From NCBI GenBank assembly GCA_029288895.1, contig JARIGK010000003.1:13868-77867 (forward strand): a DNA stretch of 64,000 nucleotides. The letters are read 5' to 3'. Position 1 is the first letter of the stretch. Every line of letters starts with the position of its first letter. Origin of the DNA: Candidatus Adlerbacteria bacterium (GTDB lineage Bacteria > Patescibacteriota > Minisyncoccia > Phycocordibacterales > SBAW01). The position numbers were made by a program, and so were the translations under genes. The notes under the pieces are model-generated. The model was not told the DNA's origin. It ran no database searches and worked only from the letters and a program-made list of their open reading frames with translations. Positions 1 through 64,000 of this stretch are shown in pieces.

Positions 1-663
1 GCTGCCGTTGTCGATGCGCTCTTGAATGACAGGCTCGGAGAGAAGCTGGCCATCGAGAAAGATAGCAAGCTGGCGGCCAACGTTGGCGTCTGTAATCTGG
101 CTAAAAAGTTTAGTACCTTCTGCATTGAAGTTAACGAGCACGGCAGGCTTCTGGAGGCTATTTGAGCCGTTGCCAAACTGGAGCTGTGCGTTCGAGAGAT
201 ATTTGCCGGTGAGGCCTGTGTCCGTGTATGACTCAACCGGAACAGTTTTGCCATCATTTGTTGTCGCATCACCCGACTGTACCAACTTAAATTCCAAAGT
301 CGGTGTTTGGCCGATCATCGCGATTGCCTGGTTTACATCAGTGACACCTGGAAGTTCAACTACCAAGCGGTAGCTGCCGTTGCCCAAGGCACCGGACTGT
401 TCTGTCTGGACGACTGGTTCACCCACACCAAAAGCATTAACGCGGCGTTCGATCACCTGCTGCAACGCGTTCATCGCATCGGCAATTTCACCCGCCTGCA
501 CTTTGCTCGTGTCGGCGTTGTAGACCAGGTGCGTACCGCCCGAAAGGTCGAGGCCCAACTTAAACGCGAACCGGCTCGAAGGAGCGTTCGTCTTCCATAC
601 AAAAAAACCCACTGCTGCCGCGACAATCAATACGAGCACGGCGGTATAGCGCAATTTAAACAT
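1..663 (-). CDS. secD: Protein-export membrane protein SecD, N-terminal part; the gene runs off the window start
   Basis: Minus-strand translation from the ATG at 663 gives MFKLRYTAVLVLIVAAAVGFFVWK..FKLGLDLSGGTHLVY.., i.e. signal-anchor TM plus the SecD LGLDLxGG periplasmic-domain motif. The reading frame is open to the window edge. It is not in the ORF track because no stop lies inside the window. Confidence 0.7.
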   Translation of the reverse strand, partial: MFKLRYTAVLVLIVAAAVGFFVWKTNAPSSRFAFKLGLDLSGGTHLVYNADTSKVQAGEIADAMNALQQVIERRVNAFGVGEPVVQTEQSGALGNGSYRLVVELPGVTDVNQAIAMIGQTPTLEFKLVQSGDATTNDGKTVPVESYTDTGLTGKYLSNAQLQFGNGSNSLQKPAVLVNFNAEGTKLFSQITDANVGRQLAIFLDGQLLSEPVIQERIDNGS

Positions 664-717
664 GCGGAAACAATAGCAGAGTTAGGGCCTGTTTCAAAGG
701 GTTGACAAGGCTTTATT

Positions 718-1461
718 TTATTTCCCTTTTGCGAGTGTGAGGAGATTTTTGAAAATCATAGCGACCGCTATTGGACCGATGCCGCCGGGCACTGGGGTAA
801 AGACAGATGCGACTTCAGCGCACTCTGGCACCGCATCGCCGGCCAACTTGCCCGCTGCTTCTGATGTACCTGCGTCGATAAGCACCACACCCTCTTTAAG
901 CATGTGTGGCTGCACGAGCCCTGGCTCGCCTGCACCAAGCACGACAATATCTGCCTCTTTTACATCATCGAGAGAGCCTTCGTTTTTTGTGACAACAGAC
1001 ACATTCGCACCCACATCACGCAACAACTCTGCCACAGGTGCGCCAACAAGTTTGCCTGCGCCCACAACCACCGCGCGCTTCCCTCTCGCAGCCACATTAT
1101 TTCGCACAAAAATTTCAGAGACCGCTTCGGCTACCGGCGCACGCACTATCGTTTGCGACTCATTGATTGCATCAACATCTTTTTCTGCCGGGATCATCGA
1201 CAGCCACTGCTCAGAATTGGGTATCGGGAGTTGGACGATAATGCCATCGCAGGCAAGCGCGTGCACAAAGTCAGCGGGCGTAAAACGCTTTACTTCAATA
1301 TGTAAACGCGCTGCAACGCGCGACTTTATTTTTATAAACGACTCTGTCGCAGCGTCTTCGCCTTCGGAAATCACTGCAAGCGACAAATGCCCAAAATTCT
1401 TCCGCTCTTCTTCAAGCGCAGCAATAATCTCTTCTGCTATGTTCTTTCCATCTACAATCAT
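718..1461 (-). CDS. folD: Bifunctional 5,10-methylene-THF dehydrogenase / methenyl-THF cyclohydrolase
   Basis: 247-aa ORF with an FolD-like N-terminus and a Rossmann GxGxxVG (VVVGAGKLVGAPVA). The C-terminal PVPGGIGPIAVAMIFKNLL is the hallmark FolD motif (PGGVGPMT-like). Confidence 0.9.
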   Translation of the reverse strand: MIVDGKNIAEEIIAALEEERKNFGHLSLAVISEGEDAATESFIKIKSRVAARLHIEVKRFTPADFVHALACDGIIVQLPIPNSEQWLSMIPAEKDVDAINESQTIVRAPVAEAVSEIFVRNNVAARGKRAVVVGAGKLVGAPVAELLRDVGANVSVVTKNEGSLDDVKEADIVVLGAGEPGLVQPHMLKEGVVLIDAGTSEAAGKLAGDAVPECAEVASVFTPVPGGIGPIAVAMIFKNLLTLAKGK

Positions 1462-1468
1462 CAGCTAT

Positions 1469-2548
1469 TTAGTTTTTATGGCGGAGCAATTCTTTTGGCA
1501 CGTACTGCTCGTACTCGCCATTGGTGTAGTAAAAGGCGTCAAACGATGACGGGCCGTACTGGAAGCCGTATTCGCGTGTGAGTTTTGAGCCATCAACAGC
1601 AATTGGGTAGGAATAGCTCTTCCAACCACCCTTTGATGTTGGGACGCGGCCGCGCGTGCCATGCCACATGATAAAGAAGACAAAGCGGATAAGTTGAGGG
1701 TGCACGTAGAGAATTTTCTTGCCCACGGCCTTCGCCATCTCGGGCGGGCGCACAACGGCACCCGGCGGGCAGATATTAAACGCGTCGTACTTTTTCTTGA
1801 GTGGCGAAAATGCCAAAAGCTCGACGATGCGCACAACATCATCTTCGTGGATAAACTGGCGGAGCCACGTATGCGTCGCGGGCACAAACTTCGTCATAAG
1901 GGACACCAGGCGGTGCACAAACGATTCTTTAAGTTGGCCCGACAATGCTGCCTGCAAGCCAAAGCGGATGCGCATGTAACGGCCGCGAGGTCCAGTAATA
2001 GCCGCCGGACGCACAATCGCAACTTCTATCTCGTGCCCCGCTTCTTTTGCTACGGCGTACTTCTCTTCCAGATGCTGTTCAACGATGCGTTTTTCTTCTG
2101 CATACAAATAGTCGCTTTTGCGAAAGCCCTCTTCTTCTTTATAGAAATGGTCGACAGAATTGTCTTTGCGTGCGCCGTACGAGGCAACAGTCGAAAAGTG
2201 CACCAAGCGTTTTACAAAGCTGTGCGAAAAGCAAAAATCAAAGACGCGATCGGAGCCGTCGACGTTCCACTGCCACTGCAAATGTTTCTTTCCGTACATC
2301 TCGCGGATCTGCCACGCCGCATGGATGACGATATCGGGCTGGTGCGACAGCGCTTCCTCTTCCCACCCATCGTTATCGGACAAGTTTGTATGTATATAGA
2401 CAAGCTTGGGCTCGTCTTTGATGAGGTCTGGGAGCGGCTCTTTGTCGATGCCTATGATTTTTGCCACATCCTCGCGCGCAGCAAAACGGCGCACCAACAT
2501 TTGGCCAACATATCCGCCCGCACCGGTAATAAGGACTGTGTGTTGCAT
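1469..2548 (-). CDS. NAD-dependent epimerase/dehydratase family protein (extended SDR)
   Basis: N-terminal TGAGGYVGQMLVRRF Rossmann motif and a Yxx(x)K-type SDR architecture. The position next to a sugar transferase and a glycosyltransferase suggests nucleotide-sugar modification. Confidence 0.8.
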   Translation of the reverse strand: MQHTVLITGAGGYVGQMLVRRFAAREDVAKIIGIDKEPLPDLIKDEPKLVYIHTNLSDNDGWEEEALSHQPDIVIHAAWQIREMYGKKHLQWQWNVDGSDRVFDFCFSHSFVKRLVHFSTVASYGARKDNSVDHFYKEEEGFRKSDYLYAEEKRIVEQHLEEKYAVAKEAGHEIEVAIVRPAAITGPRGRYMRIRFGLQAALSGQLKESFVHRLVSLMTKFVPATHTWLRQFIHEDDVVRIVELLAFSPLKKKYDAFNICPPGAVVRPPEMAKAVGKKILYVHPQLIRFVFFIMWHGTRGRVPTSKGGWKSYSYPIAVDGSKLTREYGFQYGPSSFDAFYYTNGEYEQYVPKELLRHKN

Positions 2549-2557
2549 AGAGTTACT

Positions 2558-3949
2558 CTACCAAGAACTCACGCGGAACAACATTCGTTTCACTGTTTTA
2601 AGTGCAATCACTAAATCAAGCGCTAACGAGCGGTGTTTGATGTAGTAAAAGTCATACGCCAAACGCACCTTCGTTTCTTCGACAGACTGTGGCGAAAGTT
2701 GGCCTTGTTCGTACTGTTGGTTTATTTGCGCCCAGCCGGTGATGCCTGGCTTTACGACATAGCGCACGCCGTAGTACGGGATCTCTTGTGCCAAGCGCGC
2801 GCCCAGGCCTTCGATATCGTTGCGGGGCCCGATGAGCGACAACTCGCCCTTCAAGATATTCAAAAACTGAGGGAACTCATCGAGCGAGGTAGTGCGCAAG
2901 ATATTGCCTACGCGAGTAACGGTATTTACTTTGTTTTCCCCCACCCATTCTTTGGATGCCGAGTTATTAAAGCGCATGCTGCGGAATTTGTATGCTTTCA
3001 TGCGCGTGCCATCTTGCCCCAAGCGCTCTTGCGCGATAAATAATGCTCCTGGGCCTTCAAACTGGAGTGCGATCCACACAAACGGCGCTGCAATAATGGT
3101 GACGATACCCATCAAGACACCGCCCACAATGTCGAGCACGCGTTTTGAAAACGCGTACATGCTCGCGCGCGGCGGCTCGATGTTTTTAAGAAACCAGTCG
3201 TAGCGCAGAAGCGACAGAGGCACACGGTCGAAGACTTCTTCATAGACGCGATAAAAGTCAGCGTATTGGAAGCGGCGCTCCAACACACACAACCGATAGA
3301 TTGCGGGCAAGAACAAACGCGACGCTTCGTTGTCTGCATCCACAACAACAAGGCTCACTTTCGATTCTGTGAGTTCGCGCACAAGCGCATCAACATGCCC
3401 TGCGCCAACTTCGACCGGGCTTTTGACGAGTGTAAATTCCAAGTGGTAGCGCGGGTTTTGATTGACTTCGCGCACCAAATCTTCTACTTCAGGGCCCGAG
3501 CCAATAAGCGCTGCACGTTCGCGCTTTAAGGGTTTGGTAAACCGCGGGAAGATCCACAACCGCCATGCAAAAATGCCAACAAGCGATATGCCGAGGTAAA
3601 TGATGAGGCTTGTCTTTGGCGCGATGCCAATTTCGGGCAACAAGAAGAAGAGGAGCGCGGCAAGCGCAATGTTAAATATTTGCGTGCGGAACAAGACTTG
3701 CGGCAGTTGGCTGCGGAACAGGAGCACGCGCTTGCCGTAGAGGCCCGCCATATAAAAGACGAGCAACCAGACAGCGAACAAAAAGCCAAAAGCGCCGAAG
3801 TAGGCTTCTCTAATTTCTTCGGCCGGCAAACCGCCGTAGCGGGCAAGAAGTGTCAGCCATAGCGAAAGGCAAAAGACGCCTAGGTCCCCAAAAAAAAGCA
3901 GCACGAGGGCATATCTCCTACCAAATGTCATTGTGGTACCGTATATCAT
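2558..3949 (-). CDS. Polyprenyl-phosphate glycosyl-1-phosphate transferase (WbaP/WcaJ-like bacterial sugar transferase)
   Basis: 463 aa with N-terminal TM helices. The C-terminal bacterial sugar-transferase domain shows FKFRSM...DEFPQFLNILKGELSLIGPR, characteristic of undecaprenyl-phosphate hexose-1-P transferases. Confidence 0.85.
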   Translation of the reverse strand: MIYGTTMTFGRRYALVLLFFGDLGVFCLSLWLTLLARYGGLPAEEIREAYFGAFGFLFAVWLLVFYMAGLYGKRVLLFRSQLPQVLFRTQIFNIALAALLFFLLPEIGIAPKTSLIIYLGISLVGIFAWRLWIFPRFTKPLKRERAALIGSGPEVEDLVREVNQNPRYHLEFTLVKSPVEVGAGHVDALVRELTESKVSLVVVDADNEASRLFLPAIYRLCVLERRFQYADFYRVYEEVFDRVPLSLLRYDWFLKNIEPPRASMYAFSKRVLDIVGGVLMGIVTIIAAPFVWIALQFEGPGALFIAQERLGQDGTRMKAYKFRSMRFNNSASKEWVGENKVNTVTRVGNILRTTSLDEFPQFLNILKGELSLIGPRNDIEGLGARLAQEIPYYGVRYVVKPGITGWAQINQQYEQGQLSPQSVEETKVRLAYDFYYIKHRSLALDLVIALKTVKRMLFRVSSW

Positions 3950-3996
3950 ATAACCTATAAAGGTTTACGCTAGTTTCAATAGGAATACCCCAAACC

Positions 3997-4965
3997 ATGA
4001 AGATTTTGTATGTAGTGACCAAGGCCAATTGGGGCGGCGCGCAGCGCTATGTCTTCGACTTGGCCACAGCTGCCAAAGCCCACGGAATGGACGTCGCTGT
4101 AGCATTTGGCGGAACCGGACTCTTGGAAGAAAAGCTGCGTGCAGAAAATATCCGCACTATTTCTCTACCTATAGAAAACAGAGCATCACTCAGTGCAGTT
4201 CTTACAACGAAAAAAATTATTGAGAACCTACTCAAAGAAGAGAAGCCGAATATTGTACACCTCAACAGCTCAATAGTCGGAATTGGCGGCGCATGGGCGG
4301 CGGACGCATGTGGTATTAAAAAAGTTATTTTTACCGACCACGGATGGGCGTTTAAAGAAGCGCGTTCCCTGTTCCAGAAAATCGCGATCTGGATGTTATC
4401 ATGGGTCACCGTGTTGTTGTCCGACAAGGTTATTGTTGTGTCGAATGACGAACTGCGACTCACCCAACAGATGCCATTTGCAGGCAAGAAAGCAGTCCGC
4501 ATCTATAACGGCATTGATTTGAATATGCACTTTGGTTCGGGCCAGATAATCCGCGACGCTTTCCCTGCTGGCGTTCCCATCACTGGCACTGTCGGCGAAG
4601 CAAACAAAAACAAAAATTGGATAGCACTTATCGAACAAGCAAGAAAAGATTCTTCGATGTATGTTGCGCTCGTTGGACCAGATAGCGGTTTACAATCAGA
4701 GCTCGAACAAAAAATTAAAGAATATGGGTTAGAAGCCCGAGTCAAACTTTTCGGTTATCAACCAGTAGTAGATGTTATGAAAGGATTCGACGTCTTCGCC
4801 CTTCCTTCTATTAAAGAATCGCTCGGCTACGTTATTTTAGAAGCCCGCGCTGCCGGCCTCCCTATCGTCGCAAACCGCGTTGGCGGCATACCCGAAGCAA
4901 TGGACAAACCTCTCTCAGAATTTAGCAAAGAGAAGATGATTGAGCAGACGCTCGCGCTGTACTAG
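3997..4965 (+). CDS. Glycosyltransferase family 4 (GT-B fold)
   Basis: 322 aa. MKILYVVTKANWGGAQRYVFDLA is a typical GT4 N-terminus, and the C-terminal half has the EARAAGLPIVANRVGGIPE motif (E-x7-E-like donor-binding region). Confidence 0.85.
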   Translation: MKILYVVTKANWGGAQRYVFDLATAAKAHGMDVAVAFGGTGLLEEKLRAENIRTISLPIENRASLSAVLTTKKIIENLLKEEKPNIVHLNSSIVGIGGAWAADACGIKKVIFTDHGWAFKEARSLFQKIAIWMLSWVTVLLSDKVIVVSNDELRLTQQMPFAGKKAVRIYNGIDLNMHFGSGQIIRDAFPAGVPITGTVGEANKNKNWIALIEQARKDSSMYVALVGPDSGLQSELEQKIKEYGLEARVKLFGYQPVVDVMKGFDVFALPSIKESLGYVILEARAAGLPIVANRVGGIPEAMDKPLSEFSKEKMIEQTLALY

Positions 4966-6107
4966 CGGTCGTAGCCGCCGCTAAATTCGCGGTCGAGCAT
5001 GTCGCGGTGCGCCGCGCGCGCGTAGCGGTTCATCCCCGAAACCATACCAAGCGCTAAGAACTCGGCCAAGATGTGTGTGCCGCCATAGCTCATAAACGGA
5101 ATGGTGGTGCCCGTCACCGGCAAGATGCCCATGTTGATGCCCGCGTGCAAGGTAAAGTGTGCGCCCAAGTAGCACAGCACACCAAGCGCAAATAATGTTT
5201 CGAAGTTGGATGCGCCGCGCGAGGCAGACAGAATAATGCGCCAGAAGATTGCACCATACAGTGCAAACACTATCAAAAGACCGACGAACCCCCATTCTTC
5301 GGCAAACGCGGCGAAGATAAAGTCGGTTTGATATTCTGGCAAAAAGCGGAGTTTGCTTTGCGTGCCGTAGCCGATGCCTTTGCCCACCCATTGCCCCGAG
5401 CCCACCGCCACCATCGACTGATAGGCGTTGTAACCCGAACCGTGGATATCGTGCGCGGGGTTTACGAAGTTTATGATGCGCTTCTTTTGATAGTCATGGA
5501 AGCCAAAGAGCCACAGCGCGCCAAACAGCACCATCCCTAACATAACCACGGTCGCGACATGTTTTTTTGAAATGCCAGAGAAAAACACCATGCCAAACCA
5601 TATAAGAAAGATGATGATAGCGCCGCCGAAATCTGGCTGTAGTGCCACAAGCGCAAACACCACAAACGCGTAGAGGCCCGACACAATAATATGGCGGATG
5701 TTATGTATCTCGGTATGGCGGCGCGAGAAATATTTTGCTAGCAAAATAATGAGCGCCAGCTTTACAAACTCGACCGGCTCGATGCCAAGCCCACCGACAG
5801 AAAGCCAGCTACGCGCACCCTTCACCGCCTGACCGAGCCCCAACAAAAACAACAATGGAATAATGAGTACGCCGAAGATCCCTGCTGCGACGCCGCTCCT
5901 GCGTAAAAAACGCCAGTCAATAAATGATGCGCCGAAAAAAACTACAACGCCGGCAATGAGCCAGATAATCTGGCGTACGAATAGAGGGTCTTGGCCGGTG
6001 AAGGAATCCATTGTCAAAAGCCCCAAGCACGAAAGTGCCAAGGCAGACGAAAAGGCAATCCAATCGACCGCGCCCGTTTTCTTTGTAACGAGAGAAAAGA
6101 AAGACAT
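4962..6107 (-). CDS. SEDS-family peptidoglycan glycosyltransferase (FtsW/RodA)
   Basis: 381 aa polytopic membrane protein with FtsW/RodA/SpoVE signature stretches (GSGYNAYQSMVAVGSGQWVGKGIGYGTQSKLRFLPEYQTDFIFAAFAEEWGFVG). Confidence 0.85.
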   Translation of the reverse strand: MSFFSLVTKKTGAVDWIAFSSALALSCLGLLTMDSFTGQDPLFVRQIIWLIAGVVVFFGASFIDWRFLRRSGVAAGIFGVLIIPLLFLLGLGQAVKGARSWLSVGGLGIEPVEFVKLALIILLAKYFSRRHTEIHNIRHIIVSGLYAFVVFALVALQPDFGGAIIIFLIWFGMVFFSGISKKHVATVVMLGMVLFGALWLFGFHDYQKKRIINFVNPAHDIHGSGYNAYQSMVAVGSGQWVGKGIGYGTQSKLRFLPEYQTDFIFAAFAEEWGFVGLLIVFALYGAIFWRIILSASRGASNFETLFALGVLCYLGAHFTLHAGINMGILPVTGTTIPFMSYGGTHILAEFLALGMVSGMNRYARAAHRDMLDREFSGGYDR

Positions 6108-6119
6108 AGGTAAGAAGTT

Positions 6120-6899
6120 CTAGAAGGACGGAAGTACAGTAATTTCGGCACGCACAACACCCGGCACACCCCCGCCCCAGGTAAAAGTCACCTGCTTTTG
6201 TGATTTGTGCGGGAGCGATGCGATAAGGCTTTTTGACGCTGCGAGCGCTACACCGTTTGCATCAAAGAGCACGGCTGCGATGGTTACATTTTTTGCATCT
6301 TGGATGGTGTTGTTTTCAAGCTGGAGCGAAAGGCTCGAACCGTCCGCAGCCAACACTTGGTCTGCCACCTGCATGCGCGGGATAGCGTTTTGCGCGACAC
6401 GTTCCCACACCGGCAAATTCGAAAATGCAAAGAGCGTGCGGGCGACAACGCGACTACCGGTTGGAATGTTAGGCTCGACGATTGCGATTGTCTGCAGCGG
6501 CGGCAGGTCCATGACACCGTCGCGCTCGATGATCAAATGGTTATCTGCATCAAAGAGTTGGAACGAGTACGCAGCGCTGTGTGCGCCAGCGCCCGTGTTT
6601 GGGTTTTGGATGTAGGCCGCTGCAGTGTAGGTACTTGCTTGCCCTGAGCTTGTCGAAGCGGGTGATGTCAAAAACGAGCGGGCCCACGAGACGCTTGGCT
6701 GCCCCGCTTGATTGGTACAGATAAGCGCACAGGTACCACCGCAGTCGACGCCACTTTCGCCGCCGTTTTGTTTATTGTCGAAACAGGTTGCAGGGGCAGA
6801 GAAAAATGTGGTGTATGCGAACCACAAAACTATAAGAATAATAACGACAACCACTGCCGTATACGTAAATTTCCGCCGCTCTCCCCAGGACAATGCCAT
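6120..6899 (-). CDS. Hypothetical membrane-anchored protein with a Cys-rich N-terminal segment
   Basis: 259-aa ORF with an N-terminal TM helix and a CGGTC/C-rich stretch. It lies directly upstream of the SEDS gene on the same strand. I see no recognisable domain. Confidence 0.45.
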   Translation of the reverse strand: MALSWGERRKFTYTAVVVVIILIVLWFAYTTFFSAPATCFDNKQNGGESGVDCGGTCALICTNQAGQPSVSWARSFLTSPASTSSGQASTYTAAAYIQNPNTGAGAHSAAYSFQLFDADNHLIIERDGVMDLPPLQTIAIVEPNIPTGSRVVARTLFAFSNLPVWERVAQNAIPRMQVADQVLAADGSSLSLQLENNTIQDAKNVTIAAVLFDANGVALAASKSLIASLPHKSQKQVTFTWGGGVPGVVRAEITVLPSF

Positions 6900-6960
6900 G
6901 CCCTTATCCTACCAAAGAAAAAAGCCCGCCGACAAAAGCCGGACGGACCTTTCTAACACA

Positions 6961-7449
6961 TCATGGGGCGTCGAGAGGGATTCCATGCTCTGCATGCATC
7001 GTCTCAACCGTGAACTTCTCCTCCGTGCCGTCGATCGAATTGACGCAGATGAGTTCGGTTGTAAAGCTGACAGCCTTGCCTTGCCTGGCACGCCTCCGCA
7101 TCGCAGGCAAACAGCGCTCTTCACAGCAGTGAAGTGTATCTGTCTCATCCTGTTCCCGAGGTTGGCCATAAATAACCATCCACTCCAGGATAAGCCCATG
7201 CTCCTCTGCCTGGAGCATAACCGCCTCCTCAGCACACACGGGGATATCTTCTTCCCGCTGCTTAATGTTTGTTCCTATTAACATCCTGCCTTTCGCATAT
7301 CCCACACACGAAACATGGAAATTCTTGTAGTGGTGCGCACACGCATGCGCTTGTTGTGCGATAGCGACCGCGGTACGTTTTTTTCTTTCAAGCACTGAAC
7401 TCTCTCCAACTCGAATGTTGAACGATCTAATCAAAATATATAATCTCAC
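6961..7449 (-). CDS. Cytidine deaminase-like zinc enzyme; the true start is probably internal
   Basis: AHHYKNFHVSCVGYA...GTNIKQ...VCAEEAV...LHCCEERC parallels the CDA pattern AYAPYSxFxVGAAL...GxNxEN...CAExxAI...PCGxCRQ. The first roughly 20 residues of the ORF-track call look spurious. Confidence 0.5.
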   Translation of the reverse strand: MRLYILIRSFNIRVGESSVLERKKRTAVAIAQQAHACAHHYKNFHVSCVGYAKGRMLIGTNIKQREEDIPVCAEEAVMLQAEEHGLILEWMVIYGQPREQDETDTLHCCEERCLPAMRRRARQGKAVSFTTELICVNSIDGTEEKFTVETMHAEHGIPLDAP

Positions 7450-7465
7450 TAAATTTCTATTTCGT

Positions 7466-7492
7466 CAAACGCCAAAAAGCCCTTATCTTAAG
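7466..7492 (-). terminator. Rho-independent terminator downstream of 5S rRNA
   Basis: Minus strand reads AGCCCTTAAGATAAGGGCT followed by TTTTTGG. Confidence 0.6.
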
Positions 7493-7523
7493 GGCTCATT
7501 TTGGAAAGGAGATTGAATACTTT

Positions 7524-7638
7524 GTCCTGGCGACTACCTACTCTCCCCTACTGAAACGTAGAGTACCATCGGCGCACGCGGGCTTAACTTCCGTGTTCGG
7601 AATGAGAACGGGTGTGACCCCACTGCCAAATCACCAAG
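7524..7638 (-). rRNA. rrf: 5S ribosomal RNA
   Basis: The reverse complement reads TCTTGGTGATTTGGCAGTGGGGTCACACCCGTTCTCATTCCGAACACGGAAGTTAAGCCCGCGTGCGCCGATGGTACTCTACGTTTCAGTAGGGGAGAGTAGGTAGTCGCCAGGA. This is the canonical 5S core (CCGAACACGGAAGTTAAGC, GATGGTA, GGGAGAGTAGG), and helix I is closed by the two ends. Confidence 0.85.
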
Positions 7639-7702
7639 ACAAAACATTCAATGCACAGACAAAAAACATAACCTCAATCCCACTTCGCGGGATTTCGCGC
7701 CG

Positions 7703-7729
7703 TTATGGCGCTCAACAACAAATTATTGC
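7703..7729 (-). promoter_or_regulatory. 3' half of the 23S processing stem, an inverted repeat pairing with 11093-11120
   Basis: GCTTGAGAAtCGCAATAATTTGTTGTT on the rRNA strand downstream of 23S is the near-exact complement partner of the AACAACAAATTATTGCGGTTCTCAAGC leader upstream of 23S. This is typical of an RNase III processing stem. Confidence 0.5.
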
Positions 7730-7769
7730 GATTCTCAAGCTGGCCCTTTTCTCCCCCCAATGGAAGAGG

Positions 7770-11070
<3,301 letters not shown>

Positions 11071-11522
11071 CTCTTGTGAGAGAGAAAAGGAAGCTTGAGA
11101 ACCGCAATAATTTGTTGTTCACTCACACGTTGTTACAAGTGTCTAACCTCGTAACCTCATGCGAGATTTTGTGTTTTGTTTTTTGTCATCCTTCTGCAAC
11201 TACAGTCGTTGCATCAGGATATTTTTGTCGTCCACGTACACATCCTCGAAAAGACCCACTTGATATTACTCAAAGCGGTTGTGTCGTGGGATTCGTGATG
11301 TCAAAGTATCTCGCACTCCTCAGATTTTGAATTAAAAAATCCCGCTTCTCGCGGGTCTCCTGGCAACTTCGAAGCTGCCTGCTAGTCCCGCAATTCGCCT
11401 TGATTCGTAGTCAACATCTGTGCGTATCAATATATACGAGGGCTCTATATATGTCAAACCCGGCCTCCCAAAGCCCCATTTGACCCAAAAAGCCCTTATT
11501 TTCCAAAAGAAAAAGCCGCCTT

Positions 11523-11838
11523 TTAGGACGACTTTGGCATGACATTGTCTGCAGCCAGTTGGGCTCGAAGGGCCATATAGACCATGGTGCCCGCGTAAAA
11601 AATACGGGCTTGTACAGGGAGCGGCTGCGTTTCTGCAAACTTTTCCAGTCGTGAAAAGAGCAGTGGATTCTCGCGCTTCATTACCCCAGTCGAACTCTCC
11701 ATATTCAAAGAGCCACTCTTCAGAAATTCCAAATCACTATCGCTCATCGCTTCGAGCAGAGCGCCGAGCGTTACATCTGTAACAACAGGCAGTTTTTGTT
11801 CTGTCATGATGTCCTCCTGCCGCGATACTACATCAACC
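11523..11838 (-). CDS. Small hypothetical protein of about 105 aa; the track ORF is over-extended upstream into the neighbouring gene
   Basis: The ORF-track call 11523..12089 overlaps the 3' end of the next gene. A plausible start is MVDVVSRQ.. or MTEQKLPVV... No recognisable domain. Confidence 0.3.
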
Positions 11839-11899
11839 ATTTTGAAAACAAAAGAACTCCCCGCAAAGGGAGTTCTTTTGAGAACAGAAGTTCTAGAGA

Positions 11900-12661
11900 T
11901 TACTGGTGCATGCCCTCGCGGGTCTTCTCGATGAAGCGAGCTGCCGCTTCCTGGCCGCCGAGGCCAAATGCGAGACCGAACGAAAGTGCGAGTGCAACAA
12001 CAACGCCAGTGAAGAGCGTCTGGAGAATTCCTTGCGCTACCTGGAGTTGCTCGAGTGCAGCCAAGATTGCGAAGATCCAGATTGCCCACTTTGCGATCGT
12101 GCCTGCGACGCCGGCACCATGGATGCCAGCTGCGCGTGCCGAACCTTTCACTACGCTCTGTGCCAACTCTGCGAGTACGGCACCGACGAGGACAATGAGC
12201 ACTGCGATGATGACGTTAGGGATGAAGCCAACGACAATCGACTGGAGGAAGTAGGTCACTGCGACGAGGCCCAAGACCTGGAGCGACGCCATCAAGAAAA
12301 CCAAGATGACGAACCAGCGGACCAAGGCACCCAAGAACTTACCAGCATTGAGCTGGTAGCCTGCGCGGGTGACGACATCGCCGACACCTGCAGTGCGGAG
12401 CGCGTGGTCAACGCGAAGTGCTTTCACCGCTTCGTTGACCAACCACCCTATCCAGCCAGCCAAGAACCAGCCGATTACAAAAATAATAATTGCGAACAGG
12501 AGGCTCGGAAGGAAATTCACGACATTCCAAAGCAGATTATAGAAAGACTGCTGCAGAACGTAACCCCATTGCTGAACGATCATGATAAATAGATGAACGA
12601 ATAATTGTAATAGCCCTGCACTAGTAATTGTAGCCCCCAGGGACCATGCGCAATACCCCAT
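11900..12661 (-). CDS. Polytopic membrane protein with repeated TM-helix units (possibly mechanosensitive-channel related)
   Basis: 253 aa with four or more hydrophobic helices interspersed with small polar loops, plus a Gly/Ala-rich stretch (ARAAGIHGAGVAGTIAKWAIW). Confidence 0.5.
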   Translation of the reverse strand: MGYCAWSLGATITSAGLLQLFVHLFIMIVQQWGYVLQQSFYNLLWNVVNFLPSLLFAIIIFVIGWFLAGWIGWLVNEAVKALRVDHALRTAGVGDVVTRAGYQLNAGKFLGALVRWFVILVFLMASLQVLGLVAVTYFLQSIVVGFIPNVIIAVLIVLVGAVLAELAQSVVKGSARAAGIHGAGVAGTIAKWAIWIFAILAALEQLQVAQGILQTLFTGVVVALALSFGLAFGLGGQEAAARFIEKTREGMHQ

Positions 12662-12692
12662 TGTGGGGATAGTAAAAGGCCACCCCGTAAGG

Positions 12693-13292
12693 CTATTTGA
12701 GGCCTATGTCGAGGCGATCCAAAAGGATGGTGTGCGGGTAGTCCAGCACATCGCGTATAAGTTTGTCGTTCAAATTGAGGCGGTAGAAAAAGTCGTTCGT
12801 CGAAAGGAGCGAATAGCGTATTTCTTTGCCAATTTCTGCTTCAAATTTACGGATGTAGTCGCGCAATTTCTTTTCCTTCATGCGATCGCCTACCAAGAGC
12901 ACGTCGAGCGAATTGTCCCAGTCGCTCACAAAGATGCCTGCCAAGATAACCAGCTTGAGTGTGCCGGTGCCGCGCACTTTTTCGACGATTTCTTTGCCGC
13001 GTGCAGGGGCGTTGATAAGCAAGTTCTGCAGTGCGGCCACATATTCAAAATCATTGTTGAGCACATAGCGCACACCCTTGCCGCGCGTCGAGCGCGTAAT
13101 AAGCCCGGCCGCAACAAAGACGCGAAATTCGCGGCGAGTGTCGTCGTCATGTACGCGTGCGCGCTTCGCAGCGTCGGCTAACGTAAACGAAGTTTTTGGG
13201 TTAAACAAAAAGAGGCGCAGGAGTTTGATGCGAGCCGGGCTCCCGAAGAGTTTCTGTAGTCCATCAGTCATACGGTCAATGCGGTAGTGCAT
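12693..13292 (-). CDS. Putative winged-helix transcriptional regulator
   Basis: Likely start MHYRIDRMTDGLQKLFGSPARIKLLRLFLFNPKTSFTLADAAKRARV.., an ArsR/MarR-like HTH signature. The first 11 residues of the ORF-track start look spurious. Confidence 0.45.
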   Translation of the reverse strand: MHYRIDRMTDGLQKLFGSPARIKLLRLFLFNPKTSFTLADAAKRARVHDDDTRREFRVFVAAGLITRSTRGKGVRYVLNNDFEYVAALQNLLINAPARGKEIVEKVRGTGTLKLVILAGIFVSDWDNSLDVLLVGDRMKEKKLRDYIRKFEAEIGKEIRYSLLSTNDFFYRLNLNDKLIRDVLDYPHTILLDRLDIGLK

Positions 13293-13354
13293 GGCTATTC
13301 TACCCGGCAGGCCCCATGGGTGCAAAGGTGGATAAAAATAAGCCTACTCAAAAG

Positions 13355-13492
13355 AGTAGGCGGGGACGGGGCGGGGAATGAAGGGGAGACAGGAGGGGGA
13401 ATTGGAGTGGAAGTTGTGAGAAGAACGACGAGGGCGAAGAAAGTGAAAGAAAGAATGGGAAGAAATGAGAAAGAAGAAAGTAGCGAAGAGTA
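13355..13492. repeat. Low-complexity purine (GA)-rich tract in an intergenic region
   Basis: About 140 nt at more than 90 percent purine on the plus strand (GGGGCGGGGAATGAAGGGGAGACAGGAGGGGGAATTGGAGTGGAAG...GAAAGAAAGAATGGGAAGAAATGAGAAAGAAGAAAG). It lies upstream of the regulator gene on the minus strand. Confidence 0.6.
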
Positions 13493-13664
13493 CGGTACAG
13501 AGTGGGTTGCAAAGCCAGTCTGTAGAAATGTCCGTACGGTCGCTCTTTGATCTATTTCAAGATTGCCCGGTCCATCTATAAAAACTCGCCTCGAAGAGAA
13601 AAGGTTTCTCTCCCCTAACCTCCCCAGATAGTTATCCACACCCACAAAAAAGAAAACGGCTGTC

Positions 13665-13859
13665 TTACGACAGCCGCGCACACCTCATCTTCCAGAGTTC
13701 CCAACCCATATTGGCGATAAGAACGAACGGGCTAAGAACCAGAAGGGCCAACGCTGCGAAGAATGCAAGCATCCCCTTCTCGTGTGGAAGTGCGCAGGCC
13801 AGGACCAGCAACACAACCATAACGATAGCCATCAGCAAGACAAAATCCCAAAATTTCAT
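13665..13859 (-). CDS. Small hydrophobic membrane protein (about 64 aa)
   Basis: MKFWDFVLLMAIVMVVLLVLACALP...: two TM helices. The start is chosen to clear the rplL terminator. Confidence 0.3.
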   Translation of the reverse strand: MKFWDFVLLMAIVMVVLLVLACALPHEKGMLAFFAALALLVLSPFVLIANMGWELWKMRCARLS

Positions 13860-13912
13860 GACGGAAATCCTCCAAAGCCCAACCTCATGCATCGTATAGC
13901 AAAACAAAAAAT

Positions 13913-13941
13913 CCGCCAGAGGCGGAGATTTTGCGAACGAG
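13913..13941 (-). terminator. Rho-independent terminator after rplL
   Basis: Minus strand reads AATCTCCGCCTCTGGCGGATTTTTTGTTTTG (stem TCCGCC/GGCGGA plus T-run). Confidence 0.7.
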
Positions 13942-13952
13942 AGTTCTGGAGA

Positions 13953-14315
13953 TTACTTCAACTCGACTTTGCCGCCGGCTGCTTCCACAGCTGCCTTGAG
14001 CTTGTCTGCATCCTCCTTCTTCATGCCCTCCTTGAGCATAGCCGGGGCTGCATCGACGAGGTCCTTTGCTTCTTTGAGTCCAAGGCCAAGCGCATCCTTC
14101 ACTGCCTTGATGACAGCAACCTTCTGCGCACCTGCGTCTGCAAGCTGGACGTTGAACGAAGACTTCTCTTCTGCTGCCTCGCCACCTGCTGCTGGGCCTG
14201 CAACTGCAACTGCTGCTGCAGAAACACCCCACTTCTCTTCGATTGCCTTCACGAGCGTGTTGAGCTCGAGAACCGACATCTTCTCTACTGCTTCGATGAT
14301 TTGATCCTGATTCAT
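13953..14315 (-). CDS. rplL: 50S ribosomal protein L7/L12
   Basis: 120 aa. [79 protein letters not shown] is unmistakable L7/L12. Confidence 0.95.
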
Positions 14316-14328
14316 AAATTTTAATTAA

Positions 14329-14979
14329 TTAGCTAGTTTGTTCTGTTGATTCCGCTGCCGGAGCCTCTGCCACTTCAGCTGGGGCTTCTACCGCTTCTGC
14401 TGGAGCCGGAGCTTCAGCTTCTGCTGCTGGCGCAACTTCCTCAGCTGGCGCTGCAGCTTCCACAGCCGGAGCCGGAGCAGGTGCTGCTTCTGGAGCAGGA
14501 CCCTTCTTTGCCACTTCGCTCAGCACTACTGCAAAGCGCTGGCGCGGAGAGTTGATAACCTGCGCAAACATTGCGCGAAGTGTATCGAGCCCTGGGATAG
14601 CTGCGATTGCTTTGATTTCAGTTGCATCAACAAATTTGCCGCCGAACACGCCGCCTGCAAATGCAAGGTGGTCTGCAAACTTCTTAATGAAGACTGCCAA
14701 CTCGCGTGCCGGAGCGATCTCATCCTTTGCGTACGCAACTGCGATCTCGCCTTCAAGTTCAGGCATGGTGCCTTCAAACTTGGTGCCAAGTGCGCGGCGC
14801 ATCAAGGTCTTCTTAGCTACGGTGTAGCCAACCTCCGCCTTGCGGAGCACCTTGCGCATTTCGTTTTGTTCTTCGACCGTAAGGCCTTTGAACTTTGCAA
14901 AGACGAGCGTCGAGGAATCTTTGATGATCCCCTCCACCTTGTCGATGATTTCCGCTTTCTTTTGTTTTGTAATTGCCAT
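14329..14979 (-). CDS. rplJ: 50S ribosomal protein L10 with a roughly 50-aa Ala/Pro/Glu-rich C-terminal extension
   Basis: 216 aa. The N-terminal 165 aa are L10-like (MAITKQKKAEIIDKVEGIIKDSSTLVFAKFKGLTVEEQNEMRKVLRK...). The tail is APAPAPAVEAAAPAEEVAPAAEAEAPAPAEAVEAPAEVAEAPAAESTEQTS. The gene lies immediately upstream of rplL. Confidence 0.9.
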   Translation of the reverse strand: MAITKQKKAEIIDKVEGIIKDSSTLVFAKFKGLTVEEQNEMRKVLRKAEVGYTVAKKTLMRRALGTKFEGTMPELEGEIAVAYAKDEIAPARELAVFIKKFADHLAFAGGVFGGKFVDATEIKAIAAIPGLDTLRAMFAQVINSPRQRFAVVLSEVAKKGPAPEAAPAPAPAVEAAAPAEEVAPAAEAEAPAPAEAVEAPAEVAEAPAAESTEQTS

Positions 14980-15141
14980 TTTTGAGAAACACGGGCATAA
15001 AATACCCGCTTATTTATTCATCAAAATTCTAAAGGAATTTTGATACTAAGGGCTTGGGAGAATCGACCTACCTCGGCCGGATGCTTTCGCAATTAACGCG
15101 CGTGTGCGCTACCGACTGTCTCTGGCCCTATGGGAATGAGA
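14980..15141 (-). promoter_or_regulatory. rplJ 5' leader, a candidate L10 autoregulatory leader
   Basis: About 160 nt untranslated region upstream of rplJ, where the L10(L12)4-binding leader is found in most bacteria. The structure was not verified. Confidence 0.35.
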
Positions 15142-15278
15142 TTACTGTGGTTGTGCGACGTTGTCAACTGGCGCGGGTACGTCCTTGGCAGCAAATAAGA
15201 TCACCAAAAACGCGGCGATGATAATCACCAAAAACGCGCACACAAAGGTATAGAAGTCTTTCGTAAGGAAGCGCTTCA

Positions 15279-15962
15279 TTACTGCAAGTGGTCGAGCGCG
15301 TACTGTAAATCAGTGTTGCCCGGGTTTGCTTTAAGGCCCGCCTCAAGCGTCGCCTGCGCTGCTGCCTTGTCGTGCATATTGATGTCCTGATACGTCGCCA
15401 AGTTTATGTAGAGACCAATATTTTTTGCATCAAGCGGGAGTGCCTTCTGCCAATACTCTACCCCAAGCGCCGCCTCGTGCATGTAGTTTGCGTAGAGGTC
15501 ACCCAAATTTTCGAAGGCAATCGGGTCATTCGGCCAGCGCTTCGTAACATAGATCCATACTTCTGCAGCGCCACTAAAATCATTTGCGCCTTTGCGGAGC
15601 TGTGCCAACTGCAACCAATAGGCGATGCCGTTCGGGTCAATCTTCAACTGTTGCACGGCTGTCGCGTACAATTTTTTATTATTGTCCTGCACACTTTGCG
15701 GCAATGTCGAAAGCGGTTTGTATGGGCGGTTCAAGTCAGGCTTTTGCAAGGTCGACTGGTCGGGCACAGCACTTCCTACTGACGAGTTAGGGCCTGCGTT
15801 CCCTCCCCCAGACGCCGATGTTGTTGAGGTTGTCGTTGCTGTGCTGTTCGAGACGCTCGGCGCGCTCGCTTTGTGATGCGCTGCAAAATACCAGCCCAAC
15901 GCTGCAATGACTACTACTGCGGCGGCAACAATGCCGTACCATTTCTGTGCTTTTGGATCCAT
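15279..15962 (-). CDS. TPR-repeat protein, membrane-anchored, with a Ser/Thr-rich linker
   Basis: 227 aa with an N-terminal TM helix and a TSTTSASGGG linker. The C-terminal region has TPR-like repeats (WLQLAQLRKGANDFSGAAEVW...ENLGDLYANYMHEAALGVEYWQKALPLD). Confidence 0.65.
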   Translation of the reverse strand: MDPKAQKWYGIVAAAVVVIAALGWYFAAHHKASAPSVSNSTATTTSTTSASGGGNAGPNSSVGSAVPDQSTLQKPDLNRPYKPLSTLPQSVQDNNKKLYATAVQQLKIDPNGIAYWLQLAQLRKGANDFSGAAEVWIYVTKRWPNDPIAFENLGDLYANYMHEAALGVEYWQKALPLDAKNIGLYINLATYQDINMHDKAAAQATLEAGLKANPGNTDLQYALDHLQ

Positions 15963-16083
15963 ACCCCTATTCTACTACCGCGGGATGAGCTCATCAAACC
16001 ATAGATAAGTATTGTCTGCATTAGATACGGTACGATTTTTGATGGATAATTCAATAGAAAATTGTGAACATTTAGGGCTTCCC

Positions 16084-16446
16084 CTATTTCTGTGGTTTTT
16101 CAGGCGGCTTCGGTCCCTTATTTGCGCCTCCACCAGCAGATGAATCTTGAGGAGGGTCTTGCAGATCACTTGGCTGTATTGGACTTTGTACATTTGGCGG
16201 AGTCCAAGAAGCCGCTATAGGGCCAAACACACTTTCGTAGTTTGCTATTTGATGCGCAAGAATCATTGATAAACGCTTTGCGTGTTGCGGTGTCATGACG
16301 AATGATTCAGGCATTTCTCCAAAATAAAAACCAAAGACAATACTGCCTTCCGCTATTAAAGTACGTGTGTCATCAATGAATCTCTTAGTGGCTTTTAGAA
16401 TTTTATCGTTCTCTTGTTTATTTTTTTCTATTTCTTCTGGAGTCAT
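16084..16446 (-). CDS. Hypothetical protein with a Pro/Gln-rich C-terminus
   Basis: 120-aa ORF in the low-GC island. No recognisable domain. Confidence 0.4.
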   Translation of the reverse strand: MTPEEIEKNKQENDKILKATKRFIDDTRTLIAEGSIVFGFYFGEMPESFVMTPQHAKRLSMILAHQIANYESVFGPIAASWTPPNVQSPIQPSDLQDPPQDSSAGGGANKGPKPPEKPQK

Positions 16447-16587
16447 AATTATTTTCTTAGTCCTAGTAGCGAGACCTGCACGGGTAAATAAAAAGCCCCC
16501 ATGGGGCTTTTTATCCTAACTTAGTTAGGGGTTTCTACGCTTTTTACCATGTAATAACTTTTTGTGATTACTGATAATACTGCAGCG

Positions 16588-17205
16588 CTATTGTACCACA
16601 GCGGGGGTAGAACCATGTTGGGCAAAGAGATATATGGTTGCGAGTATAAATAATATCGTTATGGCAAGAGCTAAAAATATAGTTTGTAATTTCCAAGGCC
16701 ACTGAGGTGCCGGAACCGTGTTCCCTCGTTCAAGCCCGCTACCTTCATGATACGCATGAGCTTCTTCAAAGGTGGTCTCTCGACGAGCCGCTTTGTCCCA
16801 TTTTTTAAATCGGATAATACGTTGACGCAACATTGCATCCCAGAAATCTTCATTCACCTTGAGGTAAAAAAGTCCGAAGGCGAGAGAGATTGCAAGTGAC
16901 GACATGCTTACTGCGAATGCAAGTTTGAGCGTGAAGATACCATCCGCATTGAATTTGACTAGCTTGTCTGGAGTAAAATTATCTAGAAATAAACTTCCGA
17001 ACGCAAAAATTATTGTTGCAATCTGCACTTGGAGACGTATATACTCATCCGCGATTGAAGCGCTGCGTTGCTCTGCCCACAAGGCGTTTGCCTGGATAGA
17101 ATCGCGCATATCACGTGCCTCTTGGAGCTTCTCGTCGGCAGACATTTCAGGAGAACGTTTTTGCAGTTCATTATCGAGCAAATCCCGCACTTCTTGTTCA
17201 GTCAT
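16588..17205 (-). CDS. Hypothetical membrane protein with an N-terminal charged/coiled region and three hydrophobic segments
   Basis: 205-aa ORF in the low-GC island. The N-terminus is rich in E/R/D/Q; hydrophobic segments lie around residues 65-80, 95-115 and 180-200. Confidence 0.45.
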   Translation of the reverse strand: MTEQEVRDLLDNELQKRSPEMSADEKLQEARDMRDSIQANALWAEQRSASIADEYIRLQVQIATIIFAFGSLFLDNFTPDKLVKFNADGIFTLKLAFAVSMSSLAISLAFGLFYLKVNEDFWDAMLRQRIIRFKKWDKAARRETTFEEAHAYHEGSGLERGNTVPAPQWPWKLQTIFLALAITILFILATIYLFAQHGSTPAVVQ

Positions 17206-17258
17206 GGCCCAAGTATACTGCTGACTAAATTCTTCACAATAGTGACAAAAGACTCCAA

Positions 17259-17471
17259 TTAAAGGCTATTATCGTGGAACCAGGCAAGTAGCTCTTGTAG
17301 GTTTTGTCTATATTCAACTAGCTCGGAGCCTTGTTTGACTGACACACTCCCCCTTTCTTTGGACATATAAAACTCTAGCCGCATGCATTCATCATATGTA
17401 CGAGTATATGCCTCATCAAAACTTAAACTTTTTATGACTGAAACGAAGCGTTCAAAATTAAAATTATTCAT
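17259..17471 (-). CDS. Small hypothetical protein
   Basis: 70-aa ORF in the low-GC island, on the same strand as its neighbours. Confidence 0.35.
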   Translation of the reverse strand: MNNFNFERFVSVIKSLSFDEAYTRTYDECMRLEFYMSKERGSVSVKQGSELVEYRQNLQELLAWFHDNSL

Positions 17472-17597
17472 TAAACAGATATAACAATGGCGTCATCAAA
17501 TCCTGATAAAACCAAAATCAGACATATATAGAAAACACAAAAGCCCCTCCGTGAGGAGGGGCTTTTGTTGGATTAACTCCAGCGAACGTTTGTCGAA

Positions 17598-20500
17598 TTA
17601 CTTCGAGATAACGTTTGCGAAGCAGTCCTGACCGAGGCCAGCAGTTGCGAAGCAGCCGCCGAGGCCGTAGCCGTTAGTCCAGTCAGCCATGGTACCAGTA
17701 CCGACAACCGCAGTGGTGGTCGATTCAGGAGACCAGATGATGTTGCTTGCCTGGAGCGCAGTAGTGGTGGTTGCACCAACTGCTACTGCTGAGGTGTCAG
17801 CCTTGAGTGCTACCGAGACTGAACCCGTCGAGTTGCTGCCGTTCAAAGCGACAGTACCGCGGAGGGTGTAGGTCTTAGTAGTACCTGCTGCAACAACCGC
17901 ATCCGACGTGTTCGAACCATTGTCGAAGTAGACGGTGAGGAGGTTGCTGCTGGTTGCAAGGGATGTCGAAGCGACGTTGCCGTTAGGACCAGTGAAGGTC
18001 GGGCTCGACAAAGTTGCGTTCGAGAGGTTGAAGGTGAAGGTGAGCTTGTTCAAGGTCACATCGCCCTTCGAGTCTGCAGCAACAGTGAGGCTCAAGAGAA
18101 CCTGGTTACCGTTGACTGCGGTTGCACCTGCAGTGCTGTAGGTGAAGGTCGGGAATGATTTCACGATCTTAGCACCCTTAACTGCAGTGTCAGCTGAGCT
18201 CGGCTGAACGTTCTGGCCAGACGAGACGCCGACGCCGTAAGTACCGTTGGTACCAGTGACGTTGTTGCCATCGTAGTCGACCTTGACCGTATCACCCGAA
18301 ACCGTAATCGGACCGTTCACATTGATCGAAGCAATGTCACCCTTGATAACAAGGACGCGATTGCCGTTGACCGGGATGCGGAACGCACCCGATGCGATTG
18401 CTGACGAAGTTGCGTAGCTACCCGAAGCGAAGACTGCTGTACCAACCTGAGTGTTGGTCGTAGCATCCCACAACGTGACCTGGTTGTTTACGAGGTCGTA
18501 GTTGTTGCCTGAAGAGAGCTGGAGCGCAACCTGGCGCAAGTCGATAGCTTCGTTAGTGCCAGAGAAGTTGATGTGACCGAGGTCAACACCAGTTGCGCCG
18601 GCAGAAACTACGCTGTACGACGGAGTGCCTGAATCAACTGCGACCGACATGGTGCCGCCGGATGCCGAAGCAGCCATAGCAGGACCAGTCGAGCTGTTGA
18701 AGACTGCCGAAACAGTTGAACCGCTGGTTACACCCGATGCGCCAGTGTAGCCCGAGCCAGTGCCCAAGCCGAACTGGATAGTGTTTCCAGCACCCGAACG
18801 GAGGTCACATTCAACCGAGACCGTGACCGACGTACCCTTCGGAATGACGATGCCACCGCTGTTGAGCGTGAAGCTAAGGTCAGACGCAGAAGCGTTCGAC
18901 GAAGACGGGTTGACGATGTGCTGGTTCGAGATCGAAGTAGAACCGTTGTAGACCTGGCAGTTCGTTACATTGTTTGCAACTGAAGTACCGCCTGTGTAGG
19001 TGTACTTGATCGGGAGGGTCGTCACGCGGACGTCTTCACCCGAGTTCGTTGCATCGAGAACGATGTTTGCGAACGTGAACTGGTTGACACCAGAGATGAC
19101 AGTCTGTGCGATCGGAGTTGCCGAGACAGAGAGAGTCAACGCCTGTGCCTTCACAGTCATGAGTGCGCTTGCAAGGTTGCCAACAGTGTACGAGATCGTC
19201 TTACCAGTGTTCTGACCGACGATGTTCGAGATCGTATCAGTCTGAACCTTGATGGTGTCGTTGCTCTTGAAGCTGGTCGAAAGCTTGCCCTTGAGGAAGA
19301 GCTGAGTCGTACCAACTGGGAGAGTGACGCTGTCAGTGAAGGTCAAAACACCTGCTGATGCATCAACTGGACCTGCAAGCACGTGGCCTGCCTGGTCAAC
19401 GAGTTTAACGTTCGATACCCAAGTTGAGTCAATCCAAGTCTTACCAGAGAAGGTTGAGCTGCCGAGGTCGAAGACCATGCGGCCAATAGTCAACGGCTCG
19501 CCCTGGATCTGAACCTGGTAGCCACCGAGGACCTGGTCCATGGTGTTGAGAGCAACGTTCGATGCAGTTACAGCGTTCGTAGTCGAGACAGTGATAGTAC
19601 CTGCCTGAACTGAAACCTGGTAACCAGTGTAGTACGGATCATCAGTGCTGTTGATCACGCCTGCAGTGTTAGAACCGCTGACGTTGAACGACGGAAGGAT
19701 GCCGTAGCCGTACTGTGCACCAACAACGTTGATGTCAGAAGACTTCTGTACATCGAACTCGACGGTGGTGTTAGAGCCATTGGTGATATCACCCTGGATA
19801 GCAACATCCTTCGAGAAGCCTTTCTGGATCAAGATGCCCTGACCCGGGAAGACAGTCGAGTAGTAGTTGTCTGACGTAACAGTTACCGGGTACGAAGTAC
19901 CATCGACAACAGTTGCGACGTTAGCAAGGTAGCTCTGCGAGACCGAGCCAACCTGGTGCCAGCGGATCGACTTGAGGTACGTGTCTTCCGAAGAACCTGC
20001 CGTGAGGCGGACCGACGAGAAGATGTACGAAGTCTGGCCGACGTTTTCCTGGTTTGCTGAGCCTGGGTCATTGCTGCCCTTAGCTGCAGTGATCGAACCG
20101 ATGAGGTTCGATGCCTCGTTGATCGTCATGCTTGCGCCTGAGATCGGGAGGGAACCGCTCGTGACAGCTGCCGAAGAGTTAACTGCGACAACTGCGAACG
20201 TTGCGATCTGACCTGCGTAGGTTGAAGTGTTTGCACGATTTGCCGCGACCGTGAAGGTCATCGACGTACCGTTCGGGATCGTGACTGCTGAACCAACTAC
20301 CGCCTGGTGGTTGCTGTTCAAAGTCTTAGAGATACCGATCTGGGTGCCGTTCTGGTCCAAGAGCATCACGCCTGAAAACGCTGCGTCTGCCGCAATACCC
20401 TGGCGCTGGACGGTAACGTTGTTGAGGACTACATCGCCGCCAGAAGCGGTGACGGTGAACTTGGTGAACGGAACGCGAGCTGCATTGTTCGGAGCAAGGC

Positions 20501-21101
20501 CGTTTGCAGGCTGTGCTGCTGCCGAAACCATTGCAGTGCCGGTGCCAGTCGTAGTAGTGGTAGTGCCACCAGTGGTGGTCGTGGTGGTCGAGCCGCCGCA
20601 GAGCGAGTTAAGCTTTGCGCGAGTCAATGCACCGACGAAGCCAGAAACCGGAGAGATACCGTACTTGGTCTGGAACTTCATGACTGCTGCTTTCGTAGCA
20701 GGACCGAAGGTCGAAGTTTCCATACCAGCTGAACCAGCGCCAGATGCTGCAACCATAGTGCTTGAATCACTGTTCAAGAGCTTCTGGAGAGCCATAACCT
20801 GTGCACTCTTTGAACCAACCTGCATATCTGCAGTGAAGGTTGCCGCGCAAGAACCGCCAGTAGTAGTGGTGGTGCCGCCGGTTGAAGCCGGAGCAGAACC
20901 AGTGAGCGATGCCTGAACGTTTGCAATCGTCGCTGAATCAGCACCAAAGGACTGGAGCAACGAGATGATTGCGCTGACCTGCGAAGAGGTCAATGCCGCT
21001 GCGTGAGCAGGTGCTGCAATTGCGCCGAACATAAGTCCGAGAGCAACGACTGCGCCGCCGACGTACGCGACGAAACGAGATGAACTCTGAGTAATAGTCA
21101 T
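17598..21101 (-). CDS. Giant cell-surface protein (1167 aa): signal/TM anchor, two peptidoglycan-binding-like domains, Thr/Gly-rich linkers, and a long beta-rich Ser/Thr/Val/Asn-rich region
   Basis: N-terminal MTITQSSSRFVAYVGGAVVALGLMFGAIAAPAHA. Two PG_binding_1-like units are present (SQVSAIISLLQSFGADSATIANVQASLTG and SAQVMALQKLLNS...FGPATKAAVMKFQTKYGISPVSGFVGALTRAKLNSL). TTTTTGGTTTTTTGTGT linkers follow, and the remainder is of S-layer/adhesin-like composition. Confidence 0.85.
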   Translation of the reverse strand: MTITQSSSRFVAYVGGAVVALGLMFGAIAAPAHAAALTSSQVSAIISLLQSFGADSATIANVQASLTGSAPASTGGTTTTTGGSCAATFTADMQVGSKSAQVMALQKLLNSDSSTMVAASGAGSAGMETSTFGPATKAAVMKFQTKYGISPVSGFVGALTRAKLNSLCGGSTTTTTTGGTTTTTTGTGTAMVSAAAQPANGLAPNNAARVPFTKFTVTASGGDVVLNNVTVQRQGIAADAAFSGVMLLDQNGTQIGISKTLNSNHQAVVGSAVTIPNGTSMTFTVAANRANTSTYAGQIATFAVVAVNSSAAVTSGSLPISGASMTINEASNLIGSITAAKGSNDPGSANQENVGQTSYIFSSVRLTAGSSEDTYLKSIRWHQVGSVSQSYLANVATVVDGTSYPVTVTSDNYYSTVFPGQGILIQKGFSKDVAIQGDITNGSNTTVEFDVQKSSDINVVGAQYGYGILPSFNVSGSNTAGVINSTDDPYYTGYQVSVQAGTITVSTTNAVTASNVALNTMDQVLGGYQVQIQGEPLTIGRMVFDLGSSTFSGKTWIDSTWVSNVKLVDQAGHVLAGPVDASAGVLTFTDSVTLPVGTTQLFLKGKLSTSFKSNDTIKVQTDTISNIVGQNTGKTISYTVGNLASALMTVKAQALTLSVSATPIAQTVISGVNQFTFANIVLDATNSGEDVRVTTLPIKYTYTGGTSVANNVTNCQVYNGSTSISNQHIVNPSSSNASASDLSFTLNSGGIVIPKGTSVTVSVECDLRSGAGNTIQFGLGTGSGYTGASGVTSGSTVSAVFNSSTGPAMAASASGGTMSVAVDSGTPSYSVVSAGATGVDLGHINFSGTNEAIDLRQVALQLSSGNNYDLVNNQVTLWDATTNTQVGTAVFASGSYATSSAIASGAFRIPVNGNRVLVIKGDIASINVNGPITVSGDTVKVDYDGNNVTGTNGTYGVGVSSGQNVQPSSADTAVKGAKIVKSFPTFTYSTAGATAVNGNQVLLSLTVAADSKGDVTLNKLTFTFNLSNATLSSPTFTGPNGNVASTSLATSSNLLTVYFDNGSNTSDAVVAAGTTKTYTLRGTVALNGSNSTGSVSVALKADTSAVAVGATTTTALQASNIIWSPESTTTAVVGTGTMADWTNGYGLGGCFATAGLGQDCFANVISK

Positions 21102-21519
21102 AATAACTAACTAAGCGAACAAATAATAATTACTTGTAATCAATGGATAAAAGAAACCGGAACGAAAACTGCGTGAACAAAACATCTACCCGCTCACTAC
21201 ATAAATAGTGAACGATTGGTAGCAAGAGTGGGTGTGGGATGTGCAGCCATATCTATCGTGAAGGAATTAGGAATGTCAGAGCAGAGCGCTCTTATACAGA
21301 CGCGCCGTGCATGCGGAACTTACCGCGTTTTCTACCTGTTCTATTTTGTTGTCAACGAGCGTTCCTTTCAGTGCGTCAGTACACAGGCTGTAGACGGCCG
21401 TTCAGTCGCTACAAACAAGTATATGTTCCCTGGGCACAGAACTCAAAAATACCCTGTGGACAACAGCACAAATGCCCCTTTCGGGGTTTCCATGGGTATC
21501 CTTGGGGTACTCAAAAATT

Positions 21520-21555
21520 ACACCTTATATATGGAGCGGTCAACCAGCCCCACTT
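21520..21555 (-). promoter_or_regulatory. Candidate sigma-70-type promoter for the giant surface-protein gene, implying a 5' UTR of about 420 nt
   Basis: Minus strand reads TTGACCgctccatatataaggtgTAATTT (-35 TTGACC, 17-nt spacer, -10 TAATTT) inside the 460-nt intergenic region. Confidence 0.3.
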
Positions 21556-21563
21556 GACAGGTT

Positions 21564-22289
21564 CTAAAGGGGTATGTACACGCTCCAACGGCGCTCCCCA
21601 ACCTTTTTGATGAGCCCCTCCTCTATAAGGAGTGCGAGCTCACGTTGGATGGTTTTTTCGCTGCAGTCTTTAATAACCGCGGCAATATCCTTAATAGAAG
21701 ACTCTTTGTTTGCACGTACAAATGCGAGAATTTTAGACGTCCGATCGCTATGTCCTTGACCAGATTCTTTAGGACGTCCTTTTGATTGTCCTTTATCAGT
21801 ATGTCCTTGAGAATTGCTCCGTGCTGACGGGAGTGCCCCAAGAGAAGAGGCTTGGGGCAATTCGCCTACCTCGACTTCAGGTACTGAAAAGTCACCGAGC
21901 CCAGCAAATGGTGAGGGGTGTACACTCGCTGAAAATCGCTCCGCGAGCATCTCATATTCGTTCGATATAATGGCTCCATTTTCCTGTTCGAGGAAGCCGC
22001 CCGTAGTTGCCAAACGCACCTTCGAAAGGAGTGAAAAAATATCTGCAACGACGACCGCAGCGTCGACTTCGCCGGCAGCAAAATGCGCAAACGTGTGTGG
22101 GAGGTCGGCCGCCGCTGTGACAAGTTTAAAGGCCATGTCGCGTTCTTTAACCTCTGCGCGCTCGGCCAAAATGGAGAGAACGTGCGCAATTTTTTCTGCC
22201 TTTAAGTAACAAAAATACCAATCGCTTCGTCCTTTAAAAAGGATTGATTGTAAAGCAAACTCGTGGAATTTTTTTTCTATATCAGACAC
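21564..22289 (-). CDS. Hypothetical protein with a C-terminal winged-helix (DeoR/HTH-like) domain
   Basis: 241 aa. The C-terminus ILAFVRANKESSIKDIAAVIKDCSEKTIQRELALLIEEGLIKKVGERRWSVY looks like a wHTH. A Ser/Gly-rich linker is present. Confidence 0.5.
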   Translation of the reverse strand: MSDIEKKFHEFALQSILFKGRSDWYFCYLKAEKIAHVLSILAERAEVKERDMAFKLVTAAADLPHTFAHFAAGEVDAAVVVADIFSLLSKVRLATTGGFLEQENGAIISNEYEMLAERFSASVHPSPFAGLGDFSVPEVEVGELPQASSLGALPSARSNSQGHTDKGQSKGRPKESGQGHSDRTSKILAFVRANKESSIKDIAAVIKDCSEKTIQRELALLIEEGLIKKVGERRWSVYIPL

Positions 22290-22424
22290 GATTTTGTCTT
22301 ATACAAGTCCTTTATTGTCCCTTTGATTTCTCAAAGTCATTAAGGCCACTCGTGTCTTTGAGTATACTCCCGTGGATTTTAAACGCAAAAATACGCTGAA
22401 AGATGATATTATGTACGCATATCT

Positions 22425-24656
22425 ATGGCACGAAAGAGCAGCAAAACCTCAGCTAATCCTTTGCGTGTCGTGCCCCACGAAACTAAGCGCGCCATCATTG
22501 CTATTGTGCTGGCAATCTTGGGCGGCATCTTTACCTTGGCTTACTTTGGTGCCGCGGGTAACGGTGGCTCTGACCTCTACTGGCTCTTTAATTACCTGCT
22601 CGGCTTTGGGTACTTCTTGGTGCCGCTCTTGTTTTTTATTTTGGCGTGGAGCGCACTTAAAGAAGAGTCGTCGGGGCTCCACCCCATCAAACTCTTGGCG
22701 AGCGCTATTTTTATTTTTGCAGGGCTCGGCTTCGTCGACATTGTTTCTAATAAAGGAGGGCTCGTCGGTGCCGCTATCGCACACCCGGCAGTGCAGTTTT
22801 TTGATATCTACGTCGCGCTGTTGATACTTGGAGGCTTGGCGCTTATCTCACTCCTGGTGCTTGTCGAAGGGAGCATCTCGCCCGAAGTATTTATGAGCGT
22901 CGGCCGCGCGATCAAAGCGCTCTTTGTCCGCCTCTTTGGTAAGAAAGAAAAAGTAGGGGAGCCGTCTATTAAAGGACTTCCTGAAAATGCAGATGACGAA
23001 GAATACGAAGAGGATGAACCTGCGGAAGCTGTGACGCCGAAGCAAGACTTCTCCGCGGTTCCGTCAGGAAACCGATCGGAAAGTCTTGCGCAGGCAAAAA
23101 CTACTGCAGCTAATACTGCAGCTGCTCTTGCGGCGGCAAACTTAAAATCTCTGCTCGGCGAGTACACGCCTCCCCCGCTGTCGTTGCTTGAGCGCGACAA
23201 GGGCCGCCCAGGCGTCGGCGACATCAAGGCAAACGCCAACATCATCAAGCGCACGCTTGCGAACTTCGGCATTAATGTCGAATTGGATGAGATCTCCATC
23301 GGCCCGTCCGTGACCCGCTACGCTATCAAACCTGCCGAAGGCGTCCGCCTCCAGAAAATCGTCGCCCTCCAGCAGAACTTGGCGTTGGCCTTGGCAGCCA
23401 AGGGCGGCATCCGCATCGAAGCCCCTATCCCTGGCAAAGCGCTCGTGGGTATCGAAGTGCCAAACACGGCCAAAGTCACTGTGGGCTTGGGCACCCTGCT
23501 CGACTCGACAGAATTCTCCGACTCGCCGAAGCCGCTTCTTGTGGCGCTTGGCCGCGACATCGCCGGCAACTCTGTCTATTCAAACATCGCCAAGATGCCG
23601 CACGGCCTTATCGCAGGCGCAACTGGCTCGGGCAAGTCTGTGACCATCCACGCCATCATCAACTCGCTCCTCTATAGAGCAGGCCCTCAACAGCTGCGCT
23701 TTATCATGATCGACCCCAAGCGTGTCGAATTGACTCTCTACCGCTCTATCCCGCACTTGCTGACGCCGGTTGTGACAGACCCCAAGAAGGCCGTTATGGC
23801 ACTTCGCTGGGCGGTTAAAGAAATGGAGCGCCGCTATAACATCCTGGAGGAACAGCGCGTGCGCGACATCGAGTCCTACCACCAGAACATCCTCACGCCA
23901 GCACTCGAGGACATTAAGAAGAATGGCGAGCCCGAAGAAGGTACGCCCGTGCCCGAAGCGATGCCCTACATCGTCATCATAATCGACGAGTTGGCGGACA
24001 TTATGCAGACCTTCCCTCGCGAGCTTGAAGCTGCCATCGTCCGCTTGGCGCAGATGAGCCGCGCCGTCGGTATCCACCTCCTGCTTTCGACCCAGCGCCC
24101 ATCGGTAAACGTCATCACAGGCCTGATTAAAGCCAACGTCCCTACCCGCATCGCGCTCCAGGTTGCGTCACAAATCGACTCGCGCACCATTTTGGACCAG
24201 GGTGGTGCAGAAACTTTGCTTGGCGCCGGCGACGAGCTCTACCTTTCGGCCGACATGAGCAAGCCAGTGCGTCTGCAGAGCGCCTTCATCAGCGAAGCAG
24301 AAGTAAAGAAGATCACCGACTTTATCGCAAAGAATAACGATGTAGAGATTCCGATTGATATTGGCGCCCCAGCACCGGGCACGACAAGCATCTCCCTTGA
24401 AGGCGGTTCAGGCGGCGGCTTTGACGATGGCGAAGAAGACGATATGTACGAAGCGGCCCGCGAAGCAGTAATGGAAGCAGGTAAAGCGTCCACGTCGTAC
24501 CTCCAGCGCAAACTCCGTGTTGGCTACGCACGTGCTGCGCGCCTCATCGACCTCCTTGAGCAACGCGGTGTCATTGGCCCAGGCGATGGCGCAAAACCAC
24601 GCGAAGTATTAGGCCGCTCTGAAGCGCCAGCGGCAGACGAAGGAGCAGAGGTATGA
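22425..24656 (+). CDS. ftsK: DNA translocase FtsK/SpoIIIE
   Basis: 743 aa with N-terminal TM helices and an acidic linker. The motor domain has Walker A GATGSGKSV and Walker B IVIIIDELADIM, and the C-terminal gamma domain has an RGVIGPGDGAKPREVL-like wHTH. Confidence 0.9.
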   Translation: MARKSSKTSANPLRVVPHETKRAIIAIVLAILGGIFTLAYFGAAGNGGSDLYWLFNYLLGFGYFLVPLLFFILAWSALKEESSGLHPIKLLASAIFIFAGLGFVDIVSNKGGLVGAAIAHPAVQFFDIYVALLILGGLALISLLVLVEGSISPEVFMSVGRAIKALFVRLFGKKEKVGEPSIKGLPENADDEEYEEDEPAEAVTPKQDFSAVPSGNRSESLAQAKTTAANTAAALAAANLKSLLGEYTPPPLSLLERDKGRPGVGDIKANANIIKRTLANFGINVELDEISIGPSVTRYAIKPAEGVRLQKIVALQQNLALALAAKGGIRIEAPIPGKALVGIEVPNTAKVTVGLGTLLDSTEFSDSPKPLLVALGRDIAGNSVYSNIAKMPHGLIAGATGSGKSVTIHAIINSLLYRAGPQQLRFIMIDPKRVELTLYRSIPHLLTPVVTDPKKAVMALRWAVKEMERRYNILEEQRVRDIESYHQNILTPALEDIKKNGEPEEGTPVPEAMPYIVIIIDELADIMQTFPRELEAAIVRLAQMSRAVGIHLLLSTQRPSVNVITGLIKANVPTRIALQVASQIDSRTILDQGGAETLLGAGDELYLSADMSKPVRLQSAFISEAEVKKITDFIAKNNDVEIPIDIGAPAPGTTSISLEGGSGGGFDDGEEDDMYEAAREAVMEAGKASTSYLQRKLRVGYARAARLIDLLEQRGVIGPGDGAKPREVLGRSEAPAADEGAEV

Positions 24657-25030
24657 GTTACGGTGCATCCCCTCGCCGTACCATTATCCGCATTATTGTC
24701 GCCCTGTGCGTTGTCCTGCTTGTGGGGTACGGCCTGTTTGAGGCACGCAAGCTTATAGAGGGTCCTCAAATTGAGATCAAAACTCCATCAAACGGGGGCG
24801 CTACTTCGACGGCATCCGTCCTTATTTCGGGCCTGGCATCGAATATTTCCTTCCTTACCATCAACGATGCCCCCGCCTATACAGACGAGTCGGGGCGCTT
24901 CGCTGTCACCCTCTCGCCTCCCCCGGGGTATACTGTTTTTGTCGTTCAAGGCGTCGATAGATTCGGCCGCCGGACGTCAAAACATGTTTCTATAAACATC
25001 GTGGCACTGTGCCCCATTAGCAACGCATAG
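24653..25030 (+). CDS. Hypothetical membrane-anchored protein
   Basis: 125-aa ORF whose start overlaps the ftsK stop (ATGA) and which ends 12 nt before recA. It has a single N-terminal TM helix. Confidence 0.45.
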
Positions 25031-25041
25031 ACAGAAAAGAT

Positions 25042-26121
25042 ATGGCAAAGCAACAGAAAGAAAAGAAAGCACCGAAAGAAATGGGCACGCGCGACACCGC
25101 AGCAATTGATGCAGCGATCCGCGAAATAAAAACAAAATTTGGCGACGAAGCCATTATGAAATTGGGCGAGACGGCGAAGGTAAACGTCGACGCTATCCCC
25201 TCGGGCTCTGTAGGCCTCGACTGGGCGCTTGGCATCGGTGGCTACCCGCGCGGCCGCATCATTGAAATCTTTGGCCCAGAAAGTTCTGGCAAGACAACGC
25301 TTACCTTGCACGCCATCGCAGAGGCACAACAAAAAGGCGGCGTCTGCGCATTTATCGATGCAGAACACGCACTCGACCCCGAATACGCACGGAAGATCGG
25401 CGTCAAATTGGATGAACTCCTTGTCTCGCAGCCAGACACAGGCGAACAAGCGCTTGAGATTGTTGAGTCACTCGTACGCTCGGGCAAAGTCGACATTGTT
25501 GTCGTCGACTCGGTGGCAGCATTGACACCAAAAGACGAAATCGAGGGCGACATGGGTGCAATGCACGTCGGCAAACAAGCACGTTTGATGTCGCAGGCGC
25601 TCCGCAAACTCACCGCTATCACCGCCAAATCAAAGACAATCGTTATCTTCATCAACCAGATCCGTATGCAAATCGGCATGATGTTTGGCAACCCAGAAAC
25701 AACGCCGGGCGGCAAAGCGCTCAAGTTCTATACCTCGGTGCGCTTGGACATCCGCCGCATTGCACAGATTAAGAAAGGCGAAGAGGTTGTGGGCGGCCGC
25801 CACCGCGTGAAGGTAGTCAAAAACAAAGTCGCTCCCCCATTCCGCAAGACGGAGTTCGACCTGCTCTACAACGAAGGTATCTCGCGCGAAGGCGAACTCC
25901 TCGCGCTTGGCGAAAGCCTTGGCATGGTGTCGAAGAGCGGCGCCTCGTACTCGTACAATTCTAAAGATGGCGAAAAAGTATCGCTTGGACGCGGCTATGA
26001 CGCATCACGCACCTTCCTCCGCGAAAATAAAAAAGTTGCAAACGAGCTTTTGAAGTCAATCGAAAAAGGCCTCGAGACCTCTGCCCCGCCTAAAACAGCC
26101 GCTTCCAGCGACGACGAATAA
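25042..26121 (+). CDS. recA: Recombinase RecA
   Basis: 359 aa with the canonical [17 protein letters not shown] Walker A and the L1/L2 loops (...[20 protein letters not shown]...). Confidence 0.97.
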
Positions 26122-26140
26122 ATTCAATACATAAAAAAAT

Positions 26141-26170
26141 AACCCCGCATCTTTCGATGCGGGGTTTGCC
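26141..26170 (+). terminator. Rho-independent terminator after recA
   Basis: AACCCCGCATCTTTCGATGCGGGGTT followed by TGCC / T-rich. Confidence 0.65.
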
Positions 26171-26189
26171 GTTGCCGGCGGTCGAGAAG

Positions 26190-26636
26190 TTAACGAGCGG
26201 TCGCAGCGATCGGGACCAAGAAGCCGTGCTTCTTGTCCAGGACGAGAGCGGCGATCATCACGCTCTTGGTCGCGTCGCTGACCTTCGAGACGTTGCCGTA
26301 GGCGGCGATAAGCGACGCGAAGAGGTTGTCGCCAGCGTTCTCGTGCATCTGCTGCTCGAGATACTTGCCATCGTAGGTCGACTCCCAGGCAGCCACGAAG
26401 GCGGGCAGGATGGCCTTGCGCTCGTTGGGGTTGGTGATCAGCTTGGAGAAGCTGACCGCCGTGTCGGTCTGGTGACGCAGGCCGGCGCGGAAGGCGTCGA
26501 TCTTGATGCGGCCGTCCTTGTGCTGTTCGATCAGCTTGTCGAGCTTGGCCAGCATGATCGCCGTCGGCGTCGTAGGCTGCAGATCCAGAATGGGATTCGG
26601 GAAATGGATAGAGGCACCGTTGAGCTTAAACTTGTC
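26190..26636 (-). CDS. Hypothetical protein of about 149 aa encoded by a distinctly GC-rich gene
   Basis: Likely start MDKFKLNGASIHFPNPILDL... The gene is about 62 percent GC with GC-rich third positions against a window background of roughly 50 percent. No recognisable domain. Confidence 0.45.
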   Translation of the reverse strand, partial: DKFKLNGASIHFPNPILDLQPTTPTAIMLAKLDKLIEQHKDGRIKIDAFRAGLRHQTDTAVSFSKLITNPNERKAILPAFVAAWESTYDGKYLEQQMHENAGDNLFASLIAAYGNVSKVSDATKSVMIAALVLDKKHGFLVPIAATAR

Positions 26637-26770
26637 CATAACTTCCTCACGTAAAGAACACCCTCGGTCTAGCGTCTTACAGCACAATGCAAATAAAAAA
26701 CGCCCCTTGGGACTTAAATACCATACGGTACGTCCCTAAGGGCGTCAAGTGAGCGTTTCAGGTTGAGGCG

Positions 26771-27103
26771 TTAAGCGAAGCGGCTCGAAGGCTGCGATGA
26801 TGAGTGCGCGAGGTCGATAGCCATAACCGCAAGCGCACCAATGCCAACCAAGAGTGCAATCTGGACCACAAATTTGGTGCCAAGCACTGCCGAGACAAAG
26901 AAGGTCTCGATACTCCCTACCCCGCCGCCCGCGACGTTGGTGAGATTTTCGAGTACGTGTGGCAACGAGACAAAGTACGCCGTGCCCAAAAACGACAGCG
27001 CGAGCGCGTAGCACGACAGCGCAAAACGGCTCGTGAGTTTGCGTGCAGCGTAAATAACGCCGACGCTTGCCATGACCTGCTGTTCTATCTTGCTCTGGTT
27101 CAT
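26771..27103 (-). CDS. Small membrane protein, a candidate anti-sigma factor
   Basis: 110 aa with two or three TM helices. Its start overlaps the ECF sigma gene stop by 4 nt, suggesting translational coupling. Confidence 0.45.
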   Translation of the reverse strand: MNQSKIEQQVMASVGVIYAARKLTSRFALSCYALALSFLGTAYFVSLPHVLENLTNVAGGGVGSIETFFVSAVLGTKFVVQIALLVGIGALAVMAIDLAHSSSQPSSRFA

Positions 27104-27738
27104 ACGTTTGTTGTTATTGCCTTATAAATCTTTTCAAACTCTTTTTTTGCACGGTGGACGCGGGTTTTGATGGCCCCCACGCTCACGCCCTCTTCCTGTG
27201 CCATCTCTTCTTGGCTTTTCCCTTCTAAGAAGAACGATGCGAGGGCTCGGGACATCGGCTCGGGCATCCGCGAGAGCACCGACGCCACTTCATCAGTAAA
27301 TTCTTTTTTCTCGAACTGGCGGAGATTTTTGTCGGGGATCAGCGCCCAAATCTCATCATCTAATTCTGTCTGCTGCTCGCCGCGGCGTTTGCGCTTTTGG
27401 TAGTGCGTCAGCGCGGTGTTAATGAGGATGCGCCACGCCCAGGACGAAAACTGCGCGCCATCCTGCTTCTTAAATTTATTCGCGTTCATGTAGATCTTCG
27501 TGAACGCTTCCTGCACGATGTCTTCGGCCGCCTCCTTTTCGCGGACGATACTCATCGCGCGGCGCAAAAAAGGCTGCTCGTATTTGCGCACCAGCAGTGC
27601 AAAGAGCGACGGCGTCGCAATAGACAAGGCCAACAGCTCTTCGTCAGAGCGGTCCTCCCCTTTCTCTTCAAGTGAGAGATAGTCTGTCATGACTACACTG
27701 TATATCATGGCGCACTCTTTACAACCCGCTTGCACCAC
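27100..27738 (-). CDS. ECF-type RNA polymerase sigma factor (sigma-70 regions 2 and 4)
   Basis: Region 2 is ..AAEDIVQEAFTKIYMNANKFKKQDGAQFSSWAWRILINTALTHYQKRKR. Region 4 is LSRMPEPMSRALASFFLEGKSQEEMAQEEGVSVGAIKTRVHRAKKEF. Confidence 0.8.
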   Translation of the reverse strand: MVQAGCKECAMIYSVVMTDYLSLEEKGEDRSDEELLALSIATPSLFALLVRKYEQPFLRRAMSIVREKEAAEDIVQEAFTKIYMNANKFKKQDGAQFSSWAWRILINTALTHYQKRKRRGEQQTELDDEIWALIPDKNLRQFEKKEFTDEVASVLSRMPEPMSRALASFFLEGKSQEEMAQEEGVSVGAIKTRVHRAKKEFEKIYKAITTNV

Positions 27739-27769
27739 TCCAGGTTTCGGCTATAGTGAATATATGTCG

Positions 27770-27900
27770 AACGCGCGTACCATTGTGGTCCTCATTAAGC
27801 TCCTTCAGAGGGGTGGAGGCCTCGCGCGTTCTTAGGAAAAACTTCCCAGGAACACACCAGCCCTCCACCCGAGACGGGAGAGGAGGCTGGGGCTCTTTGT
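27770..27900. ncRNA. Candidate structured RNA element (nested stems / pseudoknot) in the divergent intergenic region
   Basis: GAACGCGCG(27770-78) pairs with CGCGCGTTC(27823-31). GGGGTGGAGG(27809-18) lies inside that loop and is complementary to CCTCCACCC(27862-70). CCAGCC(27856-61) pairs with GGCTGG(27885-90). A U-rich run follows. Confidence 0.3.
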
Positions 27901-27927
27901 TTTGTAGTAGAAAAGGGAGAATGAAAA

Positions 27928-28257
27928 ATGCCGTGCGGTCGTGATTTCTACGACGAAAGCCCTGAACGGGCTATGCAACGGGAAGCTAAAGCGGCGCAAA
28001 AAGACGCCGTTGCGGCTCAAAAAATCGTTGACTTCTTCGCCTCGAACGGGCATTCGGTTAAAACCCGAAGCACCTGCGAACGTGGAGTCCACAACAAGGT
28101 ACATGTCTCCAAGACGGAAAATGAACTTACGGTAAAGCACCGTGGGCACCTCATCGTCTACGACACTCCGGACCCTTCAACCCTCGAGAAAGAATTGAGA
28201 ACCTGGTGCGAAACCGACATGAAACATGTCCGTGTCGCGCCTCGCATAAGCCAATAG
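27928..28257 (+). CDS. Hypothetical protein
   Basis: 109-aa ORF followed by a hairpin (GGCCGCACTCACCCACCAGTGAGCGCGGCC) and a T-run. Confidence 0.4.
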   Translation: MPCGRDFYDESPERAMQREAKAAQKDAVAAQKIVDFFASNGHSVKTRSTCERGVHNKVHVSKTENELTVKHRGHLIVYDTPDPSTLEKELRTWCETDMKHVRVAPRISQ

Positions 28258-28340
28258 GCTTATCGATTCAACTGGCCGCACTCACCCACCAGTGAGCGCG
28301 GCCTTTTCTTTTGGCTGAATATGAGTAGAATGGCTTTCAT

Positions 28341-28907
28341 ATGGCAATGCTTGAATACAACGAAATCCTCCCAAAGCGCGTAATTTTGCTCGACGGCGAG
28401 CCGTACGAAGTGCTCGACGCGCACGTCTTCCGCAAACAGCAGCGCAAGCCGGTGAACCAGACAAAACTCCGCCACCTTATTACTGGCAAAGTAACTGAAC
28501 AGGCCTTCCACGTCTCGGAAAAAGTTCCGGAAGCAGACCTTTCAACCAAGAGCGTTAAATTCCTCTACAACAACCGTGGCGAATGGTGGTTCTGCGCAGA
28601 AAATAACCCCTCTGATCGTTTTAAATTGGAAGAAGACACCATCGGCACTCCGGGTAAATTTTTGAAGCCCAACACTGTTGTAGAAGCGCTCGTCTTTGAT
28701 GAAAAAATTATCTCCGTACGTATCCCTATCAAAATGGAGCTTGTCGTAAAAGATGCACCACCTGCAGTCCGCGGCGACACCTCCAAGGGCGGCAACAAAA
28801 TCATCACGCTCGAAACAGGCGCAACCGTGAACGCCCCCCTCTTCATTAACGAAGGCGACCGCGTCATCGTCAACACCCTCGAAGGCACCTACGTCGAACG
28901 CGCGTAG
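28341..28907 (+). CDS. efp: Translation elongation factor P
   Basis: 188 aa. MAMLEYNEILPKRVILLDGEPYEVLDAHVFRKQQRKPVNQTKLRHLITGKV is the classic EF-P N-terminal KOW domain. Confidence 0.95.
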   Translation: MAMLEYNEILPKRVILLDGEPYEVLDAHVFRKQQRKPVNQTKLRHLITGKVTEQAFHVSEKVPEADLSTKSVKFLYNNRGEWWFCAENNPSDRFKLEEDTIGTPGKFLKPNTVVEALVFDEKIISVRIPIKMELVVKDAPPAVRGDTSKGGNKIITLETGATVNAPLFINEGDRVIVNTLEGTYVERA

Positions 28908-28973
28908 ACAAATAGTAGAGCCTCTGCTTTACTGACTCCGAAACAGTCCCTTCATCTTACCAACACAGGAGTA

Positions 28974-29498
28974 TTGCTCGTGGAATCCTTGCTCAAGATC
29001 GATAAATTTGCGAGGCCTGCACCGGAGTCCATCTTGGATATTCCGCACATCATTTTCGATTTTTTCTCGGCGCACTATCGCGCACACGAAATTCCACAAT
29101 TCGCGTGGAAGACAAACGAGTCGTACCCGCAGGATGTCTGCATCTCTGCGCTCGACAAGATTCGTGTACGTAATGAAGCGCTTCCTCATCTGCGGATCAT
29201 CACGCAAGAGCAGCCTACGTTCAAGAGGAGTGTCGTCGAGCTGTTTGCCAGCAAAGTGGCGACAGCGAAGGATGGGCACGCCATCATGTGCGTGAAAGTA
29301 CGGCAGGATCTCAAGCCTCGCGTACCGGGCGGCACTCTACTCCAAGACTGCACCGTGGTTTTACCCACTGATGCTATAGGATTTTCGCTCTGTGGCGATT
29401 ATCCTCTTATGACGGTCGCTGCTGAGATGTTTTTTCTCGGTCGCATGCTCGCTGAGCCTTTCCAGCGAACAATTGTACAAGCTGCAGTCGCCGCGTAA
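28974..29498 (+). CDS. Hypothetical protein
   Basis: 174-aa ORF that ends at the strong terminator at 29506. The antisense ORF 28929..29279 looks less protein-like. Confidence 0.35.
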   Translation: MLVESLLKIDKFARPAPESILDIPHIIFDFFSAHYRAHEIPQFAWKTNESYPQDVCISALDKIRVRNEALPHLRIITQEQPTFKRSVVELFASKVATAKDGHAIMCVKVRQDLKPRVPGGTLLQDCTVVLPTDAIGFSLCGDYPLMTVAAEMFFLGRMLAEPFQRTIVQAAVAA

Positions 29499-29505
29499 AC
29501 GCACA

Positions 29506-29545
29506 AGGCCCGAGGATCTCCTCGGGCCCTTTTTCTTTTTCTATA
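29506..29545 (+). terminator. Rho-independent terminator
   Basis: GGCCCGAGGATCTCCTCGGGCC followed by CTTTTTCTTTTTC. Confidence 0.65.
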
Positions 29546-29556
29546 TTCAGTTGCGT

Positions 29557-29760
29557 TTAGCGGACGATGTATGGCAAGAGCGCCATGAAACGTGCGCGTT
29601 TGACGGCTTGTGCCAATGCGCGCTGGTTCGGAGCCGAAAGGCCCGTGCGGCGGCGCGGCATGATTTTGCCGTGTGGGTTCAAGAACTTCTTGAGCGTATC
29701 GACATCTTTGTAGTCGAGCGCCTTGAAGTGTGCCACGTAATTGTCGGTCTTGGTTGGCAT
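29557..29760 (-). CDS. rpsR: 30S ribosomal protein S18
   Basis: 67 aa. ..[52 protein letters not shown]. Confidence 0.95.
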
Positions 29761-29806
29761 AAATTTGATAGTAATTTGATTGGTTTTCTAAGATTCTCTG
29801 AGAGTA

Positions 29807-30253
29807 TTAGAACGGGATGTCGTCTGGATTGATGTCCTCTGCCGGGTAGTCGATCGCATCATCTTTTGGTGAGCTTTGAGACTGCTCGTCCATCTGGCGG
29901 CTGCTGCCACCTGACGACGGCGCACCCGAACCAGTAGCGCGTGAGCCAAACTGGACGCGCTCAGCAACAACTTCTGTGCGGTACTGCTTCCCCTTCTCTG
30001 GGCTATCCCAGCTGCGGGTCTGGAGGCGGCCTTCAATCAAAGCCGAACTTCCCTTTTTCAAGTACTGCGCACTCGTTTCTGCCTGGCGGCCGAAGACCAC
30101 AACATTGTGGAACTCCGGTATATCCACCCACTGTTCATCCTTCTTAACACGGCGGTTTGTAGCGACACCAAACGTTGCGACTTGCCCACCATTAGGGAGC
30201 TGTTTCAATTCTGGGTCGCGGGTCAAATTGCCGAAGAGGATGACTTTGTTCAT
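29807..30253 (-). CDS. ssb: Single-stranded DNA-binding protein
   Basis: 148 aa. MNKVILFGNLTRDPELKQLPNGGQVATFGVATNRRVKKDEQWVDIPEFHNVVVFGRQAE is an OB fold, and the acidic C-terminal tip is ..DINPDDIPF. Confidence 0.92.
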   Translation of the reverse strand: MNKVILFGNLTRDPELKQLPNGGQVATFGVATNRRVKKDEQWVDIPEFHNVVVFGRQAETSAQYLKKGSSALIEGRLQTRSWDSPEKGKQYRTEVVAERVQFGSRATGSGAPSSGGSSRQMDEQSQSSPKDDAIDYPAEDINPDDIPF

Positions 30254-30271
30254 ATACCCTTAGTATACCTG

Positions 30272-30787
30272 TTACTCCTGGACCAAGGCGTCGATAGATT
30301 TATCGAGCTCAGCCTCCGAAACCTCGCCTGCCTTTTCTTCTGCGGCAGCTTTTGGCTTCTGGATCGTCTCGCCTTCGAGGCGGTCAGATGCGAAGACTGC
30401 GCGGCGCGGCGCCTGCGAGATATCCTCGCGCGTCGTCTCAATGAGAAGGAAGCGAAGAATATTCTTATTGGCGCGGAGTGCCTGCTCGAGTGCAGGAATT
30501 TCCTCGCGGTCTATAGCGAACTTAATAAAACCGAAGTACGCCTCATCGAACTTAGCGCGCTTGCCGGCTGCGGCCTGCTCTACGGTGTAGGCAAGACGCA
30601 TCTTTTCTGGAACCTGCTGACTAATAATTTCAGCGTTGCCGAGTGCTGATGTAATTTGGTCTACAACGCCAGCAACACCTTCGTCACCAACTGTTGGGAC
30701 GACATGAAAGCCCACCTCGTATACGGGGCGGCTTTCGGAGATGTTCGCTTGGGATGAGACCTCGGCGGTCTGCGACATTTCTGCCAT
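30272..30787 (-). CDS. rpsF: 30S ribosomal protein S6 with a C-terminal acidic extension
   Basis: 171 aa with an S6-like N-terminal half (..YEVGFHVVPTVGDEG..) and an E/A-rich tail. The rpsF-ssb-rpsR gene order is conserved. Confidence 0.88.
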   Translation of the reverse strand: MAEMSQTAEVSSQANISESRPVYEVGFHVVPTVGDEGVAGVVDQITSALGNAEIISQQVPEKMRLAYTVEQAAAGKRAKFDEAYFGFIKFAIDREEIPALEQALRANKNILRFLLIETTREDISQAPRRAVFASDRLEGETIQKPKAAAEEKAGEVSEAELDKSIDALVQE

Positions 30788-30824
30788 GCCAAGAGACTAC
30801 AGGAGAAGTGGGGCTTTGGCAACC

Positions 30825-32282
30825 CTAGTGGAAGCTGTTGCCTCCCGCATAGCCCAACTCTTCTTCGAGTTCGATCCCTGCCTCTTCGACTGGTTTGTGG
30901 GTTGTTTTGCGCAGCGGTACTTCTGGCAAAAAGAGTGTCAAAAGAAACGCTGGCACCACCACAGCCGCGGCGATAAGGAAGGTGTGCGGCAAGGCCGTTG
31001 CCAAGGTCATACCCGACGCCAAGCGCATGTTGACCAAGCCGCCAAATAACGCACCGCCAACGGAGCCGCCAATGCTGCGGAAGAGTTGGATCGATGCCGT
31101 GACAACACCAGTCCTGCTCTGCTCAAAGGCATTTTGCACAGCGATATTGAAGACAGGCATCGTGGCGCCAAGCCCCAAGCCCATCACAATCATCTTGGCG
31201 ATGATCTCGAGCTTTGTGCTGTCGGCACCCATGCGCGAGAAGAGGAACATACCGACAATCACCACAAGCACGCCTGCGATTGCCAGATATTTGTAGCGGC
31301 CCGTGCGCGAAACAAGCTGGCCCGAAATAGTGCTCATCGCGACCATGCCAAGCATGAGCGGCGTAAGCACGAGGCCCGCGTTTGTGGCATTAAAGCCGAT
31401 GACCTGCTGTGCAAAGAGCGGCAAGAAGAGAATGGAGCCAAACATACCAACGGCAGTTAGGAATACTGCTGCGATAGAAATAGAGAACGTGCGTGTGCGG
31501 AAGAGCGAGAGCGGCAACACTGGATCGGCAGCACGCTGTTCGACAAACCCAAACGCAATGAGCGCTGCGAGTGCGCCTGCAAACAACAGCTGGATGGTGA
31601 GCGAATCCCACGGGTAGGTACTACCGCCCCACACAAGTGCAAGGAGGAATGGCACAAGTGCCCCTGCGAGCAACAATGCACCCAGGTAATCGATAGGGTG
31701 TTTTTTGCCGTGGCCAATGTTAGGAAGCGTAAAAAAGATAACAGCGAGTGCCACAAGGCCCAGCGGGATGTTGATGTAGAAGATCCAGCGCCACGAGTAC
31801 GCATCGGTGATCCAGCCGCCAAGAAGCGGCCCCGCCACCGAAGCGATACCGAACATGCCGCCGATAAGGCCCATCCATTTACCGCGCTCAGATGGCGGGA
31901 AGAGGTCGGCCACAATGGCAAACGAGTTCACCATGATGGCACCGCCGCCAACGCCCTGGATGGCGCGGAAGAGAATGAGTTCGGTCATCGTCTGTGCGGC
32001 ACCGGAAAGGACCGAGCCAACGAGGAAGGTGATGATGCCGATAATGTAGAAAATGCGGCGGCCGTAGATGTCGGAGAGTTTGCCGTAGAGTGGCACCGTC
32101 ACTGTGGACGCGAGCATGTACGCCGTAAAGACCCAAGAGATGTGTTCCAAGCCGTGGAGTTCTGTGACAATGCGCGGGAGCGCAGTTGAGACAATAGTTT
32201 GGTCGAGGGCGGACAATAGCATCGCAAGCATCGCGCCGCCCATGGCCGCGACCTTCGGATTACGCAAAAATGTAGGCATCAT
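30825..32282 (-). CDS. MFS transporter, 14-TM drug:H+ antiporter (DHA2/EmrB-like)
   Basis: 485 aa with about 14 hydrophobic helices and the MFS motif [16 protein letters not shown]. Confidence 0.85.
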
Positions 32283-32379
32283 CTAATTATACCAAATCGC
32301 CTATTTTCAAGCTGAACCATGAAAAGAAATAGCCCCGATCGATGTCAGGGCTATTCCCTTTCATCGGCCGGGGCCGAGG

Positions 32380-32805
32380 TTACTTCTTCTGCGGCGGCAA
32401 CGTACTGACGTCGATGACCGGCTTGTCCTTCAGCGGCGCCGTCGCGGCGTCCGCTTCATTCTGCTTCTTCTCGACGAAGGCCAGGGCCTCGTCGAACTTC
32501 GGCCCAAGCTCGCGCTTCTGCGCGCTGATCGAGCGATAGCGTGCGACTGTGCCCTTCAGGTCTTCGAGCGTCGGGCTGCTGAACGGGAAGCCCTCGAGAA
32601 CGTACTTCTCGACGCTTCCCTTCTCGCACTTCTGGCCGACATACTCCAGATCCAGAACGAGCGACGGCCGGCCGTTGACCTGGGCGAAGTCGTAGGTATA
32701 GACCATCGACTTGCCGATCGAGCACTTGGCAGTCTGAGCCGAAGCAACCGACGCGGTGGCGAGCAGAGCAGAAACAGCGATGGCAGCGAAAATCATGGAA
32801 CGCAT
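32380..32805 (-). CDS. Small secreted hypothetical protein encoded by a GC-rich gene
   Basis: 141 aa with a signal peptide MRSMIFAAIAVSALLATASVASAQ. The gene is about 62 percent GC with strongly GC-biased third positions, unlike its flanks. Confidence 0.5.
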   Translation of the reverse strand: MRSMIFAAIAVSALLATASVASAQTAKCSIGKSMVYTYDFAQVNGRPSLVLDLEYVGQKCEKGSVEKYVLEGFPFSSPTLEDLKGTVARYRSISAQKRELGPKFDEALAFVEKKQNEADAATAPLKDKPVIDVSTLPPQKK

Positions 32806-32889
32806 ATATTGTCTCCCACGGTGAGCGAATGCCGAATGGCACTCTTTACTCCCGCAACTTAACCTCTATTATTATAGCACTATAAAGTG

Positions 32890-33735
32890 CTATTTGTCAA
32901 GGCCTATAAAACGCCGTGAATTAAGGAGGATTTGCTCCCGGACGGCTTCGAGACCCATGTTTTTGAGCTCAGCTATTTTCTTTACCACTTCGCGCACGTG
33001 GATAGGTTCGTTGCGCTGGCCGCGGTATGGCACAGGCGTAATGTAGGGCGCGTCAGTCTCTGTCAGCAGCATGTCGAGCGGAGTGTTTGTAATAACCTCG
33101 TCGTAATCGTGTGTAAACGTGAGTACCCCTGTGAATGACAGAGTGAAACCCAAATCCAAAAATTGTTTCGCGATATCGTAGTTCCCTGCAAAGAAGTGCA
33201 CATCGCCCTGCACCTTTGCATGCGACTTGAGCATTGCAATGGCGTCAAGGTACGCATTCGCATCCGAACTGCTTTGGTGTGCACCATCGCGGATGTGGAG
33301 CATCAGCGGTTTGTTTACTTTGTTTGCAAGTTCGATGTGCTGCAGAAATACTTCTGCCTGCACTTTTTTTGTATCTTCTTCGAGGCGGTAGTAATCCAGC
33401 CCGCACTCGCCAATCGCAATCACCTTCGGGTGACGCGCCAACTCTTCGTACGCATCAAAATCAAACGCCTCGCCGCGCGAGGTAAACGCCTTCCCCTCCC
33501 CGCCCAACTCTTTGGTGTCGTGGAATGACTTTGCCGTATGCACGGGGTGGAGCGCCACACTCGCCCACGCCTCATCGTACTTTTCTGCCAATGCAATTGC
33601 TGCACGCGACGTATCAATCTGCGTGCCCACCAAGTTCATCCCAACCTCCGCATCCTTAGCGCGCTGCATCACCTCATCTTTGTCATCCTTGTACGCCTCA
33701 AACTGCACGTGTGTATGCGCGTCGAAATACTTCAT
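32890..33735 (-). CDS. TatD-family metal-dependent hydrolase
   Basis: 281 aa. MKYFDAHTHVQFEAYKDD... (the HxH metal site), plus conserved TatD His/Asp/Glu positions. Confidence 0.85.
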   Translation of the reverse strand: MKYFDAHTHVQFEAYKDDKDEVMQRAKDAEVGMNLVGTQIDTSRAAIALAEKYDEAWASVALHPVHTAKSFHDTKELGGEGKAFTSRGEAFDFDAYEELARHPKVIAIGECGLDYYRLEEDTKKVQAEVFLQHIELANKVNKPLMLHIRDGAHQSSSDANAYLDAIAMLKSHAKVQGDVHFFAGNYDIAKQFLDLGFTLSFTGVLTFTHDYDEVITNTPLDMLLTETDAPYITPVPYRGQRNEPIHVREVVKKIAELKNMGLEAVREQILLNSRRFIGLDK

Positions 33736-33737
33736 AC

Positions 33738-34202
33738 CTACTGTTGTGCAAAATAGTCGAGCGCCGCAAGCGCATAGGTGCGCACACCGTCTAATAGCCC
33801 AAGCGTGTTTTGTTCAATCTCATCTCTTGTAACCCAACGGACTTCTGCACGTTCATATTCTGCCTTTACCTCGCCGCCTATAACTTTGCCGAAATATACG
33901 AAATCAATGTGCTCGTGTGTCTCGTTAAAATTGTGGCGATTGAGAAACATCGGCGGAATTAAATCGCGAGAGCCATCGGTTGGCGCATGGGCCAATTGCG
34001 GGTTGCCGATAAGCTCAATATCTAACCCTGTCTCTTCTTGCACTTCGCGCACTGCGGCTTCGTTGGGGTCCTGATCGAGCTCGATATGTCCCCCAGGCTG
34101 GAGCCAGATACCTAATTTCTGATGTTTATGGAACAGGACGGCATTATCCTTCACGACATACACGCTTGCAGTGAAGTCTATCTTGTCGTGGATATGCGCC
34201 AT
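33738..34202 (-). CDS. NUDIX hydrolase
   Basis: 154 aa. The Nudix box is GGHIELDQDPNEAAVREVQEETGL (GX5EX7REUXEEXGU). Confidence 0.85.
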   Translation of the reverse strand: MAHIHDKIDFTASVYVVKDNAVLFHKHQKLGIWLQPGGHIELDQDPNEAAVREVQEETGLDIELIGNPQLAHAPTDGSRDLIPPMFLNRHNFNETHEHIDFVYFGKVIGGEVKAEYERAEVRWVTRDEIEQNTLGLLDGVRTYALAALDYFAQQ

Positions 34203-34204
34203 GG

Positions 34205-35644
34205 TTAGTCTTTGCGAGCAAACAAATTCTCTGGTTTTTTGTTGGCCATAATACCCTCAATTATTTTCTTTGAAGTTTCCGGCAAAAAAGGAGCCAGCCA
34301 ATGTGCAATCTTTGTTAATTCTTTTACCTCTTCGATAATCATCGACCGCCCAAGCTCTAGATTAGTTTTTATTTCTTTGTATGGCTGATTCTCCGTTAAG
34401 TGCTTATCAAGGAAGCCTATATGCTGCCAAATAAAGTCCATAGCAGCGTTAACTTCGAAATCATCGAGCGTATTACGTAATTGCATAGGAAATTCGGTGG
34501 TTTCAATTTCTACCGCTGATTCGAGATTTTTCTCTGCCAGAGTCAGGACACGCGAAACGAGGTTGCCGAGACCGTTCGCCAGGTTCGCATTGTAGACCTC
34601 TTTGAATTGTTCGCGGGTGATATCGCCATCTTCAAATGGTGAGATGTGTCGCGCGAGGAAGTAACGCACCGCTTCGCTTCCGTATTCAGATATCAACTCT
34701 TCAGGGTCGATGACATTGCCGAGTGTCTTCGACATCTTTTTGCCACCCGAGGTGATAAAGCCGTGCACAAGCAGCGTCTTAGGTAGTGGAAGGCCGGCCG
34801 ACAGCAACATACCCGGCCAAATAGCCGCATGGAAACGCAAAATATCTTTGCCAATCACATGCACATCTGCGGGCCAGAATTCTTTGTAGAGTTCATCATC
34901 ACGGCCATACCCAAGCGCCGTGATGTAGTTTGCGAGCGCGTCACACCACACATACATTACCTGTGAGTCATCGCCCGGTACTGGCACGCCGAGGCCTTTC
35001 GGCCAGTGATCTTTGTGCGGGCGCGAGAAGCTCACATCTTCCAGTCCTTCGTTTTTGATAAACGAAAGAATTTCATGTTTGCGGCTCTCTGGCACTACCC
35101 TATATTCATCTGTTTCGATCTTTTTTTGGATTTCGTTTGCGTATTTTGAAAGGCGGAAGAAATAATTTTTCTCCTTCAAAAATTCCGGTGCAGTGCCATG
35201 GTCGGGGCATTTTCCATCAACCAAATCTTTTTCTGTCAGAAAGGCTTCGTGGCCCACGCAGTACAAGCCTTCATATTCTTTTTCGTATATATCGCCTGCA
35301 TCAACAAGTTTCTGCCACAACGCTGTGGCACCAGGCCAGTGTTTTTCTTGGTCTGTGGTGCGGATAAACTGATCGTACGAAATCTCCAGCTCGCGGAAGA
35401 GTCCTGCAAAATTTGCGACGATACCATCCAAGAATTCGAGAGGCTCCTTCCCCTCTTTGACAGCAGCATCAACCATTTTCTGCGTATTTTCGTCAGAGCC
35501 AGTAAGGAAGTATGTTTTGTCGCCCATCAATCGATGGTAACGAACGATGATGTCCGACAAGGTTGTCGTATATGCATGCCCCAAATGCAACTTGGCATTG
35601 GGATAGAAAATAGGCGTCGTGAGGTAGAATTTTTTGTCTGCCAT
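34205..35644 (-). CDS. metG: Methionyl-tRNA synthetase, short form
   Basis: 479 aa with HIGH as PIFYPNAKLHLGHAYT and KMSKS as GGKKMSKTLGN. Confidence 0.92.
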   Translation of the reverse strand: MADKKFYLTTPIFYPNAKLHLGHAYTTTLSDIIVRYHRLMGDKTYFLTGSDENTQKMVDAAVKEGKEPLEFLDGIVANFAGLFRELEISYDQFIRTTDQEKHWPGATALWQKLVDAGDIYEKEYEGLYCVGHEAFLTEKDLVDGKCPDHGTAPEFLKEKNYFFRLSKYANEIQKKIETDEYRVVPESRKHEILSFIKNEGLEDVSFSRPHKDHWPKGLGVPVPGDDSQVMYVWCDALANYITALGYGRDDELYKEFWPADVHVIGKDILRFHAAIWPGMLLSAGLPLPKTLLVHGFITSGGKKMSKTLGNVIDPEELISEYGSEAVRYFLARHISPFEDGDITREQFKEVYNANLANGLGNLVSRVLTLAEKNLESAVEIETTEFPMQLRNTLDDFEVNAAMDFIWQHIGFLDKHLTENQPYKEIKTNLELGRSMIIEEVKELTKIAHWLAPFLPETSKKIIEGIMANKKPENLFARKD

Positions 35645-35655
35645 TACCTTAGAGG

Positions 35656-36717
35656 CTACTCTGCCGCTGCGCGCTTCGCAAGGGCGCGTTTTTTCTCGCG
35701 GTCGATGTCGTTGACGTATTCCTGGATTGCGCCCGCGATAGGCACCGAAAGCAGCACGCCAAGGAAGCCTACGAGCTGGAAGCCAATAAGCAAGGAGAGG
35801 ATGACCAAGAGCGGAGGCACGCCCACCACCTTTTTGACGACAACCGGGTAAATCAAGTGCGCTTCAAACTGCTGCACGATTATGTAGAGGCCGGCGATCA
35901 AGAACGCTTCTGTGACACCACCGGCAACTAAGCCTATGGCAATGGCAGGCACCATCGCGAGGATCTGTCCGAAGACTGGAATCAGTTCAAACACGCCTGC
36001 GAGCACCGCAAGCAAGAGCGGGTGCGGCACGTCGAGTATCAAAAGTCCCAAGTAGAGCAAGATGCCGACGATGAGCGCCAAGACAAGCTGCCCCTGCATC
36101 CACTTCCCTATTTTGTTTTGCGAACGGCGCCAGAGGCCAAGCACGTATGCCTGATTATCGATCGGCGTAATCACACGGAGAAAATCATCGACACCCGTTT
36201 CTTGTACAGAAAAGTAGAACGAGAAGACGACGATCAAGATAAATGATGTGACGCCACCAAAGAATGCCGAGAGTGCGCCGAACGCTTCGCCACTTGAGCC
36301 TCGCAATGAGGACGAAAGATTGCTCAAGACATCAGCAGACGAGAAGGCTTGGCCAACATTACCCCACGGAAGGAGCCCGTGCGTGACGTCAGTGATATTC
36401 AAATTCGAAAGGGTTGCAGGGAGCTGTGCGACGAAATTGGCGATATCACTCAACACCGGCGGCACGAAGAAGAATACGACGCCAAAGAATGCGCCGATAA
36501 CGAGTATGTACAGCAAAATGACGGACAGGAGGCGCGGGACGCCGCGGCGCATCAAGCCGTGCACGCCTGGCTCCATCGCCGAGGCAATAACAACCGCCGT
36601 GAGCACAATAAGGACGATGTCGCGGAGGAACCACAGAAGCCCCACCAATATAAGAAAGAGGATGGTTTTGATAATCGTCCCCGAGGAGATGTGGACGTTG
36701 ATGTCGCGTTCAGCCAT
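35656..36717 (-). CDS. AI-2E family transporter (PerM/YhhT-like permease)
   Basis: 353 aa with 7-8 TM helices in the typical AI-2E arrangement. Confidence 0.75.
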   Translation of the reverse strand: MAERDINVHISSGTIIKTILFLILVGLLWFLRDIVLIVLTAVVIASAMEPGVHGLMRRGVPRLLSVILLYILVIGAFFGVVFFFVPPVLSDIANFVAQLPATLSNLNITDVTHGLLPWGNVGQAFSSADVLSNLSSSLRGSSGEAFGALSAFFGGVTSFILIVVFSFYFSVQETGVDDFLRVITPIDNQAYVLGLWRRSQNKIGKWMQGQLVLALIVGILLYLGLLILDVPHPLLLAVLAGVFELIPVFGQILAMVPAIAIGLVAGGVTEAFLIAGLYIIVQQFEAHLIYPVVVKKVVGVPPLLVILSLLIGFQLVGFLGVLLSVPIAGAIQEYVNDIDREKKRALAKRAAAE

Positions 36718-36740
36718 GCCGAAACTATATCACACCAGCA

Positions 36741-38138
36741 CTAGAGTTTGGATTTGATGAAGGATGCGAGCTCTGCTATAGGCATACGAGACTGCTCGCC
36801 CGTGTCACGGTCGCGCACGGTAACAGTGTCTTTATGCTCTGGATTCTCACCCAACGTGTCAAAGTCGATCGTGATGCACCACGGCGTGCCAATTTCATCC
36901 TGGCGGCGGTAACGTTTGCCGATGTTACCGTTGTCATCCCACACAATCTGCGGCACTTCTTTCTTCAAGTTTTGATACACCTCACGCGCCTTCTCTACCA
37001 ACTCTGGTTTGTTCTTCAAGAGCGGAAACACTGCAGCCTTCACCGGCGCCAAGTGCGGCGGGAATTTCATCACGACGCGAGTTTCCCCATCCATCTCATC
37101 TTCGAAGTATGCGCTGCACAACACAGCCAAGAACAAACGGCCCATACCCATCGACGTTTCCAAAATCCAAGGAATAAACTTCTCTCCTGTGTTCGGGTCG
37201 GTATAGCGCAAATCAACACCAGAGAATTTCATATGCTGCGACAAATCGTAGTCGGTGCGGTCGTGAATACCTTCCACCTCATCAAACCCAGACGGGAACT
37301 CGTACTCGATATCCCATGCATCTTTTGCATAGAAGACGAGATTCTCGTGTTGCTTGAAGCGCAGTTTTTCTTTAGGAATACCAAGCGTCAGGTACCAATT
37401 AAAGCGATCCTGTTTCAATTTCTCGTACGGCTCTTTGTTTTCGTTCGGGCGGATGAAGAGCTGTGTATCGGCCTGTTCGAATTCACGTGTTCTAAACAAA
37501 AAGTTACGTGGCGAAATTTCGTTACGGAACGCCTTACCAATCTGCGCAACACCAAACGGCAACTTCGGCTGCATGGTGTCCACAATATTTTTGTAATCAA
37601 GGTAGATACCCTGGCACGCCTCCCCCGGCAAATAGACAGGATCATTCCCTTCTGAGGTAAAGTCACCCAAATTGCTCTTTACCAAGAGGTTAAATGCCTT
37701 TGCGCGTGTAAAATCTTTTTTTCCGCAGACAGGGCACGCGATTTCATCACGGTGCTGGTCGAACAATTCGTTGATTGCTTCTTCCGACATTTTTTCGTCG
37801 GCGCTAACGCCCAAGCTTCCTAGTTCTTTATCGACACGGATACGCGCATGGCAATTACGGCATTCTGCAAGAGGGTCTGCAAACCCGCCAACATGGCCCG
37901 ACGCTTCCCACGTACGTGGATGTTTAAACATTCCTGCATCAAGCCCGAAGTGATTTTCTTTATCGTAGACGTTCGCCTTCCACCACGATTGTTTTAAGTT
38001 ATTCAAAAGCTCAACACCGCGCGGGCCAAAGTCATACACACCAGCCAAGCCGCCGTAGATTTCGGAGCCTTGGAAGACAAAGCCGCGGCGCTTGCAGAGC
38101 GATACGATTTTTTCCATTACGTTGTTGGTGTCAGACAT
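36741..38138 (-). CDS. glyQS: Glycyl-tRNA synthetase, alpha2 homodimeric type
   Basis: 465 aa. MSDTNNVMEKIVSLCKRRGFVFQGSEIYGGLAGVYDFGPRGVELLNNLKQSWW... is the archetypal GlyRS2 N-terminus, with class II motifs following. Confidence 0.92.
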   Translation of the reverse strand: MSDTNNVMEKIVSLCKRRGFVFQGSEIYGGLAGVYDFGPRGVELLNNLKQSWWKANVYDKENHFGLDAGMFKHPRTWEASGHVGGFADPLAECRNCHARIRVDKELGSLGVSADEKMSEEAINELFDQHRDEIACPVCGKKDFTRAKAFNLLVKSNLGDFTSEGNDPVYLPGEACQGIYLDYKNIVDTMQPKLPFGVAQIGKAFRNEISPRNFLFRTREFEQADTQLFIRPNENKEPYEKLKQDRFNWYLTLGIPKEKLRFKQHENLVFYAKDAWDIEYEFPSGFDEVEGIHDRTDYDLSQHMKFSGVDLRYTDPNTGEKFIPWILETSMGMGRLFLAVLCSAYFEDEMDGETRVVMKFPPHLAPVKAAVFPLLKNKPELVEKAREVYQNLKKEVPQIVWDDNGNIGKRYRRQDEIGTPWCITIDFDTLGENPEHKDTVTVRDRDTGEQSRMPIAELASFIKSKL

Positions 38139-38155
38139 ACAAATGTAGAGTTGGA

Positions 38156-40090
38156 TTATTGAACAGTGCCCATGTTGCCGTTGTAGCCCGCGTCGCCCGA
38201 AAGCTGCGTAGTTGGGCCATTTGCCGAGGCACTAACCTGCGTCTGTGCAAAACGATCTTGGCCCGAGAGCGAAGCGGAACCTGTGAGTGCCGGCGCCTGG
38301 CCGCTTTGCGACGAGCTAGGCTGGAGCGATACCTGGAAGGCCGCCGTACGTGCTGGACTTCCAACACCGCTGCCTGCTTTCAAATCCCCCATCGACCACG
38401 TTACCGTGCGGCTCTTTTGGTCGTACGCCACACCGCTGCCTTGAGCCGCCGCAACAAAGGTTACGTACGATGGCAAGGTTGCAGACACAGTCGCATTGGC
38501 AATGGTATTCGATGTGTTTGAGGCCGTCCAGAGAATGGTGTATGTCGTGTTTTGGCCAGACATTGGTGGCATCGGCCCGGTGTTCGAGAACGGCCCCGAG
38601 AAGTGGAGCGCCTGTGCATTTAACGTTACTTGTGACGCGACACGCACCGACATGGATGCAGCCGATGACACCTGCTCTGGAACGTTCTGTTCGCCTTGGC
38701 GCGTACCTTCTACGCTCAAGTTAAGCGAGATGGTCGGGTTCGAATACAGCGTACCGCCTGCACCCGGTGCTTTTGTTGTAAAGCTAAACGGCAACGTTGC
38801 AGTTGCCCCTGGAGCCACCGTCGCAAGCGTCTGCTCTTGGTCCTTCGACCACACGAGCGTCGAGCCCGACGATTGGTAAAACGCCGTAGGTGCCGAAATC
38901 GAACTTGTGTCGATTGTTGGACCGCTAAAAGAAAGTTTGAGCGTCACGTCGGACACCGCATCCGGCAAATTGTTGGTCCATGTCACCGTGCCCTGCACCT
39001 GCGTACCTGCGGGCACTGACACGGTTTTGCCGCTCTGCCCCGCGACTGCGAGTTGTGCGGTGATAAACGGGCGATGCACCGCGAGCGTTTGCGGCACCGA
39101 AAGGTACGGCACCGGGATGCGCGTATCAGTTTCATCGGCATCCGAACCTGCTAGGAAGTAGAAAACGCGGCTGTCGCCATCTTGGCCGTCGAGCGAACCA
39201 GTGAGGTGCAACACTTTGCTTTCGCCTGGCTCTAGCGTGCCCAAGCGCCACAACGTATTGCCAGCCATCGCTTGCGGCGACGTATTCGCCGCACTAAAGC
39301 CAAATGGGTACTGACCTTGGATCACAACATTGTCGAGCGCCGCGGGCGCATTGCTTTGCACGGTAATATCCATGCCAAACTGTTGCCCCGCAATGGCTTC
39401 CGATGGTGAGGCAATCGATATAGAAACAGGCGAAGAGCCGACGGTAAACGTCATGTCGGCATCGCGTTCAAAAATGGCGTTTGAGCCGTCGACGTTGTAC
39501 TGCAACTGCACCGCTACTTTTTGCTGCTGGCCTTCTTGGCCGTAGAAAATTGCTTGCGCGGTGCGCTGCACGGTTTGCCCCGCGCGTATGGTGCCAATGG
39601 ACTGGCGTTCATGCACTAAAGACTGCGACGGGTTGGCCGGGTCGCGTGTACCTGAGGGGTACGTCAGTATCAAGTCTGCCAACTGCAAGTCGGCCTGGTT
39701 TCTGTTGGTGATCAAAATCTGCAAGCCGCTTGTTTTCCCACCGTCGATAACAGACGGCATAACAACCGTAAGGTCGATGTTTTGCGGCGAGATGCTATTG
39801 CCGCCCGAGAAAAAGAGGTAGACCGCCACAAGCGCTGCCGCGCAGAAAAATGCCAGCGACACCAACAAAAATTTGGTTGGGAGCGACATCTTCGATTTTT
39901 TGAGTTTGGGCGACAAGGTAAATTGTTGTGCGGGTTTTTCTTCTTTTGCATCTGGCCACGCAACAGGCGGCCGTGATTCGTTGGGAGAAAGCGGTGTACG
40001 TTCGCTCGGGTCCACACTCGCAGGGTTTGCCCTTGAATAAAGCTTGTCGTGCAAGCCGTCGACGGAACGCTTCTTCTCCTCTTCCTGCAT
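38156..40090 (-). CDS. Large membrane-anchored extracellular protein with a repetitive beta-rich ectodomain (DUF11/CARDB-like)
   Basis: 644 aa: cytoplasmic N-tail, one TM helix (FLLVSLAFFCAAALVAVYLFF), then a Ser/Thr/Gln-rich extracellular region. Confidence 0.6.
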   Translation of the reverse strand: MQEEEKKRSVDGLHDKLYSRANPASVDPSERTPLSPNESRPPVAWPDAKEEKPAQQFTLSPKLKKSKMSLPTKFLLVSLAFFCAAALVAVYLFFSGGNSISPQNIDLTVVMPSVIDGGKTSGLQILITNRNQADLQLADLILTYPSGTRDPANPSQSLVHERQSIGTIRAGQTVQRTAQAIFYGQEGQQQKVAVQLQYNVDGSNAIFERDADMTFTVGSSPVSISIASPSEAIAGQQFGMDITVQSNAPAALDNVVIQGQYPFGFSAANTSPQAMAGNTLWRLGTLEPGESKVLHLTGSLDGQDGDSRVFYFLAGSDADETDTRIPVPYLSVPQTLAVHRPFITAQLAVAGQSGKTVSVPAGTQVQGTVTWTNNLPDAVSDVTLKLSFSGPTIDTSSISAPTAFYQSSGSTLVWSKDQEQTLATVAPGATATLPFSFTTKAPGAGGTLYSNPTISLNLSVEGTRQGEQNVPEQVSSAASMSVRVASQVTLNAQALHFSGPFSNTGPMPPMSGQNTTYTILWTASNTSNTIANATVSATLPSYVTFVAAAQGSGVAYDQKSRTVTWSMGDLKAGSGVGSPARTAAFQVSLQPSSSQSGQAPALTGSASLSGQDRFAQTQVSASANGPTTQLSGDAGYNGNMGTVQ

Positions 40091-40114
40091 CTAAAAAGTA
40101 TACCCTATCGGCAA

Positions 40115-40693
40115 TCAGAGCCCAGTTTCAGCGAGCGATGCATTGATGGCGCGTATCACTACCGGTTTCGATTGCCGAACCGCTGCGATAAGTTCGTGCG
40201 AAAACTCACTGCCTTCCAAAAACGGCGTGAGTGCAGGCCGCTGCTCGACATAGCCAAGGATGGACAAAATACGCAAGACGAGCACGCATTCGATAAGTTC
40301 GATATCGGCATCAGGGGCGCCTGCTACATACCGAAGGCCATTCGTAACATTCTCATAGAGCATCGGCACCCGCTCTTCGCCGTGAATGAGGCGCAACAGC
40401 AAGCGTGCGATGCGGCCGGCACACGCGCGCGAGGCACGAGTATCCCCCACGTACGCATGTGATATATGTTGTGCACCTGTGAGCTTCCACTCGTGTTTGC
40501 CGCGCAGAAGAGAAAAGGTGCCCGCAGTCAGTGTCTCAAGCCCGTAGCGGAGTTTGGAACGCTCGAGCCTCGCCGAGCGCGCCGAGCCGCGGATGACGCC
40601 AAACTCTTTTGTGAGTAAGACCACCGACGTGTTGGCTTCGCCGCGGCCGCGTTTGGCAAGTACTATCCCCTCGCTCGCAACAATGTCGTGCAT
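40115..40693 (-). CDS. recO: DNA repair protein RecO, short
   Basis: 192 aa. N-terminal OB-fold pattern EGIVLAKRGRGEANTSVVLLTKEFGVIRGSARSAR. The start overlaps the ileS stop. Confidence 0.5.
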   Translation of the reverse strand: MHDIVASEGIVLAKRGRGEANTSVVLLTKEFGVIRGSARSARLERSKLRYGLETLTAGTFSLLRGKHEWKLTGAQHISHAYVGDTRASRACAGRIARLLLRLIHGEERVPMLYENVTNGLRYVAGAPDADIELIECVLVLRILSILGYVEQRPALTPFLEGSEFSHELIAAVRQSKPVVIRAINASLAETGL

Positions 40694-43600
40694 TACTTCA
40701 CTTCCAAGACCAATGCTTTCAAGCCGGTTTGTGCAATAAGCGTTGCGTTGTATTTTTCTGCCACAGATTTTTCTTCCGCACTTACCTCGAGCGTCATCGT
40801 TGGGCGGTCACTAATCGAAAGCTTCTGCTCTTTGCGCCACTCTTGGATACGGCGCGCGATGTCGCGCACCATCCCCTCTTCCTTGAGTTCTGGTGTAAGG
40901 ACGGTATCGAGCACAACCTCTTTGAGGCCTGCATCAACGACAACTTCTTTTACGTTGACTTCGTCGGCGACAATCGCGCGGAGTTCGTCTGGCAGTGCGT
41001 GGTTGATAGAAAGCTTCGCGAGCGGCTGGCGCACTTTGATGGCTGCCTGGTCGCGGGCTTTGAGGCCCGCGGATGCGGCGTCGCGTGCAATGTCCATGTC
41101 GAGAAGCAACTGCGCATCGACTGCGCCAGCATGCGGCCAGTGTGAAAGGTGCACGCTGCCCTCTTCGCCTATGCCTTGCCAAACACTTTCTGCAATAAAC
41201 GGTGTGATAGGCGCCAGGAGTTGGGCTACTGTGCGGAGCACGTGGCGTTGCACCGCAACGCACAACGCCGCATCGGCGGTGTCGCTGCGAGCGCGGTCGC
41301 GCGAGCGGCGGACATACCACGTCGAGTACTGTTCGATAAAGGCGCGTATAGGGCGGCAGGCGTTAGGCATGTTGTATGCATCAAATGCTGCAGTGCTTTC
41401 TGCTACCGTTTTGTTCAAGAGCGAGAGTACCCAGCGGTCGAGCGGGTGCGTGCTTGTGGCAACGTCTACATCGGAAACTTTATCGCGGTAGAGTTCGAAG
41501 AATTTAAATGAGTTCCACAGGGTGCCCACAACGCGGTTATGTATCTCGCGCACATCTTCGTCGCGGAAGTTCAAATCTTCCGCCTGCATCACGACAGAGC
41601 TCATCAAGTAAAAGCGGTATGCGTCCGAGCCCCACTTCTCCATCAACTCCCACGGGTCGGTGTAGTTTTGCTTCGACTTACTCATCTTCGAGCCATCGGC
41701 CGCCAAGATGTTGCCCGTCACGGTCACTGCTTTAAATGATCGTTTGCCAAACAAGAAGACGCCCATCGCGTGCATGTAGTAAAACCACGTGCGCGTCTGG
41801 CCGATGTATTCGGCGATAAAGTCGCCCGGGTATCCTTTTGGCGCAAGGCCAAAGAAGCGTTCGGGATTCACCCGCGTTTTGTCGTGCGGGTAGCTCATCG
41901 ACGCAAACGGCATCGAGCCCGACTCCACCCAGCAGTCCAAGACTTCTGGGATGCGCTCGTAGCGGCTCCCCTTTTCATCGACCAACACAACATCGTCAAT
42001 ATAAGGACGATGCAGGTCGAGCTCGAACTTTGCATTGTGCGGGAATGGCGTAAATGGCAACGGCATCGACATGCCAGGTTCTATAAATACACCGTCGCGT
42101 TCGCGCGCAATATCTTCGTTGGTTTTATAGTGTGCCACCTCATGCAAAAGCCACGCCGGGCATTCGTGCGTAACAATAAGAATACGTCTGCCAATATAGC
42201 GGCGCTCAAGTTCAAAAAGAAACTCACCAACGCGTCGGCGCACATCTGCATACGTTTCTCCGCCCTCCACCGCTTTTTCGAAGCGCTCCAGGCGTGACGG
42301 AAACGCATTCCTCCAGTCAGCTATTGCTTTCCCATCATAGACACCCATTTCGATTTCGCGCAGACGCTCGTCAGTCATCAATGCCGAATCAGGCAGGCCC
42401 AATTCTTTCAGTACAAGTTTTGCGGTTTCTTGCGTACGGGCCAACGGCGACGCAACGATCATATCGATCTTCTCTTTGCTCAACGTTGCTGCAGTCGCAC
42501 GCACAACACTTCTGCCCGTCTCTGTTAGATGATTGTCGGGGTTGCCCTTCGTTTCAAAAACGCCCTTCGTATTATTCTCCGCCTCACCATGACGCATCAT
42601 AAAATAGGCGTTGCCAGATTTTTTCGTCTTAGAAAGAAGTTCTTCCAAAGAACCCACAACCATCAACTTCTTCCCTTCTTTTTCTTTCCAAATAGGAAGT
42701 GGTGATGCCCAAAAACGATTGCGCGAAATGGTCCAGTCCGGCGCATTCTCGACGATGTTGCGGAAGCGCCCCTGCTTCAAGTGCTCGGGGAACCACGTCA
42801 CCTTGTCGTTTTCTTTGAGCATTTTGCTCTTTATCTTTTGGATATTCAAAAACCACGACGGCACGGCGTTGTATATAAGTGCGGTGCCGCAACGCCAGCA
42901 GTGCGGGTAGCTGTGCGTATACATCTCGCGCGTGTGCAGCAAGCCGCGCGCTTCCAAATCGGCTTTGATATCTTTCTCGCCCTGCTTGATGTACTTGCCG
43001 CGCACAAGTTCAGGCGCCAAGTGGTTGTAGTGGCCGTTGCTTTCGAGCGTCTGCACCATCGGCAACTTTTCGCGGAGGCCAAGCTGGAAGTCGTCCTCGC
43101 CGTACATCACGGACGTGTGCACGATGCCGGTGCCGTCTTCTGCCGAGACAAAGTCTGCCGCCCACACTTTGTATGACCGCGGGCCTTTGAGTGCCGGCAC
43201 GTCAAAGAGCGGCTCGTACTCGATGCCAACCAAGTCTTTGCCCTTCAAGTCACCGCCATCTTCGTGCTCTATATAGTGTGCATTCCCCTCCTGCACCACG
43301 GCGTAGGTAATGTCATTGCCCACAGCAAGCCCTACATTGCTTGGCAAGGTCCATGGCGTCGTGGTCCACGCAAGCAGGTACGTATTTTCTGGCAAATTAA
43401 ATCGGCGTGGGTTTTTAACCTTAAAGCGCGCCACGACCGCTTCTTCTGTCACATCTTTGTAGGTGTTGTCGGCGGCGATTTCTGCTTTTGCCAATGGCGT
43501 TTCGCAGTGCGGGCAGTACATCAAGACCTTGCGTCCCTCGTACATCAAATTTTTGTCGTGCAAACGCTTCAGCGCCCACCAGATGGACTCGATGTAGGAG

Positions 43601-44046
43601 TTGTCCATTGTCTTGTACGAATTGTCGAAGTCGACCCAGCGGCCGACGCGGTCGACGTAGCGCTTCCAGTCGTGCACGTACTGCAGCACGAGCGAGCGCG
43701 CTTTTTCGTTAAATGCTTCGATACCGATATCGAGAATATCTTTTTTGGTTTTAAGGCCAAGTGTTTTCTCGACCAAGTTCTCGATCGGGAGGCCGTGCGT
43801 GTCCCAACCCCACACACGAGGCACGCGGTAGCCGCGCATCGTTTTGTAGCGCGGCACGACGTCTTTGATTATTGAAGAAAGCAAAGAGCCCGAGTGCGGC
43901 AAGCCTGTCGCAAACGGTGGCCCATCATAAAAAACAAAGTCGCCTTTGGGGGCCTCCTTTTCAACTGACTTTTCAAATGTCTTATCCTCTTTCCAAAATG
44001 CGAGAACCTTCTCCTCGCGCAGGACTGTCTCGCTCTTTTCTGCCAT
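40693..44046 (-). CDS. ileS: Isoleucyl-tRNA synthetase (type 2, eukaryote-like) with a variant HSGS motif and an inserted histidine-phosphatase domain
   Basis: 1117 aa. GPPFATGLPHSGSLL replaces the IleS2 consensus PPFATGLPHYGHIL. The CP1 editing domain, WTISRNRFWASPLPIW and KMSKSKQNY are all present. A domain of about 190 aa (YFMMRHGEAENN...IVTHECPAWLL) is inserted between the WxISRxR box and the DCWVESGSMPF region (roughly nt 42052-42615). Confidence 0.9.
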   Translation of the reverse strand: MAEKSETVLREEKVLAFWKEDKTFEKSVEKEAPKGDFVFYDGPPFATGLPHSGSLLSSIIKDVVPRYKTMRGYRVPRVWGWDTHGLPIENLVEKTLGLKTKKDILDIGIEAFNEKARSLVLQYVHDWKRYVDRVGRWVDFDNSYKTMDNSYIESIWWALKRLHDKNLMYEGRKVLMYCPHCETPLAKAEIAADNTYKDVTEEAVVARFKVKNPRRFNLPENTYLLAWTTTPWTLPSNVGLAVGNDITYAVVQEGNAHYIEHEDGGDLKGKDLVGIEYEPLFDVPALKGPRSYKVWAADFVSAEDGTGIVHTSVMYGEDDFQLGLREKLPMVQTLESNGHYNHLAPELVRGKYIKQGEKDIKADLEARGLLHTREMYTHSYPHCWRCGTALIYNAVPSWFLNIQKIKSKMLKENDKVTWFPEHLKQGRFRNIVENAPDWTISRNRFWASPLPIWKEKEGKKLMVVGSLEELLSKTKKSGNAYFMMRHGEAENNTKGVFETKGNPDNHLTETGRSVVRATAATLSKEKIDMIVASPLARTQETAKLVLKELGLPDSALMTDERLREIEMGVYDGKAIADWRNAFPSRLERFEKAVEGGETYADVRRRVGEFLFELERRYIGRRILIVTHECPAWLLHEVAHYKTNEDIARERDGVFIEPGMSMPLPFTPFPHNAKFELDLHRPYIDDVVLVDEKGSRYERIPEVLDCWVESGSMPFASMSYPHDKTRVNPERFFGLAPKGYPGDFIAEYIGQTRTWFYYMHAMGVFLFGKRSFKAVTVTGNILAADGSKMSKSKQNYTDPWELMEKWGSDAYRFYLMSSVVMQAEDLNFRDEDVREIHNRVVGTLWNSFKFFELYRDKVSDVDVATSTHPLDRWVLSLLNKTVAESTAAFDAYNMPNACRPIRAFIEQYSTWYVRRSRDRARSDTADAALCVAVQRHVLRTVAQLLAPITPFIAESVWQGIGEEGSVHLSHWPHAGAVDAQLLLDMDIARDAASAGLKARDQAAIKVRQPLAKLSINHALPDELRAIVADEVNVKEVVVDAGLKEVVLDTVLTPELKEEGMVRDIARRIQEWRKEQKLSISDRPTMTLEVSAEEKSVAEKYNATLIAQTGLKALVLEVK

Positions 44047-44084
44047 ATCAGATAAATATAGACGAGCGGCGCCTATAAATAAAG

Positions 44085-45716
44085 CTACATTTCCTGCGGT
44101 GTCGGGATGCCAAGGACATCCAAGCCTTTTGCCAGGGTGTGCTCAATAGCTTGCACAAAGAAGAGTGCGGCATCTGACACTTCCCCATCTACGATCAATC
44201 GCTCCTGCGCGTACCAACTATTGAACGCCGCCGCGAGCTCTGTCAGGTACGTCACCACATGATGTGGCTCAAGCTCGCCTGCGGCGCGCGCAACCGCATC
44301 GGGGAAATGAAGCATCAAACGCGGTAGTTCGATATTTGAGAATTCTTTTTCTACAATCTTTGCCTCCGCGGATTGGCGCAAGAGCGAACGGGTGCGCACA
44401 AGCGCGTATTGCACGTACGGACCCGAGTCGCCTTCAAGCGAAAGAGATTTCTCTGGGTCAAACGAAATATCTTTCCCACTTCCCTGTTTAAGCACGGTGT
44501 ATTTAAGTGCACCTACGGCAACATCTTCGCGGTTGCGCGCAACTTCTGTGACTTCTGCCAACAATGACTCGCCCGTAATGACATTACCCAAACGCGACGA
44601 CATTTTGCCCGTCGTTAACTTCAAGAAGCTCGTTGGGATATGCAGCAAATCTTTGCCGTCGGTCTTGCCGGGGAATAATTTTCGCAACGCATCAAACACA
44701 ATACGGAAAAAGTCAGTTTGTTCTTTGCCGGTAACAGTGATCGATATATCGAAACTTGGGTACGCCTCCGACTTTAGCTGGAAGAGGCCAACTTCTTTTG
44801 CTTCATACGTTGGCAGACCCTGCGAATTTAAAAACACGCGCGTATGTTCGCCTTTGTAGACGACAGCGCCTTCGCTTTCTTCAAATACTTTGCCCACTTC
44901 GCCGCGGACGATGCGCGCACCAAGCGGGCCAGATTCACTTTCAAAAAATTCTTTATCGAACCCTTGCGTGCCGAGGCGCGCCAATAATGCGTGCAAATGC
45001 TTAAGAGATGTCGCGATGCCTTTTTCGCGCAAAGCAGACCATTCAGCATTCGAACCGGCATACAACGCACGGTTTATCTCTTCGATTTTTTCTTTTGCCT
45101 CGCCGCTTTCGTACGCTTCGTTACCAGCAACATAGGCCTTCCCCAGCTGCGCAATATCTTCCGCGTTTAAATTTCCATTCTGCAAACCCCACACGCCTTT
45201 GGCGATGGTAAGGCCGATGTCGGAGGGATAGTTCAAGCGTTTAACATCAGCACCGCTTGCTTCAAACAAGCGCGCAACGCTCTCGCCCACAATGTTGCCC
45301 ACCAAGTTGCCGATATGGAGCGGCTTAAAGAGGTTAGGGCTCGTATATTCCACAAGCACCTTCTTTCCTATGTACAGTTCATTTGTGCCCCACCCTTCCT
45401 CGTGTGCTGCGCGCACGACATCAGCGAGCGCTTCGTTTGAGAGCCAGAAGTTGATAAACCCAGCGCCTGCGATTTCTGTTTTCTCGATACCTTCTATTGT
45501 GCCAAGTGCATTCTGCAACTCTGCTGCAACTTCGCGCGGATTCTTTTTCAAAACTTTTGCCGCAGCCAGCGCCGCATTCGTTGCGTAGTCGCCATGCTCC
45601 ATCGAGCCCGGCCTCTCCACCACAAACGCAATATCACCCGCACCCATCCCCTCGAGCGCATGTTGAATTGCTTTTTCTATCTCATGCCGAACCATACTAT
45701 TCCTTAACAATAACAA
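44085..45716 (-). CDS. argS: Arginyl-tRNA synthetase
   Basis: 543 aa with an ArgRS N-terminal add-on domain and catalytic core. The motif reads ..EYTSPNLFKPLHIGNLVGN.. (HIGN where HVGH is usual), and the C-terminal DALR anticodon-binding domain is present. Confidence 0.88.
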   Translation of the reverse strand: MLLLRNSMVRHEIEKAIQHALEGMGAGDIAFVVERPGSMEHGDYATNAALAAAKVLKKNPREVAAELQNALGTIEGIEKTEIAGAGFINFWLSNEALADVVRAAHEEGWGTNELYIGKKVLVEYTSPNLFKPLHIGNLVGNIVGESVARLFEASGADVKRLNYPSDIGLTIAKGVWGLQNGNLNAEDIAQLGKAYVAGNEAYESGEAKEKIEEINRALYAGSNAEWSALREKGIATSLKHLHALLARLGTQGFDKEFFESESGPLGARIVRGEVGKVFEESEGAVVYKGEHTRVFLNSQGLPTYEAKEVGLFQLKSEAYPSFDISITVTGKEQTDFFRIVFDALRKLFPGKTDGKDLLHIPTSFLKLTTGKMSSRLGNVITGESLLAEVTEVARNREDVAVGALKYTVLKQGSGKDISFDPEKSLSLEGDSGPYVQYALVRTRSLLRQSAEAKIVEKEFSNIELPRLMLHFPDAVARAAGELEPHHVVTYLTELAAAFNSWYAQERLIVDGEVSDAALFFVQAIEHTLAKGLDVLGIPTPQEM

Positions 45717-45771
45717 ACATTTGCAAAGAAAAAACCCGCCGAACCATGTCGATTCGACGGATTACTAAAGC

Positions 45772-46152
45772 TTAGGCGACGAGCTTCGCTTCGGCAGGCT
45801 CTTCGGCCTTCTGCCTAAGGATACGAAACTTGCCGACGAAATTCGGGTGGACCGGCATCTCTTCGGAGTTTGGGCCGATCTCGTCAGCATCCACGCCGAT
45901 CTTCTTGATGAGATAGTGGCTCGAACTAGCCGCGACCACCTCAGAAACAATGACGCGGCCATCCGACAACGTGGCACGAGTCGCCAACACCGTCTCGAAC
46001 AGCAGCGCTTCAACTCCATCGGGGAAGGTCCACACTTCCTCAACTGACCACGTGCGGACTGATTGAGGCGAAAGGTGTTTATCCCGATCATCGCCTCGAA
46101 AAAACCGCGCACGATGATGGAGCGAATTATTAATCTCAACAACAGAGATCAT
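45772..46152 (-). CDS. Hypothetical protein
   Basis: 126-aa ORF with moderately elevated GC (about 57 percent). No recognisable motif. Confidence 0.35.
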   Translation of the reverse strand: MISVVEINNSLHHRARFFRGDDRDKHLSPQSVRTWSVEEVWTFPDGVEALLFETVLATRATLSDGRVIVSEVVAASSSHYLIKKIGVDADEIGPNSEEMPVHPNFVGKFRILRQKAEEPAEAKLVA

Positions 46153-46215
46153 CTTAGCTTTCTCCTATCTAGGACTACCCGCGCTAGTTAAACCAGAGTA
46201 CGGGAAGTTGCGCAA

Positions 46216-47346
46216 CTAGAGTGTTGCGGTTTGTAGGGTTTGTGTAAAACTACCCGTCTGTACGTCGAAGGTGATGTAGCCGATGACTTGGCCTTTGGTG
46301 GTTTCCACAGTGCAGCGCCACTGGCCGTCGGTGAGGATTTGTTTTTCGCTAAAGCCCCGGTAGCCTTCGGCCCGTCCACCGGTGATAGGAAATTGCACAA
46401 TGCCTGTCGTGATCCAATGCTTCGTTGTTGGATAAAAATATTCCCACCGGTGCATGATAGGCGCCGAAAGGCTGCCCGGCGCAAATACCGCACTAAAGCA
46501 GTACGCGGGCTCCCCTGCTGCCGCGTGGTAGGTGTCGCCTGTGTCGCGCCAAAATTCGTACCAATGTTTTTTCTCGTACGTGGCAGTGTAGTCGCCCGCA
46601 TCATCTTTACTGATTGAGTGATAGATGCCCGCCGCTTTCAATGACAGAGGCACAGGCGGAATAACGTTCAAGAAATACAAAAGGTTAAATACAAGGAAGA
46701 CGCCAACGACAATGCCGCGCATCTCCCACAGCTGGCGACGTTTGTTATGGCGCAAGGCAAAAATACGGAGCATCGAGATGACGCCCGCCATCACAGCCAA
46801 GCTCGCAACACCGCTAATGAGAAATGCGCGTATGCCGATGGTGTGCAGCACAAAGGTGGGCACGGCGATAACCAAATATGTGAGCAACAAAAAATAGTAG
46901 ACCGCAATATTAAACCGCAGCTGCGCGTAGCGGTTTTTGAGCATCTCGTTGCCAATGAGGAGGCACACGAGCAACCCTAAAAAGATTGCGGTGCCGCCAA
47001 ACGAACCGCTCTTCCCGTAGAGAATAAGTAAATTGCTGGAAAGGCCGCCAAAACAAAACTGCAGTATAAGCAGCATCAACAGCGGTTCGACTGGCTTCTC
47101 GCCTTCCTTCATCTCGCGTACCGAGTAGCGGTTAAGCACGATGATGATTGCCGCAGACAAAACGAGATAGAACAAGAGCAAGATGTTGTCCGGGATGCTG
47201 TCGGGCCGCTTGGCCAATATAAGATCAAACGTAAAGCCACACAGAAGCGTCAGCACCGACAGATGCCGTTCGTATTTGTTCCAGAATTGGATGAGCCTAT
47301 TCACACATTTATTGTAACAGTCGGAAGGCTGATACTCTTCTCTCAA
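46216..47346 (-). CDS. Hypothetical polytopic membrane protein with a C-terminal soluble domain
   Basis: 376 aa. The N-terminal 250 aa are highly hydrophobic (about 8 TM), followed by a C-terminal globular region of about 120 aa. Confidence 0.5.
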   Translation of the reverse strand: MREEYQPSDCYNKCVNRLIQFWNKYERHLSVLTLLCGFTFDLILAKRPDSIPDNILLLFYLVLSAAIIIVLNRYSVREMKEGEKPVEPLLMLLILQFCFGGLSSNLLILYGKSGSFGGTAIFLGLLVCLLIGNEMLKNRYAQLRFNIAVYYFLLLTYLVIAVPTFVLHTIGIRAFLISGVASLAVMAGVISMLRIFALRHNKRRQLWEMRGIVVGVFLVFNLLYFLNVIPPVPLSLKAAGIYHSISKDDAGDYTATYEKKHWYEFWRDTGDTYHAAAGEPAYCFSAVFAPGSLSAPIMHRWEYFYPTTKHWITTGIVQFPITGGRAEGYRGFSEKQILTDGQWRCTVETTKGQVIGYITFDVQTGSFTQTLQTATL

Positions 47347-47403
47347 AAGAAAAGGCCACCTCCCCCATTCAGGATTGGTGGCCCAATAAAGTGCGGCCGG
47401 CCT

Positions 47404-47892
47404 TCAGGTCTCGACGTGCTCAGGAGCCTCGAACCCGTGGTCCTTCGCGAACTTGGCGAGGTCGGCCTCGACGGGGTCAAGTGTAACTTCAGTGATGATA
47501 CACCGAGCCGGCCCCTTGAAGGGCTTAGGCTTCAGGTCGACGACGTACTCGCCCGACCACCACAAACCTTCCGCTTCTTTGGTGAGACGATACATCGCCG
47601 GGCTGCGGGGCCTTTCACCAGGCTTCTCCACATAGTGCTTGTGGAAAAAGAGCTCATCGGCATCGAGGAATTCGATTTCGTTGAGTTCTGAGTCCCCGAA
47701 GGTATCACTCATACGGCCGACGAGGGAGTTTGACTCCTTATGCCCCGCATGCCAGAACGTTCCAGAAAACATCTCCGGAACTGCTGACCTCTGCTGGAGA
47801 CCACCGTACCCTTGGCAGAAAAACCCTTGAATGAGCCAGAGCTTCTTCATGACGGAATCCTCCTTATCTGGTTCCGTCGGCAAATCTAGCAC
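47404..47892 (-). CDS. Hypothetical protein encoded by a GC-rich gene
   Basis: 162-aa ORF; the start is possibly at MKKLWLIQ (47850). The gene is about 58-60 percent GC with GC-rich third positions. Confidence 0.4.
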   Translation of the reverse strand: MLDLPTEPDKEDSVMKKLWLIQGFFCQGYGGLQQRSAVPEMFSGTFWHAGHKESNSLVGRMSDTFGDSELNEIEFLDADELFFHKHYVEKPGERPRSPAMYRLTKEAEGLWWSGEYVVDLKPKPFKGPARCIITEVTLDPVEADLAKFAKDHGFEAPEHVET

Positions 47893-47931
47893 AACCCTTT
47901 AGAAAAAGGTATGTGTCTTTTTGTTTGGGAT

Positions 47932-49200
47932 TTATACGAACGAATCAGGTACAGGGAACTTCCCGCAGAGGTCTTTGATTTCTTGGCGGATGGCGGTGAG
48001 CTTTGCGTCGTCGGTACGATTGTGGAGCGCGTCGATCATAAGCTCCGCTACGCGTGCACATTCTTTCTCGCCCAATTTGCGCGTGGTGATTGCTGGTGTA
48101 CCAAAGCGGATGCCTGATGGATCCATCGGCGAGCGAGGGTCGTCCGCAATAACGTTTTTGTTAAGCGTGATGCCAACGCGGTCGAGCACTTCTTCTGCAT
48201 CTTTGCCCGTAACGCCCATCGAGCCAAACACATCTGCAAGTATGAGGTGGTTTGATGTGCCGCCGCCAAGCATGCGCACACCCTTTGCGCGGAAGACATC
48301 TTCCATCGCTTTTGCGTTCTTCAAAATCTGCGCCGCGTAGTCTTTAAACAATGGGTGCAATGCCTCACCGAACGCCACAGCCTTTGCCGCAACCACGTGC
48401 ATCAAGGGACCGCCCTGCATCCCTGGGAACACTGCTTTGTCTACCTTCTTTGCAATCTCTTCGCTTTCGCGAGTGAGGATCAAGCCGCCGCGCGGGCCGC
48501 GCAATGTTTTGTGCGTCGTCGAAGTGATGACATCAAAGCCATAGTCAAATGGGTTTTTTGCAACACCACCCGCGATAAGCCCCGCGATATGCGCTGCGTC
48601 CATCACCGCGTATGCGCCAACTTCCTTGGCAATGTCTGCCATCTTTTGGTAGTCCAACTCACGCGAGTAGGCACTGTAGCCGCCAAGCACAATCTTTGGT
48701 TTGGTCTCCAAAGCAACGCGGCGCATTTCGTCGTAATCAATTTCGCCGGTCTCCGGGTTCTTCATCTTGTAGCGGACGAAGTTAAAGAACTTGGTGATGT
48801 AGGTCACCGGGTGGCCGTGTGTGAGGTGCCCGCCATGGCTCAAGTCCATGCCAAGTACGGTGTCGCCCGGCTGGAGCAACGCAAAGTACATGCCGATGTT
48901 CGCCGACGCACCCGAGTGCGGCTGCACGTTTGCAAACGAGGCACCAAATAATTTCTTTGCACGCTCAATCGCAATACGCTCCACCTCGTCGGTATATGGC
49001 TGGCCGCCATAGTAGCGCTTGCCCGGGTAGCCTTCTGAGTATTTGTTGGTGAAGATTGAACCTTGCGCCTCGCGCACTGCTTTTGAGACGTAGTTTTCGG
49101 ATGGGATCAATTCGAGCCCCTCCCTCTCGCGGGTCTCTTCGCCCTCGAGTGTTTTAAATACATCTGCGTCTTGTTGCTTAATGTGGTCGTACGAATCCAT
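47932..49200 (-). CDS. glyA: Serine hydroxymethyltransferase
   Basis: 422 aa with the PLP-lysine motif VITSTTHKTLRGPRGG and the typical SHMT N-terminus. Confidence 0.95.
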   Translation of the reverse strand: MDSYDHIKQQDADVFKTLEGEETREREGLELIPSENYVSKAVREAQGSIFTNKYSEGYPGKRYYGGQPYTDEVERIAIERAKKLFGASFANVQPHSGASANIGMYFALLQPGDTVLGMDLSHGGHLTHGHPVTYITKFFNFVRYKMKNPETGEIDYDEMRRVALETKPKIVLGGYSAYSRELDYQKMADIAKEVGAYAVMDAAHIAGLIAGGVAKNPFDYGFDVITSTTHKTLRGPRGGLILTRESEEIAKKVDKAVFPGMQGGPLMHVVAAKAVAFGEALHPLFKDYAAQILKNAKAMEDVFRAKGVRMLGGGTSNHLILADVFGSMGVTGKDAEEVLDRVGITLNKNVIADDPRSPMDPSGIRFGTPAITTRKLGEKECARVAELMIDALHNRTDDAKLTAIRQEIKDLCGKFPVPDSFV

Positions 49201-49259
49201 AAGATAAAAATCAGTTAGTCAGTAATATTCAACTTTGAAGCAACTTAGATCATATAAAT

Positions 49260-49595
49260 TTATCGGTCGTCTCCTTCGCTATTGAGCATATCGCGCTCTA
49301 ATCTCGACGTAAGCTTCTTAATATTAGCATCTGCAATTTCGTCAAAAGACAAATCTAACTCTCGTGCCAACTGCGATAAGTACCACAGCACATCCCCTAT
49401 TTCTTTCTTAATACCCTCGCGCCTTTCTGGAGTTACAACTCCTTTATCGTCACGGACAAGATGCTTCACTTTCTCTAAAATCTCACCGCTCTCTCCTGCA
49501 ATACCCAAACAAATGAGCATCAAAATATATTCTTTGTCATCTTTCGCAAAGAGAGCAGTTCTCGACGCAAGTTTTTGATACTCATCAAACTCCAT
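49260..49595 (-). CDS. MazG-like nucleoside triphosphate pyrophosphohydrolase (all-alpha NTP-PPase)
   Basis: 111 aa. The MazG core is EFDEYQKLASRTA...GIAGESGEILEKVKH...EIGDVLWYLSQLA. Confidence 0.75.
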   Translation of the reverse strand: MEFDEYQKLASRTALFAKDDKEYILMLICLGIAGESGEILEKVKHLVRDDKGVVTPERREGIKKEIGDVLWYLSQLARELDLSFDEIADANIKKLTSRLERDMLNSEGDDR

Positions 49596-49604
49596 ATAAG
49601 GGGT

Positions 49605-50624
49605 TTATTTCTTCGCTGCAGCTTTTTCATTATAGCCACCAATGTTGGCTATTTCAGCCTTAAGGCTTGGGTGCGATTGGTAATTTTCAAGCGTAATGTC
49701 TTCGTACTTAAAATTATCAACGTGTTTTATGTCTGGATTCAGATGCAATGTCGGGAATGGAAGTGGCTCGCGCGTAAGCTGTTCCTTTACCTGGTCGAAA
49801 TGGTTCGAATACAGATGCACATCACCAAAAGTGTGCACAAACTCGCCTGCTGGTATGCCAACTTCTTGCGCAACCATGTGTAATAGCAGCGCGTAACTTG
49901 CGATGTTAAATGGCACGCCAAGAAACGCATCGCCGGAACGTTGGTACAAGCCAAGATTTAATTTTCCACCCGCAGTTTGGAATTGCATCATAGTGTGGCA
50001 AAACGGTGGCACGTGCGACTTCTGCCCCTCTGATGCCATCTCATAAATGAAATCAGGGTTCCATGCGCTCACAACATAGGACTTGCGGTATGGAGCTTTT
50101 TTAAGACCTTCTATAACCCACGCGAGTTGATCAATTTCTCGACCATCCTTTGCCGGCCATCTGCGCCACATGCGACCGTAGATAGTAATGAGGTCACCCC
50201 ATTTTTGTACAAATGGATCATTGGCAGGAAGTTCCGTAAGCTTCTTTATAAGCTCTTCTTGAGTCATATCTTCCTCTGGAGCATTATCTTTTGCCCACAT
50301 GTGGTAATGCTTCCATGCCCATTCGTCCCAAATATGATTGTTTACATCAAGCAATGGTTTAATATTCGAACTGCCAGAAAGGAACCATAGCAATTCTGTG
50401 ACAATGCCGCGCCAAAAGGTTTTCTTTGTGGTTAAAAGTGGAAATCCTTTCGACATATCGAACCTAATTTGTCGCCCAAATACAGAACGAATAAACGGAG
50501 GCTGTTCTCCTTTCTTTTTGTACTCCTCAAGAACGACATCGTTGAAGAAGAGCTCTTTATCCGAGCCATTATCCAAAATATCCTTCAATAGATCGAGATA
50601 CTGATATTCAGGATGGCGTTCCAT
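49605..50624 (-). CDS. thyA: Thymidylate synthase (ThyA), long form
   Basis: 339 aa with an active-site region containing ..PPCHTMMQFQ.. (the catalytic Cys in PCH) and the folate-binding motifs. It is longer than the E. coli-type 264 aa. Confidence 0.9.
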   Translation of the reverse strand: MERHPEYQYLDLLKDILDNGSDKELFFNDVVLEEYKKKGEQPPFIRSVFGRQIRFDMSKGFPLLTTKKTFWRGIVTELLWFLSGSSNIKPLLDVNNHIWDEWAWKHYHMWAKDNAPEEDMTQEELIKKLTELPANDPFVQKWGDLITIYGRMWRRWPAKDGREIDQLAWVIEGLKKAPYRKSYVVSAWNPDFIYEMASEGQKSHVPPFCHTMMQFQTAGGKLNLGLYQRSGDAFLGVPFNIASYALLLHMVAQEVGIPAGEFVHTFGDVHLYSNHFDQVKEQLTREPLPFPTLHLNPDIKHVDNFKYEDITLENYQSHPSLKAEIANIGGYNEKAAAKK

Positions 50625-50626
50625 AG

Positions 50627-51196
50627 TTATTTCTTCTTAGATTTAGTAACCGGCTTCTTTTTAGCTTCGACGTATCCCTTGAAATTGTCTTTGGAATAGC
50701 GGCCGACTTCTTTGTAATTTTGTCGCGGCGGCGATGTAAGTGGAGAGAACGTCAGCTGTGCCACAGGCATATTCGGGCGCAGCACAATCGGAACATTGTT
50801 AAGGTTGCAGAGTTCAAGCGCCACATTCAGGAAGTGCCCTGGGTTAATAAGCGCCGCAGAGTTGTGCACAAGAAGGCCAATACGAGCGAGCGAGCTTTTA
50901 CCGTTTACTTCAATGAGGTGCGTATCGGAACCAAAATAATCTTTTGAGTATCCAAGGATGCTGACACCCGGGTGCAACACATATACCTCATCGTCTTTAA
51001 GTTTTATCTCTCTCATTTTTGGGTAAATCTTCTTGACCGGGTCAATGAAGCTCGACGAATGTGATTCGGTGATAAAAAACGTATTCCCAAGCAAAATGTC
51101 GTAGCTCGCTGGCTGCAAACGAGACTCATCAAACGGCTTCAGGACAATCTCCCCTGCCTTTACTGCTTTTATAATGTCGACGTCAGAAAGAAACAT
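50627..51196 (-). CDS. dcd: dCTP deaminase
   Basis: 189 aa. MFLSDVDIIKAVKAGEIVLKPFDESRLQPASYDILLG.. and ..GKSSLARIGLLVHNSAALINPGH are typical of Dcd/dUTPase-fold enzymes. Confidence 0.85.
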   Translation of the reverse strand: MFLSDVDIIKAVKAGEIVLKPFDESRLQPASYDILLGNTFFITESHSSSFIDPVKKIYPKMREIKLKDDEVYVLHPGVSILGYSKDYFGSDTHLIEVNGKSSLARIGLLVHNSAALINPGHFLNVALELCNLNNVPIVLRPNMPVAQLTFSPLTSPPRQNYKEVGRYSKDNFKGYVEAKKKPVTKSKKK

Positions 51197-51207
51197 ACAG
51201 AAAATAA

Positions 51208-51882
51208 TTATTGAATAGTAAAAATCTTATCCGTTCCGTAATACTCTGGCCAATGTTCGTTATAAAACGAAAACATTCGCTCCAGTCTATCTTGCGGCAA
51301 CTCTTCTACCCCGCACTCGCGCATTACGGCATCTATCTCTGCGCGAGCAGGTGCGAGTTCTGAATCGTTTTGAACCACCTTCTCAAACTCTGCAAGCCAA
51401 CCATAGCCAGCATTTCGATCAAGGCACACATTTAACCCCTTGAACGAATACTCTTCTCGTTCGCGCGACCATTTCGCTTGGTAGCGAAACCCCGCATTAA
51501 TAAGCAAGCGGTCGAGCTGCTCTAACGTAATATCAACCTTCTCTTCAAATTCAATTCTGCTCACACCGTTTGAACTTGTGTCGTCACCGACAGATGCTTT
51601 TACAACCAAAATAACTTCCCCGTCTTTGTTGCGCGTTCGAACTGAAACACTTGTTACTTTGCTGACCAAATCAGAAAGTTTTGCATGTGCTGCATTAGAA
51701 ATAGTTCCTTTCGATGCATGAACAAGAGCGTCCATAGAACCACCAATAAAATAATGATTGAGTTGTTTATTTTTGGAAGTGAGATGCGAATCTGAATCCA
51801 ATTCCCGCATTTTAGTTCGCAACAATTCTGCGTTTTCCTCGCTTCCCAAAAGCGACTTAACTTCTACCTCATACGTCTGCAT
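51208..51882 (-). CDS. CYTH-domain protein (CyaB / thiamine-triphosphatase-like); the start is re-assigned from the ORF track
   Basis: MQTYEVEVKSLLG... carries the signature ExExK CYTH motif at the N-terminus. The track ORF 51208..52230 extends 116 codons upstream and overlaps folA on the opposite strand, so it is over-called. Confidence 0.6.
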   Translation of the reverse strand: MQTYEVEVKSLLGSEENAELLRTKMRELDSDSHLTSKNKQLNHYFIGGSMDALVHASKGTISNAAHAKLSDLVSKVTSVSVRTRNKDGEVILVVKASVGDDTSSNGVSRIEFEEKVDITLEQLDRLLINAGFRYQAKWSREREEYSFKGLNVCLDRNAGYGWLAEFEKVVQNDSELAPARAEIDAVMRECGVEELPQDRLERMFSFYNEHWPEYYGTDKIFTIQ

Positions 51883-51975
51883 GGGCTTAGTGTACCTTGT
51901 GCGGGGCAAGCGCCAAAATCCACATTCTATCCACAGATTAGGGCCTATTTTTGGCCTCCGTGCTATAGTCCGGCT

Positions 51976-52476
51976 ATGCAAAAACCCCGCGTTGCGATTG
52001 TTGTGGCGATTGGTAAAAACCGCGAATTGGGTAAAAATAACCAGCTTTTGTGGCATATCAAAGACGACCTCAAGCGCTTTAAAGAATTGACGCTGGGCCA
52101 CCCCGTGATCATGGGGCGCAAAACCTTTGAGTCTATTGTGGCTATCTTGGGCAAACCGCTCCCCGGCCGCACTAATATTGTTGTGACGCGCGATCAGGAC
52201 TGGAGCCATGAAGGCGTCTTGGTATTCCACACGCTCGAAGAGGCACTCGCCAAAGCACGCGAATTAGACTCCGAAGAGATCCATATCGGCGGCGGCGCAG
52301 AGCTCTACAACCAAGCACTCCCCTTCGTCGACCGGCTCTACCTCACACTCATCGACGACAGCAAAGAAGCAGACACCTTCTTCCCCGAATACGAGAAAGA
52401 ATTTACGAAAGAAATCAGCAACGAAAAACGCGAGCTTGATGGGCTCGCGTATTCCTGGGTAACGTTGGAGAGATAA
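51976..52476 (+). CDS. folA: Dihydrofolate reductase
   Basis: 166 aa. VAIVVAIGKNRELGKNNQLLWHIKDDLKRFKELTLGHPVIMGRKTFESI is classic DHFR. Confidence 0.92.
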   Translation: MQKPRVAIVVAIGKNRELGKNNQLLWHIKDDLKRFKELTLGHPVIMGRKTFESIVAILGKPLPGRTNIVVTRDQDWSHEGVLVFHTLEEALAKARELDSEEIHIGGGAELYNQALPFVDRLYLTLIDDSKEADTFFPEYEKEFTKEISNEKRELDGLAYSWVTLER

Positions 52477-52477
52477 A

Positions 52478-52900
52478 TTATTTGACGTCCACGCCCATGC
52501 TGCGGGCGGTGCCTGCGATGATCTTCATTGCGGCATCGACATCGTTTGCGTTCAAGTCGGGGAGCTTCTGCTCTGCGATTGCACGGAGCTGGTCCTTGGT
52601 GATCGAGCCAATCTTGCTTGTGTTTGGCTTGCCCGAACCCTTCTCTGCCTTGAGCATTTTCAAGATAAGGCCAGACGCGAGCGGGGTTTTGAGTTCAAAG
52701 TCGTACGAGCGGTCTTCGTAGATGGTGATAACGCACGGCACCATGTCGCCAACCATTTCGCGGGTCGCATCGTTGAATTTCTTCACGAACTCACCGATGT
52801 TGATACCAGCAGGGCCGAGGGTAGTACCCAAAGGCGGAGCAGGCGTAGCCTTCCCTGCCGGGGCGATAATCTTCAATTTTTTCGTAACTTTCTTTGCCAT
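52478..52900 (-). CDS. rplK: 50S ribosomal protein L11
   Basis: 140 aa. ..APAGKATPAPPLGTTLGPAGINIGEFVKKFND.. is the L11 signature. Confidence 0.95.
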   Translation of the reverse strand: MAKKVTKKLKIIAPAGKATPAPPLGTTLGPAGINIGEFVKKFNDATREMVGDMVPCVITIYEDRSYDFELKTPLASGLILKMLKAEKGSGKPNTSKIGSITKDQLRAIAEQKLPDLNANDVDAAMKIIAGTARSMGVDVK

Positions 52901-52920
52901 AAAGGTATAGGGATACTACG

Positions 52921-53472
52921 TTAAATGCGCTTAATCTGCAAGAAGTCGAGCTCGACAGGCGTTTCGCGGCCGAACATCGACACAAGGACTTTGACCTTGC
53001 CGCGGCTCTCGTCTACCTCGCCCACTTTGCCATCCAATTCCTTGAACGGGCCGTCGACGATGACAACCGAGTCGCCCACTGCAACATCAATCGCGTGTTT
53101 GATCGAACCTTCCTTCTCCTGCATGCGGCCAAGCAGGGTATCGACTTCTTCTTGGCGAAGCGGTACCGGGTTAACACCCGAGCCAACGAAGCCTGTCACT
53201 CGCGGCGTGTTGCGGACCACGAACCACGACTGGTCGTCCACGATCATGTCCACAAGCACGTAGCCTGGGTACACCTTCTCTTCTTCTTCGACGCGGCGGC
53301 CACCTTTGATTTTGACGGTGCGCTCGGTCGGTACGACAACGTTAAAAATTTTGTCCTGGATTGCGAGGCTTTCGATGCGCTGCTTCAAGTTACGCGCAAC
53401 GGCATTCTCGTAGCCTGCGTAGGTGTGGATGGCGTACCATGCGCGCCCGACGCTTGAATCTTGTTTTGCCAT
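52921..53472 (-). CDS. nusG: Transcription antitermination factor NusG
   Basis: 183 aa. The NGN domain starts WYAIHTYAGYENAVARNLKQRIE and the C-terminal KOW is ..GDSVVIVDGPFKELDGKVGEVDESRGKVKVLVSMFGRETPVELDFLQI. Confidence 0.92.
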   Translation of the reverse strand: MAKQDSSVGRAWYAIHTYAGYENAVARNLKQRIESLAIQDKIFNVVVPTERTVKIKGGRRVEEEEKVYPGYVLVDMIVDDQSWFVVRNTPRVTGFVGSGVNPVPLRQEEVDTLLGRMQEKEGSIKHAIDVAVGDSVVIVDGPFKELDGKVGEVDESRGKVKVLVSMFGRETPVELDFLQIKRI

Positions 53473-53500
53473 GATTACTTAGAAATGAATGGATAAAGAA

Positions 53501-53671
53501 CTAGATAACCTTCTGGATGATGTACGAAAAGAAGTAGTCCAAGAGGCCAAGGTAGATAGCGGTTGCCAAGGACACAGCAATAACCACGAGCGTATAGGTA
53601 ACAGCCTGGCGGCGGGTCGGCCACGACACGTGCTTCATCTCTGCGCGAACGTCTTTGAGATAGGTAAACAT
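53501..53671 (-). CDS. secE: Preprotein translocase subunit SecE (56 aa; below the ORF-track length cutoff)
   Basis: Minus-strand frame reads MFTYLKDVRAEMKHVSWPTRRQAVTYTLVVIAVSLATAIYLGLLDYFFSYIIQKVI, a typical minimal SecE, directly upstream of nusG. The overlapping 70-aa track ORF in another frame is rejected. Confidence 0.7.
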   Translation of the reverse strand: MFTYLKDVRAEMKHVSWPTRRQAVTYTLVVIAVSLATAIYLGLLDYFFSYIIQKVI

Positions 53672-53803
53672 AAGGATTTTTTGCCAATTTTAAAACCCCT
53701 CCCGGGGCTTTGGTATGTGCATATCATACGCCTCTTTACCCCCTCAGTCAAGCAACAAAAAAGCCCCTTGAGTGGGGCTTTTTTGGGGAACATCTGAGTT
53801 AAT

Positions 53804-54604
53804 TTAGCGGATCTCGTAGGTCACCGAGACATCGTCGGTAACTTTGTTTTGGCCCGTTGAGATAGTTGGCGCAACGGCTGCCATATCTTTTGCCTGTGCG
53901 GTTGCTCCTGCCGAAGAATACATCATCGGCACTGGCATGCCGCCCGAGTTTTCGTTAAAGGCAGTGACTCGGACAATAGAGACGCCAAGCTGCTTTGCCA
54001 ATACATCTGCTTTTGCTTTTGCATCAGCGATAGCTTTGGTGCGCGCATCGGTCTGCACTTTGGTTGGGTCATCGAAGGTAAAGTTCAACCCCGAGACTTC
54101 TGTTGCGCCTTTGCTGCCAACACCTGCAAGCAAGTCCCCTGCTTTTGCTGTATCGCGCACCTTCACCGTTGTGGTCTGGCGCACTTCGTAGCCGCGCAAT
54201 ACTTGGCGGCCGCCCGGGCAGTAGCCATTAGTGCACGCAGTCTGCACGTAGTCGTACTGCGGCTCAATAGAATAATTGCTTGTTTGGATATCTTTTGCAT
54301 CAATACCAGCGCCCTTCAAATAGTCGGTGGTGGCATTTGCTTTCTGCGTCGCATCAGCTTGCGCATCAGCAACTGTTGCTTTGTCCGAGACAACGCTAAA
54401 CGAGAACGTTGCAATGTCTGGCACCGCCACCGCTTCGCCATGGCCCGACACCACAATAGTGTTTGCCGCAGCAATACCTGCGCCCACATAGCGCAAGCCC
54501 ATTACAGCCGCGAGGGCTTGAATTGCTAAAAAGATACCAAGCACAATCACAACGGCAAAAACTGCTTTGCGCAGCTTCTCGCCCGTTGCTCCTTCAAATG
54601 GCAT
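53804..54604 (-). CDS. SIMPL-domain (DUF541, BP26/OMP28-like) periplasmic protein
   Basis: 266 aa with an N-terminal TM/signal; composition and length fit the SIMPL family. A hairpin terminator (AAAAGCCCCTTGAGTGGGGCTTTTTTGGGG) sits upstream at 53758-53790. Confidence 0.6.
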   Translation of the reverse strand: MPFEGATGEKLRKAVFAVVIVLGIFLAIQALAAVMGLRYVGAGIAAANTIVVSGHGEAVAVPDIATFSFSVVSDKATVADAQADATQKANATTDYLKGAGIDAKDIQTSNYSIEPQYDYVQTACTNGYCPGGRQVLRGYEVRQTTTVKVRDTAKAGDLLAGVGSKGATEVSGLNFTFDDPTKVQTDARTKAIADAKAKADVLAKQLGVSIVRVTAFNENSGGMPVPMMYSSAGATAQAKDMAAVAPTISTGQNKVTDDVSVTYEIR

Positions 54605-54658
54605 AAAACGTGAAAAGTTATTAGTAACTAATTAATAGAAACTTCACGGGTGTAGACG

Positions 54659-55348
54659 CTATTGCACCGACTTTATTACCGACTTGATCTGCGCGTACGG
54701 CAATGCACCCGAAACTGGCGCCGCTTTGCCCGTCTTGGTGTTGATGACTATGGTGTACGGCGTGCCCGTGCCCCCTGCCCCTTCTGCCTCCGCGGTGTCT
54801 GCATCAATAACTTTTTGATATGTCGAGTTTGCTATGCACTGGTTGTACTTGGTCATGTCAGCGCCCAATTGTTTTGCAATCGATGCCGAATATGCAGGAG
54901 TGAGTGAAGCCTGGTTGTTAAACACCGTGTCTGCATATTTCCAGAAACCATCATTTCCAAGCTGCGCCGCGATACATTCTGCCGCGTTTGCTGCAGGGTT
55001 TGCCTGCGGGTGGATCGAGGTCAGCGGAAACTCACGGTACACCCATGCGATTTGTCCGTTTGACTCATCAACAATTTTTTTAATCGTTGGGTAAATCAAC
55101 GAGCAGAACGGGCACTGGAAGTCAGAATATTCGACCAAGACAATCGGTGCATTCGGCGAGCCGATGATGTGGTCGTTTGATGACGGCGGGCGGATGCTTG
55201 CCGCAGAGATGTCGGCCTGGCCCGCCACTTGGCCACCTTGTGCTGGAGCAGCAGCGTGGTTGTTGGTCAATACAATAGCGCCCGCGATGATAATGCCGGC
55301 AATAACAATCGCCATGGGCGATGTAAGTTGGAATTTCGTTTCAGACAT
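54659..55348 (-). CDS. DsbA-family thiol:disulfide oxidoreductase
   Basis: 229 aa with a signal/TM and a CxxC active site FQCPFCSLIYPT in a thioredoxin-fold context. Confidence 0.78.
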   Translation of the reverse strand: MSETKFQLTSPMAIVIAGIIIAGAIVLTNNHAAAPAQGGQVAGQADISAASIRPPSSNDHIIGSPNAPIVLVEYSDFQCPFCSLIYPTIKKIVDESNGQIAWVYREFPLTSIHPQANPAANAAECIAAQLGNDGFWKYADTVFNNQASLTPAYSASIAKQLGADMTKYNQCIANSTYQKVIDADTAEAEGAGGTGTPYTIVINTKTGKAAPVSGALPYAQIKSVIKSVQ

Positions 55349-55363
55349 ATACCAACTATAGCA

Positions 55364-55744
55364 CTAGTTGGTTGAGCTTTTTTTGAGCAAATCGCGGATC
55401 TCTTCGAGGAGCTTTTCTTCGTTGGTCTTTTTTGGCGCCTCAGGGCTACCTTGGAAACGAGTCGTGAGTTTGTTTACTGGCAACACCACGCAGAAATACA
55501 CAACCGTTGCAATGATGACGAATGAGATAAGCGAGTTGATGAAGTCCCCGTAGGGCACTACGACGCCGCGCACGGTAACATCCCATTTTGAAAAATCCGG
55601 TTGATGCACTAATGCCGAAATAAGCGGTGTAAAGAGGTCTTTGACGAGCGCGTTGACGACGGCACTAAATGCAGCACCGACCATAAGACCGACTGCCAAG
55701 TCGACTACATTGCCACGCAAGATAAAGTTTCTAAATCCTTTCAT
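55364..55744 (-). CDS. mscL: Large-conductance mechanosensitive channel
   Basis: 126 aa. MKGFRNFILRGNVVDLAVGLMVGAAFSAVVNALVKDLFTPLI is the canonical MscL N-terminus/TM1. Confidence 0.92.
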   Translation of the reverse strand: MKGFRNFILRGNVVDLAVGLMVGAAFSAVVNALVKDLFTPLISALVHQPDFSKWDVTVRGVVVPYGDFINSLISFVIIATVVYFCVVLPVNKLTTRFQGSPEAPKKTNEEKLLEEIRDLLKKSSTN

Positions 55745-55757
55745 ACCGTTGTTCTAC

Positions 55758-56204
55758 TTATTTTTGAAGTTTACTAATATCCCCTATCAGCTTCTGGAGA
55801 TCTTTTTGGATTTCTTCCAAGGTCTTGCCCTGCGCTTCGTCGCGGATATCGTCTTGTTTGTCATCCTCTTGGATCTCGTCGATGTCTTCTTGAATTTCGT
55901 CCACGTCCTCCTGAATTTCATCAACGTCCTCCTGGATCTCATCAAGATCCTCCTGGATTTCGTCGATGTCTTCTGCCTGATAATTTATCGTCATCTGGAT
56001 GAAGATAGATAGGTAGATGGCTTCGAGCGAGACAATGGTGGTAAGCACAAGCAGCATACGGTCAAAGGCAACCAAGCCCGTCCATACGGCGGCAAAGCTC
56101 GCAATGAAGAGTACGCTGTGCACAATGATGGACTCCAAAGAACCCACTGAACGGGTCACCATCAATGCAAACTCTTCCAACTGTTCCTTGGGTTTCTTAG
56201 CCAT
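55758..56204 (-). CDS. DUF1003-like membrane protein with a C-terminal tandem DEIQED hexapeptide repeat
   Basis: 148 aa with two TM helices, then AEDIDEIQEDLDEIQEDVDEIQEDVDEIQEDIDEIQEDD. This is encoded by a six-fold 18-nt tandem repeat at 55861-55975. Confidence 0.6.
   Translation of the reverse strand: MAKKPKEQLEEFALMVTRSVGSLESIIVHSVLFIASFAAVWTGLVAFDRMLLVLTTIVSLEAIYLSIFIQMTINYQAEDIDEIQEDLDEIQEDVDEIQEDVDEIQEDIDEIQEDDKQDDIRDEAQGKTLEEIQKDLQKLIGDISKLQK
55861..55975. repeat. Tandem 18-nt coding repeat (about 6 copies) inside the DUF1003-like gene
   Basis: GAT(C/T)TC(G/A)TC(G/C)A(T/C)GTCCTCCTG-like units are visible as repeated ...ATCTCGTCGATGTCTTCTTGAATTTCGTCCACGTCCTCCTGAATTTCATCAACGTCCTCCTGGATCTCATCAAGATCCTCCTGGATTTCGTCGATGTCTTC. 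Confidence 0.7.
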
Positions 56205-56218
56205 ACGCTGTTCTGCAA

Positions 56219-56980
56219 TTATATCTCTATAGCACGCGCTTCCAGCATGAGGAAGAGGGGTATTTCTTTGCGCGCAGTATCTTCGGCTTTTTTACGTGGG
56301 CCTTTTTCGCTCTCTTTGTGTGAGATCCATTCTTCGAGACGTGTTATAGCGAACCCGGCTTTAAACAACGCTTTCGAAAAATCCTGCAATGAGCGGTGGT
56401 GCGACACAGTCGTGGCGCTGTTTTTCTTACCCGGGTGCACGAGGAGTTCGGCGCGGTTGGCAGACAAGTACGAATCGACGCGGCGGTACTGAACATTCTT
56501 TTCTTCATCAAACCCCCAGTGCGTCTCCCCTGGGTTGCGGAAGGCTGGGTGCATCATCACAAGCACAAGCTTCCCTTCCTTCTTCAGTACACGCTTGGCT
56601 TCGGCAAAGACGCCCGCGATATTTTCGATATTTTGTATCGCGAGTACAACTGTTGCCGCATCGAACGTCGCGTCTTTGGCAAAATTCAAATTGTCTGCTT
56701 TGGAAACGTAGTACTGTATCTCTTTTGGAGAAAGTTTCTTTGCTTCGGCAATTAAATTCGTTGAAAGGTCTGCTGCCACGACATCCGCACCCGCTTTCCT
56801 AAACTCACGCGAGAAAAAACCTTGCCCGCACGCAATGTCTATCAGCTTCGTTCCCTGCTTGATGCCAAGCACGCGCACCAAGTTCGGCAAAATCACCTGT
56901 CTTTGATATGTATCTTCCGACTCTTCCAAATAGTTGGAATACCACTCTGCGGAAGAGTCCCATGATGTATTCTTTTTCAT
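56219..56980 (-). CDS. Class I SAM-dependent methyltransferase
   Basis: 253 aa with motif I LIDIACGQGFFS and post-I ADLS. Confidence 0.75.
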   Translation of the reverse strand: MKKNTSWDSSAEWYSNYLEESEDTYQRQVILPNLVRVLGIKQGTKLIDIACGQGFFSREFRKAGADVVAADLSTNLIAEAKKLSPKEIQYYVSKADNLNFAKDATFDAATVVLAIQNIENIAGVFAEAKRVLKKEGKLVLVMMHPAFRNPGETHWGFDEEKNVQYRRVDSYLSANRAELLVHPGKKNSATTVSHHRSLQDFSKALFKAGFAITRLEEWISHKESEKGPRKKAEDTARKEIPLFLMLEARAIEI

Positions 56981-57002
56981 CCTAGGACTTAGTTATACAA
57001 CA

Positions 57003-59045
57003 TTACAGTGCCGCGACATGTATAACCATCGATTTTTCTGAATAATTACCAGCATTGTCATACACACGCAATGTCACTGTCTGGTCGCCAGGGGTTAGGA
57101 ATGGGACCATTAATTCTGTGCCGACAGGCAAGAAAAGGTGCCCGCCTAGGTCGATATAGTAATTTTTTTGAATCCCGCTTCCAGCATCAGATGCGTCAAA
57201 TGAGAAGCGGACAACGTCGCCGACCTTAACCGTAGTATTACTTGCAATAAATGATGTAATCGTCGGCGGCGTTTGATCTACCTGGATTTTATACGTTGCG
57301 GCACGTCCACCCGTGCTTAGCCCAAGATGGAAGTAAAACACTCCATCGCCCGGCGCCTGAAGCACAAGCTCGTTACTCGTCGTACTATATTTGCCCAGCA
57401 GATCAGAGGTGGATTGCTCATCAAAATTATACAAATAGACGCTTCCTGCCTTGCCACGCCAGACAAAACGAATAGCGTTGCTAGAATACCAACGGCTCTG
57501 GTTTGGATGAGAGGGTGAAAATAGGACGAATGTCCTGCCAGGAGTGCTCGTGCCGTGTATGTTCTGGAGCGCCGAGTCGAAGGTATCTACTTTGTAACTG
57601 CTGTCCTGTGACATGCGGAGTACGTTTGTCCCTAGCCCATCATCGGCTAATACTTTTGTCTCGGCTGGATCAAACGAAAGTGAGAATGTTCCTGCACGCA
57701 CTGACTCTGTAACAATGTCCGCAAGAGGCAGTGAATGACGGCCCTCGTCCGATATATTGAGCAGAACACAACTCATGCGCGCCTCACCATGAACTTTGTC
57801 GATAGTATTTTCTATTACGTATGAACAGGTCGAACTCGATACATCGATAGAAACAATTTTTATTGCGGAAGGATCGTACCGAATCCCAAATTGGGCCGCA
57901 TTAATCGACTCGTCGCCAGTATCTACTACTACTTGGAAAGTTTGATCGAACCCTAATGAGTAAATGCCGCTCTCGGGCTGGAATCGGAGCGTGGAGTTGT
58001 ACAAATTGTATGGGACGGGTTTTAGCCGCAGAAAGGTCTGATTTTGGAAACTAATAAATACGAACGAAGCCACCGCCACCGGAATGATAGCCGCCATCAA
58101 CAGTATGTAGTAGCGCCACGTGCGCTCATCGGACTTTGTGGCGCGATGAGCAAAAAGTGCGAGCACCAAAAAGGTTCCAAGTGTAAGAAGTATGATCACA
58201 AACTTAAACCCACTTGTGGGGTCTTGCCGTGGCAAGAAAATCAACACCCCACCAGGGCTTTGTTCGAGGCCTGGAAACACAATGTTTTTTACAAAATAAT
58301 ATTCATTGTTTTTAAAATAGATCGTCTGTTCCGTAGTTCCCTTTTGGATCCAGTCAGAGCCGCTGTTAAAGTACGAAGCAACGAGACTCTTTATTGACGG
58401 GTCTGTAAAACTCGATGCACTCACCCCAAACTCTTTTGTATAAAAAACAACTTGGCTACCAGGCGGCAAATATGCATCGCGTATGTGGGTTGCGTACGCA
58501 TCATTCACGGTGTAGCTCGAAAAGAGCGCACCCCCAAGCTCATCGTTTTTAATAATAGGCAAACCCGTCACAACAACCATTGCCGATGGATTAATACCTA
58601 CCTCGACACTTTGAGGACTCTTTCTTGCTGCAACCGCCCGACCCACCGCAAACCCAAGAAAGACATTGCTGCCTAGATTACTTGCACTTTTTGTACTCCC
58701 TATGAGCACCCCACTGGCATCCGCCACACCGAAGTTGATGGTGCTATATTCGGTTTGTTTTTCTTTGAGCAACTTCAATACACTGTCTGTTTTATTAGAT
58801 AGAAGATCGTCAGCAGCGTCGTGCGACACCGCTTGTGAGGCATTGCGCAGAGTAGTAAATTCGCTTTCAAGCCCCGTATTAAATAACGTCGTCGCGCGTT
58901 CGCCAAGCCACGACGTATACAGCGCCCCACTAAGATGGAAGAAGACGATAAGACCGACGAATACGCCTACCGTTATAAAAAGCGTTTTGAACAAAGATAA
59001 CGCTGTGCGTAGCATATGTCGGTCGTTCCACGAATGGCCTTTCAT
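57003..59045 (-). CDS. Large membrane-anchored extracellular protein
   Basis: 680 aa with an N-terminal TM (LFITVGVFVGLIVFF), a second TM pair near residues 280-330, and C-terminal Ig/cohesin-like beta-rich regions. No confident family assignment. Confidence 0.5.
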   Translation of the reverse strand: MKGHSWNDRHMLRTALSLFKTLFITVGVFVGLIVFFHLSGALYTSWLGERATTLFNTGLESEFTTLRNASQAVSHDAADDLLSNKTDSVLKLLKEKQTEYSTINFGVADASGVLIGSTKSASNLGSNVFLGFAVGRAVAARKSPQSVEVGINPSAMVVVTGLPIIKNDELGGALFSSYTVNDAYATHIRDAYLPPGSQVVFYTKEFGVSASSFTDPSIKSLVASYFNSGSDWIQKGTTEQTIYFKNNEYYFVKNIVFPGLEQSPGGVLIFLPRQDPTSGFKFVIILLTLGTFLVLALFAHRATKSDERTWRYYILLMAAIIPVAVASFVFISFQNQTFLRLKPVPYNLYNSTLRFQPESGIYSLGFDQTFQVVVDTGDESINAAQFGIRYDPSAIKIVSIDVSSSTCSYVIENTIDKVHGEARMSCVLLNISDEGRHSLPLADIVTESVRAGTFSLSFDPAETKVLADDGLGTNVLRMSQDSSYKVDTFDSALQNIHGTSTPGRTFVLFSPSHPNQSRWYSSNAIRFVWRGKAGSVYLYNFDEQSTSDLLGKYSTTSNELVLQAPGDGVFYFHLGLSTGGRAATYKIQVDQTPPTITSFIASNTTVKVGDVVRFSFDASDAGSGIQKNYYIDLGGHLFLPVGTELMVPFLTPGDQTVTLRVYDNAGNYSEKSMVIHVAAL

Positions 59046-59719
59046 ACCCTATTCTTTTTATTTAAAAAAGCATCGAGGTACATGAGCGGTGTGCCGACAA
59101 GCATAGCAAGTGACTTAATTAACCACCCTGCCAGAATAAGCTGAAGCAGCATGCCCCCGCTCGCATCAAAAAATGTAATGGTAAAGAAGAACAAACTATC
59201 AATCATCTGGGCAACAATGCTTGCAGCGTTTACACGAAGCCAAAGATATTTCCCTTTAAAGCGCTCGTACAAATAATGATAGATAGATATGTTTATATAC
59301 TGTGCGAAAATAAAAGCGACGAAACTGCCTAGGATGGAGTGTGGTGCAAACGTGACGAGTACGGAAATTGCACTGTTAATTGCAGCGCTTGCTGCAAGTC
59401 CTGGGGTCTGCGCAGCAATTTGAGACACAAGGTAGAAAAATGCCAGCACAAAACAGCCGAAGTAGATCGTCTGGAGCGCGGCTTTTTTGCCGTGCCGTTC
59501 ATATATCAAGTACGTAGCAAAAAATATCGACGCATAAAATATATTGCCTATATTCGTTGTTACCCCAAACTGCGAGATGATTTTTGCGCCGAAAAATCCG
59601 ATAAGTAAAAAGTTTATCGCAATAGTGCCATAGAGCCACTGCGCCCCTATGCGCGCAGCAAGGAGGACGAGCGAAAGGTCAACTACTGAGCGGGCAAGAA
59701 ACAGCGCCTCTACTGGCAT
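59042..59719 (-). CDS. yhhQ: Queuosine-precursor transporter (YhhQ / DUF165, VUT family)
   Basis: 225 aa polytopic membrane protein whose length and hydrophobic profile are typical of YhhQ; its stop overlaps the upstream gene start. Confidence 0.7.
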   Translation of the reverse strand: MPVEALFLARSVVDLSLVLLAARIGAQWLYGTIAINFLLIGFFGAKIISQFGVTTNIGNIFYASIFFATYLIYERHGKKAALQTIYFGCFVLAFFYLVSQIAAQTPGLAASAAINSAISVLVTFAPHSILGSFVAFIFAQYINISIYHYLYERFKGKYLWLRVNAASIVAQMIDSLFFFTITFFDASGGMLLQLILAGWLIKSLAMLVGTPLMYLDAFLNKKNRV

Positions 59720-59744
59720 ACCATAAGTATACCGTTACTTTGCG

Positions 59745-59792
59745 AGGGATTGGTTCTGCTGCGTTGAAGCTCAGAGGCTTAGAGAATTGGCT
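59745..59792. repeat. Copy A of an imperfect direct repeat of about 48 nt (partner at 60652-60700)
   Basis: GAGGGATTGGTTCTGCTGCGTTGAAGCTCAGAGGCTTAGAGAATTGGC versus AAGAGATTGGTTCTACGGCGTTGAAGTTTCGTGGCTTTCAGAATATGGC, about 77 percent identity in the same orientation. Both copies are followed by a ...CAACAG... stretch. Confidence 0.6.
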
Positions 59793-59829
59793 TGTTTCTC
59801 CAAGGAAGCAACAGAAAGTAAAAAACCCT

Positions 59830-60576
59830 TTAGTGAGCAGTTACAGAAGCTCTGCACGGACTTCCTGCCCCGCCAGGTCCTCCAACATAGAGTGTAATTG
59901 GAGAAATGCCTGCATCTTTTATAACAACCGTTTTCGATCCCTGTGTAACCGTAGGAGCGTAATCCATTTGCGTCAAAATATCATCGTTGCCTCCTGGAGT
60001 ATCAATTCCCCAACTTGCACTAGTAGCATTCTCAGAATTCCAAGCGACCGTCACTTTGCCACCGACAGCAACGACAGGTGGCGTAATACTTAAAGTGCAG
60101 GTTGCAACTGGTGGCAGCATCGATATTTTTAATATTCCACTCGTCAGGAGTGCGTGTGAATCTCCATCATAAAGACCTACGGAATAATCACCGTTTGAAA
60201 AGTCGTAGCCGCGGTAGCCCGTAATTGGAACCATGGTCCAGTGGCCGTTTTTAATTTCAATAGCTTTGTCTGAACTTCGTGCAACATATTCCGGCGCATA
60301 TGCATCCCATGATGGGGTTGAATCCCCTTTAACAACAATCAGTACTAGATTTGATGTGTTCGATACCGTTCCCGTAAGAGCTGGAGTTAGCACTGACTGA
60401 GAAAGTGTTTTTTGATCAATCGTTGCAGAAGGTGTTGATCTTGCGGTTGTAGAAACAGAACCCTGAAACGTTGGCGCTTTATGCAACATGTAGTATGTTC
60501 CTGTTCCCATTCCAAGGATTAAAACTATTCCTAGCAAAATTGGAAGCCACGCAAAGCCCTTTTGAAAATTATTCAT
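59830..60576 (-). CDS. Secreted/membrane-anchored hypothetical protein
   Basis: 248 aa with an N-terminal TM/signal and a Ser/Thr-rich linker. It is flanked by the two repeat copies. Confidence 0.5.
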   Translation of the reverse strand: MNNFQKGFAWLPILLGIVLILGMGTGTYYMLHKAPTFQGSVSTTARSTPSATIDQKTLSQSVLTPALTGTVSNTSNLVLIVVKGDSTPSWDAYAPEYVARSSDKAIEIKNGHWTMVPITGYRGYDFSNGDYSVGLYDGDSHALLTSGILKISMLPPVATCTLSITPPVVAVGGKVTVAWNSENATSASWGIDTPGGNDDILTQMDYAPTVTQGSKTVVIKDAGISPITLYVGGPGGAGSPCRASVTAH

Positions 60577-60651
60577 TGGCTTAAATATATCAGCTAAAAA
60601 CCTTGGGGTGCCTTACGCTTCAAAACTCAAAACCAATGCTGGATTGACTGA

Positions 60652-60700
60652 AAGAGATTGGTTCTACGGCGTTGAAGTTTCGTGGCTTTCAGAATATGGC
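60652..60700. repeat. Copy B of the direct repeat of about 48 nt
   Basis: See copy A. Confidence 0.6.
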
Positions 60701-60781
60701 GGAATTTCAACAGAGGCAACTGGGAGACAAAATTTAATAACTCTTGTATAGTCCAGTCGGATTCACAAACAGGAGGTTGCC

Positions 60782-61072
60782 ATGCAAACTGACTTCCCCA
60801 CAGTGGAGATTTACTTCGCTTTCGCGTTCACCTATTGCAAGCTCAGGGTGTACAAACTCCAAGAGTCTTTCATCCGTAAAGTGCTCACTGCACGCAAGGT
60901 CGAGTTCCTTAAAAAGGAGGACTCTCAGGGTTGGCAGGAGGTCGATACACGCCTGTTGCTCGACATGGTCAGTGAGGCCCTTCCTAAACTGCTGGAAGAC
61001 GCCGGGCTGACTGGCTCTCTGCTTGCAGGAATCAAAAAATCTCTTGATATCAAATCGATGGACATGGAGTGA
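60782..61072 (+). CDS. Small hypothetical protein
   Basis: 96-aa ORF with a strong SD (AGGAGGttgccATG). A second overlapping ORF (61023..61274) follows, and a terminator lies at 61275-61306 (AGCTACTCCCATTGAGTAGCT plus T-run). Confidence 0.4.
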   Translation: MQTDFPTVEIYFAFAFTYCKLRVYKLQESFIRKVLTARKVEFLKKEDSQGWQEVDTRLLLDMVSEALPKLLEDAGLTGSLLAGIKKSLDIKSMDME

Positions 61073-61391
61073 GAACGTGAGGTGGAAAGGTAACTACCGA
61101 GTAACGAGCCTTCATCAGCCTCAATACGGTCAGACTGGTGAACACTCAGTCGAAGCTTCGACGGCTGAGAGCGCTAAAAGAGAGTTGGCGTTGGCAATCT
61201 CGCGGAAGATCTGGGGCACGACGATGTTCCACTATATCCTCGATATCACCAACGTACGGCAAGACAAGCCTTAAGCTACTCCCATTGAGTAGCTTTTCTT
61301 TTTTATTTCTTTGTCCCAACACCGGTTCTAAGACTCATTAGGGTAGTCCCAAAATCTGCTCAAAAACTGTTGCAAAATAACAAACTCTAAA

Positions 61392-61467
61392 TGGGGTGGC
61401 TACAGGGAATCGAACCCTGATTGCGAGTTCCACAAACTCGAGTGTTAACCGTTACACCATAGCCACC
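61392..61467 (-). tRNA. tRNA-His (anticodon GUG) with encoded G-1 and encoded CCA
   Basis: The reverse complement is G-GTGGCTA-TG-GTGTAACGGTTAACAC-TCGAG-TTTGTGGAA-CTCGC-AATC-AGGGTTCGATTCCCTG-TAGCCAC-C-CCA. The anticodon loop UU-GUG-GA, the extra 5' G pairing with C73 and the T-arm GGTTCGATTCC fit tRNA-His. Confidence 0.85.
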
Positions 61468-61503
61468 ATATGTAGGAACCGAACAAACCTCGAACGCGGA
61501 CCA

Positions 61504-62514
61504 CTATAGCATTGTACTCGTATTGTTGGAAGAAAGGCGCTTTTGTGCGCGCAAGGACGACAAGTACGCCGCGCCGATAAAGAGGAAGCTCACGGTACCC
61601 GCAACAGCGTCGGGTACTTCCTGGAAGAGCGCTGCAAACATACAGATAGCGAGAGCACCGACGGCCCAGTAGGCGCCGTGCTCCAAGTAGACAAGGGTTG
61701 CGAGTGTTTTTTTCTCGACGAGCAATATCGTAAACGTACGCACGAAGTAGGCACCGAGCCCCAAGCCCACCGTGATGATCAGCAAGTCGGTGGTAAGCGT
61801 AAATGCGCCAACAACGCCGTCGAACGAAAACGCCGCGTCGAGCAAGTTCAAATACAAGAAGAGCGAAAGGCCTTGGCGTGCGATGTTGCCCGCAGTAGCC
61901 GAGCCAAGTACGTCAACGGCACCCTCGACCAAAATAAAGAGGACGATACCGATGGCACCTGCGCCCAAAATTTGGCTGCCATGTTCAGGGATTGCTGCGG
62001 CACATGCAAGCAACGCCACAAGCACGATCGCGACTTCTATTGCCTGCACCCTACCCCAGCTTGAAAGGCGGCGTTCGATAAACCCGAGCCAGTGAACTTT
62101 TTTTGCTTCGTCAAAGAAATATTTAAGCGCCACCATCGCCAAGAATGCACCGCCGAGCGAATGGATAACGGGTGCCGCCCCTTCGACCAAATGTCCGTAT
62201 GCTTCGGGGTTTTCAAATACAAGGAATATAACGGTGAGCGGCGACAATGATGCAGCCAGTGACACGAGTAGCACCGGGAAGATAACACGCGTACCAAACA
62301 CGGCTATAACCATGCCCCACGTCAGAAAGCGGCGGCGCCACACCTCGTCCATCTTCATCAAGATCTTTGCGTTAACAACTGCGTTGTCGAACGAGAGTGA
62401 CACTTCCAAGATCGTCAAAAACGCAACAAGTGTCAGTGCTGCTACCCCGCCCCAGTAATACGTGGCGGCAAATGCAATCGCGGCCAATATAAGCGGGGCA
62501 ATAAAAAGTTTCAT
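61504..62514 (-). CDS. TerC / DUF475 family integral membrane protein
   Basis: 336 aa with the twin motifs LEVSLSFDNAVV and LLDAAFSFDGVVGAF characteristic of the TerC/YkoY/DUF475 superfamily. Confidence 0.72.
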   Translation of the reverse strand: MKLFIAPLILAAIAFAATYYWGGVAALTLVAFLTILEVSLSFDNAVVNAKILMKMDEVWRRRFLTWGMVIAVFGTRVIFPVLLVSLAASLSPLTVIFLVFENPEAYGHLVEGAAPVIHSLGGAFLAMVALKYFFDEAKKVHWLGFIERRLSSWGRVQAIEVAIVLVALLACAAAIPEHGSQILGAGAIGIVLFILVEGAVDVLGSATAGNIARQGLSLFLYLNLLDAAFSFDGVVGAFTLTTDLLIITVGLGLGAYFVRTFTILLVEKKTLATLVYLEHGAYWAVGALAICMFAALFQEVPDAVAGTVSFLFIGAAYLSSLRAQKRLSSNNTSTML

Positions 62515-62560
62515 GCGGTAGAGATATTGTACAGGAAAAAGAAAAAGCGTGGTCTTTCGA

Positions 62561-63682
62561 CTACGCTTTTGGAATTGTACGCACTGTTACGTGGCCCATT
62601 TTGCGCCCTGGCCGAATATCCTTGCCGTACAGATGCACCGAACCTCGGCGGTCCGCGAACTGCAAGGCCCATTGTTTCGCCTCGTCACCGAGGATGTTCT
62701 CCATGAAGCCGCAGCTGTGGAACTGGGGCGATCCAAACGGCAAATTACACGCCGCACGGATGTATTGCTCGAACTGGCTCGTGTCGCACAACTCGATGCT
62801 AAGGTGCCCCGAGTTATGCGGACGCGGTGCCATCTCGTTGAAGAAGACGGTACCGTCTTCCATAACGAAAAATTCCACCGCGAGCAAGCCATGCACATGT
62901 AGACGCTGTGCAAGCACCAAAGCAGCACTTCTCACTCGCTTCTGCACCGCCTTCCTCATCTCAGTCTGGAACACCGGCGCTTGTGGTGGATGTACCGTCC
63001 TGCGAAGAATGCCCTTTTCGTGGGTATTCTCCAGAGGGCCATAGAACATCGTCCCTCTTGGAGAGCGGGCAATGATGACGGACACCTCGCACTGGAAGTT
63101 GATGCGCTCTTCCAGAACACATGGAGCGAAGTCGAGCGATTGCCATGCAGGGTGTATTGCCTCACCTTGTTTGATGGACACTTGGCCTTTGCCATCATAG
63201 CCATCACGACGAGTCTTCAAGATACTGTCGTACTGTGCATGAGCATGAGCGCCCACGCAGTCGTTCGACACCCGAACTTCTCGGTACCGAGGCACCAAGA
63301 TGCCAAGGTCTTCTGCACACCGCTTCTCGAGCAAGCGGTCTTGCGCTACCGCCAACACGCTCGGGCCCGGACGAACCGGAACTCCTCTTTTAACGAGACG
63401 CTCCAGAAGATCAACCGGAACGTTCTCCCACCCAAGCACGGCAACCGACGGCTTGTACTGCTCACAAATCTTATCGAGCAGGTTGTCGCTCGCATTTTTG
63501 CCTCGGTCCAACGATTCAACAAACGGTGTCACCCGCCCCGCAGGCGCAGCCGACGCATGTTCCCCGAGGACAAGAGCCTTGTAGCCCATGGACGTTGCAG
63601 CGCGAGCGGTCATTTCCCCGAGCTGCCCACCATCGATGATAAGAATGGTGGAACCCGGCGCAACAATATCGAGTTGGCTCAT
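62561..63682 (-). CDS. purK: N5-carboxyaminoimidazole ribonucleotide synthase (PurK-like ATP-grasp)
   Basis: 373 aa with an ATP-grasp fold and PurK-type motifs (..LIIDGGQLGEMTA.., ..KTRRDGYDGKGQ.., ..EFFVMEDGTVFFNEMAPRPHNSGH..). Confidence 0.75.
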   Translation of the reverse strand: MSQLDIVAPGSTILIIDGGQLGEMTARAATSMGYKALVLGEHASAAPAGRVTPFVESLDRGKNASDNLLDKICEQYKPSVAVLGWENVPVDLLERLVKRGVPVRPGPSVLAVAQDRLLEKRCAEDLGILVPRYREVRVSNDCVGAHAHAQYDSILKTRRDGYDGKGQVSIKQGEAIHPAWQSLDFAPCVLEERINFQCEVSVIIARSPRGTMFYGPLENTHEKGILRRTVHPPQAPVFQTEMRKAVQKRVRSAALVLAQRLHVHGLLAVEFFVMEDGTVFFNEMAPRPHNSGHLSIELCDTSQFEQYIRAACNLPFGSPQFHSCGFMENILGDEAKQWALQFADRRGSVHLYGKDIRPGRKMGHVTVRTIPKA

Positions 63683-63814
63683 TTTTTATCTCCCCTTTCA
63701 AAGAAGATACGCGTTGAAGATCTAGTACTGCCGTGATTCTACACACATACATACAAAAAGAAAGCGCATTGAAAAAAGCCCTCGTGTCCGATATAGTGCA
63801 CGGGTACACCACAT

Positions 63815-63898
63815 GCCCAGGTGGCGAAATTGGCAGACGCACTACCTTGAGGTGGTAGCTCCCGCAAGGGATTGGAGGTTCAAGTCCTCTCCTGGGCA
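63815..63898 (+). tRNA. tRNA-Leu (anticodon GAG), class II with a long variable arm
   Basis: GCCCAGG-TGGCGAAATTGGCAGACGCA-CTACC-TTGAGGT-GGTAG-CTCCCGCAAGGGAT-TGGAGGTTCAAGTCCTCT-CCTGGGC-A. The acceptor is 7 bp, the anticodon loop is UU-GAG-GU, and a 14-nt variable stem-loop is present. CCA is not encoded. Confidence 0.85.
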
Positions 63899-63904
63899 CA
63901 CTAC

Positions 63905-63937
63905 AGAAAAGACCCCGAATTGCTCGGGGTCTTTTCT
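63905..63937 (+). terminator. Rho-independent terminator after tRNA-Leu
   Basis: AGAAAAGACCCCGAATTGCTCGGGGTCTTTTCT followed by GTTT. Confidence 0.65.
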
Positions 63938-64000
63938 GTTTGGTGTAAAAATTATTCTGCTGCGGTTTCTGCGGCGACTGCTTCTACAGCAGGTTCCTCT

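Follow-up and report, generated by a model that had tools for sequence, protein, structure and literature searches.

The ileS locus

The window, by which we mean the whole 64,000-nt stretch of DNA that was analysed, carries on its minus strand an ileS gene that lies between argS and recO, the latter being a member of a conserved gene block with ileS. The features of the locus that concern the synthetase and its neighbours are:

44085..45716, minus strand: argS, directly upstream of ileS across a 38-nt gap (Arg_tRNA_synt_N, tRNA-synt_1d, DALR_1)
40693..44046, minus strand: ileS, 1117 aa plus stop, a type-2 isoleucyl-tRNA synthetase (IleRS) hosting a phosphatase domain
42637..44046, minus strand: IleRS residues 1-470, with the first Rossmann half, CP1 with the editing domain and the WTISRNRFWASPLPIW box
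43885..43896, minus strand: class I signature motif, H51-S52-G53-S54 (HSGS, in place of HxGH)
40693..42033, minus strand: IleRS residues 672-1117 plus stop, with the second core half, the anticodon-binding domain and the type-2 C-terminal domain
41674..41688, minus strand: KMSKS motif, residues 787-791 (K787, S789, K790 and S791 invariant)
40115..40693, minus strand: recO, directly downstream of ileS with a TAATG stop/start overlap (RecO_N, RecO_C)

The 1117 aa are encoded by one unbroken ORF whose product scored 787 bits against NCBIfam TIGR00392 ileS (cutoff 621). Pfam models matched it as tRNA-synt_1 in two stretches, His_Phos_1 and, C-terminal to the insert described below, Anticodon_1 (residues 870-1010) and DUF5915 (1044-1107), and the motifs DLHRPYID, DCWVESG and KMSKS are found within residues 672-1117. 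The best matches in both sequence and fold are IleRS2 enzymes; for the full-length AF2 model the best structural matches were 8C8U/V/W and yeast IleRS, with TM scores of 0.70-0.79 when normalised to target length. The domain order is that of the type-2 (eukaryote-like) IleRS of Priestia megaterium (8C8U/8C8V) and Thermus thermophilus (1ILE): CP1, with CP2 and the editing domain, interrupts a Rossmann/HUP core, after which come KMSKS, Anticodon_1 and a C-terminal domain of type 2. Among 45 homologues, the editing motifs TTTPWTLP and GTGIVH..GEDD show little or no variation, while in alignment A1 H51 and G53 of the signature motif are invariant and S54 is present in at least 90% of the sequences; the signature of most other insert-bearing IleRSs is HYGH. 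Judged by its intact motifs, the ileS product is probably a working type-2 IleRS.

A histidine-phosphatase domain between the two halves of the core

When compared with the solved P. megaterium IleRS2, residues 9-470 of the window enzyme correspond to residues 12-474 of the 8C8U chain and residues 672-1059 to 482-870. Since the alignment holds on both sides, residues 471-671 represent an insertion of about 200 aa that replaces seven residues (PmIleRS2 475-481), with the HUP core starting again at PmIleRS2 residue 513. The boundaries in the feature list below were taken from this alignment and the translation of nt 42034-42636 was checked; an earlier note on this DNA had estimated the insert at nt 42052-42615, which is close. 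The distance between the WxISRxRxW and DxWxxSG motifs is 256 aa in the window enzyme, compared to 59-90 aa in 32 insert-less IleRSs from species genomes. The module occupies a surface loop at the apex of the zinc-knuckle hairpin, in the connective peptide shortly before the second Rossmann half, where IleRS2 has only the seven-residue linker. The description of the domain as inserted into the catalytic core is therefore right in that it lies between the core halves but not in the sense of an insertion within the core itself. In further contrast to IleRS2, the window enzyme lacks all four of the zinc-knuckle cysteines that flank the insert and has HSGS instead of HxGH. Among 64 IleRSs, presence or absence of these cysteines was independent of the insert.

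42034..42636, minus strand: inserted module (residues 471-671), made up of a complete histidine-phosphatase domain and short linkers
42130..42603, minus strand: Pfam His_Phos_1 (PF00300) match, residues 482-639, E 2.1e-35, profile positions 2-159 of 194
42586..42594, minus strand: RHG motif, R485-H486-G487, with H486 the predicted phospho-accepting nucleophile
42436..42438, minus strand: R537, second phosphate-binding Arg (SPLxRTxETA motif), conserved in 45/45 homologues, aligned with dPGM R62
42355..42357, minus strand: E564, predicted general acid/base (DERLRE motif), 45/45, aligned with dPGM E89
42253..42351, minus strand: lid/flap segment, approximately residues 566-598, deleted in 8/45 homologues
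42166..42168, minus strand: H627, second catalytic His (IVTHECP motif), 44/45, aligned with dPGM H184

The earlier note had claimed that a complete histidine-phosphatase domain is embedded in-frame in a genuine IleRS. This was borne out by the checks that it had itself proposed: the HMM scan matched His_Phos_1 (122.6 bits, cutoff 21.7), the IleRS2 alignment confirmed the insert edges, folding produced a discrete and confident domain, and the search of CPR homologues recovered the same insert in at least 120 clusters. Both motifs that it quoted are found, YFMMRHGEAENN at residues 481-492 and IVTHECPAWLLHE at residues 624-636, and the domain belongs to branch 1 of the family, with its catalytic residues intact. 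Block means of pLDDT for the insert were 82-95 within the full-length model; modelled alone, it reached a pLDDT of 90.2 and a pTM of 0.88.

The pentad R485/H486/R537/E564/H627 is kept in 44-45 of the 45 homologues, which are 57-100% identical (for the RHG motif, R in 44/45, H in 45/45 and G in 43/45; R485 and H486 align with dPGM R10 and H11). The insert evolves faster than the IleRS core, with a mean column conservation of 0.58 compared to 0.81. Eight homologues (P0010, P0013, P0017, P0020, P0040, P0043, P0060 and P0079) retain R-H-R-E-H but are missing about 32 lid residues, and the active site would therefore be left open. With a net charge of -1 and a pI of 6.7, the insert is close to neutral and thus does not resemble an RNA-binding surface.

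The sequence neighbours of the insert are the phosphatases PspA, PhoE, GpgP, CobC and TIGAR, while its top structural match is 1FZT, the small monomeric S. pombe mutase. With PhoE (1H2E/1EBB), PspA (4IJ5), GpgP (4PZ9) and CobC it shares the fold (TM 0.72-0.77), R-H-R-E-H, a length of roughly 190-210 aa and the lack of mutase-specific residues; this set comprises both broad-specificity and dedicated phosphatases, 4IJ5 being the phosphoserine phosphatase PspA and 4PZ9 the glucosyl-3-phosphoglycerate phosphatase GpgP. However, identity to these proteins is only 24-27%, and no substrate-specific family model reached its cutoff for the insert. They are also free-standing, whereas the insert is nested in another enzyme and some of its relatives lack the lid. 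The domain is apparently a branch 1 phosphomonoesterase of the PhoE/PspA/GpgP kind and is predicted to be catalytically competent.

Distribution in CPR genomes

PF00300 matched at the same place in all of the at least 120 homologue clusters listed, down to 57% identity; these clusters come from independent NCBI, JGI, ENA and Logan assemblies, and the architecture also occurs in about 45 species genomes. Phosphatase-bearing IleRS is the norm in Paceibacteria-type genomes. It recurs in Peribacteria, Peregrinibacteria and Gracilibacteria, often multiplied, with the domain at three or more IleRS loops and in two to four copies, and R-H-R-E-H is intact in every complete embedded copy in these groups. 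One IleRS (P0460) has no His_Phos domain and instead carries a HAD-family phosphatase at site 2. Such a non-homologous replacement at the same loop suggests that phosphatase chemistry is the selected trait.

The closest free-standing homologues (the P0196 family, from Candidatus Staskawiczbacteria and other Parcubacteria) are separate genes of 188-213 aa with 35-42% identity over the whole insert. In 7/7 sampled contexts, which belong to one fairly narrow phosphatase family (at least ~55% identical) and so are not independent samples, the gene sits between argS and an ileS that lacks the insert, and the gene order is otherwise that of the window. It precedes two IleRS lineages that are ~35% and ~47% identical to the window enzyme. 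In L091, the phosphatase gene and ileS are separated by a gene of the CYTH triphosphatase family. Related multi-domain phosphatases of a Woesearchaeota archaeon are not adjacent to ileS, and thus a link with IleRS is not universal in the subfamily.

Other CPR IleRS variants add GNAT, P-loop kinase or serine-hydrolase modules, and the IleRS of related lineages also hosts DUF559 endonuclease-like and IS200-type Y1_Tnp domains. The best solved match of the co-inserted P-loop kinase is the RNA-repair kinase Pnkp1, at a weak E of 7e-4, and the GNAT weakly matches N-acetyltransferases, RimI among them. An accessory enzyme in an IleRS loop is likewise seen in NCBIfam NF040702 (isoleucine--tRNA ligase, N-acetyltransferase domain-containing) and in the CPR IleRS variants with GNAT, kinase, HAD or hydrolase modules. 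The window enzyme, however, has no GNAT, reaches 306 bits with NF040702, whose cutoff is 1999, and carries a histidine phosphatase at a different position.

Discussion

We consider it somewhat better than even (a probability of about 0.55) that the insert is an active PhoE/PspA-like phosphomonoesterase, held physically coupled to a working IleRS by selection. By the chemistry of the family, a terminal phosphate would be bound by R485, N492, R537 and H627 and attacked by H486; E564 would protonate the leaving group, and water would then hydrolyse the phospho-histidine. As to its origin, the module is related to the small free-standing gene found between argS and ileS, within the same operon-like block, in sister Parcubacteria lineages. 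Selection would keep the phosphatase linked to IleRS, whether physically or in stoichiometry. The exact geometry seems unimportant, as three loops or a separate adjoining gene all serve. What tells against this reading is that no substrate-specific model reached its cutoff, that the insert is close to neutral, that the seven free-standing contexts are not independent and that the Woesearchaeota relatives lie apart from ileS.

Could the phosphatase instead have an unrelated housekeeping role, such as phosphate or nucleoside scavenging or action on a sugar-phosphate or phosphoserine, and be fused to a highly expressed, essential operon neighbour whose surface loops happen to be permissive, without the two activities interacting? 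We regard this as rather doubtful but worth serious consideration. It would fit with the adequacy of a separate adjoining gene in some lineages, with tolerance of the domain at three loops, as if geometry were not critical, with the unrelated and even selfish-looking domains (DUF559, Y1_Tnp) in IleRSs of these lineages, and with the Woesearchaeota relatives unlinked to ileS. Repeated gain at three sites, with as many as four copies, the HAD phosphatase in the same host and loop, and adjacency maintained across two divergent IleRS lineages are nevertheless hard to account for without selection for the pairing. It is unlikely that phosphatase, GNAT, kinase and hydrolase modules inactivate IleRS inhibitors at their target or reverse toxin modifications, for example those made by kinase toxins that act on the KMSKS loop, or (pyro)phosphorylation at the CCA end of the tRNA. 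Antibiotics frequently target IleRS; acetyltransferases, P-loop/Zeta-type kinases and serine hydrolases are classic resistance or toxin enzyme classes, and these lineages have unusual signature motifs (HSGS in the window, GVHH in L001 and L004). However, we know of no phosphorylated IleRS inhibitor, we saw no toxin gene next to the locus, the phosphatase is the sole accessory module of the window protein, and the similarities of the accessory modules are all weak. Less probable still is a non-catalytic domain that senses a phospho-ligand to control IleRS allosterically or that stands in for the zinc knuckle in stabilising the connective peptide. The conserved phosphate-binding pocket could serve for sensing, and the flanking cysteines are indeed lost, but they vary independently of the insert, the nucleophile His and acid/base Glu are invariant in addition to the binding residues, and the substitution of a HAD phosphatase suggests that catalysis matters rather than shape.

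Jaffe et al. (2020; PMC7304191) reported that several shallow Parcubacteria clades are without phosphoglycerate mutase (PGM), possibly because it is too divergent for detection. It is nonetheless highly improbable that the insert is the glycolytic cofactor-dependent enzyme filling this gap, even with 1FZT as top structural match and relatives called 'probable phosphoglycerate mutase' in some sources. The mutase-specific residues Y92, K100, R116, R117 and N186 (E. coli numbering) are unconserved or gapped across 45 inserts and 15 free-standing homologues, and one subclade lacks the entire segment that bears them. The dPGM models were far under cutoff (NF038349, 76.5 vs 225), and the nearest sequences are phosphatases; we therefore rejected this identity. 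A frameshifted or chimeric assembly joining ileS to an adjoining phosphatase gene, an arrangement that does exist as separate genes in some relatives, is hardly conceivable and was ruled out by the single ORF, by IleRS sequence in the same frame on both flanks of an internal domain, by the even GC content over the junctions and by the independently assembled homologues.

As to what the coupled phosphomonoesterase acts on, our tentative first guess is a nucleotide or RNA end that IleRS handles and that bears a terminal phosphate, with a 3′-phosphate-blocked tRNA acceptor end or a nucleotide/pyrophosphate-type by-product as candidate substrates; a generic small phospho-metabolite has about the same probability. 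Hints toward the former may come from the weak Pnkp1 likeness of the co-inserted kinases, the weak N-acetyltransferase/RimI match of the co-inserted GNAT, the CYTH-family neighbour in L091 and the putatively open active site of the lid-less homologues. A further hint may be that the best NCBIfam match of the insert is the phosphatase half of PRK07238 (93 bits, under the cutoff of 326), the Rv2228c-type RNase H/CobC-like acid phosphatase, in which a branch 1 phosphatase is also fused to a nucleic-acid enzyme, although end-to-end and with another partner rather than nested. Editing of Ile-AMP, on which the earlier note had speculated, does not fit: in Ile-AMP a phosphate of the diester type forms an acyl-phosphate anhydride, whereas the histidine-phosphatase family moves a terminal PO3 onto a nucleophilic His.

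We could not find a paper describing a histidine-phosphatase domain nested in IleRS, and the arrangement, common as it is in the genomes of relatives, has apparently not been described before. As a working analogy, related IleRSs that combine a P-loop kinase with His_Phos or HAD resemble the pairing of kinase and phosphatase in T4 Pnkp, a P-loop kinase joined to a HAD 3′-phosphatase, and in bacterial Pnkp1 (4XRP). Unlike those systems, the window protein lacks a kinase; nor did we see a partner ligase, and RNA end-healing by a histidine phosphatase would be novel.

The host enzyme and the point of insertion

The ileS gene of the window is one unbroken ORF of 1117 codons with an even GC content throughout, in keeping with the earlier note, which had described a single in-frame gene carrying an insert. 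That note had also named a frameshifted fusion of ileS with a neighbouring gene as the finding that would overturn its claim. We found one frame, IleRS alignment on both flanks, and the same architecture in other homologue clusters and in species genomes, and we therefore excluded both such a fusion and an assembly artefact.

Features of the window IleRS gene
40693-44046 (-): ileS, encoding the 1117-aa IleRS
42034-42636, within ileS: insert, residues 471-671
43885-43896 (-): first class I signature, HSGS

Judged by its sequence, the host of the insert is a type-2 IleRS. It passes TIGR00392, the NCBIfam ileS equivalog, in two stretches around the insert (787.1 bits against a cutoff of 621.4), and Pfam finds tRNA-synt_1 in two stretches, His_Phos_1, and the Anticodon_1 and DUF5915 domains of the type-2 C-terminal part. 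A full-length AlphaFold2 model (mean pLDDT 81, pTM 0.67) has its best fold matches among type-2 structures, namely 8C8U/V/W, yeast IleRS and 1ILE, with TM scores of 0.70-0.79 normalised to target length. KMSKS is intact at residues 787-791 and, like the CP1 editing motifs TTTPWTLP and GTGIVH..GEDD, is invariant across 45 aligned homologues (57-100% identity to the window IleRS). The first class I signature is HSGS rather than HxGH, with Ser in place of the fourth His. This variant is conserved in the close clade alone, where the loci L046, L044 and L026 of relatives read HHGS, HYGS and HFGN, and HYGH is found in most other insert-bearing IleRS. Neither Pfam nor NCBIfam detected an acetyltransferase family in the window IleRS, which does not reach NF040702, for IleRS with an embedded GNAT (306.6 bits against a cutoff of 1999).

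Alignment to the solved type-2 IleRS of Priestia megaterium (PmIleRS2, 8C8U) pairs window residues 9-470 with chain residues 12-474 and 672-1059 with 482-870, and residues 471-671 thus replace a 7-residue linker; an alignment to IleRS2 was how the earlier note had proposed to fix these boundaries. The insertion point, PmIleRS2 475-481, is in the connective-peptide region just ahead of the second half of the HUP core, which comprises residues 40-168 and 513-632 (PMC10485003). The earlier note had placed the insert inside the catalytic core; the region itself is connective peptide and, from its position, would be CP2. In species genomes, WxISRxRxW and DxWxxSG are spaced 59-90 aa apart in insert-less IleRS, 249-272 aa where there is one insert and 436-445 aa where there are two; the earlier note had given 80-100 aa as normal. 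The hairpin at this point bears CxxC...CxxC in many IleRS. We considered the insert as a structural stand-in for this zinc knuckle and rejected the idea, as IleRS gain or lack the Cys pairs regardless of whether they have the insert.

Identity and catalytic residues of the insert

From sequence and structural models we conclude that the insert forms a full histidine-phosphatase domain of branch 1, discrete and with predicted activity. The profile scan that the earlier note had called for matched His_Phos_1 (PF00300) at residues 482-639 (122.6 bits against a gathering threshold of 21.7, E 2.1e-35), and both motifs it had cited were located, at residues 481-492 and 624-636. The suspected discrete domain was also recovered by folding, as the insert reached pLDDT 90.2 and pTM 0.88 when modelled alone (AlphaFold2) and pLDDT block means of 82-95 within the full-length model. 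Foldseek comparison of the insert with 1FZT, 1H2E, 4IJ6 and 4PZ9 gave a probability of 1.00 and TM scores of 0.72-0.77. Its nearest solved relatives are the small S. pombe mutase 1FZT, PhoE, PspA and GpgP by fold, and the phosphoserine phosphatase PspA (E 3e-15), PhoE, TIGAR, GpgP and CobC by sequence.

Residues R485, H486, R537, E564 and H627, which align to R10, H11, R62, E89 and H184 of cofactor-dependent phosphoglycerate mutase (dPGM), are kept in 44-45 of the 45 homologues (43-45 when N492 is included). In this set H486 is the predicted nucleophile of the RHG motif, E564 the predicted acid/base and H627 the second His. The insert evolves faster than the IleRS core, with a mean column conservation of 0.58 vs. 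0.81, and in eight of the 45 homologues the lid region, about 32 residues following E564, is deleted while all five catalytic residues are retained. No specific NCBIfam family reaches its cutoff on the insert, including PspA (NF045917, 68.7 vs. 350) and CobC (TIGR03162, 81.8 vs. 162.9); the best match is an RNase H/acid-phosphatase fusion. The insert is near-neutral in charge.

Distribution and recurrence

The earlier note had proposed a search for the same insert in homologues from the candidate phyla radiation (CPR), and PF00300 was present in all of the homologue clusters listed (at least 120). These carry the NCBI product name 'class I tRNA ligase family protein', and the ones that bear taxon names are Paceibacterota, Adlerbacteria, Kaiserbacteria, Minisyncoccia and the Patescibacteria group. 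When species-representative genomes were scanned, about 35 Paceibacteria-type loci had one His_Phos domain at site 1, the position occupied in the window IleRS. Tandem pairs were found in seven Peribacteria and Peregrinibacteria loci, and an eighth locus (Peribacterales L068) has a second copy broken off by the contig end. The insert was absent from the Magasanik-, Doudna-, Uhr-, Falkow- and Gottesmanbacteria, Saccharimonadales, DPANN archaea and non-CPR bacteria of the same scan. Third-party assemblies with the title 'uncultured Candidatus Saccharibacteria bacterium' supply many of the loci that have the insert; it is missing from L087 and L088, which are named Saccharimonadales, and from L086 ('Candidatus Saccharibacteria bacterium'). 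The generic 'uncultured' title is probably a placeholder for Patescibacteria and unusable as taxonomy. At L040, the IleRS gene (3267-7355) contains TGA in frame three times but no other stop codon. It reads through only under genetic code 25, giving 1363 aa with two copies of His_Phos, which would fit a UGA-recoded lineage, for example Gracilibacteria or Absconditabacteria.

Searching exhaustively with the insert (15,171 matches at E <= 1e-3), and then with one variant, revealed homologous proteins with His_Phos domains in two further IleRS loops.

His_Phos domains at IleRS sites other than site 1
Site 2, after DxWxxSG and before KMSKS: P0217, P0268, P0461
Site 3, after KMSKS and before the anticodon domain: P0217, P0224, P0268, P0412, P0450

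Copy number rises through tandem pairs at site 1 to as many as four in P0145, and R-H-R-E-H is retained in every complete copy. P0460 (1504 aa) has no His_Phos domain anywhere; at residues 566-765, corresponding to site 2, it has a HAD-family phosphatase (two HAD_2 stretches in Pfam) whose nearest families, phosphoglycolate phosphatase, PpaX and YjjG, all score below cutoff. In other variants, the named relatives being Gracilibacteria, Peregrinibacteria and Peribacteria, IleRS loops host GNAT domains, P-loop kinases (AAA_33, AAA_18 or Zeta type) or a serine hydrolase, and DUF559 or IS200-type Y1_Tnp domains are also embedded in some. The best solved match of the kinase module is the RNA-repair kinase Pnkp1 (a weak match, E 7e-4), and the GNAT module weakly matches N-acetyltransferases, RimI included; every NCBIfam match of the accessory modules is below cutoff and their PDB matches are weak. 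Unlike a Pnkp-like RNA end-healing kinase-phosphatase, the window IleRS has no kinase module, which occurs in some relatives only. Mobile-DNA-type domains are in frame in the CPR IleRS P0193, P0483, P0412, P0425, P0426, P0476 and P0477, among them an IS200-type Y1 transposase domain within the editing-domain region of P0193 (residues 340-461) and DUF559/Vsr-like endonuclease domains in P0477 (residues 294-399) and P0412 (residues 572-675).

In a neighbour-joining tree, the site-2, site-3 and tandem copies group with free two-domain proteins, one of them from a Woesearchaeota archaeon; the hosts of the multi-site variants are CPR bacteria, not archaea. Because the branches are long and the method is crude, we draw no conclusion from this tree on the number of independent insertions. 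In the Woesearchaeota loci L007-L010 (8001-9862, +), a 404-aa two-domain histidine phosphatase is followed, with a 4-nt overlap, by a third His_Phos gene (216 aa), placing three related phosphatase domains in a row away from ileS.

Free-standing homologues and gene context

The closest free-standing relatives of the insert are 188-213 aa long and 35-42% identical over its whole length, and those named are mostly Candidatus Staskawiczbacteria. Only Met-initiated proteins of this length with verified genomic context were admitted; P0142 was dropped as probably an IleRS fragment, since its cluster also holds a 723-aa member. In 7/7 contexts examined, the phosphatase gene shares its strand with argS on one side and an ileS that lacks the insert on the other, at 2-98 nt from ileS in five and with one small gene between in two. 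All seven come from one phosphatase family and are thus not independent samples. The genes 3′ of ileS are recO, a DUF11/CLIPPER surface protein and a class II synthetase. This order recurs in the window (argS, a 38-nt gap, ileS, a TAATG overlap, recO, the DUF11 protein and the class II synthetase), but with the phosphatase inside ileS, and no further His_Phos gene occurs within the 64 kb. The partner IleRS belong to two lineages, one with a GVHH motif and about 35% identity to the window IleRS, the other similar in type to that of the window (identities of 51% and 43% over the two flanks). GVHH, which the insert-less IleRS of L001 and L004 carry, is the swapped signature linked to mupirocin hyper-resistance (PMC10485003).

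Several other genes were observed near the free-standing phosphatases. A CYTH gene (triphosphate tunnel metalloenzyme family; L091, 5570-6160, +) and, in L094, an unannotated 238-aa gene are found between phosphatase and ileS, and L001-L003 encode a 214-aa protein of no assigned family ahead of the phosphatase. In several Staskawiczbacteria-like contigs, a reverse transcriptase (RVT_1) gene recurs just upstream of the pyrH-argS-phosphatase-ileS block.

RVT_1 genes upstream of the block
L004, 5113-5613
L091, 1890-2663
L093, 1128-2102

Other features of the window were also recorded.

Further features of the window
34205-45716 (-): cluster of four same-strand synthetase genes spanning about 11.5 kb, namely a short metS of 479 aa, a class II gene whose product has an HGTP anticodon domain, ileS and argS, interspersed with recO, the DUF11 surface protein gene and an AI-2E transporter gene
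17598-21101 (-): largest ORF of the window, 1167 aa
7768-11070 (-): 23S rRNA
7525-7638 (-): 5S rRNA, following the 23S

The 23S match spans 3303 nt vs. a 2925-position model and so carries roughly 380 nt extra, in which no intron family exceeds the Rfam gathering threshold. Rfam finds no 16S rRNA in the 64-kb window, and with 23S and 5S present the rRNA genes appear to be unlinked.

Interpretation of the embedded phosphatase

We argue that selection acts on phosphatase chemistry and favours its coupling to IleRS, which would then be no accident, because the nucleophile and acid/base residue are strictly conserved, the domain has been gained repeatedly at several loops, a non-homologous phosphatase can replace it, and free-standing versions are encoded beside ileS. 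The precise geometry is probably unimportant, since a separate gene or any of three loops suffices; the feature kept appears to be co-localisation or matched expression. The main rival explanation is a hitch-hiker, in which a housekeeping phosphatase of unrelated role became fused to an essential neighbour that tolerates insertions. Linkage to ileS is not found everywhere, as the Woesearchaeota two-domain phosphatase does not adjoin ileS.

As to the substrate, a glycolytic phosphoglycerate mutase would suit the gap in this enzyme reported for some Parcubacteria (PMC7304191), but we disfavour this reading. The dPGM model NF038349 scores only 76.5 bits vs. 225, and TIGR01258 (dPGM) is not among the 25 families listed for the window IleRS. 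When compared with an E. coli dPGM reference sequence, the substrate residues Y92, K100, R116, R117 and N186 (E. coli numbering) are unconserved or in gaps, K100 being a gap in all 60 sequences (45 inserts and 15 free-standing relatives), with the entire segment missing from a subclade. Editing of Ile-AMP, suggested in the earlier note, does not fit the chemistry of the family, which transfers a terminal phosphate. The weak matches of the kinase module to Pnkp1 and of the GNAT to N-acetyltransferases such as RimI, the CYTH gene of L091, the dispensable lid and the RNase H/acid-phosphatase best match hint faintly at a nucleotide or RNA-end substrate; the near-neutral insert and the Woesearchaeota phosphatases unlinked to ileS point the other way. 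With a probability that we put at about one in five, CPR IleRS may act as a platform on which enzymes working in cis repair or police the chemical ends that IleRS handles. The phosphatase, of the histidine or HAD type, would strip nucleotide by-products or the acceptor end of tRNA of a blocking 3′-phosphate or pyrophosphate. It would be accompanied on IleRS, in some lineages, by a Pnkp-like kinase, an N-alpha-acetyltransferase and an esterase.

Synthetases gain editing and appended domains, and we know of no description of a second, chemically unrelated catalytic domain nested in the catalytic region of an essential synthetase. No IleRS or other synthetase with a histidine phosphatase or phosphoglycerate mutase domain was found described in the literature outside subscription journals, and a 2026 survey of 96,219 IleRS sequences makes no mention of phosphatase, GNAT or Patescibacteria. 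The architecture is implicit in databases: the JGI name of one relative is 'isoleucyl-tRNA synthetase/phosphohistidine phosphatase SixA/...GNAT', and IleRS with embedded GNAT has an NCBIfam model of its own. Thus, synthetases with an accessory domain are already known, while the embedded phosphatase is apparently undescribed and its recurrence surprising. Automated pipelines may count the domain as a phosphoglycerate mutase and so skew metabolic reconstructions of these bacteria.

Its conservation throughout a large bacterial radiation and its repeated acquisition make the nested phosphatase unlike ordinary appended domains, and suggest that minimal-genome organisms have to combine phosphate removal with isoleucine charging, a need not recognised so far. 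The question can be approached concretely with a single protein, its H486A point mutant and a defined panel of substrates. If the platform reading is true, these bacteria would have a synthetase with built-in tRNA-end healing or anti-toxin activity.

What the first reader, a model, noticed from the sequence alone, without database searches (positions are those of the whole stretch)
43888..43899. IleS class I signature HIGH is degenerate (HSGS instead of HYGH)
The motif reads GPPFATGLPHSGSLL, while type 2 IleS is strongly conserved as PPFATGLPHYGHIL. The second His contacts the ATP phosphates in class I synthetases, so its loss is unusual for what looks like the only ileS copy here. KMSKS (KMSKSKQNY) is intact. 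Together with the inserted phosphatase domain this suggests an altered activation chemistry or a compensating residue.
Basis: partly seen in the sequence, partly recalled or inferred. Interest (0 to 1): 0.6.

Follow-up and report, generated by a model that had tools for sequence, protein, structure and literature searches.

The report
Natural HxGS signature in Patescibacteria IleRS
The isoleucyl-tRNA synthetase here really lacks the second histidine of its ATP-site "HIGH" signature, but this is a Ser/Asn/Thr variant fixed under selection across a large clade of Patescibacteria, not an error or a decaying gene, and the papers searched here do not describe it.

Summary
The type 2 IleS (window 40693..44046, minus strand, 1117 aa) reads GLP-HSGS-LLSS, and KMSKS is intact. 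The stated coordinates are 3 nt off: HSGS is 43885..43896.

It is not an error. 112 of 119 close homologues carry HxGS or HxGN. In 80 GTDB genomes the fourth-position Ser is encoded by all four TCN codons and by AGY. dN/dS against relatives is 0.05–0.12. Every other synthetic-site and editing-site motif checked is conserved, apart from one ribose-binding Asp that a much larger subtype also lacks.

On an NJ tree the window sits in a 161-member Paceibacteria clade where non-His looks ancestral. At least three groups inside it have returned to His, and about ten other IleRS2 lineages lost His independently.

Position 4 co-varies with residue 57, one helical turn later. It also co-varies with motif position 2.

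The inserted histidine-phosphatase domain is not coupled to the change. It occurs with HYGH, GxHH and HxGS motifs alike.

The literature I could search knows only the G/AxHH IleRS2 variant. I read this as a functional housekeeping enzyme with a third natural signature type, in which Ser partly replaces the phosphate contact. Enzyme kinetics, inhibitor sensitivity and the absence of a second ileS elsewhere in the genome are untested.

The parts
40693..44046 (-). ileS gene: a 1117-aa type 2 isoleucyl-tRNA synthetase with an inserted His_Phos_1 domain
   Evidence: ORF listed. Pfam finds tRNA-synt_1, His_Phos_1, Anticodon_1 and DUF5915. TIGR00392 scores 787 bits against a cutoff of 621. The best solved relatives are IleRS2 8c8u and 1ile. 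The AF2 model has pLDDT 84.9 and its top fold hit is PmIleRS2, TM 0.70-0.76.
43885..43896 (-). Class I signature motif reading H51-S52-G53-S54 (codons CAC TCG GGC TCT) instead of HYGH
   Evidence: The motif aligns to HVGH of 8c8u. It sits at the N-terminus of predicted helix 51-70.
43876..43878 (-). Ser57, one helical turn after S54, which co-varies with motif position 4
   Evidence: Within the clade, 54=S/N/T goes with 57=S in 145 of 149 members, and 54=H goes with 57=A/G in 11 of 11.
41797..41811 (-). E746-Y-I-G749-Q750, the ribose/amino-acid binding strand-helix motif, which is EGxDQ in canonical IleRS2. The Asp that H-bonds ribose O2' is Gly here.
   Evidence: The role of Asp571, Gly569 and Glu568 in CaIleRS is from PMC7191050. 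The Asp-less subtype makes up 199 of 307 sampled sequences and includes HYGH members.
41674..41688 (-). Intact KMSKS loop motif (aa 787-791)
   Evidence: K787, S789 and K790 are conserved in at least 304 of 306 sequences.
42037..42621 (-). [quoted passage not shown] It is context for the finding and is not coupled to the HIGH change.
   Evidence: PF00300 E=2e-35 over aa 482-639. R485, H486, R537, E564 and H627 are conserved in at least 217 of 222 insert-bearing sequences. The insert occurs across all motif types.
43348..43368 (-). Editing-domain threonine-rich peptide WTTTPWT, intact. It is evidence that this is a full-function enzyme.
   Evidence: The peptide is invariant or nearly so in 307 sequences.

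Best explanation
This is the functional, housekeeping type 2 isoleucyl-tRNA synthetase of a Paceibacteria (Patescibacteria/CPR) bacterium. Its class I signature motif belongs to a natural, lineage-fixed variant HxG[S/N/T].

Shown here. The fourth His was replaced by Ser at or near the base of a large clade that includes Adlerbacteria, Kaiserbacteria, Vogelbacteria and Nomurabacteria. It has been kept by purifying selection since then. The same replacement arose several more times in other Patescibacteria IleRS2 lineages.

Inferred mechanism. The fourth His normally donates an H-bond from its side chain to the alpha-phosphate of ATP or Ile-AMP. A small polar H-bonding residue (Ser, Thr or Asn) takes over that contact, either through water or after a small shift of the helix N-terminus. 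It is helped by Ser57 one turn further along the same helix. The lysines of the intact KMSKS loop and the conserved CP-core arginines carry most of the transition-state stabilisation.

The change happened on an IleRS2 background whose adenylate pocket was already remodelled: the ribose-binding Asp of EGxDQ had been lost, giving EYx[A/G]Q. IleRS2 is also known to tolerate signature-motif changes.

The expected consequences are a somewhat weaker ATP/adenylate grip, tolerable in slow-growing reduced-genome symbionts, and probably lower affinity for Ile-AMP-mimicking inhibitors. Both are inferences.
For: Identity as IleRS2.

Clade-wide motif: HHGS 54, HSGS 19, HTGS 17, HYGS 7, HxGN 8, and only 7 HxGH among 119 homologues at 57-81% identity.

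Codon evidence: Ser is encoded by TCG 22, TCA 9, TCC 8, TCT 4, AGT 2 and AGC 1. Asn (AAY) and Thr (ACC) are also present.

Selection: dN/dS is 0.05-0.12 against six relatives. Residues 39-62 are invariant in the 161-member clade except motif positions 2 and 4, at a median pairwise identity of 0.60.

Other catalytic and editing residues are intact: P43/P44, D82, Q750, W754, KMSKS, WTTTPWT, GTGxVH...GEDD, and R442/R444.

Phylogeny: non-His is basal in the clade, at least 3 groups inside it have returned to His, and there are about 10 other origins. Fitch parsimony gives 18 changes.

Coupling: position 54 with 57; position 2 with 4 (H4 goes with Y/F/M/I, S4 with H/S/T/Y, N4 with V/I/A); 54 and 57 lie on one helix.

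Conserved argS-ileS synteny is seen in 53 of 80 genomes.

Role of the fourth His: PMC7191050 and PMC9424281.

Tolerance of IleRS2 to signature changes: PMC10485003.

Class I precedent for Asn at position 4: bacterial TrpRS TIGN, PMC10201369.

His loss is enriched on the Asp-less background: 9/33 versus 5/67, p=0.012, not corrected for phylogeny.
Against: No enzymology exists, so activity, Km(ATP) and inhibitor sensitivity are all inferred.

A Ser hydroxyl is about 3 A shorter than His N-epsilon2, so a direct phosphate contact is not guaranteed. I could not measure distances in the model. The loop just before the motif (aa 45-50) has pLDDT below 50.

Ser57 is not strictly required. Outside the main clade, non-His motifs occur with P, T, Q, V or A at position 57. 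The sister group has His54 together with Ser57.

The tree is a single NJ tree without bootstrap support. Some of the 'reversions' look like recombinant N-terminal segments, so the event counts are approximate.

Whole genomes could not be scanned for a second ileS.
Confidence: 0.75

Rival explanations
1. The substitution was selected as resistance to natural Ile-AMP-mimicking antibiotics (mupirocin/pseudomonic-acid-like or similar), in the way the G/AxHH swap gives IleRS2 hyper-resistance. It would then be an adaptation, not a tolerated near-neutral change.
For: Signature-motif changes in IleRS2 raise the mupirocin Ki by up to 1000-fold with only mild catalytic cost (PMC10485003). A fourth-position His-to-Gln change (H67Q) appears in laboratory-selected mupirocin-resistant S. 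aureus IleRS1. The change recurs independently in about 10 lineages and is stably kept, which fits positive selection followed by purifying selection.
Against: No inhibitor data exist for any HxGS enzyme. Canonical IleRS2 is already mupirocin-resistant, so extra pressure is not obvious. Recurrence limited to reduced-genome Patescibacteria fits relaxed demand for catalytic speed equally well. This rival is compatible with the best explanation: it addresses why the change was fixed, not what the enzyme is.
Confidence: 0.3
2. The gene is a diverged or degenerating paralogue under relaxed selection (a pseudo-synthetase or an enzyme with a new function), and a canonical ileS elsewhere in the genome does the charging.
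For: Two canonical adenylate contacts are missing: the fourth His and the ribose-binding Asp. An extra enzymatic domain is inserted. The rest of the genome could not be inspected.
Against: dN/dS is 0.05-0.12. All other synthetic-site, editing-site and KMSKS residues are conserved. The protein scores above the ileS equivalog cutoff. It lies in a conserved argS-ileS housekeeping neighbourhood in 53 of 80 genomes. No second ileS is present in the 64 kb. The Asp-less and insert-bearing forms are the majority IleRS type among the sampled Patescibacteria relatives. From general knowledge, Patescibacteria genomes are about 1 Mb and normally carry single aaRS genes.
Confidence: 0.05
3. The HIGH change is functionally tied to the inserted histidine-phosphatase domain. 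In this view the insert supplies a compensating residue or a new phosphoryl chemistry at the activation site.
For: Both features occur in the window protein. The insert keeps a complete catalytic set: R485, H486, R537, E564 and H627. All 120 closest homologues have both features or nearly so.
Against: The insert is found with HYGH (37 representatives), with GxHH (at least 13) and with HxGS. HxG[S/T] also occurs in proteins without the insert: P0137, P0143, P0156, P0245 and L076. The association among representatives is not significant: 9/41 versus 5/60, p=0.08. His-bearing members inside the clade keep the insert.
Confidence: 0.05
4. Sequencing, assembly or frame error at these codons.
For: None beyond the rarity of the motif.
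Against: The ORF is uninterrupted. HSGS is identical in 19 other cluster representatives, and HxGS/N is present in 112 of 119 homologues from NCBI, JGI, ENA and Logan assemblies. Six different Ser codons are used across 46 genomes.
Confidence: 0.01

Closest known systems
Canonical bacterial and eukaryote-type IleRS2 with HxGH. Examples: Priestia megaterium IleRS2 (PDB 8C8U/8C8V), Thermus thermophilus IleRS (1ILE), yeast and Candida IleRS (7D5C, 6LDK).
   Same: Full-length homology (E=5e-191 to 8c8u). The fold matches, with TM 0.70-0.84. It has a type 2 C-terminal region (DUF5915), KMSKS, a CP1 editing site, and the Ile-pocket residues P43/P44, D82, Q750 and W754.
   Different: The fourth residue of the signature is Ser, not His. 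Motif position 2 is Ser, not Tyr, Val or Ile. The ribose-binding Asp (CaIleRS Asp571) is Gly. A ~195-aa histidine phosphatase domain is inserted after the CP region.
Non-canonical G/AxHH IleRS2, which is mupirocin hyper-resistant. Examples: Deinococcus radiodurans ALHH and Streptomyces griseus (Brkic et al. 2023, PMC10485003).
   Same: It is a natural, clade-level alteration of the class I signature in a housekeeping IleRS2. It is confined to the IleRS2 (HUP-2) lineage. It also shows occasional reversion to the canonical motif.
   Different: There, positions 1 and 3 are swapped and the fourth His is kept. Here, positions 1 and 3 are canonical (H51, G53) and the fourth His is lost. Resistance has been measured for G/AxHH and is unknown for HxGS.
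S. aureus IleRS1 H67Q, a fourth-position His-to-Gln change in laboratory-selected mupirocin-resistant mutants.
   Same: The same motif position is changed to a polar non-His residue in an IleRS.
   Different: It is a type 1 enzyme and a laboratory mutation that arose in combination with others. It is reported not to occur in clinical isolates, probably because of a catalytic cost. It is not a natural fixed state.
Bacterial TrpRS 'TIGN' signature, a class I aaRS with Asn at the fourth position.
   Same: It shows that a class I synthetase can work with a non-His polar residue at signature position 4 (PMC10201369). HxGN also occurs in this IleRS clade.
   Different: It is a different subclass (Ic, dimeric), and the first position differs as well (Thr). 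The resemblance is a mechanistic analogy only, not homology at family level.

Membership tests
Isoleucyl-tRNA synthetase (TIGR00392 ileS equivalog) | Full-length match above the curated equivalog cutoff | tested here: met
   787.1 bits against a cutoff of 621.4. ValS, LeuS and MetG models fall below their cutoffs.
Isoleucyl-tRNA synthetase, type 2 (IleRS2 / HUP-2) | Type 2 C-terminal organisation (no IleRS1 zinc-binding domain) and closest relatives that are IleRS2 | tested here: met
   PF19302 DUF5915 covers aa 1044-1107. The best PDB sequence hits are PmIleRS2 8c8u (641 bits) and 1ile, against IleRS1 8c9e and 1ffy at 280-288 bits. The top fold hits are IleRS2.
Class I aminoacyl-tRNA synthetases | Canonical HxGH (HIGH) signature at the N-terminus of the first Rossmann helix | tested here: not met
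   The motif is H-S-G-S, so the fourth His is absent. The position and helix context are preserved. The family already contains accepted members with non-canonical signatures: G/AxHH IleRS2 (PMC10485003) and TIGN TrpRS (PMC10201369). This failure therefore defines the variant and does not exclude membership.
Class I aminoacyl-tRNA synthetases | KMSKS loop | tested here: met
   KMSKS is at aa 787-791. K787, S789 and K790 are conserved in at least 304 of 306 relatives.
Isoleucyl-tRNA synthetase | CP1 editing domain with the Thr-rich peptide and the GTGxVH...D motifs | tested here: met
   WTTTPWT is at 227-233 and GTGIVH...GEDD at 305-319, all conserved.
Isoleucyl-tRNA synthetase | Ile-specific activation and charging of tRNA-Ile | not testable with these tools
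   The pocket residues are conserved: P43/P44, D82, Q750 and W754, equivalent to CaIleRS Pro53, Asp92, Gln572 and Trp576. Activity has not been measured.
G/AxHH hyper-resistant IleRS2 (Brkic 2023) | Gly or Ala at signature position 1 and His at position 3 | tested here: not met
   The window has H51 and G53. GxHH sequences form a separate clade in the tree.
Acquired mupirocin-resistance IleRS MupA/MupB | NCBIfam exception models NF000257 and NF000258 above their cutoff of 1900 bits | tested here: not met
   610 and 628 bits, well below 1900.
Histidine phosphatase superfamily, branch 1 (the inserted domain) | PF00300 match plus the catalytic RHG His, two Arg, a Glu and a second His | tested here: met
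   PF00300 scores 122.6 bits against a cutoff of 21.7. R485, H486, R537, E564 and H627 are conserved. The substrate is unknown.
Degenerate or pseudo-synthetase paralogue | Relaxed selection and loss of several catalytic or editing motifs | tested here: not met
   dN/dS is 0.05-0.12. The motifs are intact.

The most novel reading that the evidence does not exclude
HxG[S/T/N] is a third natural class of IleRS signature motif, alongside HxGH and G/AxHH. Combined with loss of the ribose-binding Asp, it marks a re-wired ATP/adenylate site in Patescibacteria IleRS2. In this reading the fourth His is dispensable for class Ia catalysis, and the enzyme is intrinsically (hyper)resistant to Ile-AMP-mimicking antibiotics. 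The parallel HIGN in the neighbouring ArgRS would then point to a lineage-wide shift in how these reduced-genome bacteria bind ATP in class I synthetases.
Probability: 0.3. Interest if true: 0.7.

Novelty: new variant of a known kind. Interest (0 to 1): 0.5.

Why it matters
The HIGH signature is one of the two defining catalytic motifs of class I synthetases. For IleRS it is described as almost absolutely conserved. The only recognised natural exception, G/AxHH, was reported as highly unexpected and turned out to explain antibiotic hyper-resistance.

Here, a large and diverse bacterial clade runs its only detectable IleRS without the phosphate-contacting His, and the same change has arisen repeatedly elsewhere. 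This gives a ready-made natural experiment on three questions:
- how much that His contributes to catalysis;
- which second-site residues buffer its loss (Ser57, and motif position 2);
- whether the change alters sensitivity to IleRS-targeting antibiotics.

It also warns annotation and motif-based screens not to treat HxGS IleRS as defective.

Tried and rejected
1. A naive comparison of His against non-His groups across all columns was dominated by phylogeny, because most non-His sequences are one clade. I replaced it with a tree-based view and within-clade contingency tables.

2. The AgnB2 self-immunity LeuRS looked like a possible precedent for an altered HIGH motif. The paper shows a canonical H47-I-G-H50, and the resistance determinants lie elsewhere, so I dropped it.

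3. Literature searches found nothing on HxGS or fourth-position variants in Patescibacteria, or on an IleRS-histidine phosphatase fusion. The library is limited to open-access papers and preprints.

4. The look-up of encoding contigs did not find the window's exact protein, so the source record was not identified.

5. The listing of cluster members gave names for only 3 of the 10 outlying non-His lineages: Magasanikbacteria, Kaiserbacteria and an unclassified 'bacterium'.

6. A test for a second ileS in the same genome was not possible. Only 64 kb is available, and locus tools return at most 10 kb of flank even for contigs of 590-860 kb. tblastn within the window found only the gene itself.

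7. The AF2 model confirmed the fold and helix register. Coordinates are not exposed, so I could not measure the distance from S54 or S57 to the adenylate.

8. I considered whether the His residue common at motif position 2 (HHGS, the clade majority) compensates for the lost fourth His. I rejected this as a general explanation because position 2 is the most variable site in the segment (H, S, T, Y, V, I, A, M, Q, D), and the window itself has Ser there.
Full report
**1. What is in the sequence**

The finding lies in a 1117-aa ORF on the minus strand, window 40693..44046. Translating 43870-43920 on the minus strand gives PPFATGLPHSGSLLSSI. HSGS is residues 51-54, which is nucleotides 43885..43896, with codons CAC TCG GGC TCT. 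The finding's coordinates (43888-43899) cover P-H-S-G, one codon off.

Pfam finds a tRNA-synt_1 catalytic domain split by a His_Phos_1 domain (aa 482-639), followed by Anticodon_1 and DUF5915. NCBIfam places the protein in the ileS equivalog TIGR00392 at 787 bits, above the cutoff of 621. The MupA and MupB models score far below their cutoffs.

The closest solved structures are type 2 IleRS: P. megaterium IleRS2 8c8u (E=5e-191) and T. thermophilus 1ile. S54 aligns with the fourth His of their HVGH.

An AlphaFold2 model built on 54 homologues has mean pLDDT 84.9 and pTM 0.75. It places H51 at the N-terminus of a helix spanning 51-70. Its best fold matches are IleRS2 structures with TM 0.70-0.84. 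KMSKS is intact at aa 787-791.

**2. Not an error and not decay**

The 120 best database homologues (57-100% identity, from NCBI, JGI, ENA and Logan assemblies) all carry the His_Phos insert. Their motifs are HHGS 54, HSGS 19, HTGS 17, HYGS 7, HVGN 5, HAGS 3, HMGS 2, HIGN 2 and one each of HAGN, HIGS and HQGS. Only HYGH 4 and HIGH 3 keep the fourth His.

Among the 80 GTDB species-representative loci fetched, all from uncultured MAG or SAG assemblies and mostly titled Patescibacteria groups, the fourth-position Ser is encoded by TCG 22, TCA 9, TCC 8, TCT 4, AGT 2 and AGC 1. Asn is AAT or AAC, and Thr is ACC. Synonymous turnover across both Ser codon families shows long-term maintenance of the amino acid.

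Nei-Gojobori dN/dS between the window gene and six relatives is 0.05-0.12, with dS saturated.

Within the clade that contains the window (161 sampled sequences, median pairwise identity 0.60), residues 39-62 are essentially invariant. The exceptions are motif position 2 (H60, S31, T23, Y18, V6, I6 and others) and position 4 (S139, H11, N9, T1).

The other functional residues are conserved across 307 sequences: P43/P44, D82, Q750 and W754 of the Ile/adenylate pocket; R442 and R444 of the CP-core loop; KMSKS; and the editing motifs WTTTPWT and GTGxVH...GEDD.

The gene sits next to argS in 53 of 80 related genomes. tblastn finds no second ileS in the 64-kb window.

**3. Evolutionary pattern**

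A sweep of 50%-identity representatives with the N-terminal 480 aa showed three motif groups in the surrounding IleRS2 landscape:
- HYGH is dominant (76 of 150).
- The known G[ILVM]HH variant accounts for about 25.
- A recurrent minority has Ser, Thr or Asn at position 4: HYGS, HYGT, HHGT, HYGN, HIGN, HSGN, HHGS and others.

I built an NJ tree of 307 sequences from 807 well-occupied columns, excluding the motif and the insert. It places the window in a 161-member clade whose basal branches are all non-His (HYGS or HVGN). This implies one ancestral His-to-Ser change.

Inside that clade, 11 sequences carry His again, in at least three groups: HMGH ×4, HIGH ×3 and HYGH ×4. The four HYGH sequences resemble each other more over residues 1-170 (0.82-0.94) than over the rest of the protein (0.63-0.73). 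They are probably recombinant N-terminal modules or chimeric assemblies, not four separate reversions.

Outside the clade there are about ten further origins. They include Magasanikbacteria, Doudnabacteria, a second Kaiserbacteria lineage, and an HYGT/HHGT group without the insert. Fitch parsimony gives 18 changes in total. The tree has no bootstrap support, so these counts are approximate.

All lineages for which a source gives a taxon name are Patescibacteria.

**4. Coupled positions**

Within the clade, position 54 = S/N/T goes with Ser57 in 145 of 149 sequences. Position 54 = His goes with Ala or Gly at 57 in all 11. Residues 54 and 57 are one turn apart on the same helix. The coupling is not absolute: the His-bearing sister group has Ser57, and outlying non-His lineages have P, T, Q or V at 57.

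Motif position 2 depends on position 4:
- With His at position 4, it is Y, F, M or I.
- With Ser, it is mostly H, S, T or Y.
- With Asn, it is V, I or A.

The window and 199 of 307 sampled sequences also have EYx[A/G]QTR[T/A]WF in place of the canonical EGxDQTRGWF. This older change includes many HYGH enzymes. Among representatives, His loss is more frequent on this Asp-less background: 9/33 versus 5/67, Fisher p=0.012, uncorrected for phylogeny.

**5. Mechanism**

The following is shown in the literature:
- In C. albicans IleRS, the side chain of the fourth His (His64) H-bonds the phosphate of Ile-AMP. Asp571, Gly569 and Glu568 hold the ribose (PMC7191050).
- In N. gonorrhoeae LeuRS, N-epsilon2 of the fourth His H-bonds the alpha-phosphate of ATP (PMC9424281).
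- In IleRS2, the helix tip carrying the motif is shifted by about 2.3 A towards the KMSKS loop. That shift lets IleRS2, but not IleRS1, accept a non-canonical signature with only mild loss of activity (PMC10485003).
- Bacterial TrpRS naturally uses TIGN (PMC10201369).

My inference is that Ser, Thr or Asn at position 4 keeps an H-bonding group near the alpha-phosphate, probably through water or a small helix shift. Ser57 would help shape the site. KMSKS and the CP-core arginines would supply most of the transition-state stabilisation.

The enzyme probably binds ATP and the adenylate more weakly. It may bind adenylate-mimicking antibiotics less well. A His-to-Gln change at this same position arises in laboratory-selected mupirocin-resistant S. 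aureus. None of this has been measured.

**6.

The proposed link to the phosphatase insert is not supported. The insert occurs with HYGH, GxHH and HxGS motifs. HxG[S/T] occurs without it. The association among representatives is not significant: 9/41 versus 5/60, p=0.08.

**7. Comparison with what is known, and novelty**

The protein is a member of IleRS2 by every test except the canonical signature itself. It is not a G/AxHH enzyme, because H51 and G53 are canonical. It is not a MupA/MupB-type acquired resistance enzyme.

The two most relevant papers, Brkic et al. 2023 and a 2026 preprint that drew on a GTDB-scale set of 109,435 bacterial IleRS, recognise only [A/G]xHH as a natural IleRS2 variant. 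My searches found no description of HxGS, HxGN or HxGT.

I therefore rate this as a new variant of a known kind. It is a real, selected and recurrent alteration of a defining catalytic motif, of moderate interest to synthetase specialists. It is directly testable with the assays already used for G/AxHH.

**8. Limits**

- There is no biochemistry.
- The source genome could not be scanned for a second ileS.
- The phylogeny is a single NJ tree.
- The structural model could be used only for fold and secondary structure.

Noticed in passing
window 42037..42621 (-), IleS aa ~476-670: [quoted passage not shown] Its catalytic residues R485, H486, R537, E564 and H627 are conserved in at least 217 of 222 insert-bearing IleRS2. 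The insert is widespread in Patescibacteria IleRS2 with all signature types. I found no paper describing it, and its substrate and role are unknown.
   Followed up: partly
window 45306..45317 (-), ArgRS aa 134-137 (gene 44085..45716): The neighbouring arginyl-tRNA synthetase reads HIGN where solved ArgRS have HVGH (aligned to 6ao8). HIGN or HVGN is conserved in 9 of the 11 related loci where the motif was found. These include genomes whose IleRS is still HYGH, so this is a separate and apparently older loss of the fourth His in a second class I enzyme. The window's MetRS (35576..35587) keeps HLGH.
   Followed up: partly
window 41797..41811 (-), IleS aa 746-750: The ribose/amino-acid binding motif is EYIGQTRTWF instead of the canonical EGxDQTRGWF. 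The Asp that H-bonds ribose O2' in C. albicans IleRS (Asp571) is Gly here and Ala in most relatives. This Asp-less subtype makes up 199 of 307 sampled IleRS2 and includes many HYGH enzymes, so it predates the His loss.
   Followed up: partly
proteins P0024, P0061, P0072, P0077 (relatives; aligned to window IleS aa 1-170): The four HYGH-bearing members nested among HHGS sequences share their N-terminal ~170 aa with each other (0.82-0.94 identity) more than the rest of the protein (0.63-0.73). This suggests either recombination of an N-terminal catalytic module between lineages or chimeric metagenome assemblies.
   Followed up: partly
window 43891..43893 (-), IleS aa 52 (motif position 2): Motif position 2 is nearly always Tyr or a hydrophobic residue when position 4 is His. 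It becomes the most variable site of the segment once position 4 is Ser (H, S, T, Y, A, M, Q, D). It is V, I or A when position 4 is Asn. This is a clear dependence between the two positions, and it is unexplained.
   Followed up: partly
IleS aa 45-50 and 184-195 (window ~43897..43914 and ~43462..43497, -): In an otherwise confident AlphaFold2 model, the loop immediately before the signature motif (FATGLP) and a segment at aa 184-195 have pLDDT below 50, even though their sequences are invariant or nearly so in the clade. These may be ligand-dependent conformations.
   Followed up: no
loci L002, L005-L008, L057, L062-L063, L068, L077, L079 (GTDB records): Many related MAG records are titled 'uncultured Candidatus Saccharibacteria', 'Gammaproteobacteria' or 'Pseudomonadales'. 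However, they carry IleRS and argS-ileS neighbourhoods typical of Paceibacteria or Magasanikbacteria, so the record titles look unreliable for taxonomy.
   Followed up: no
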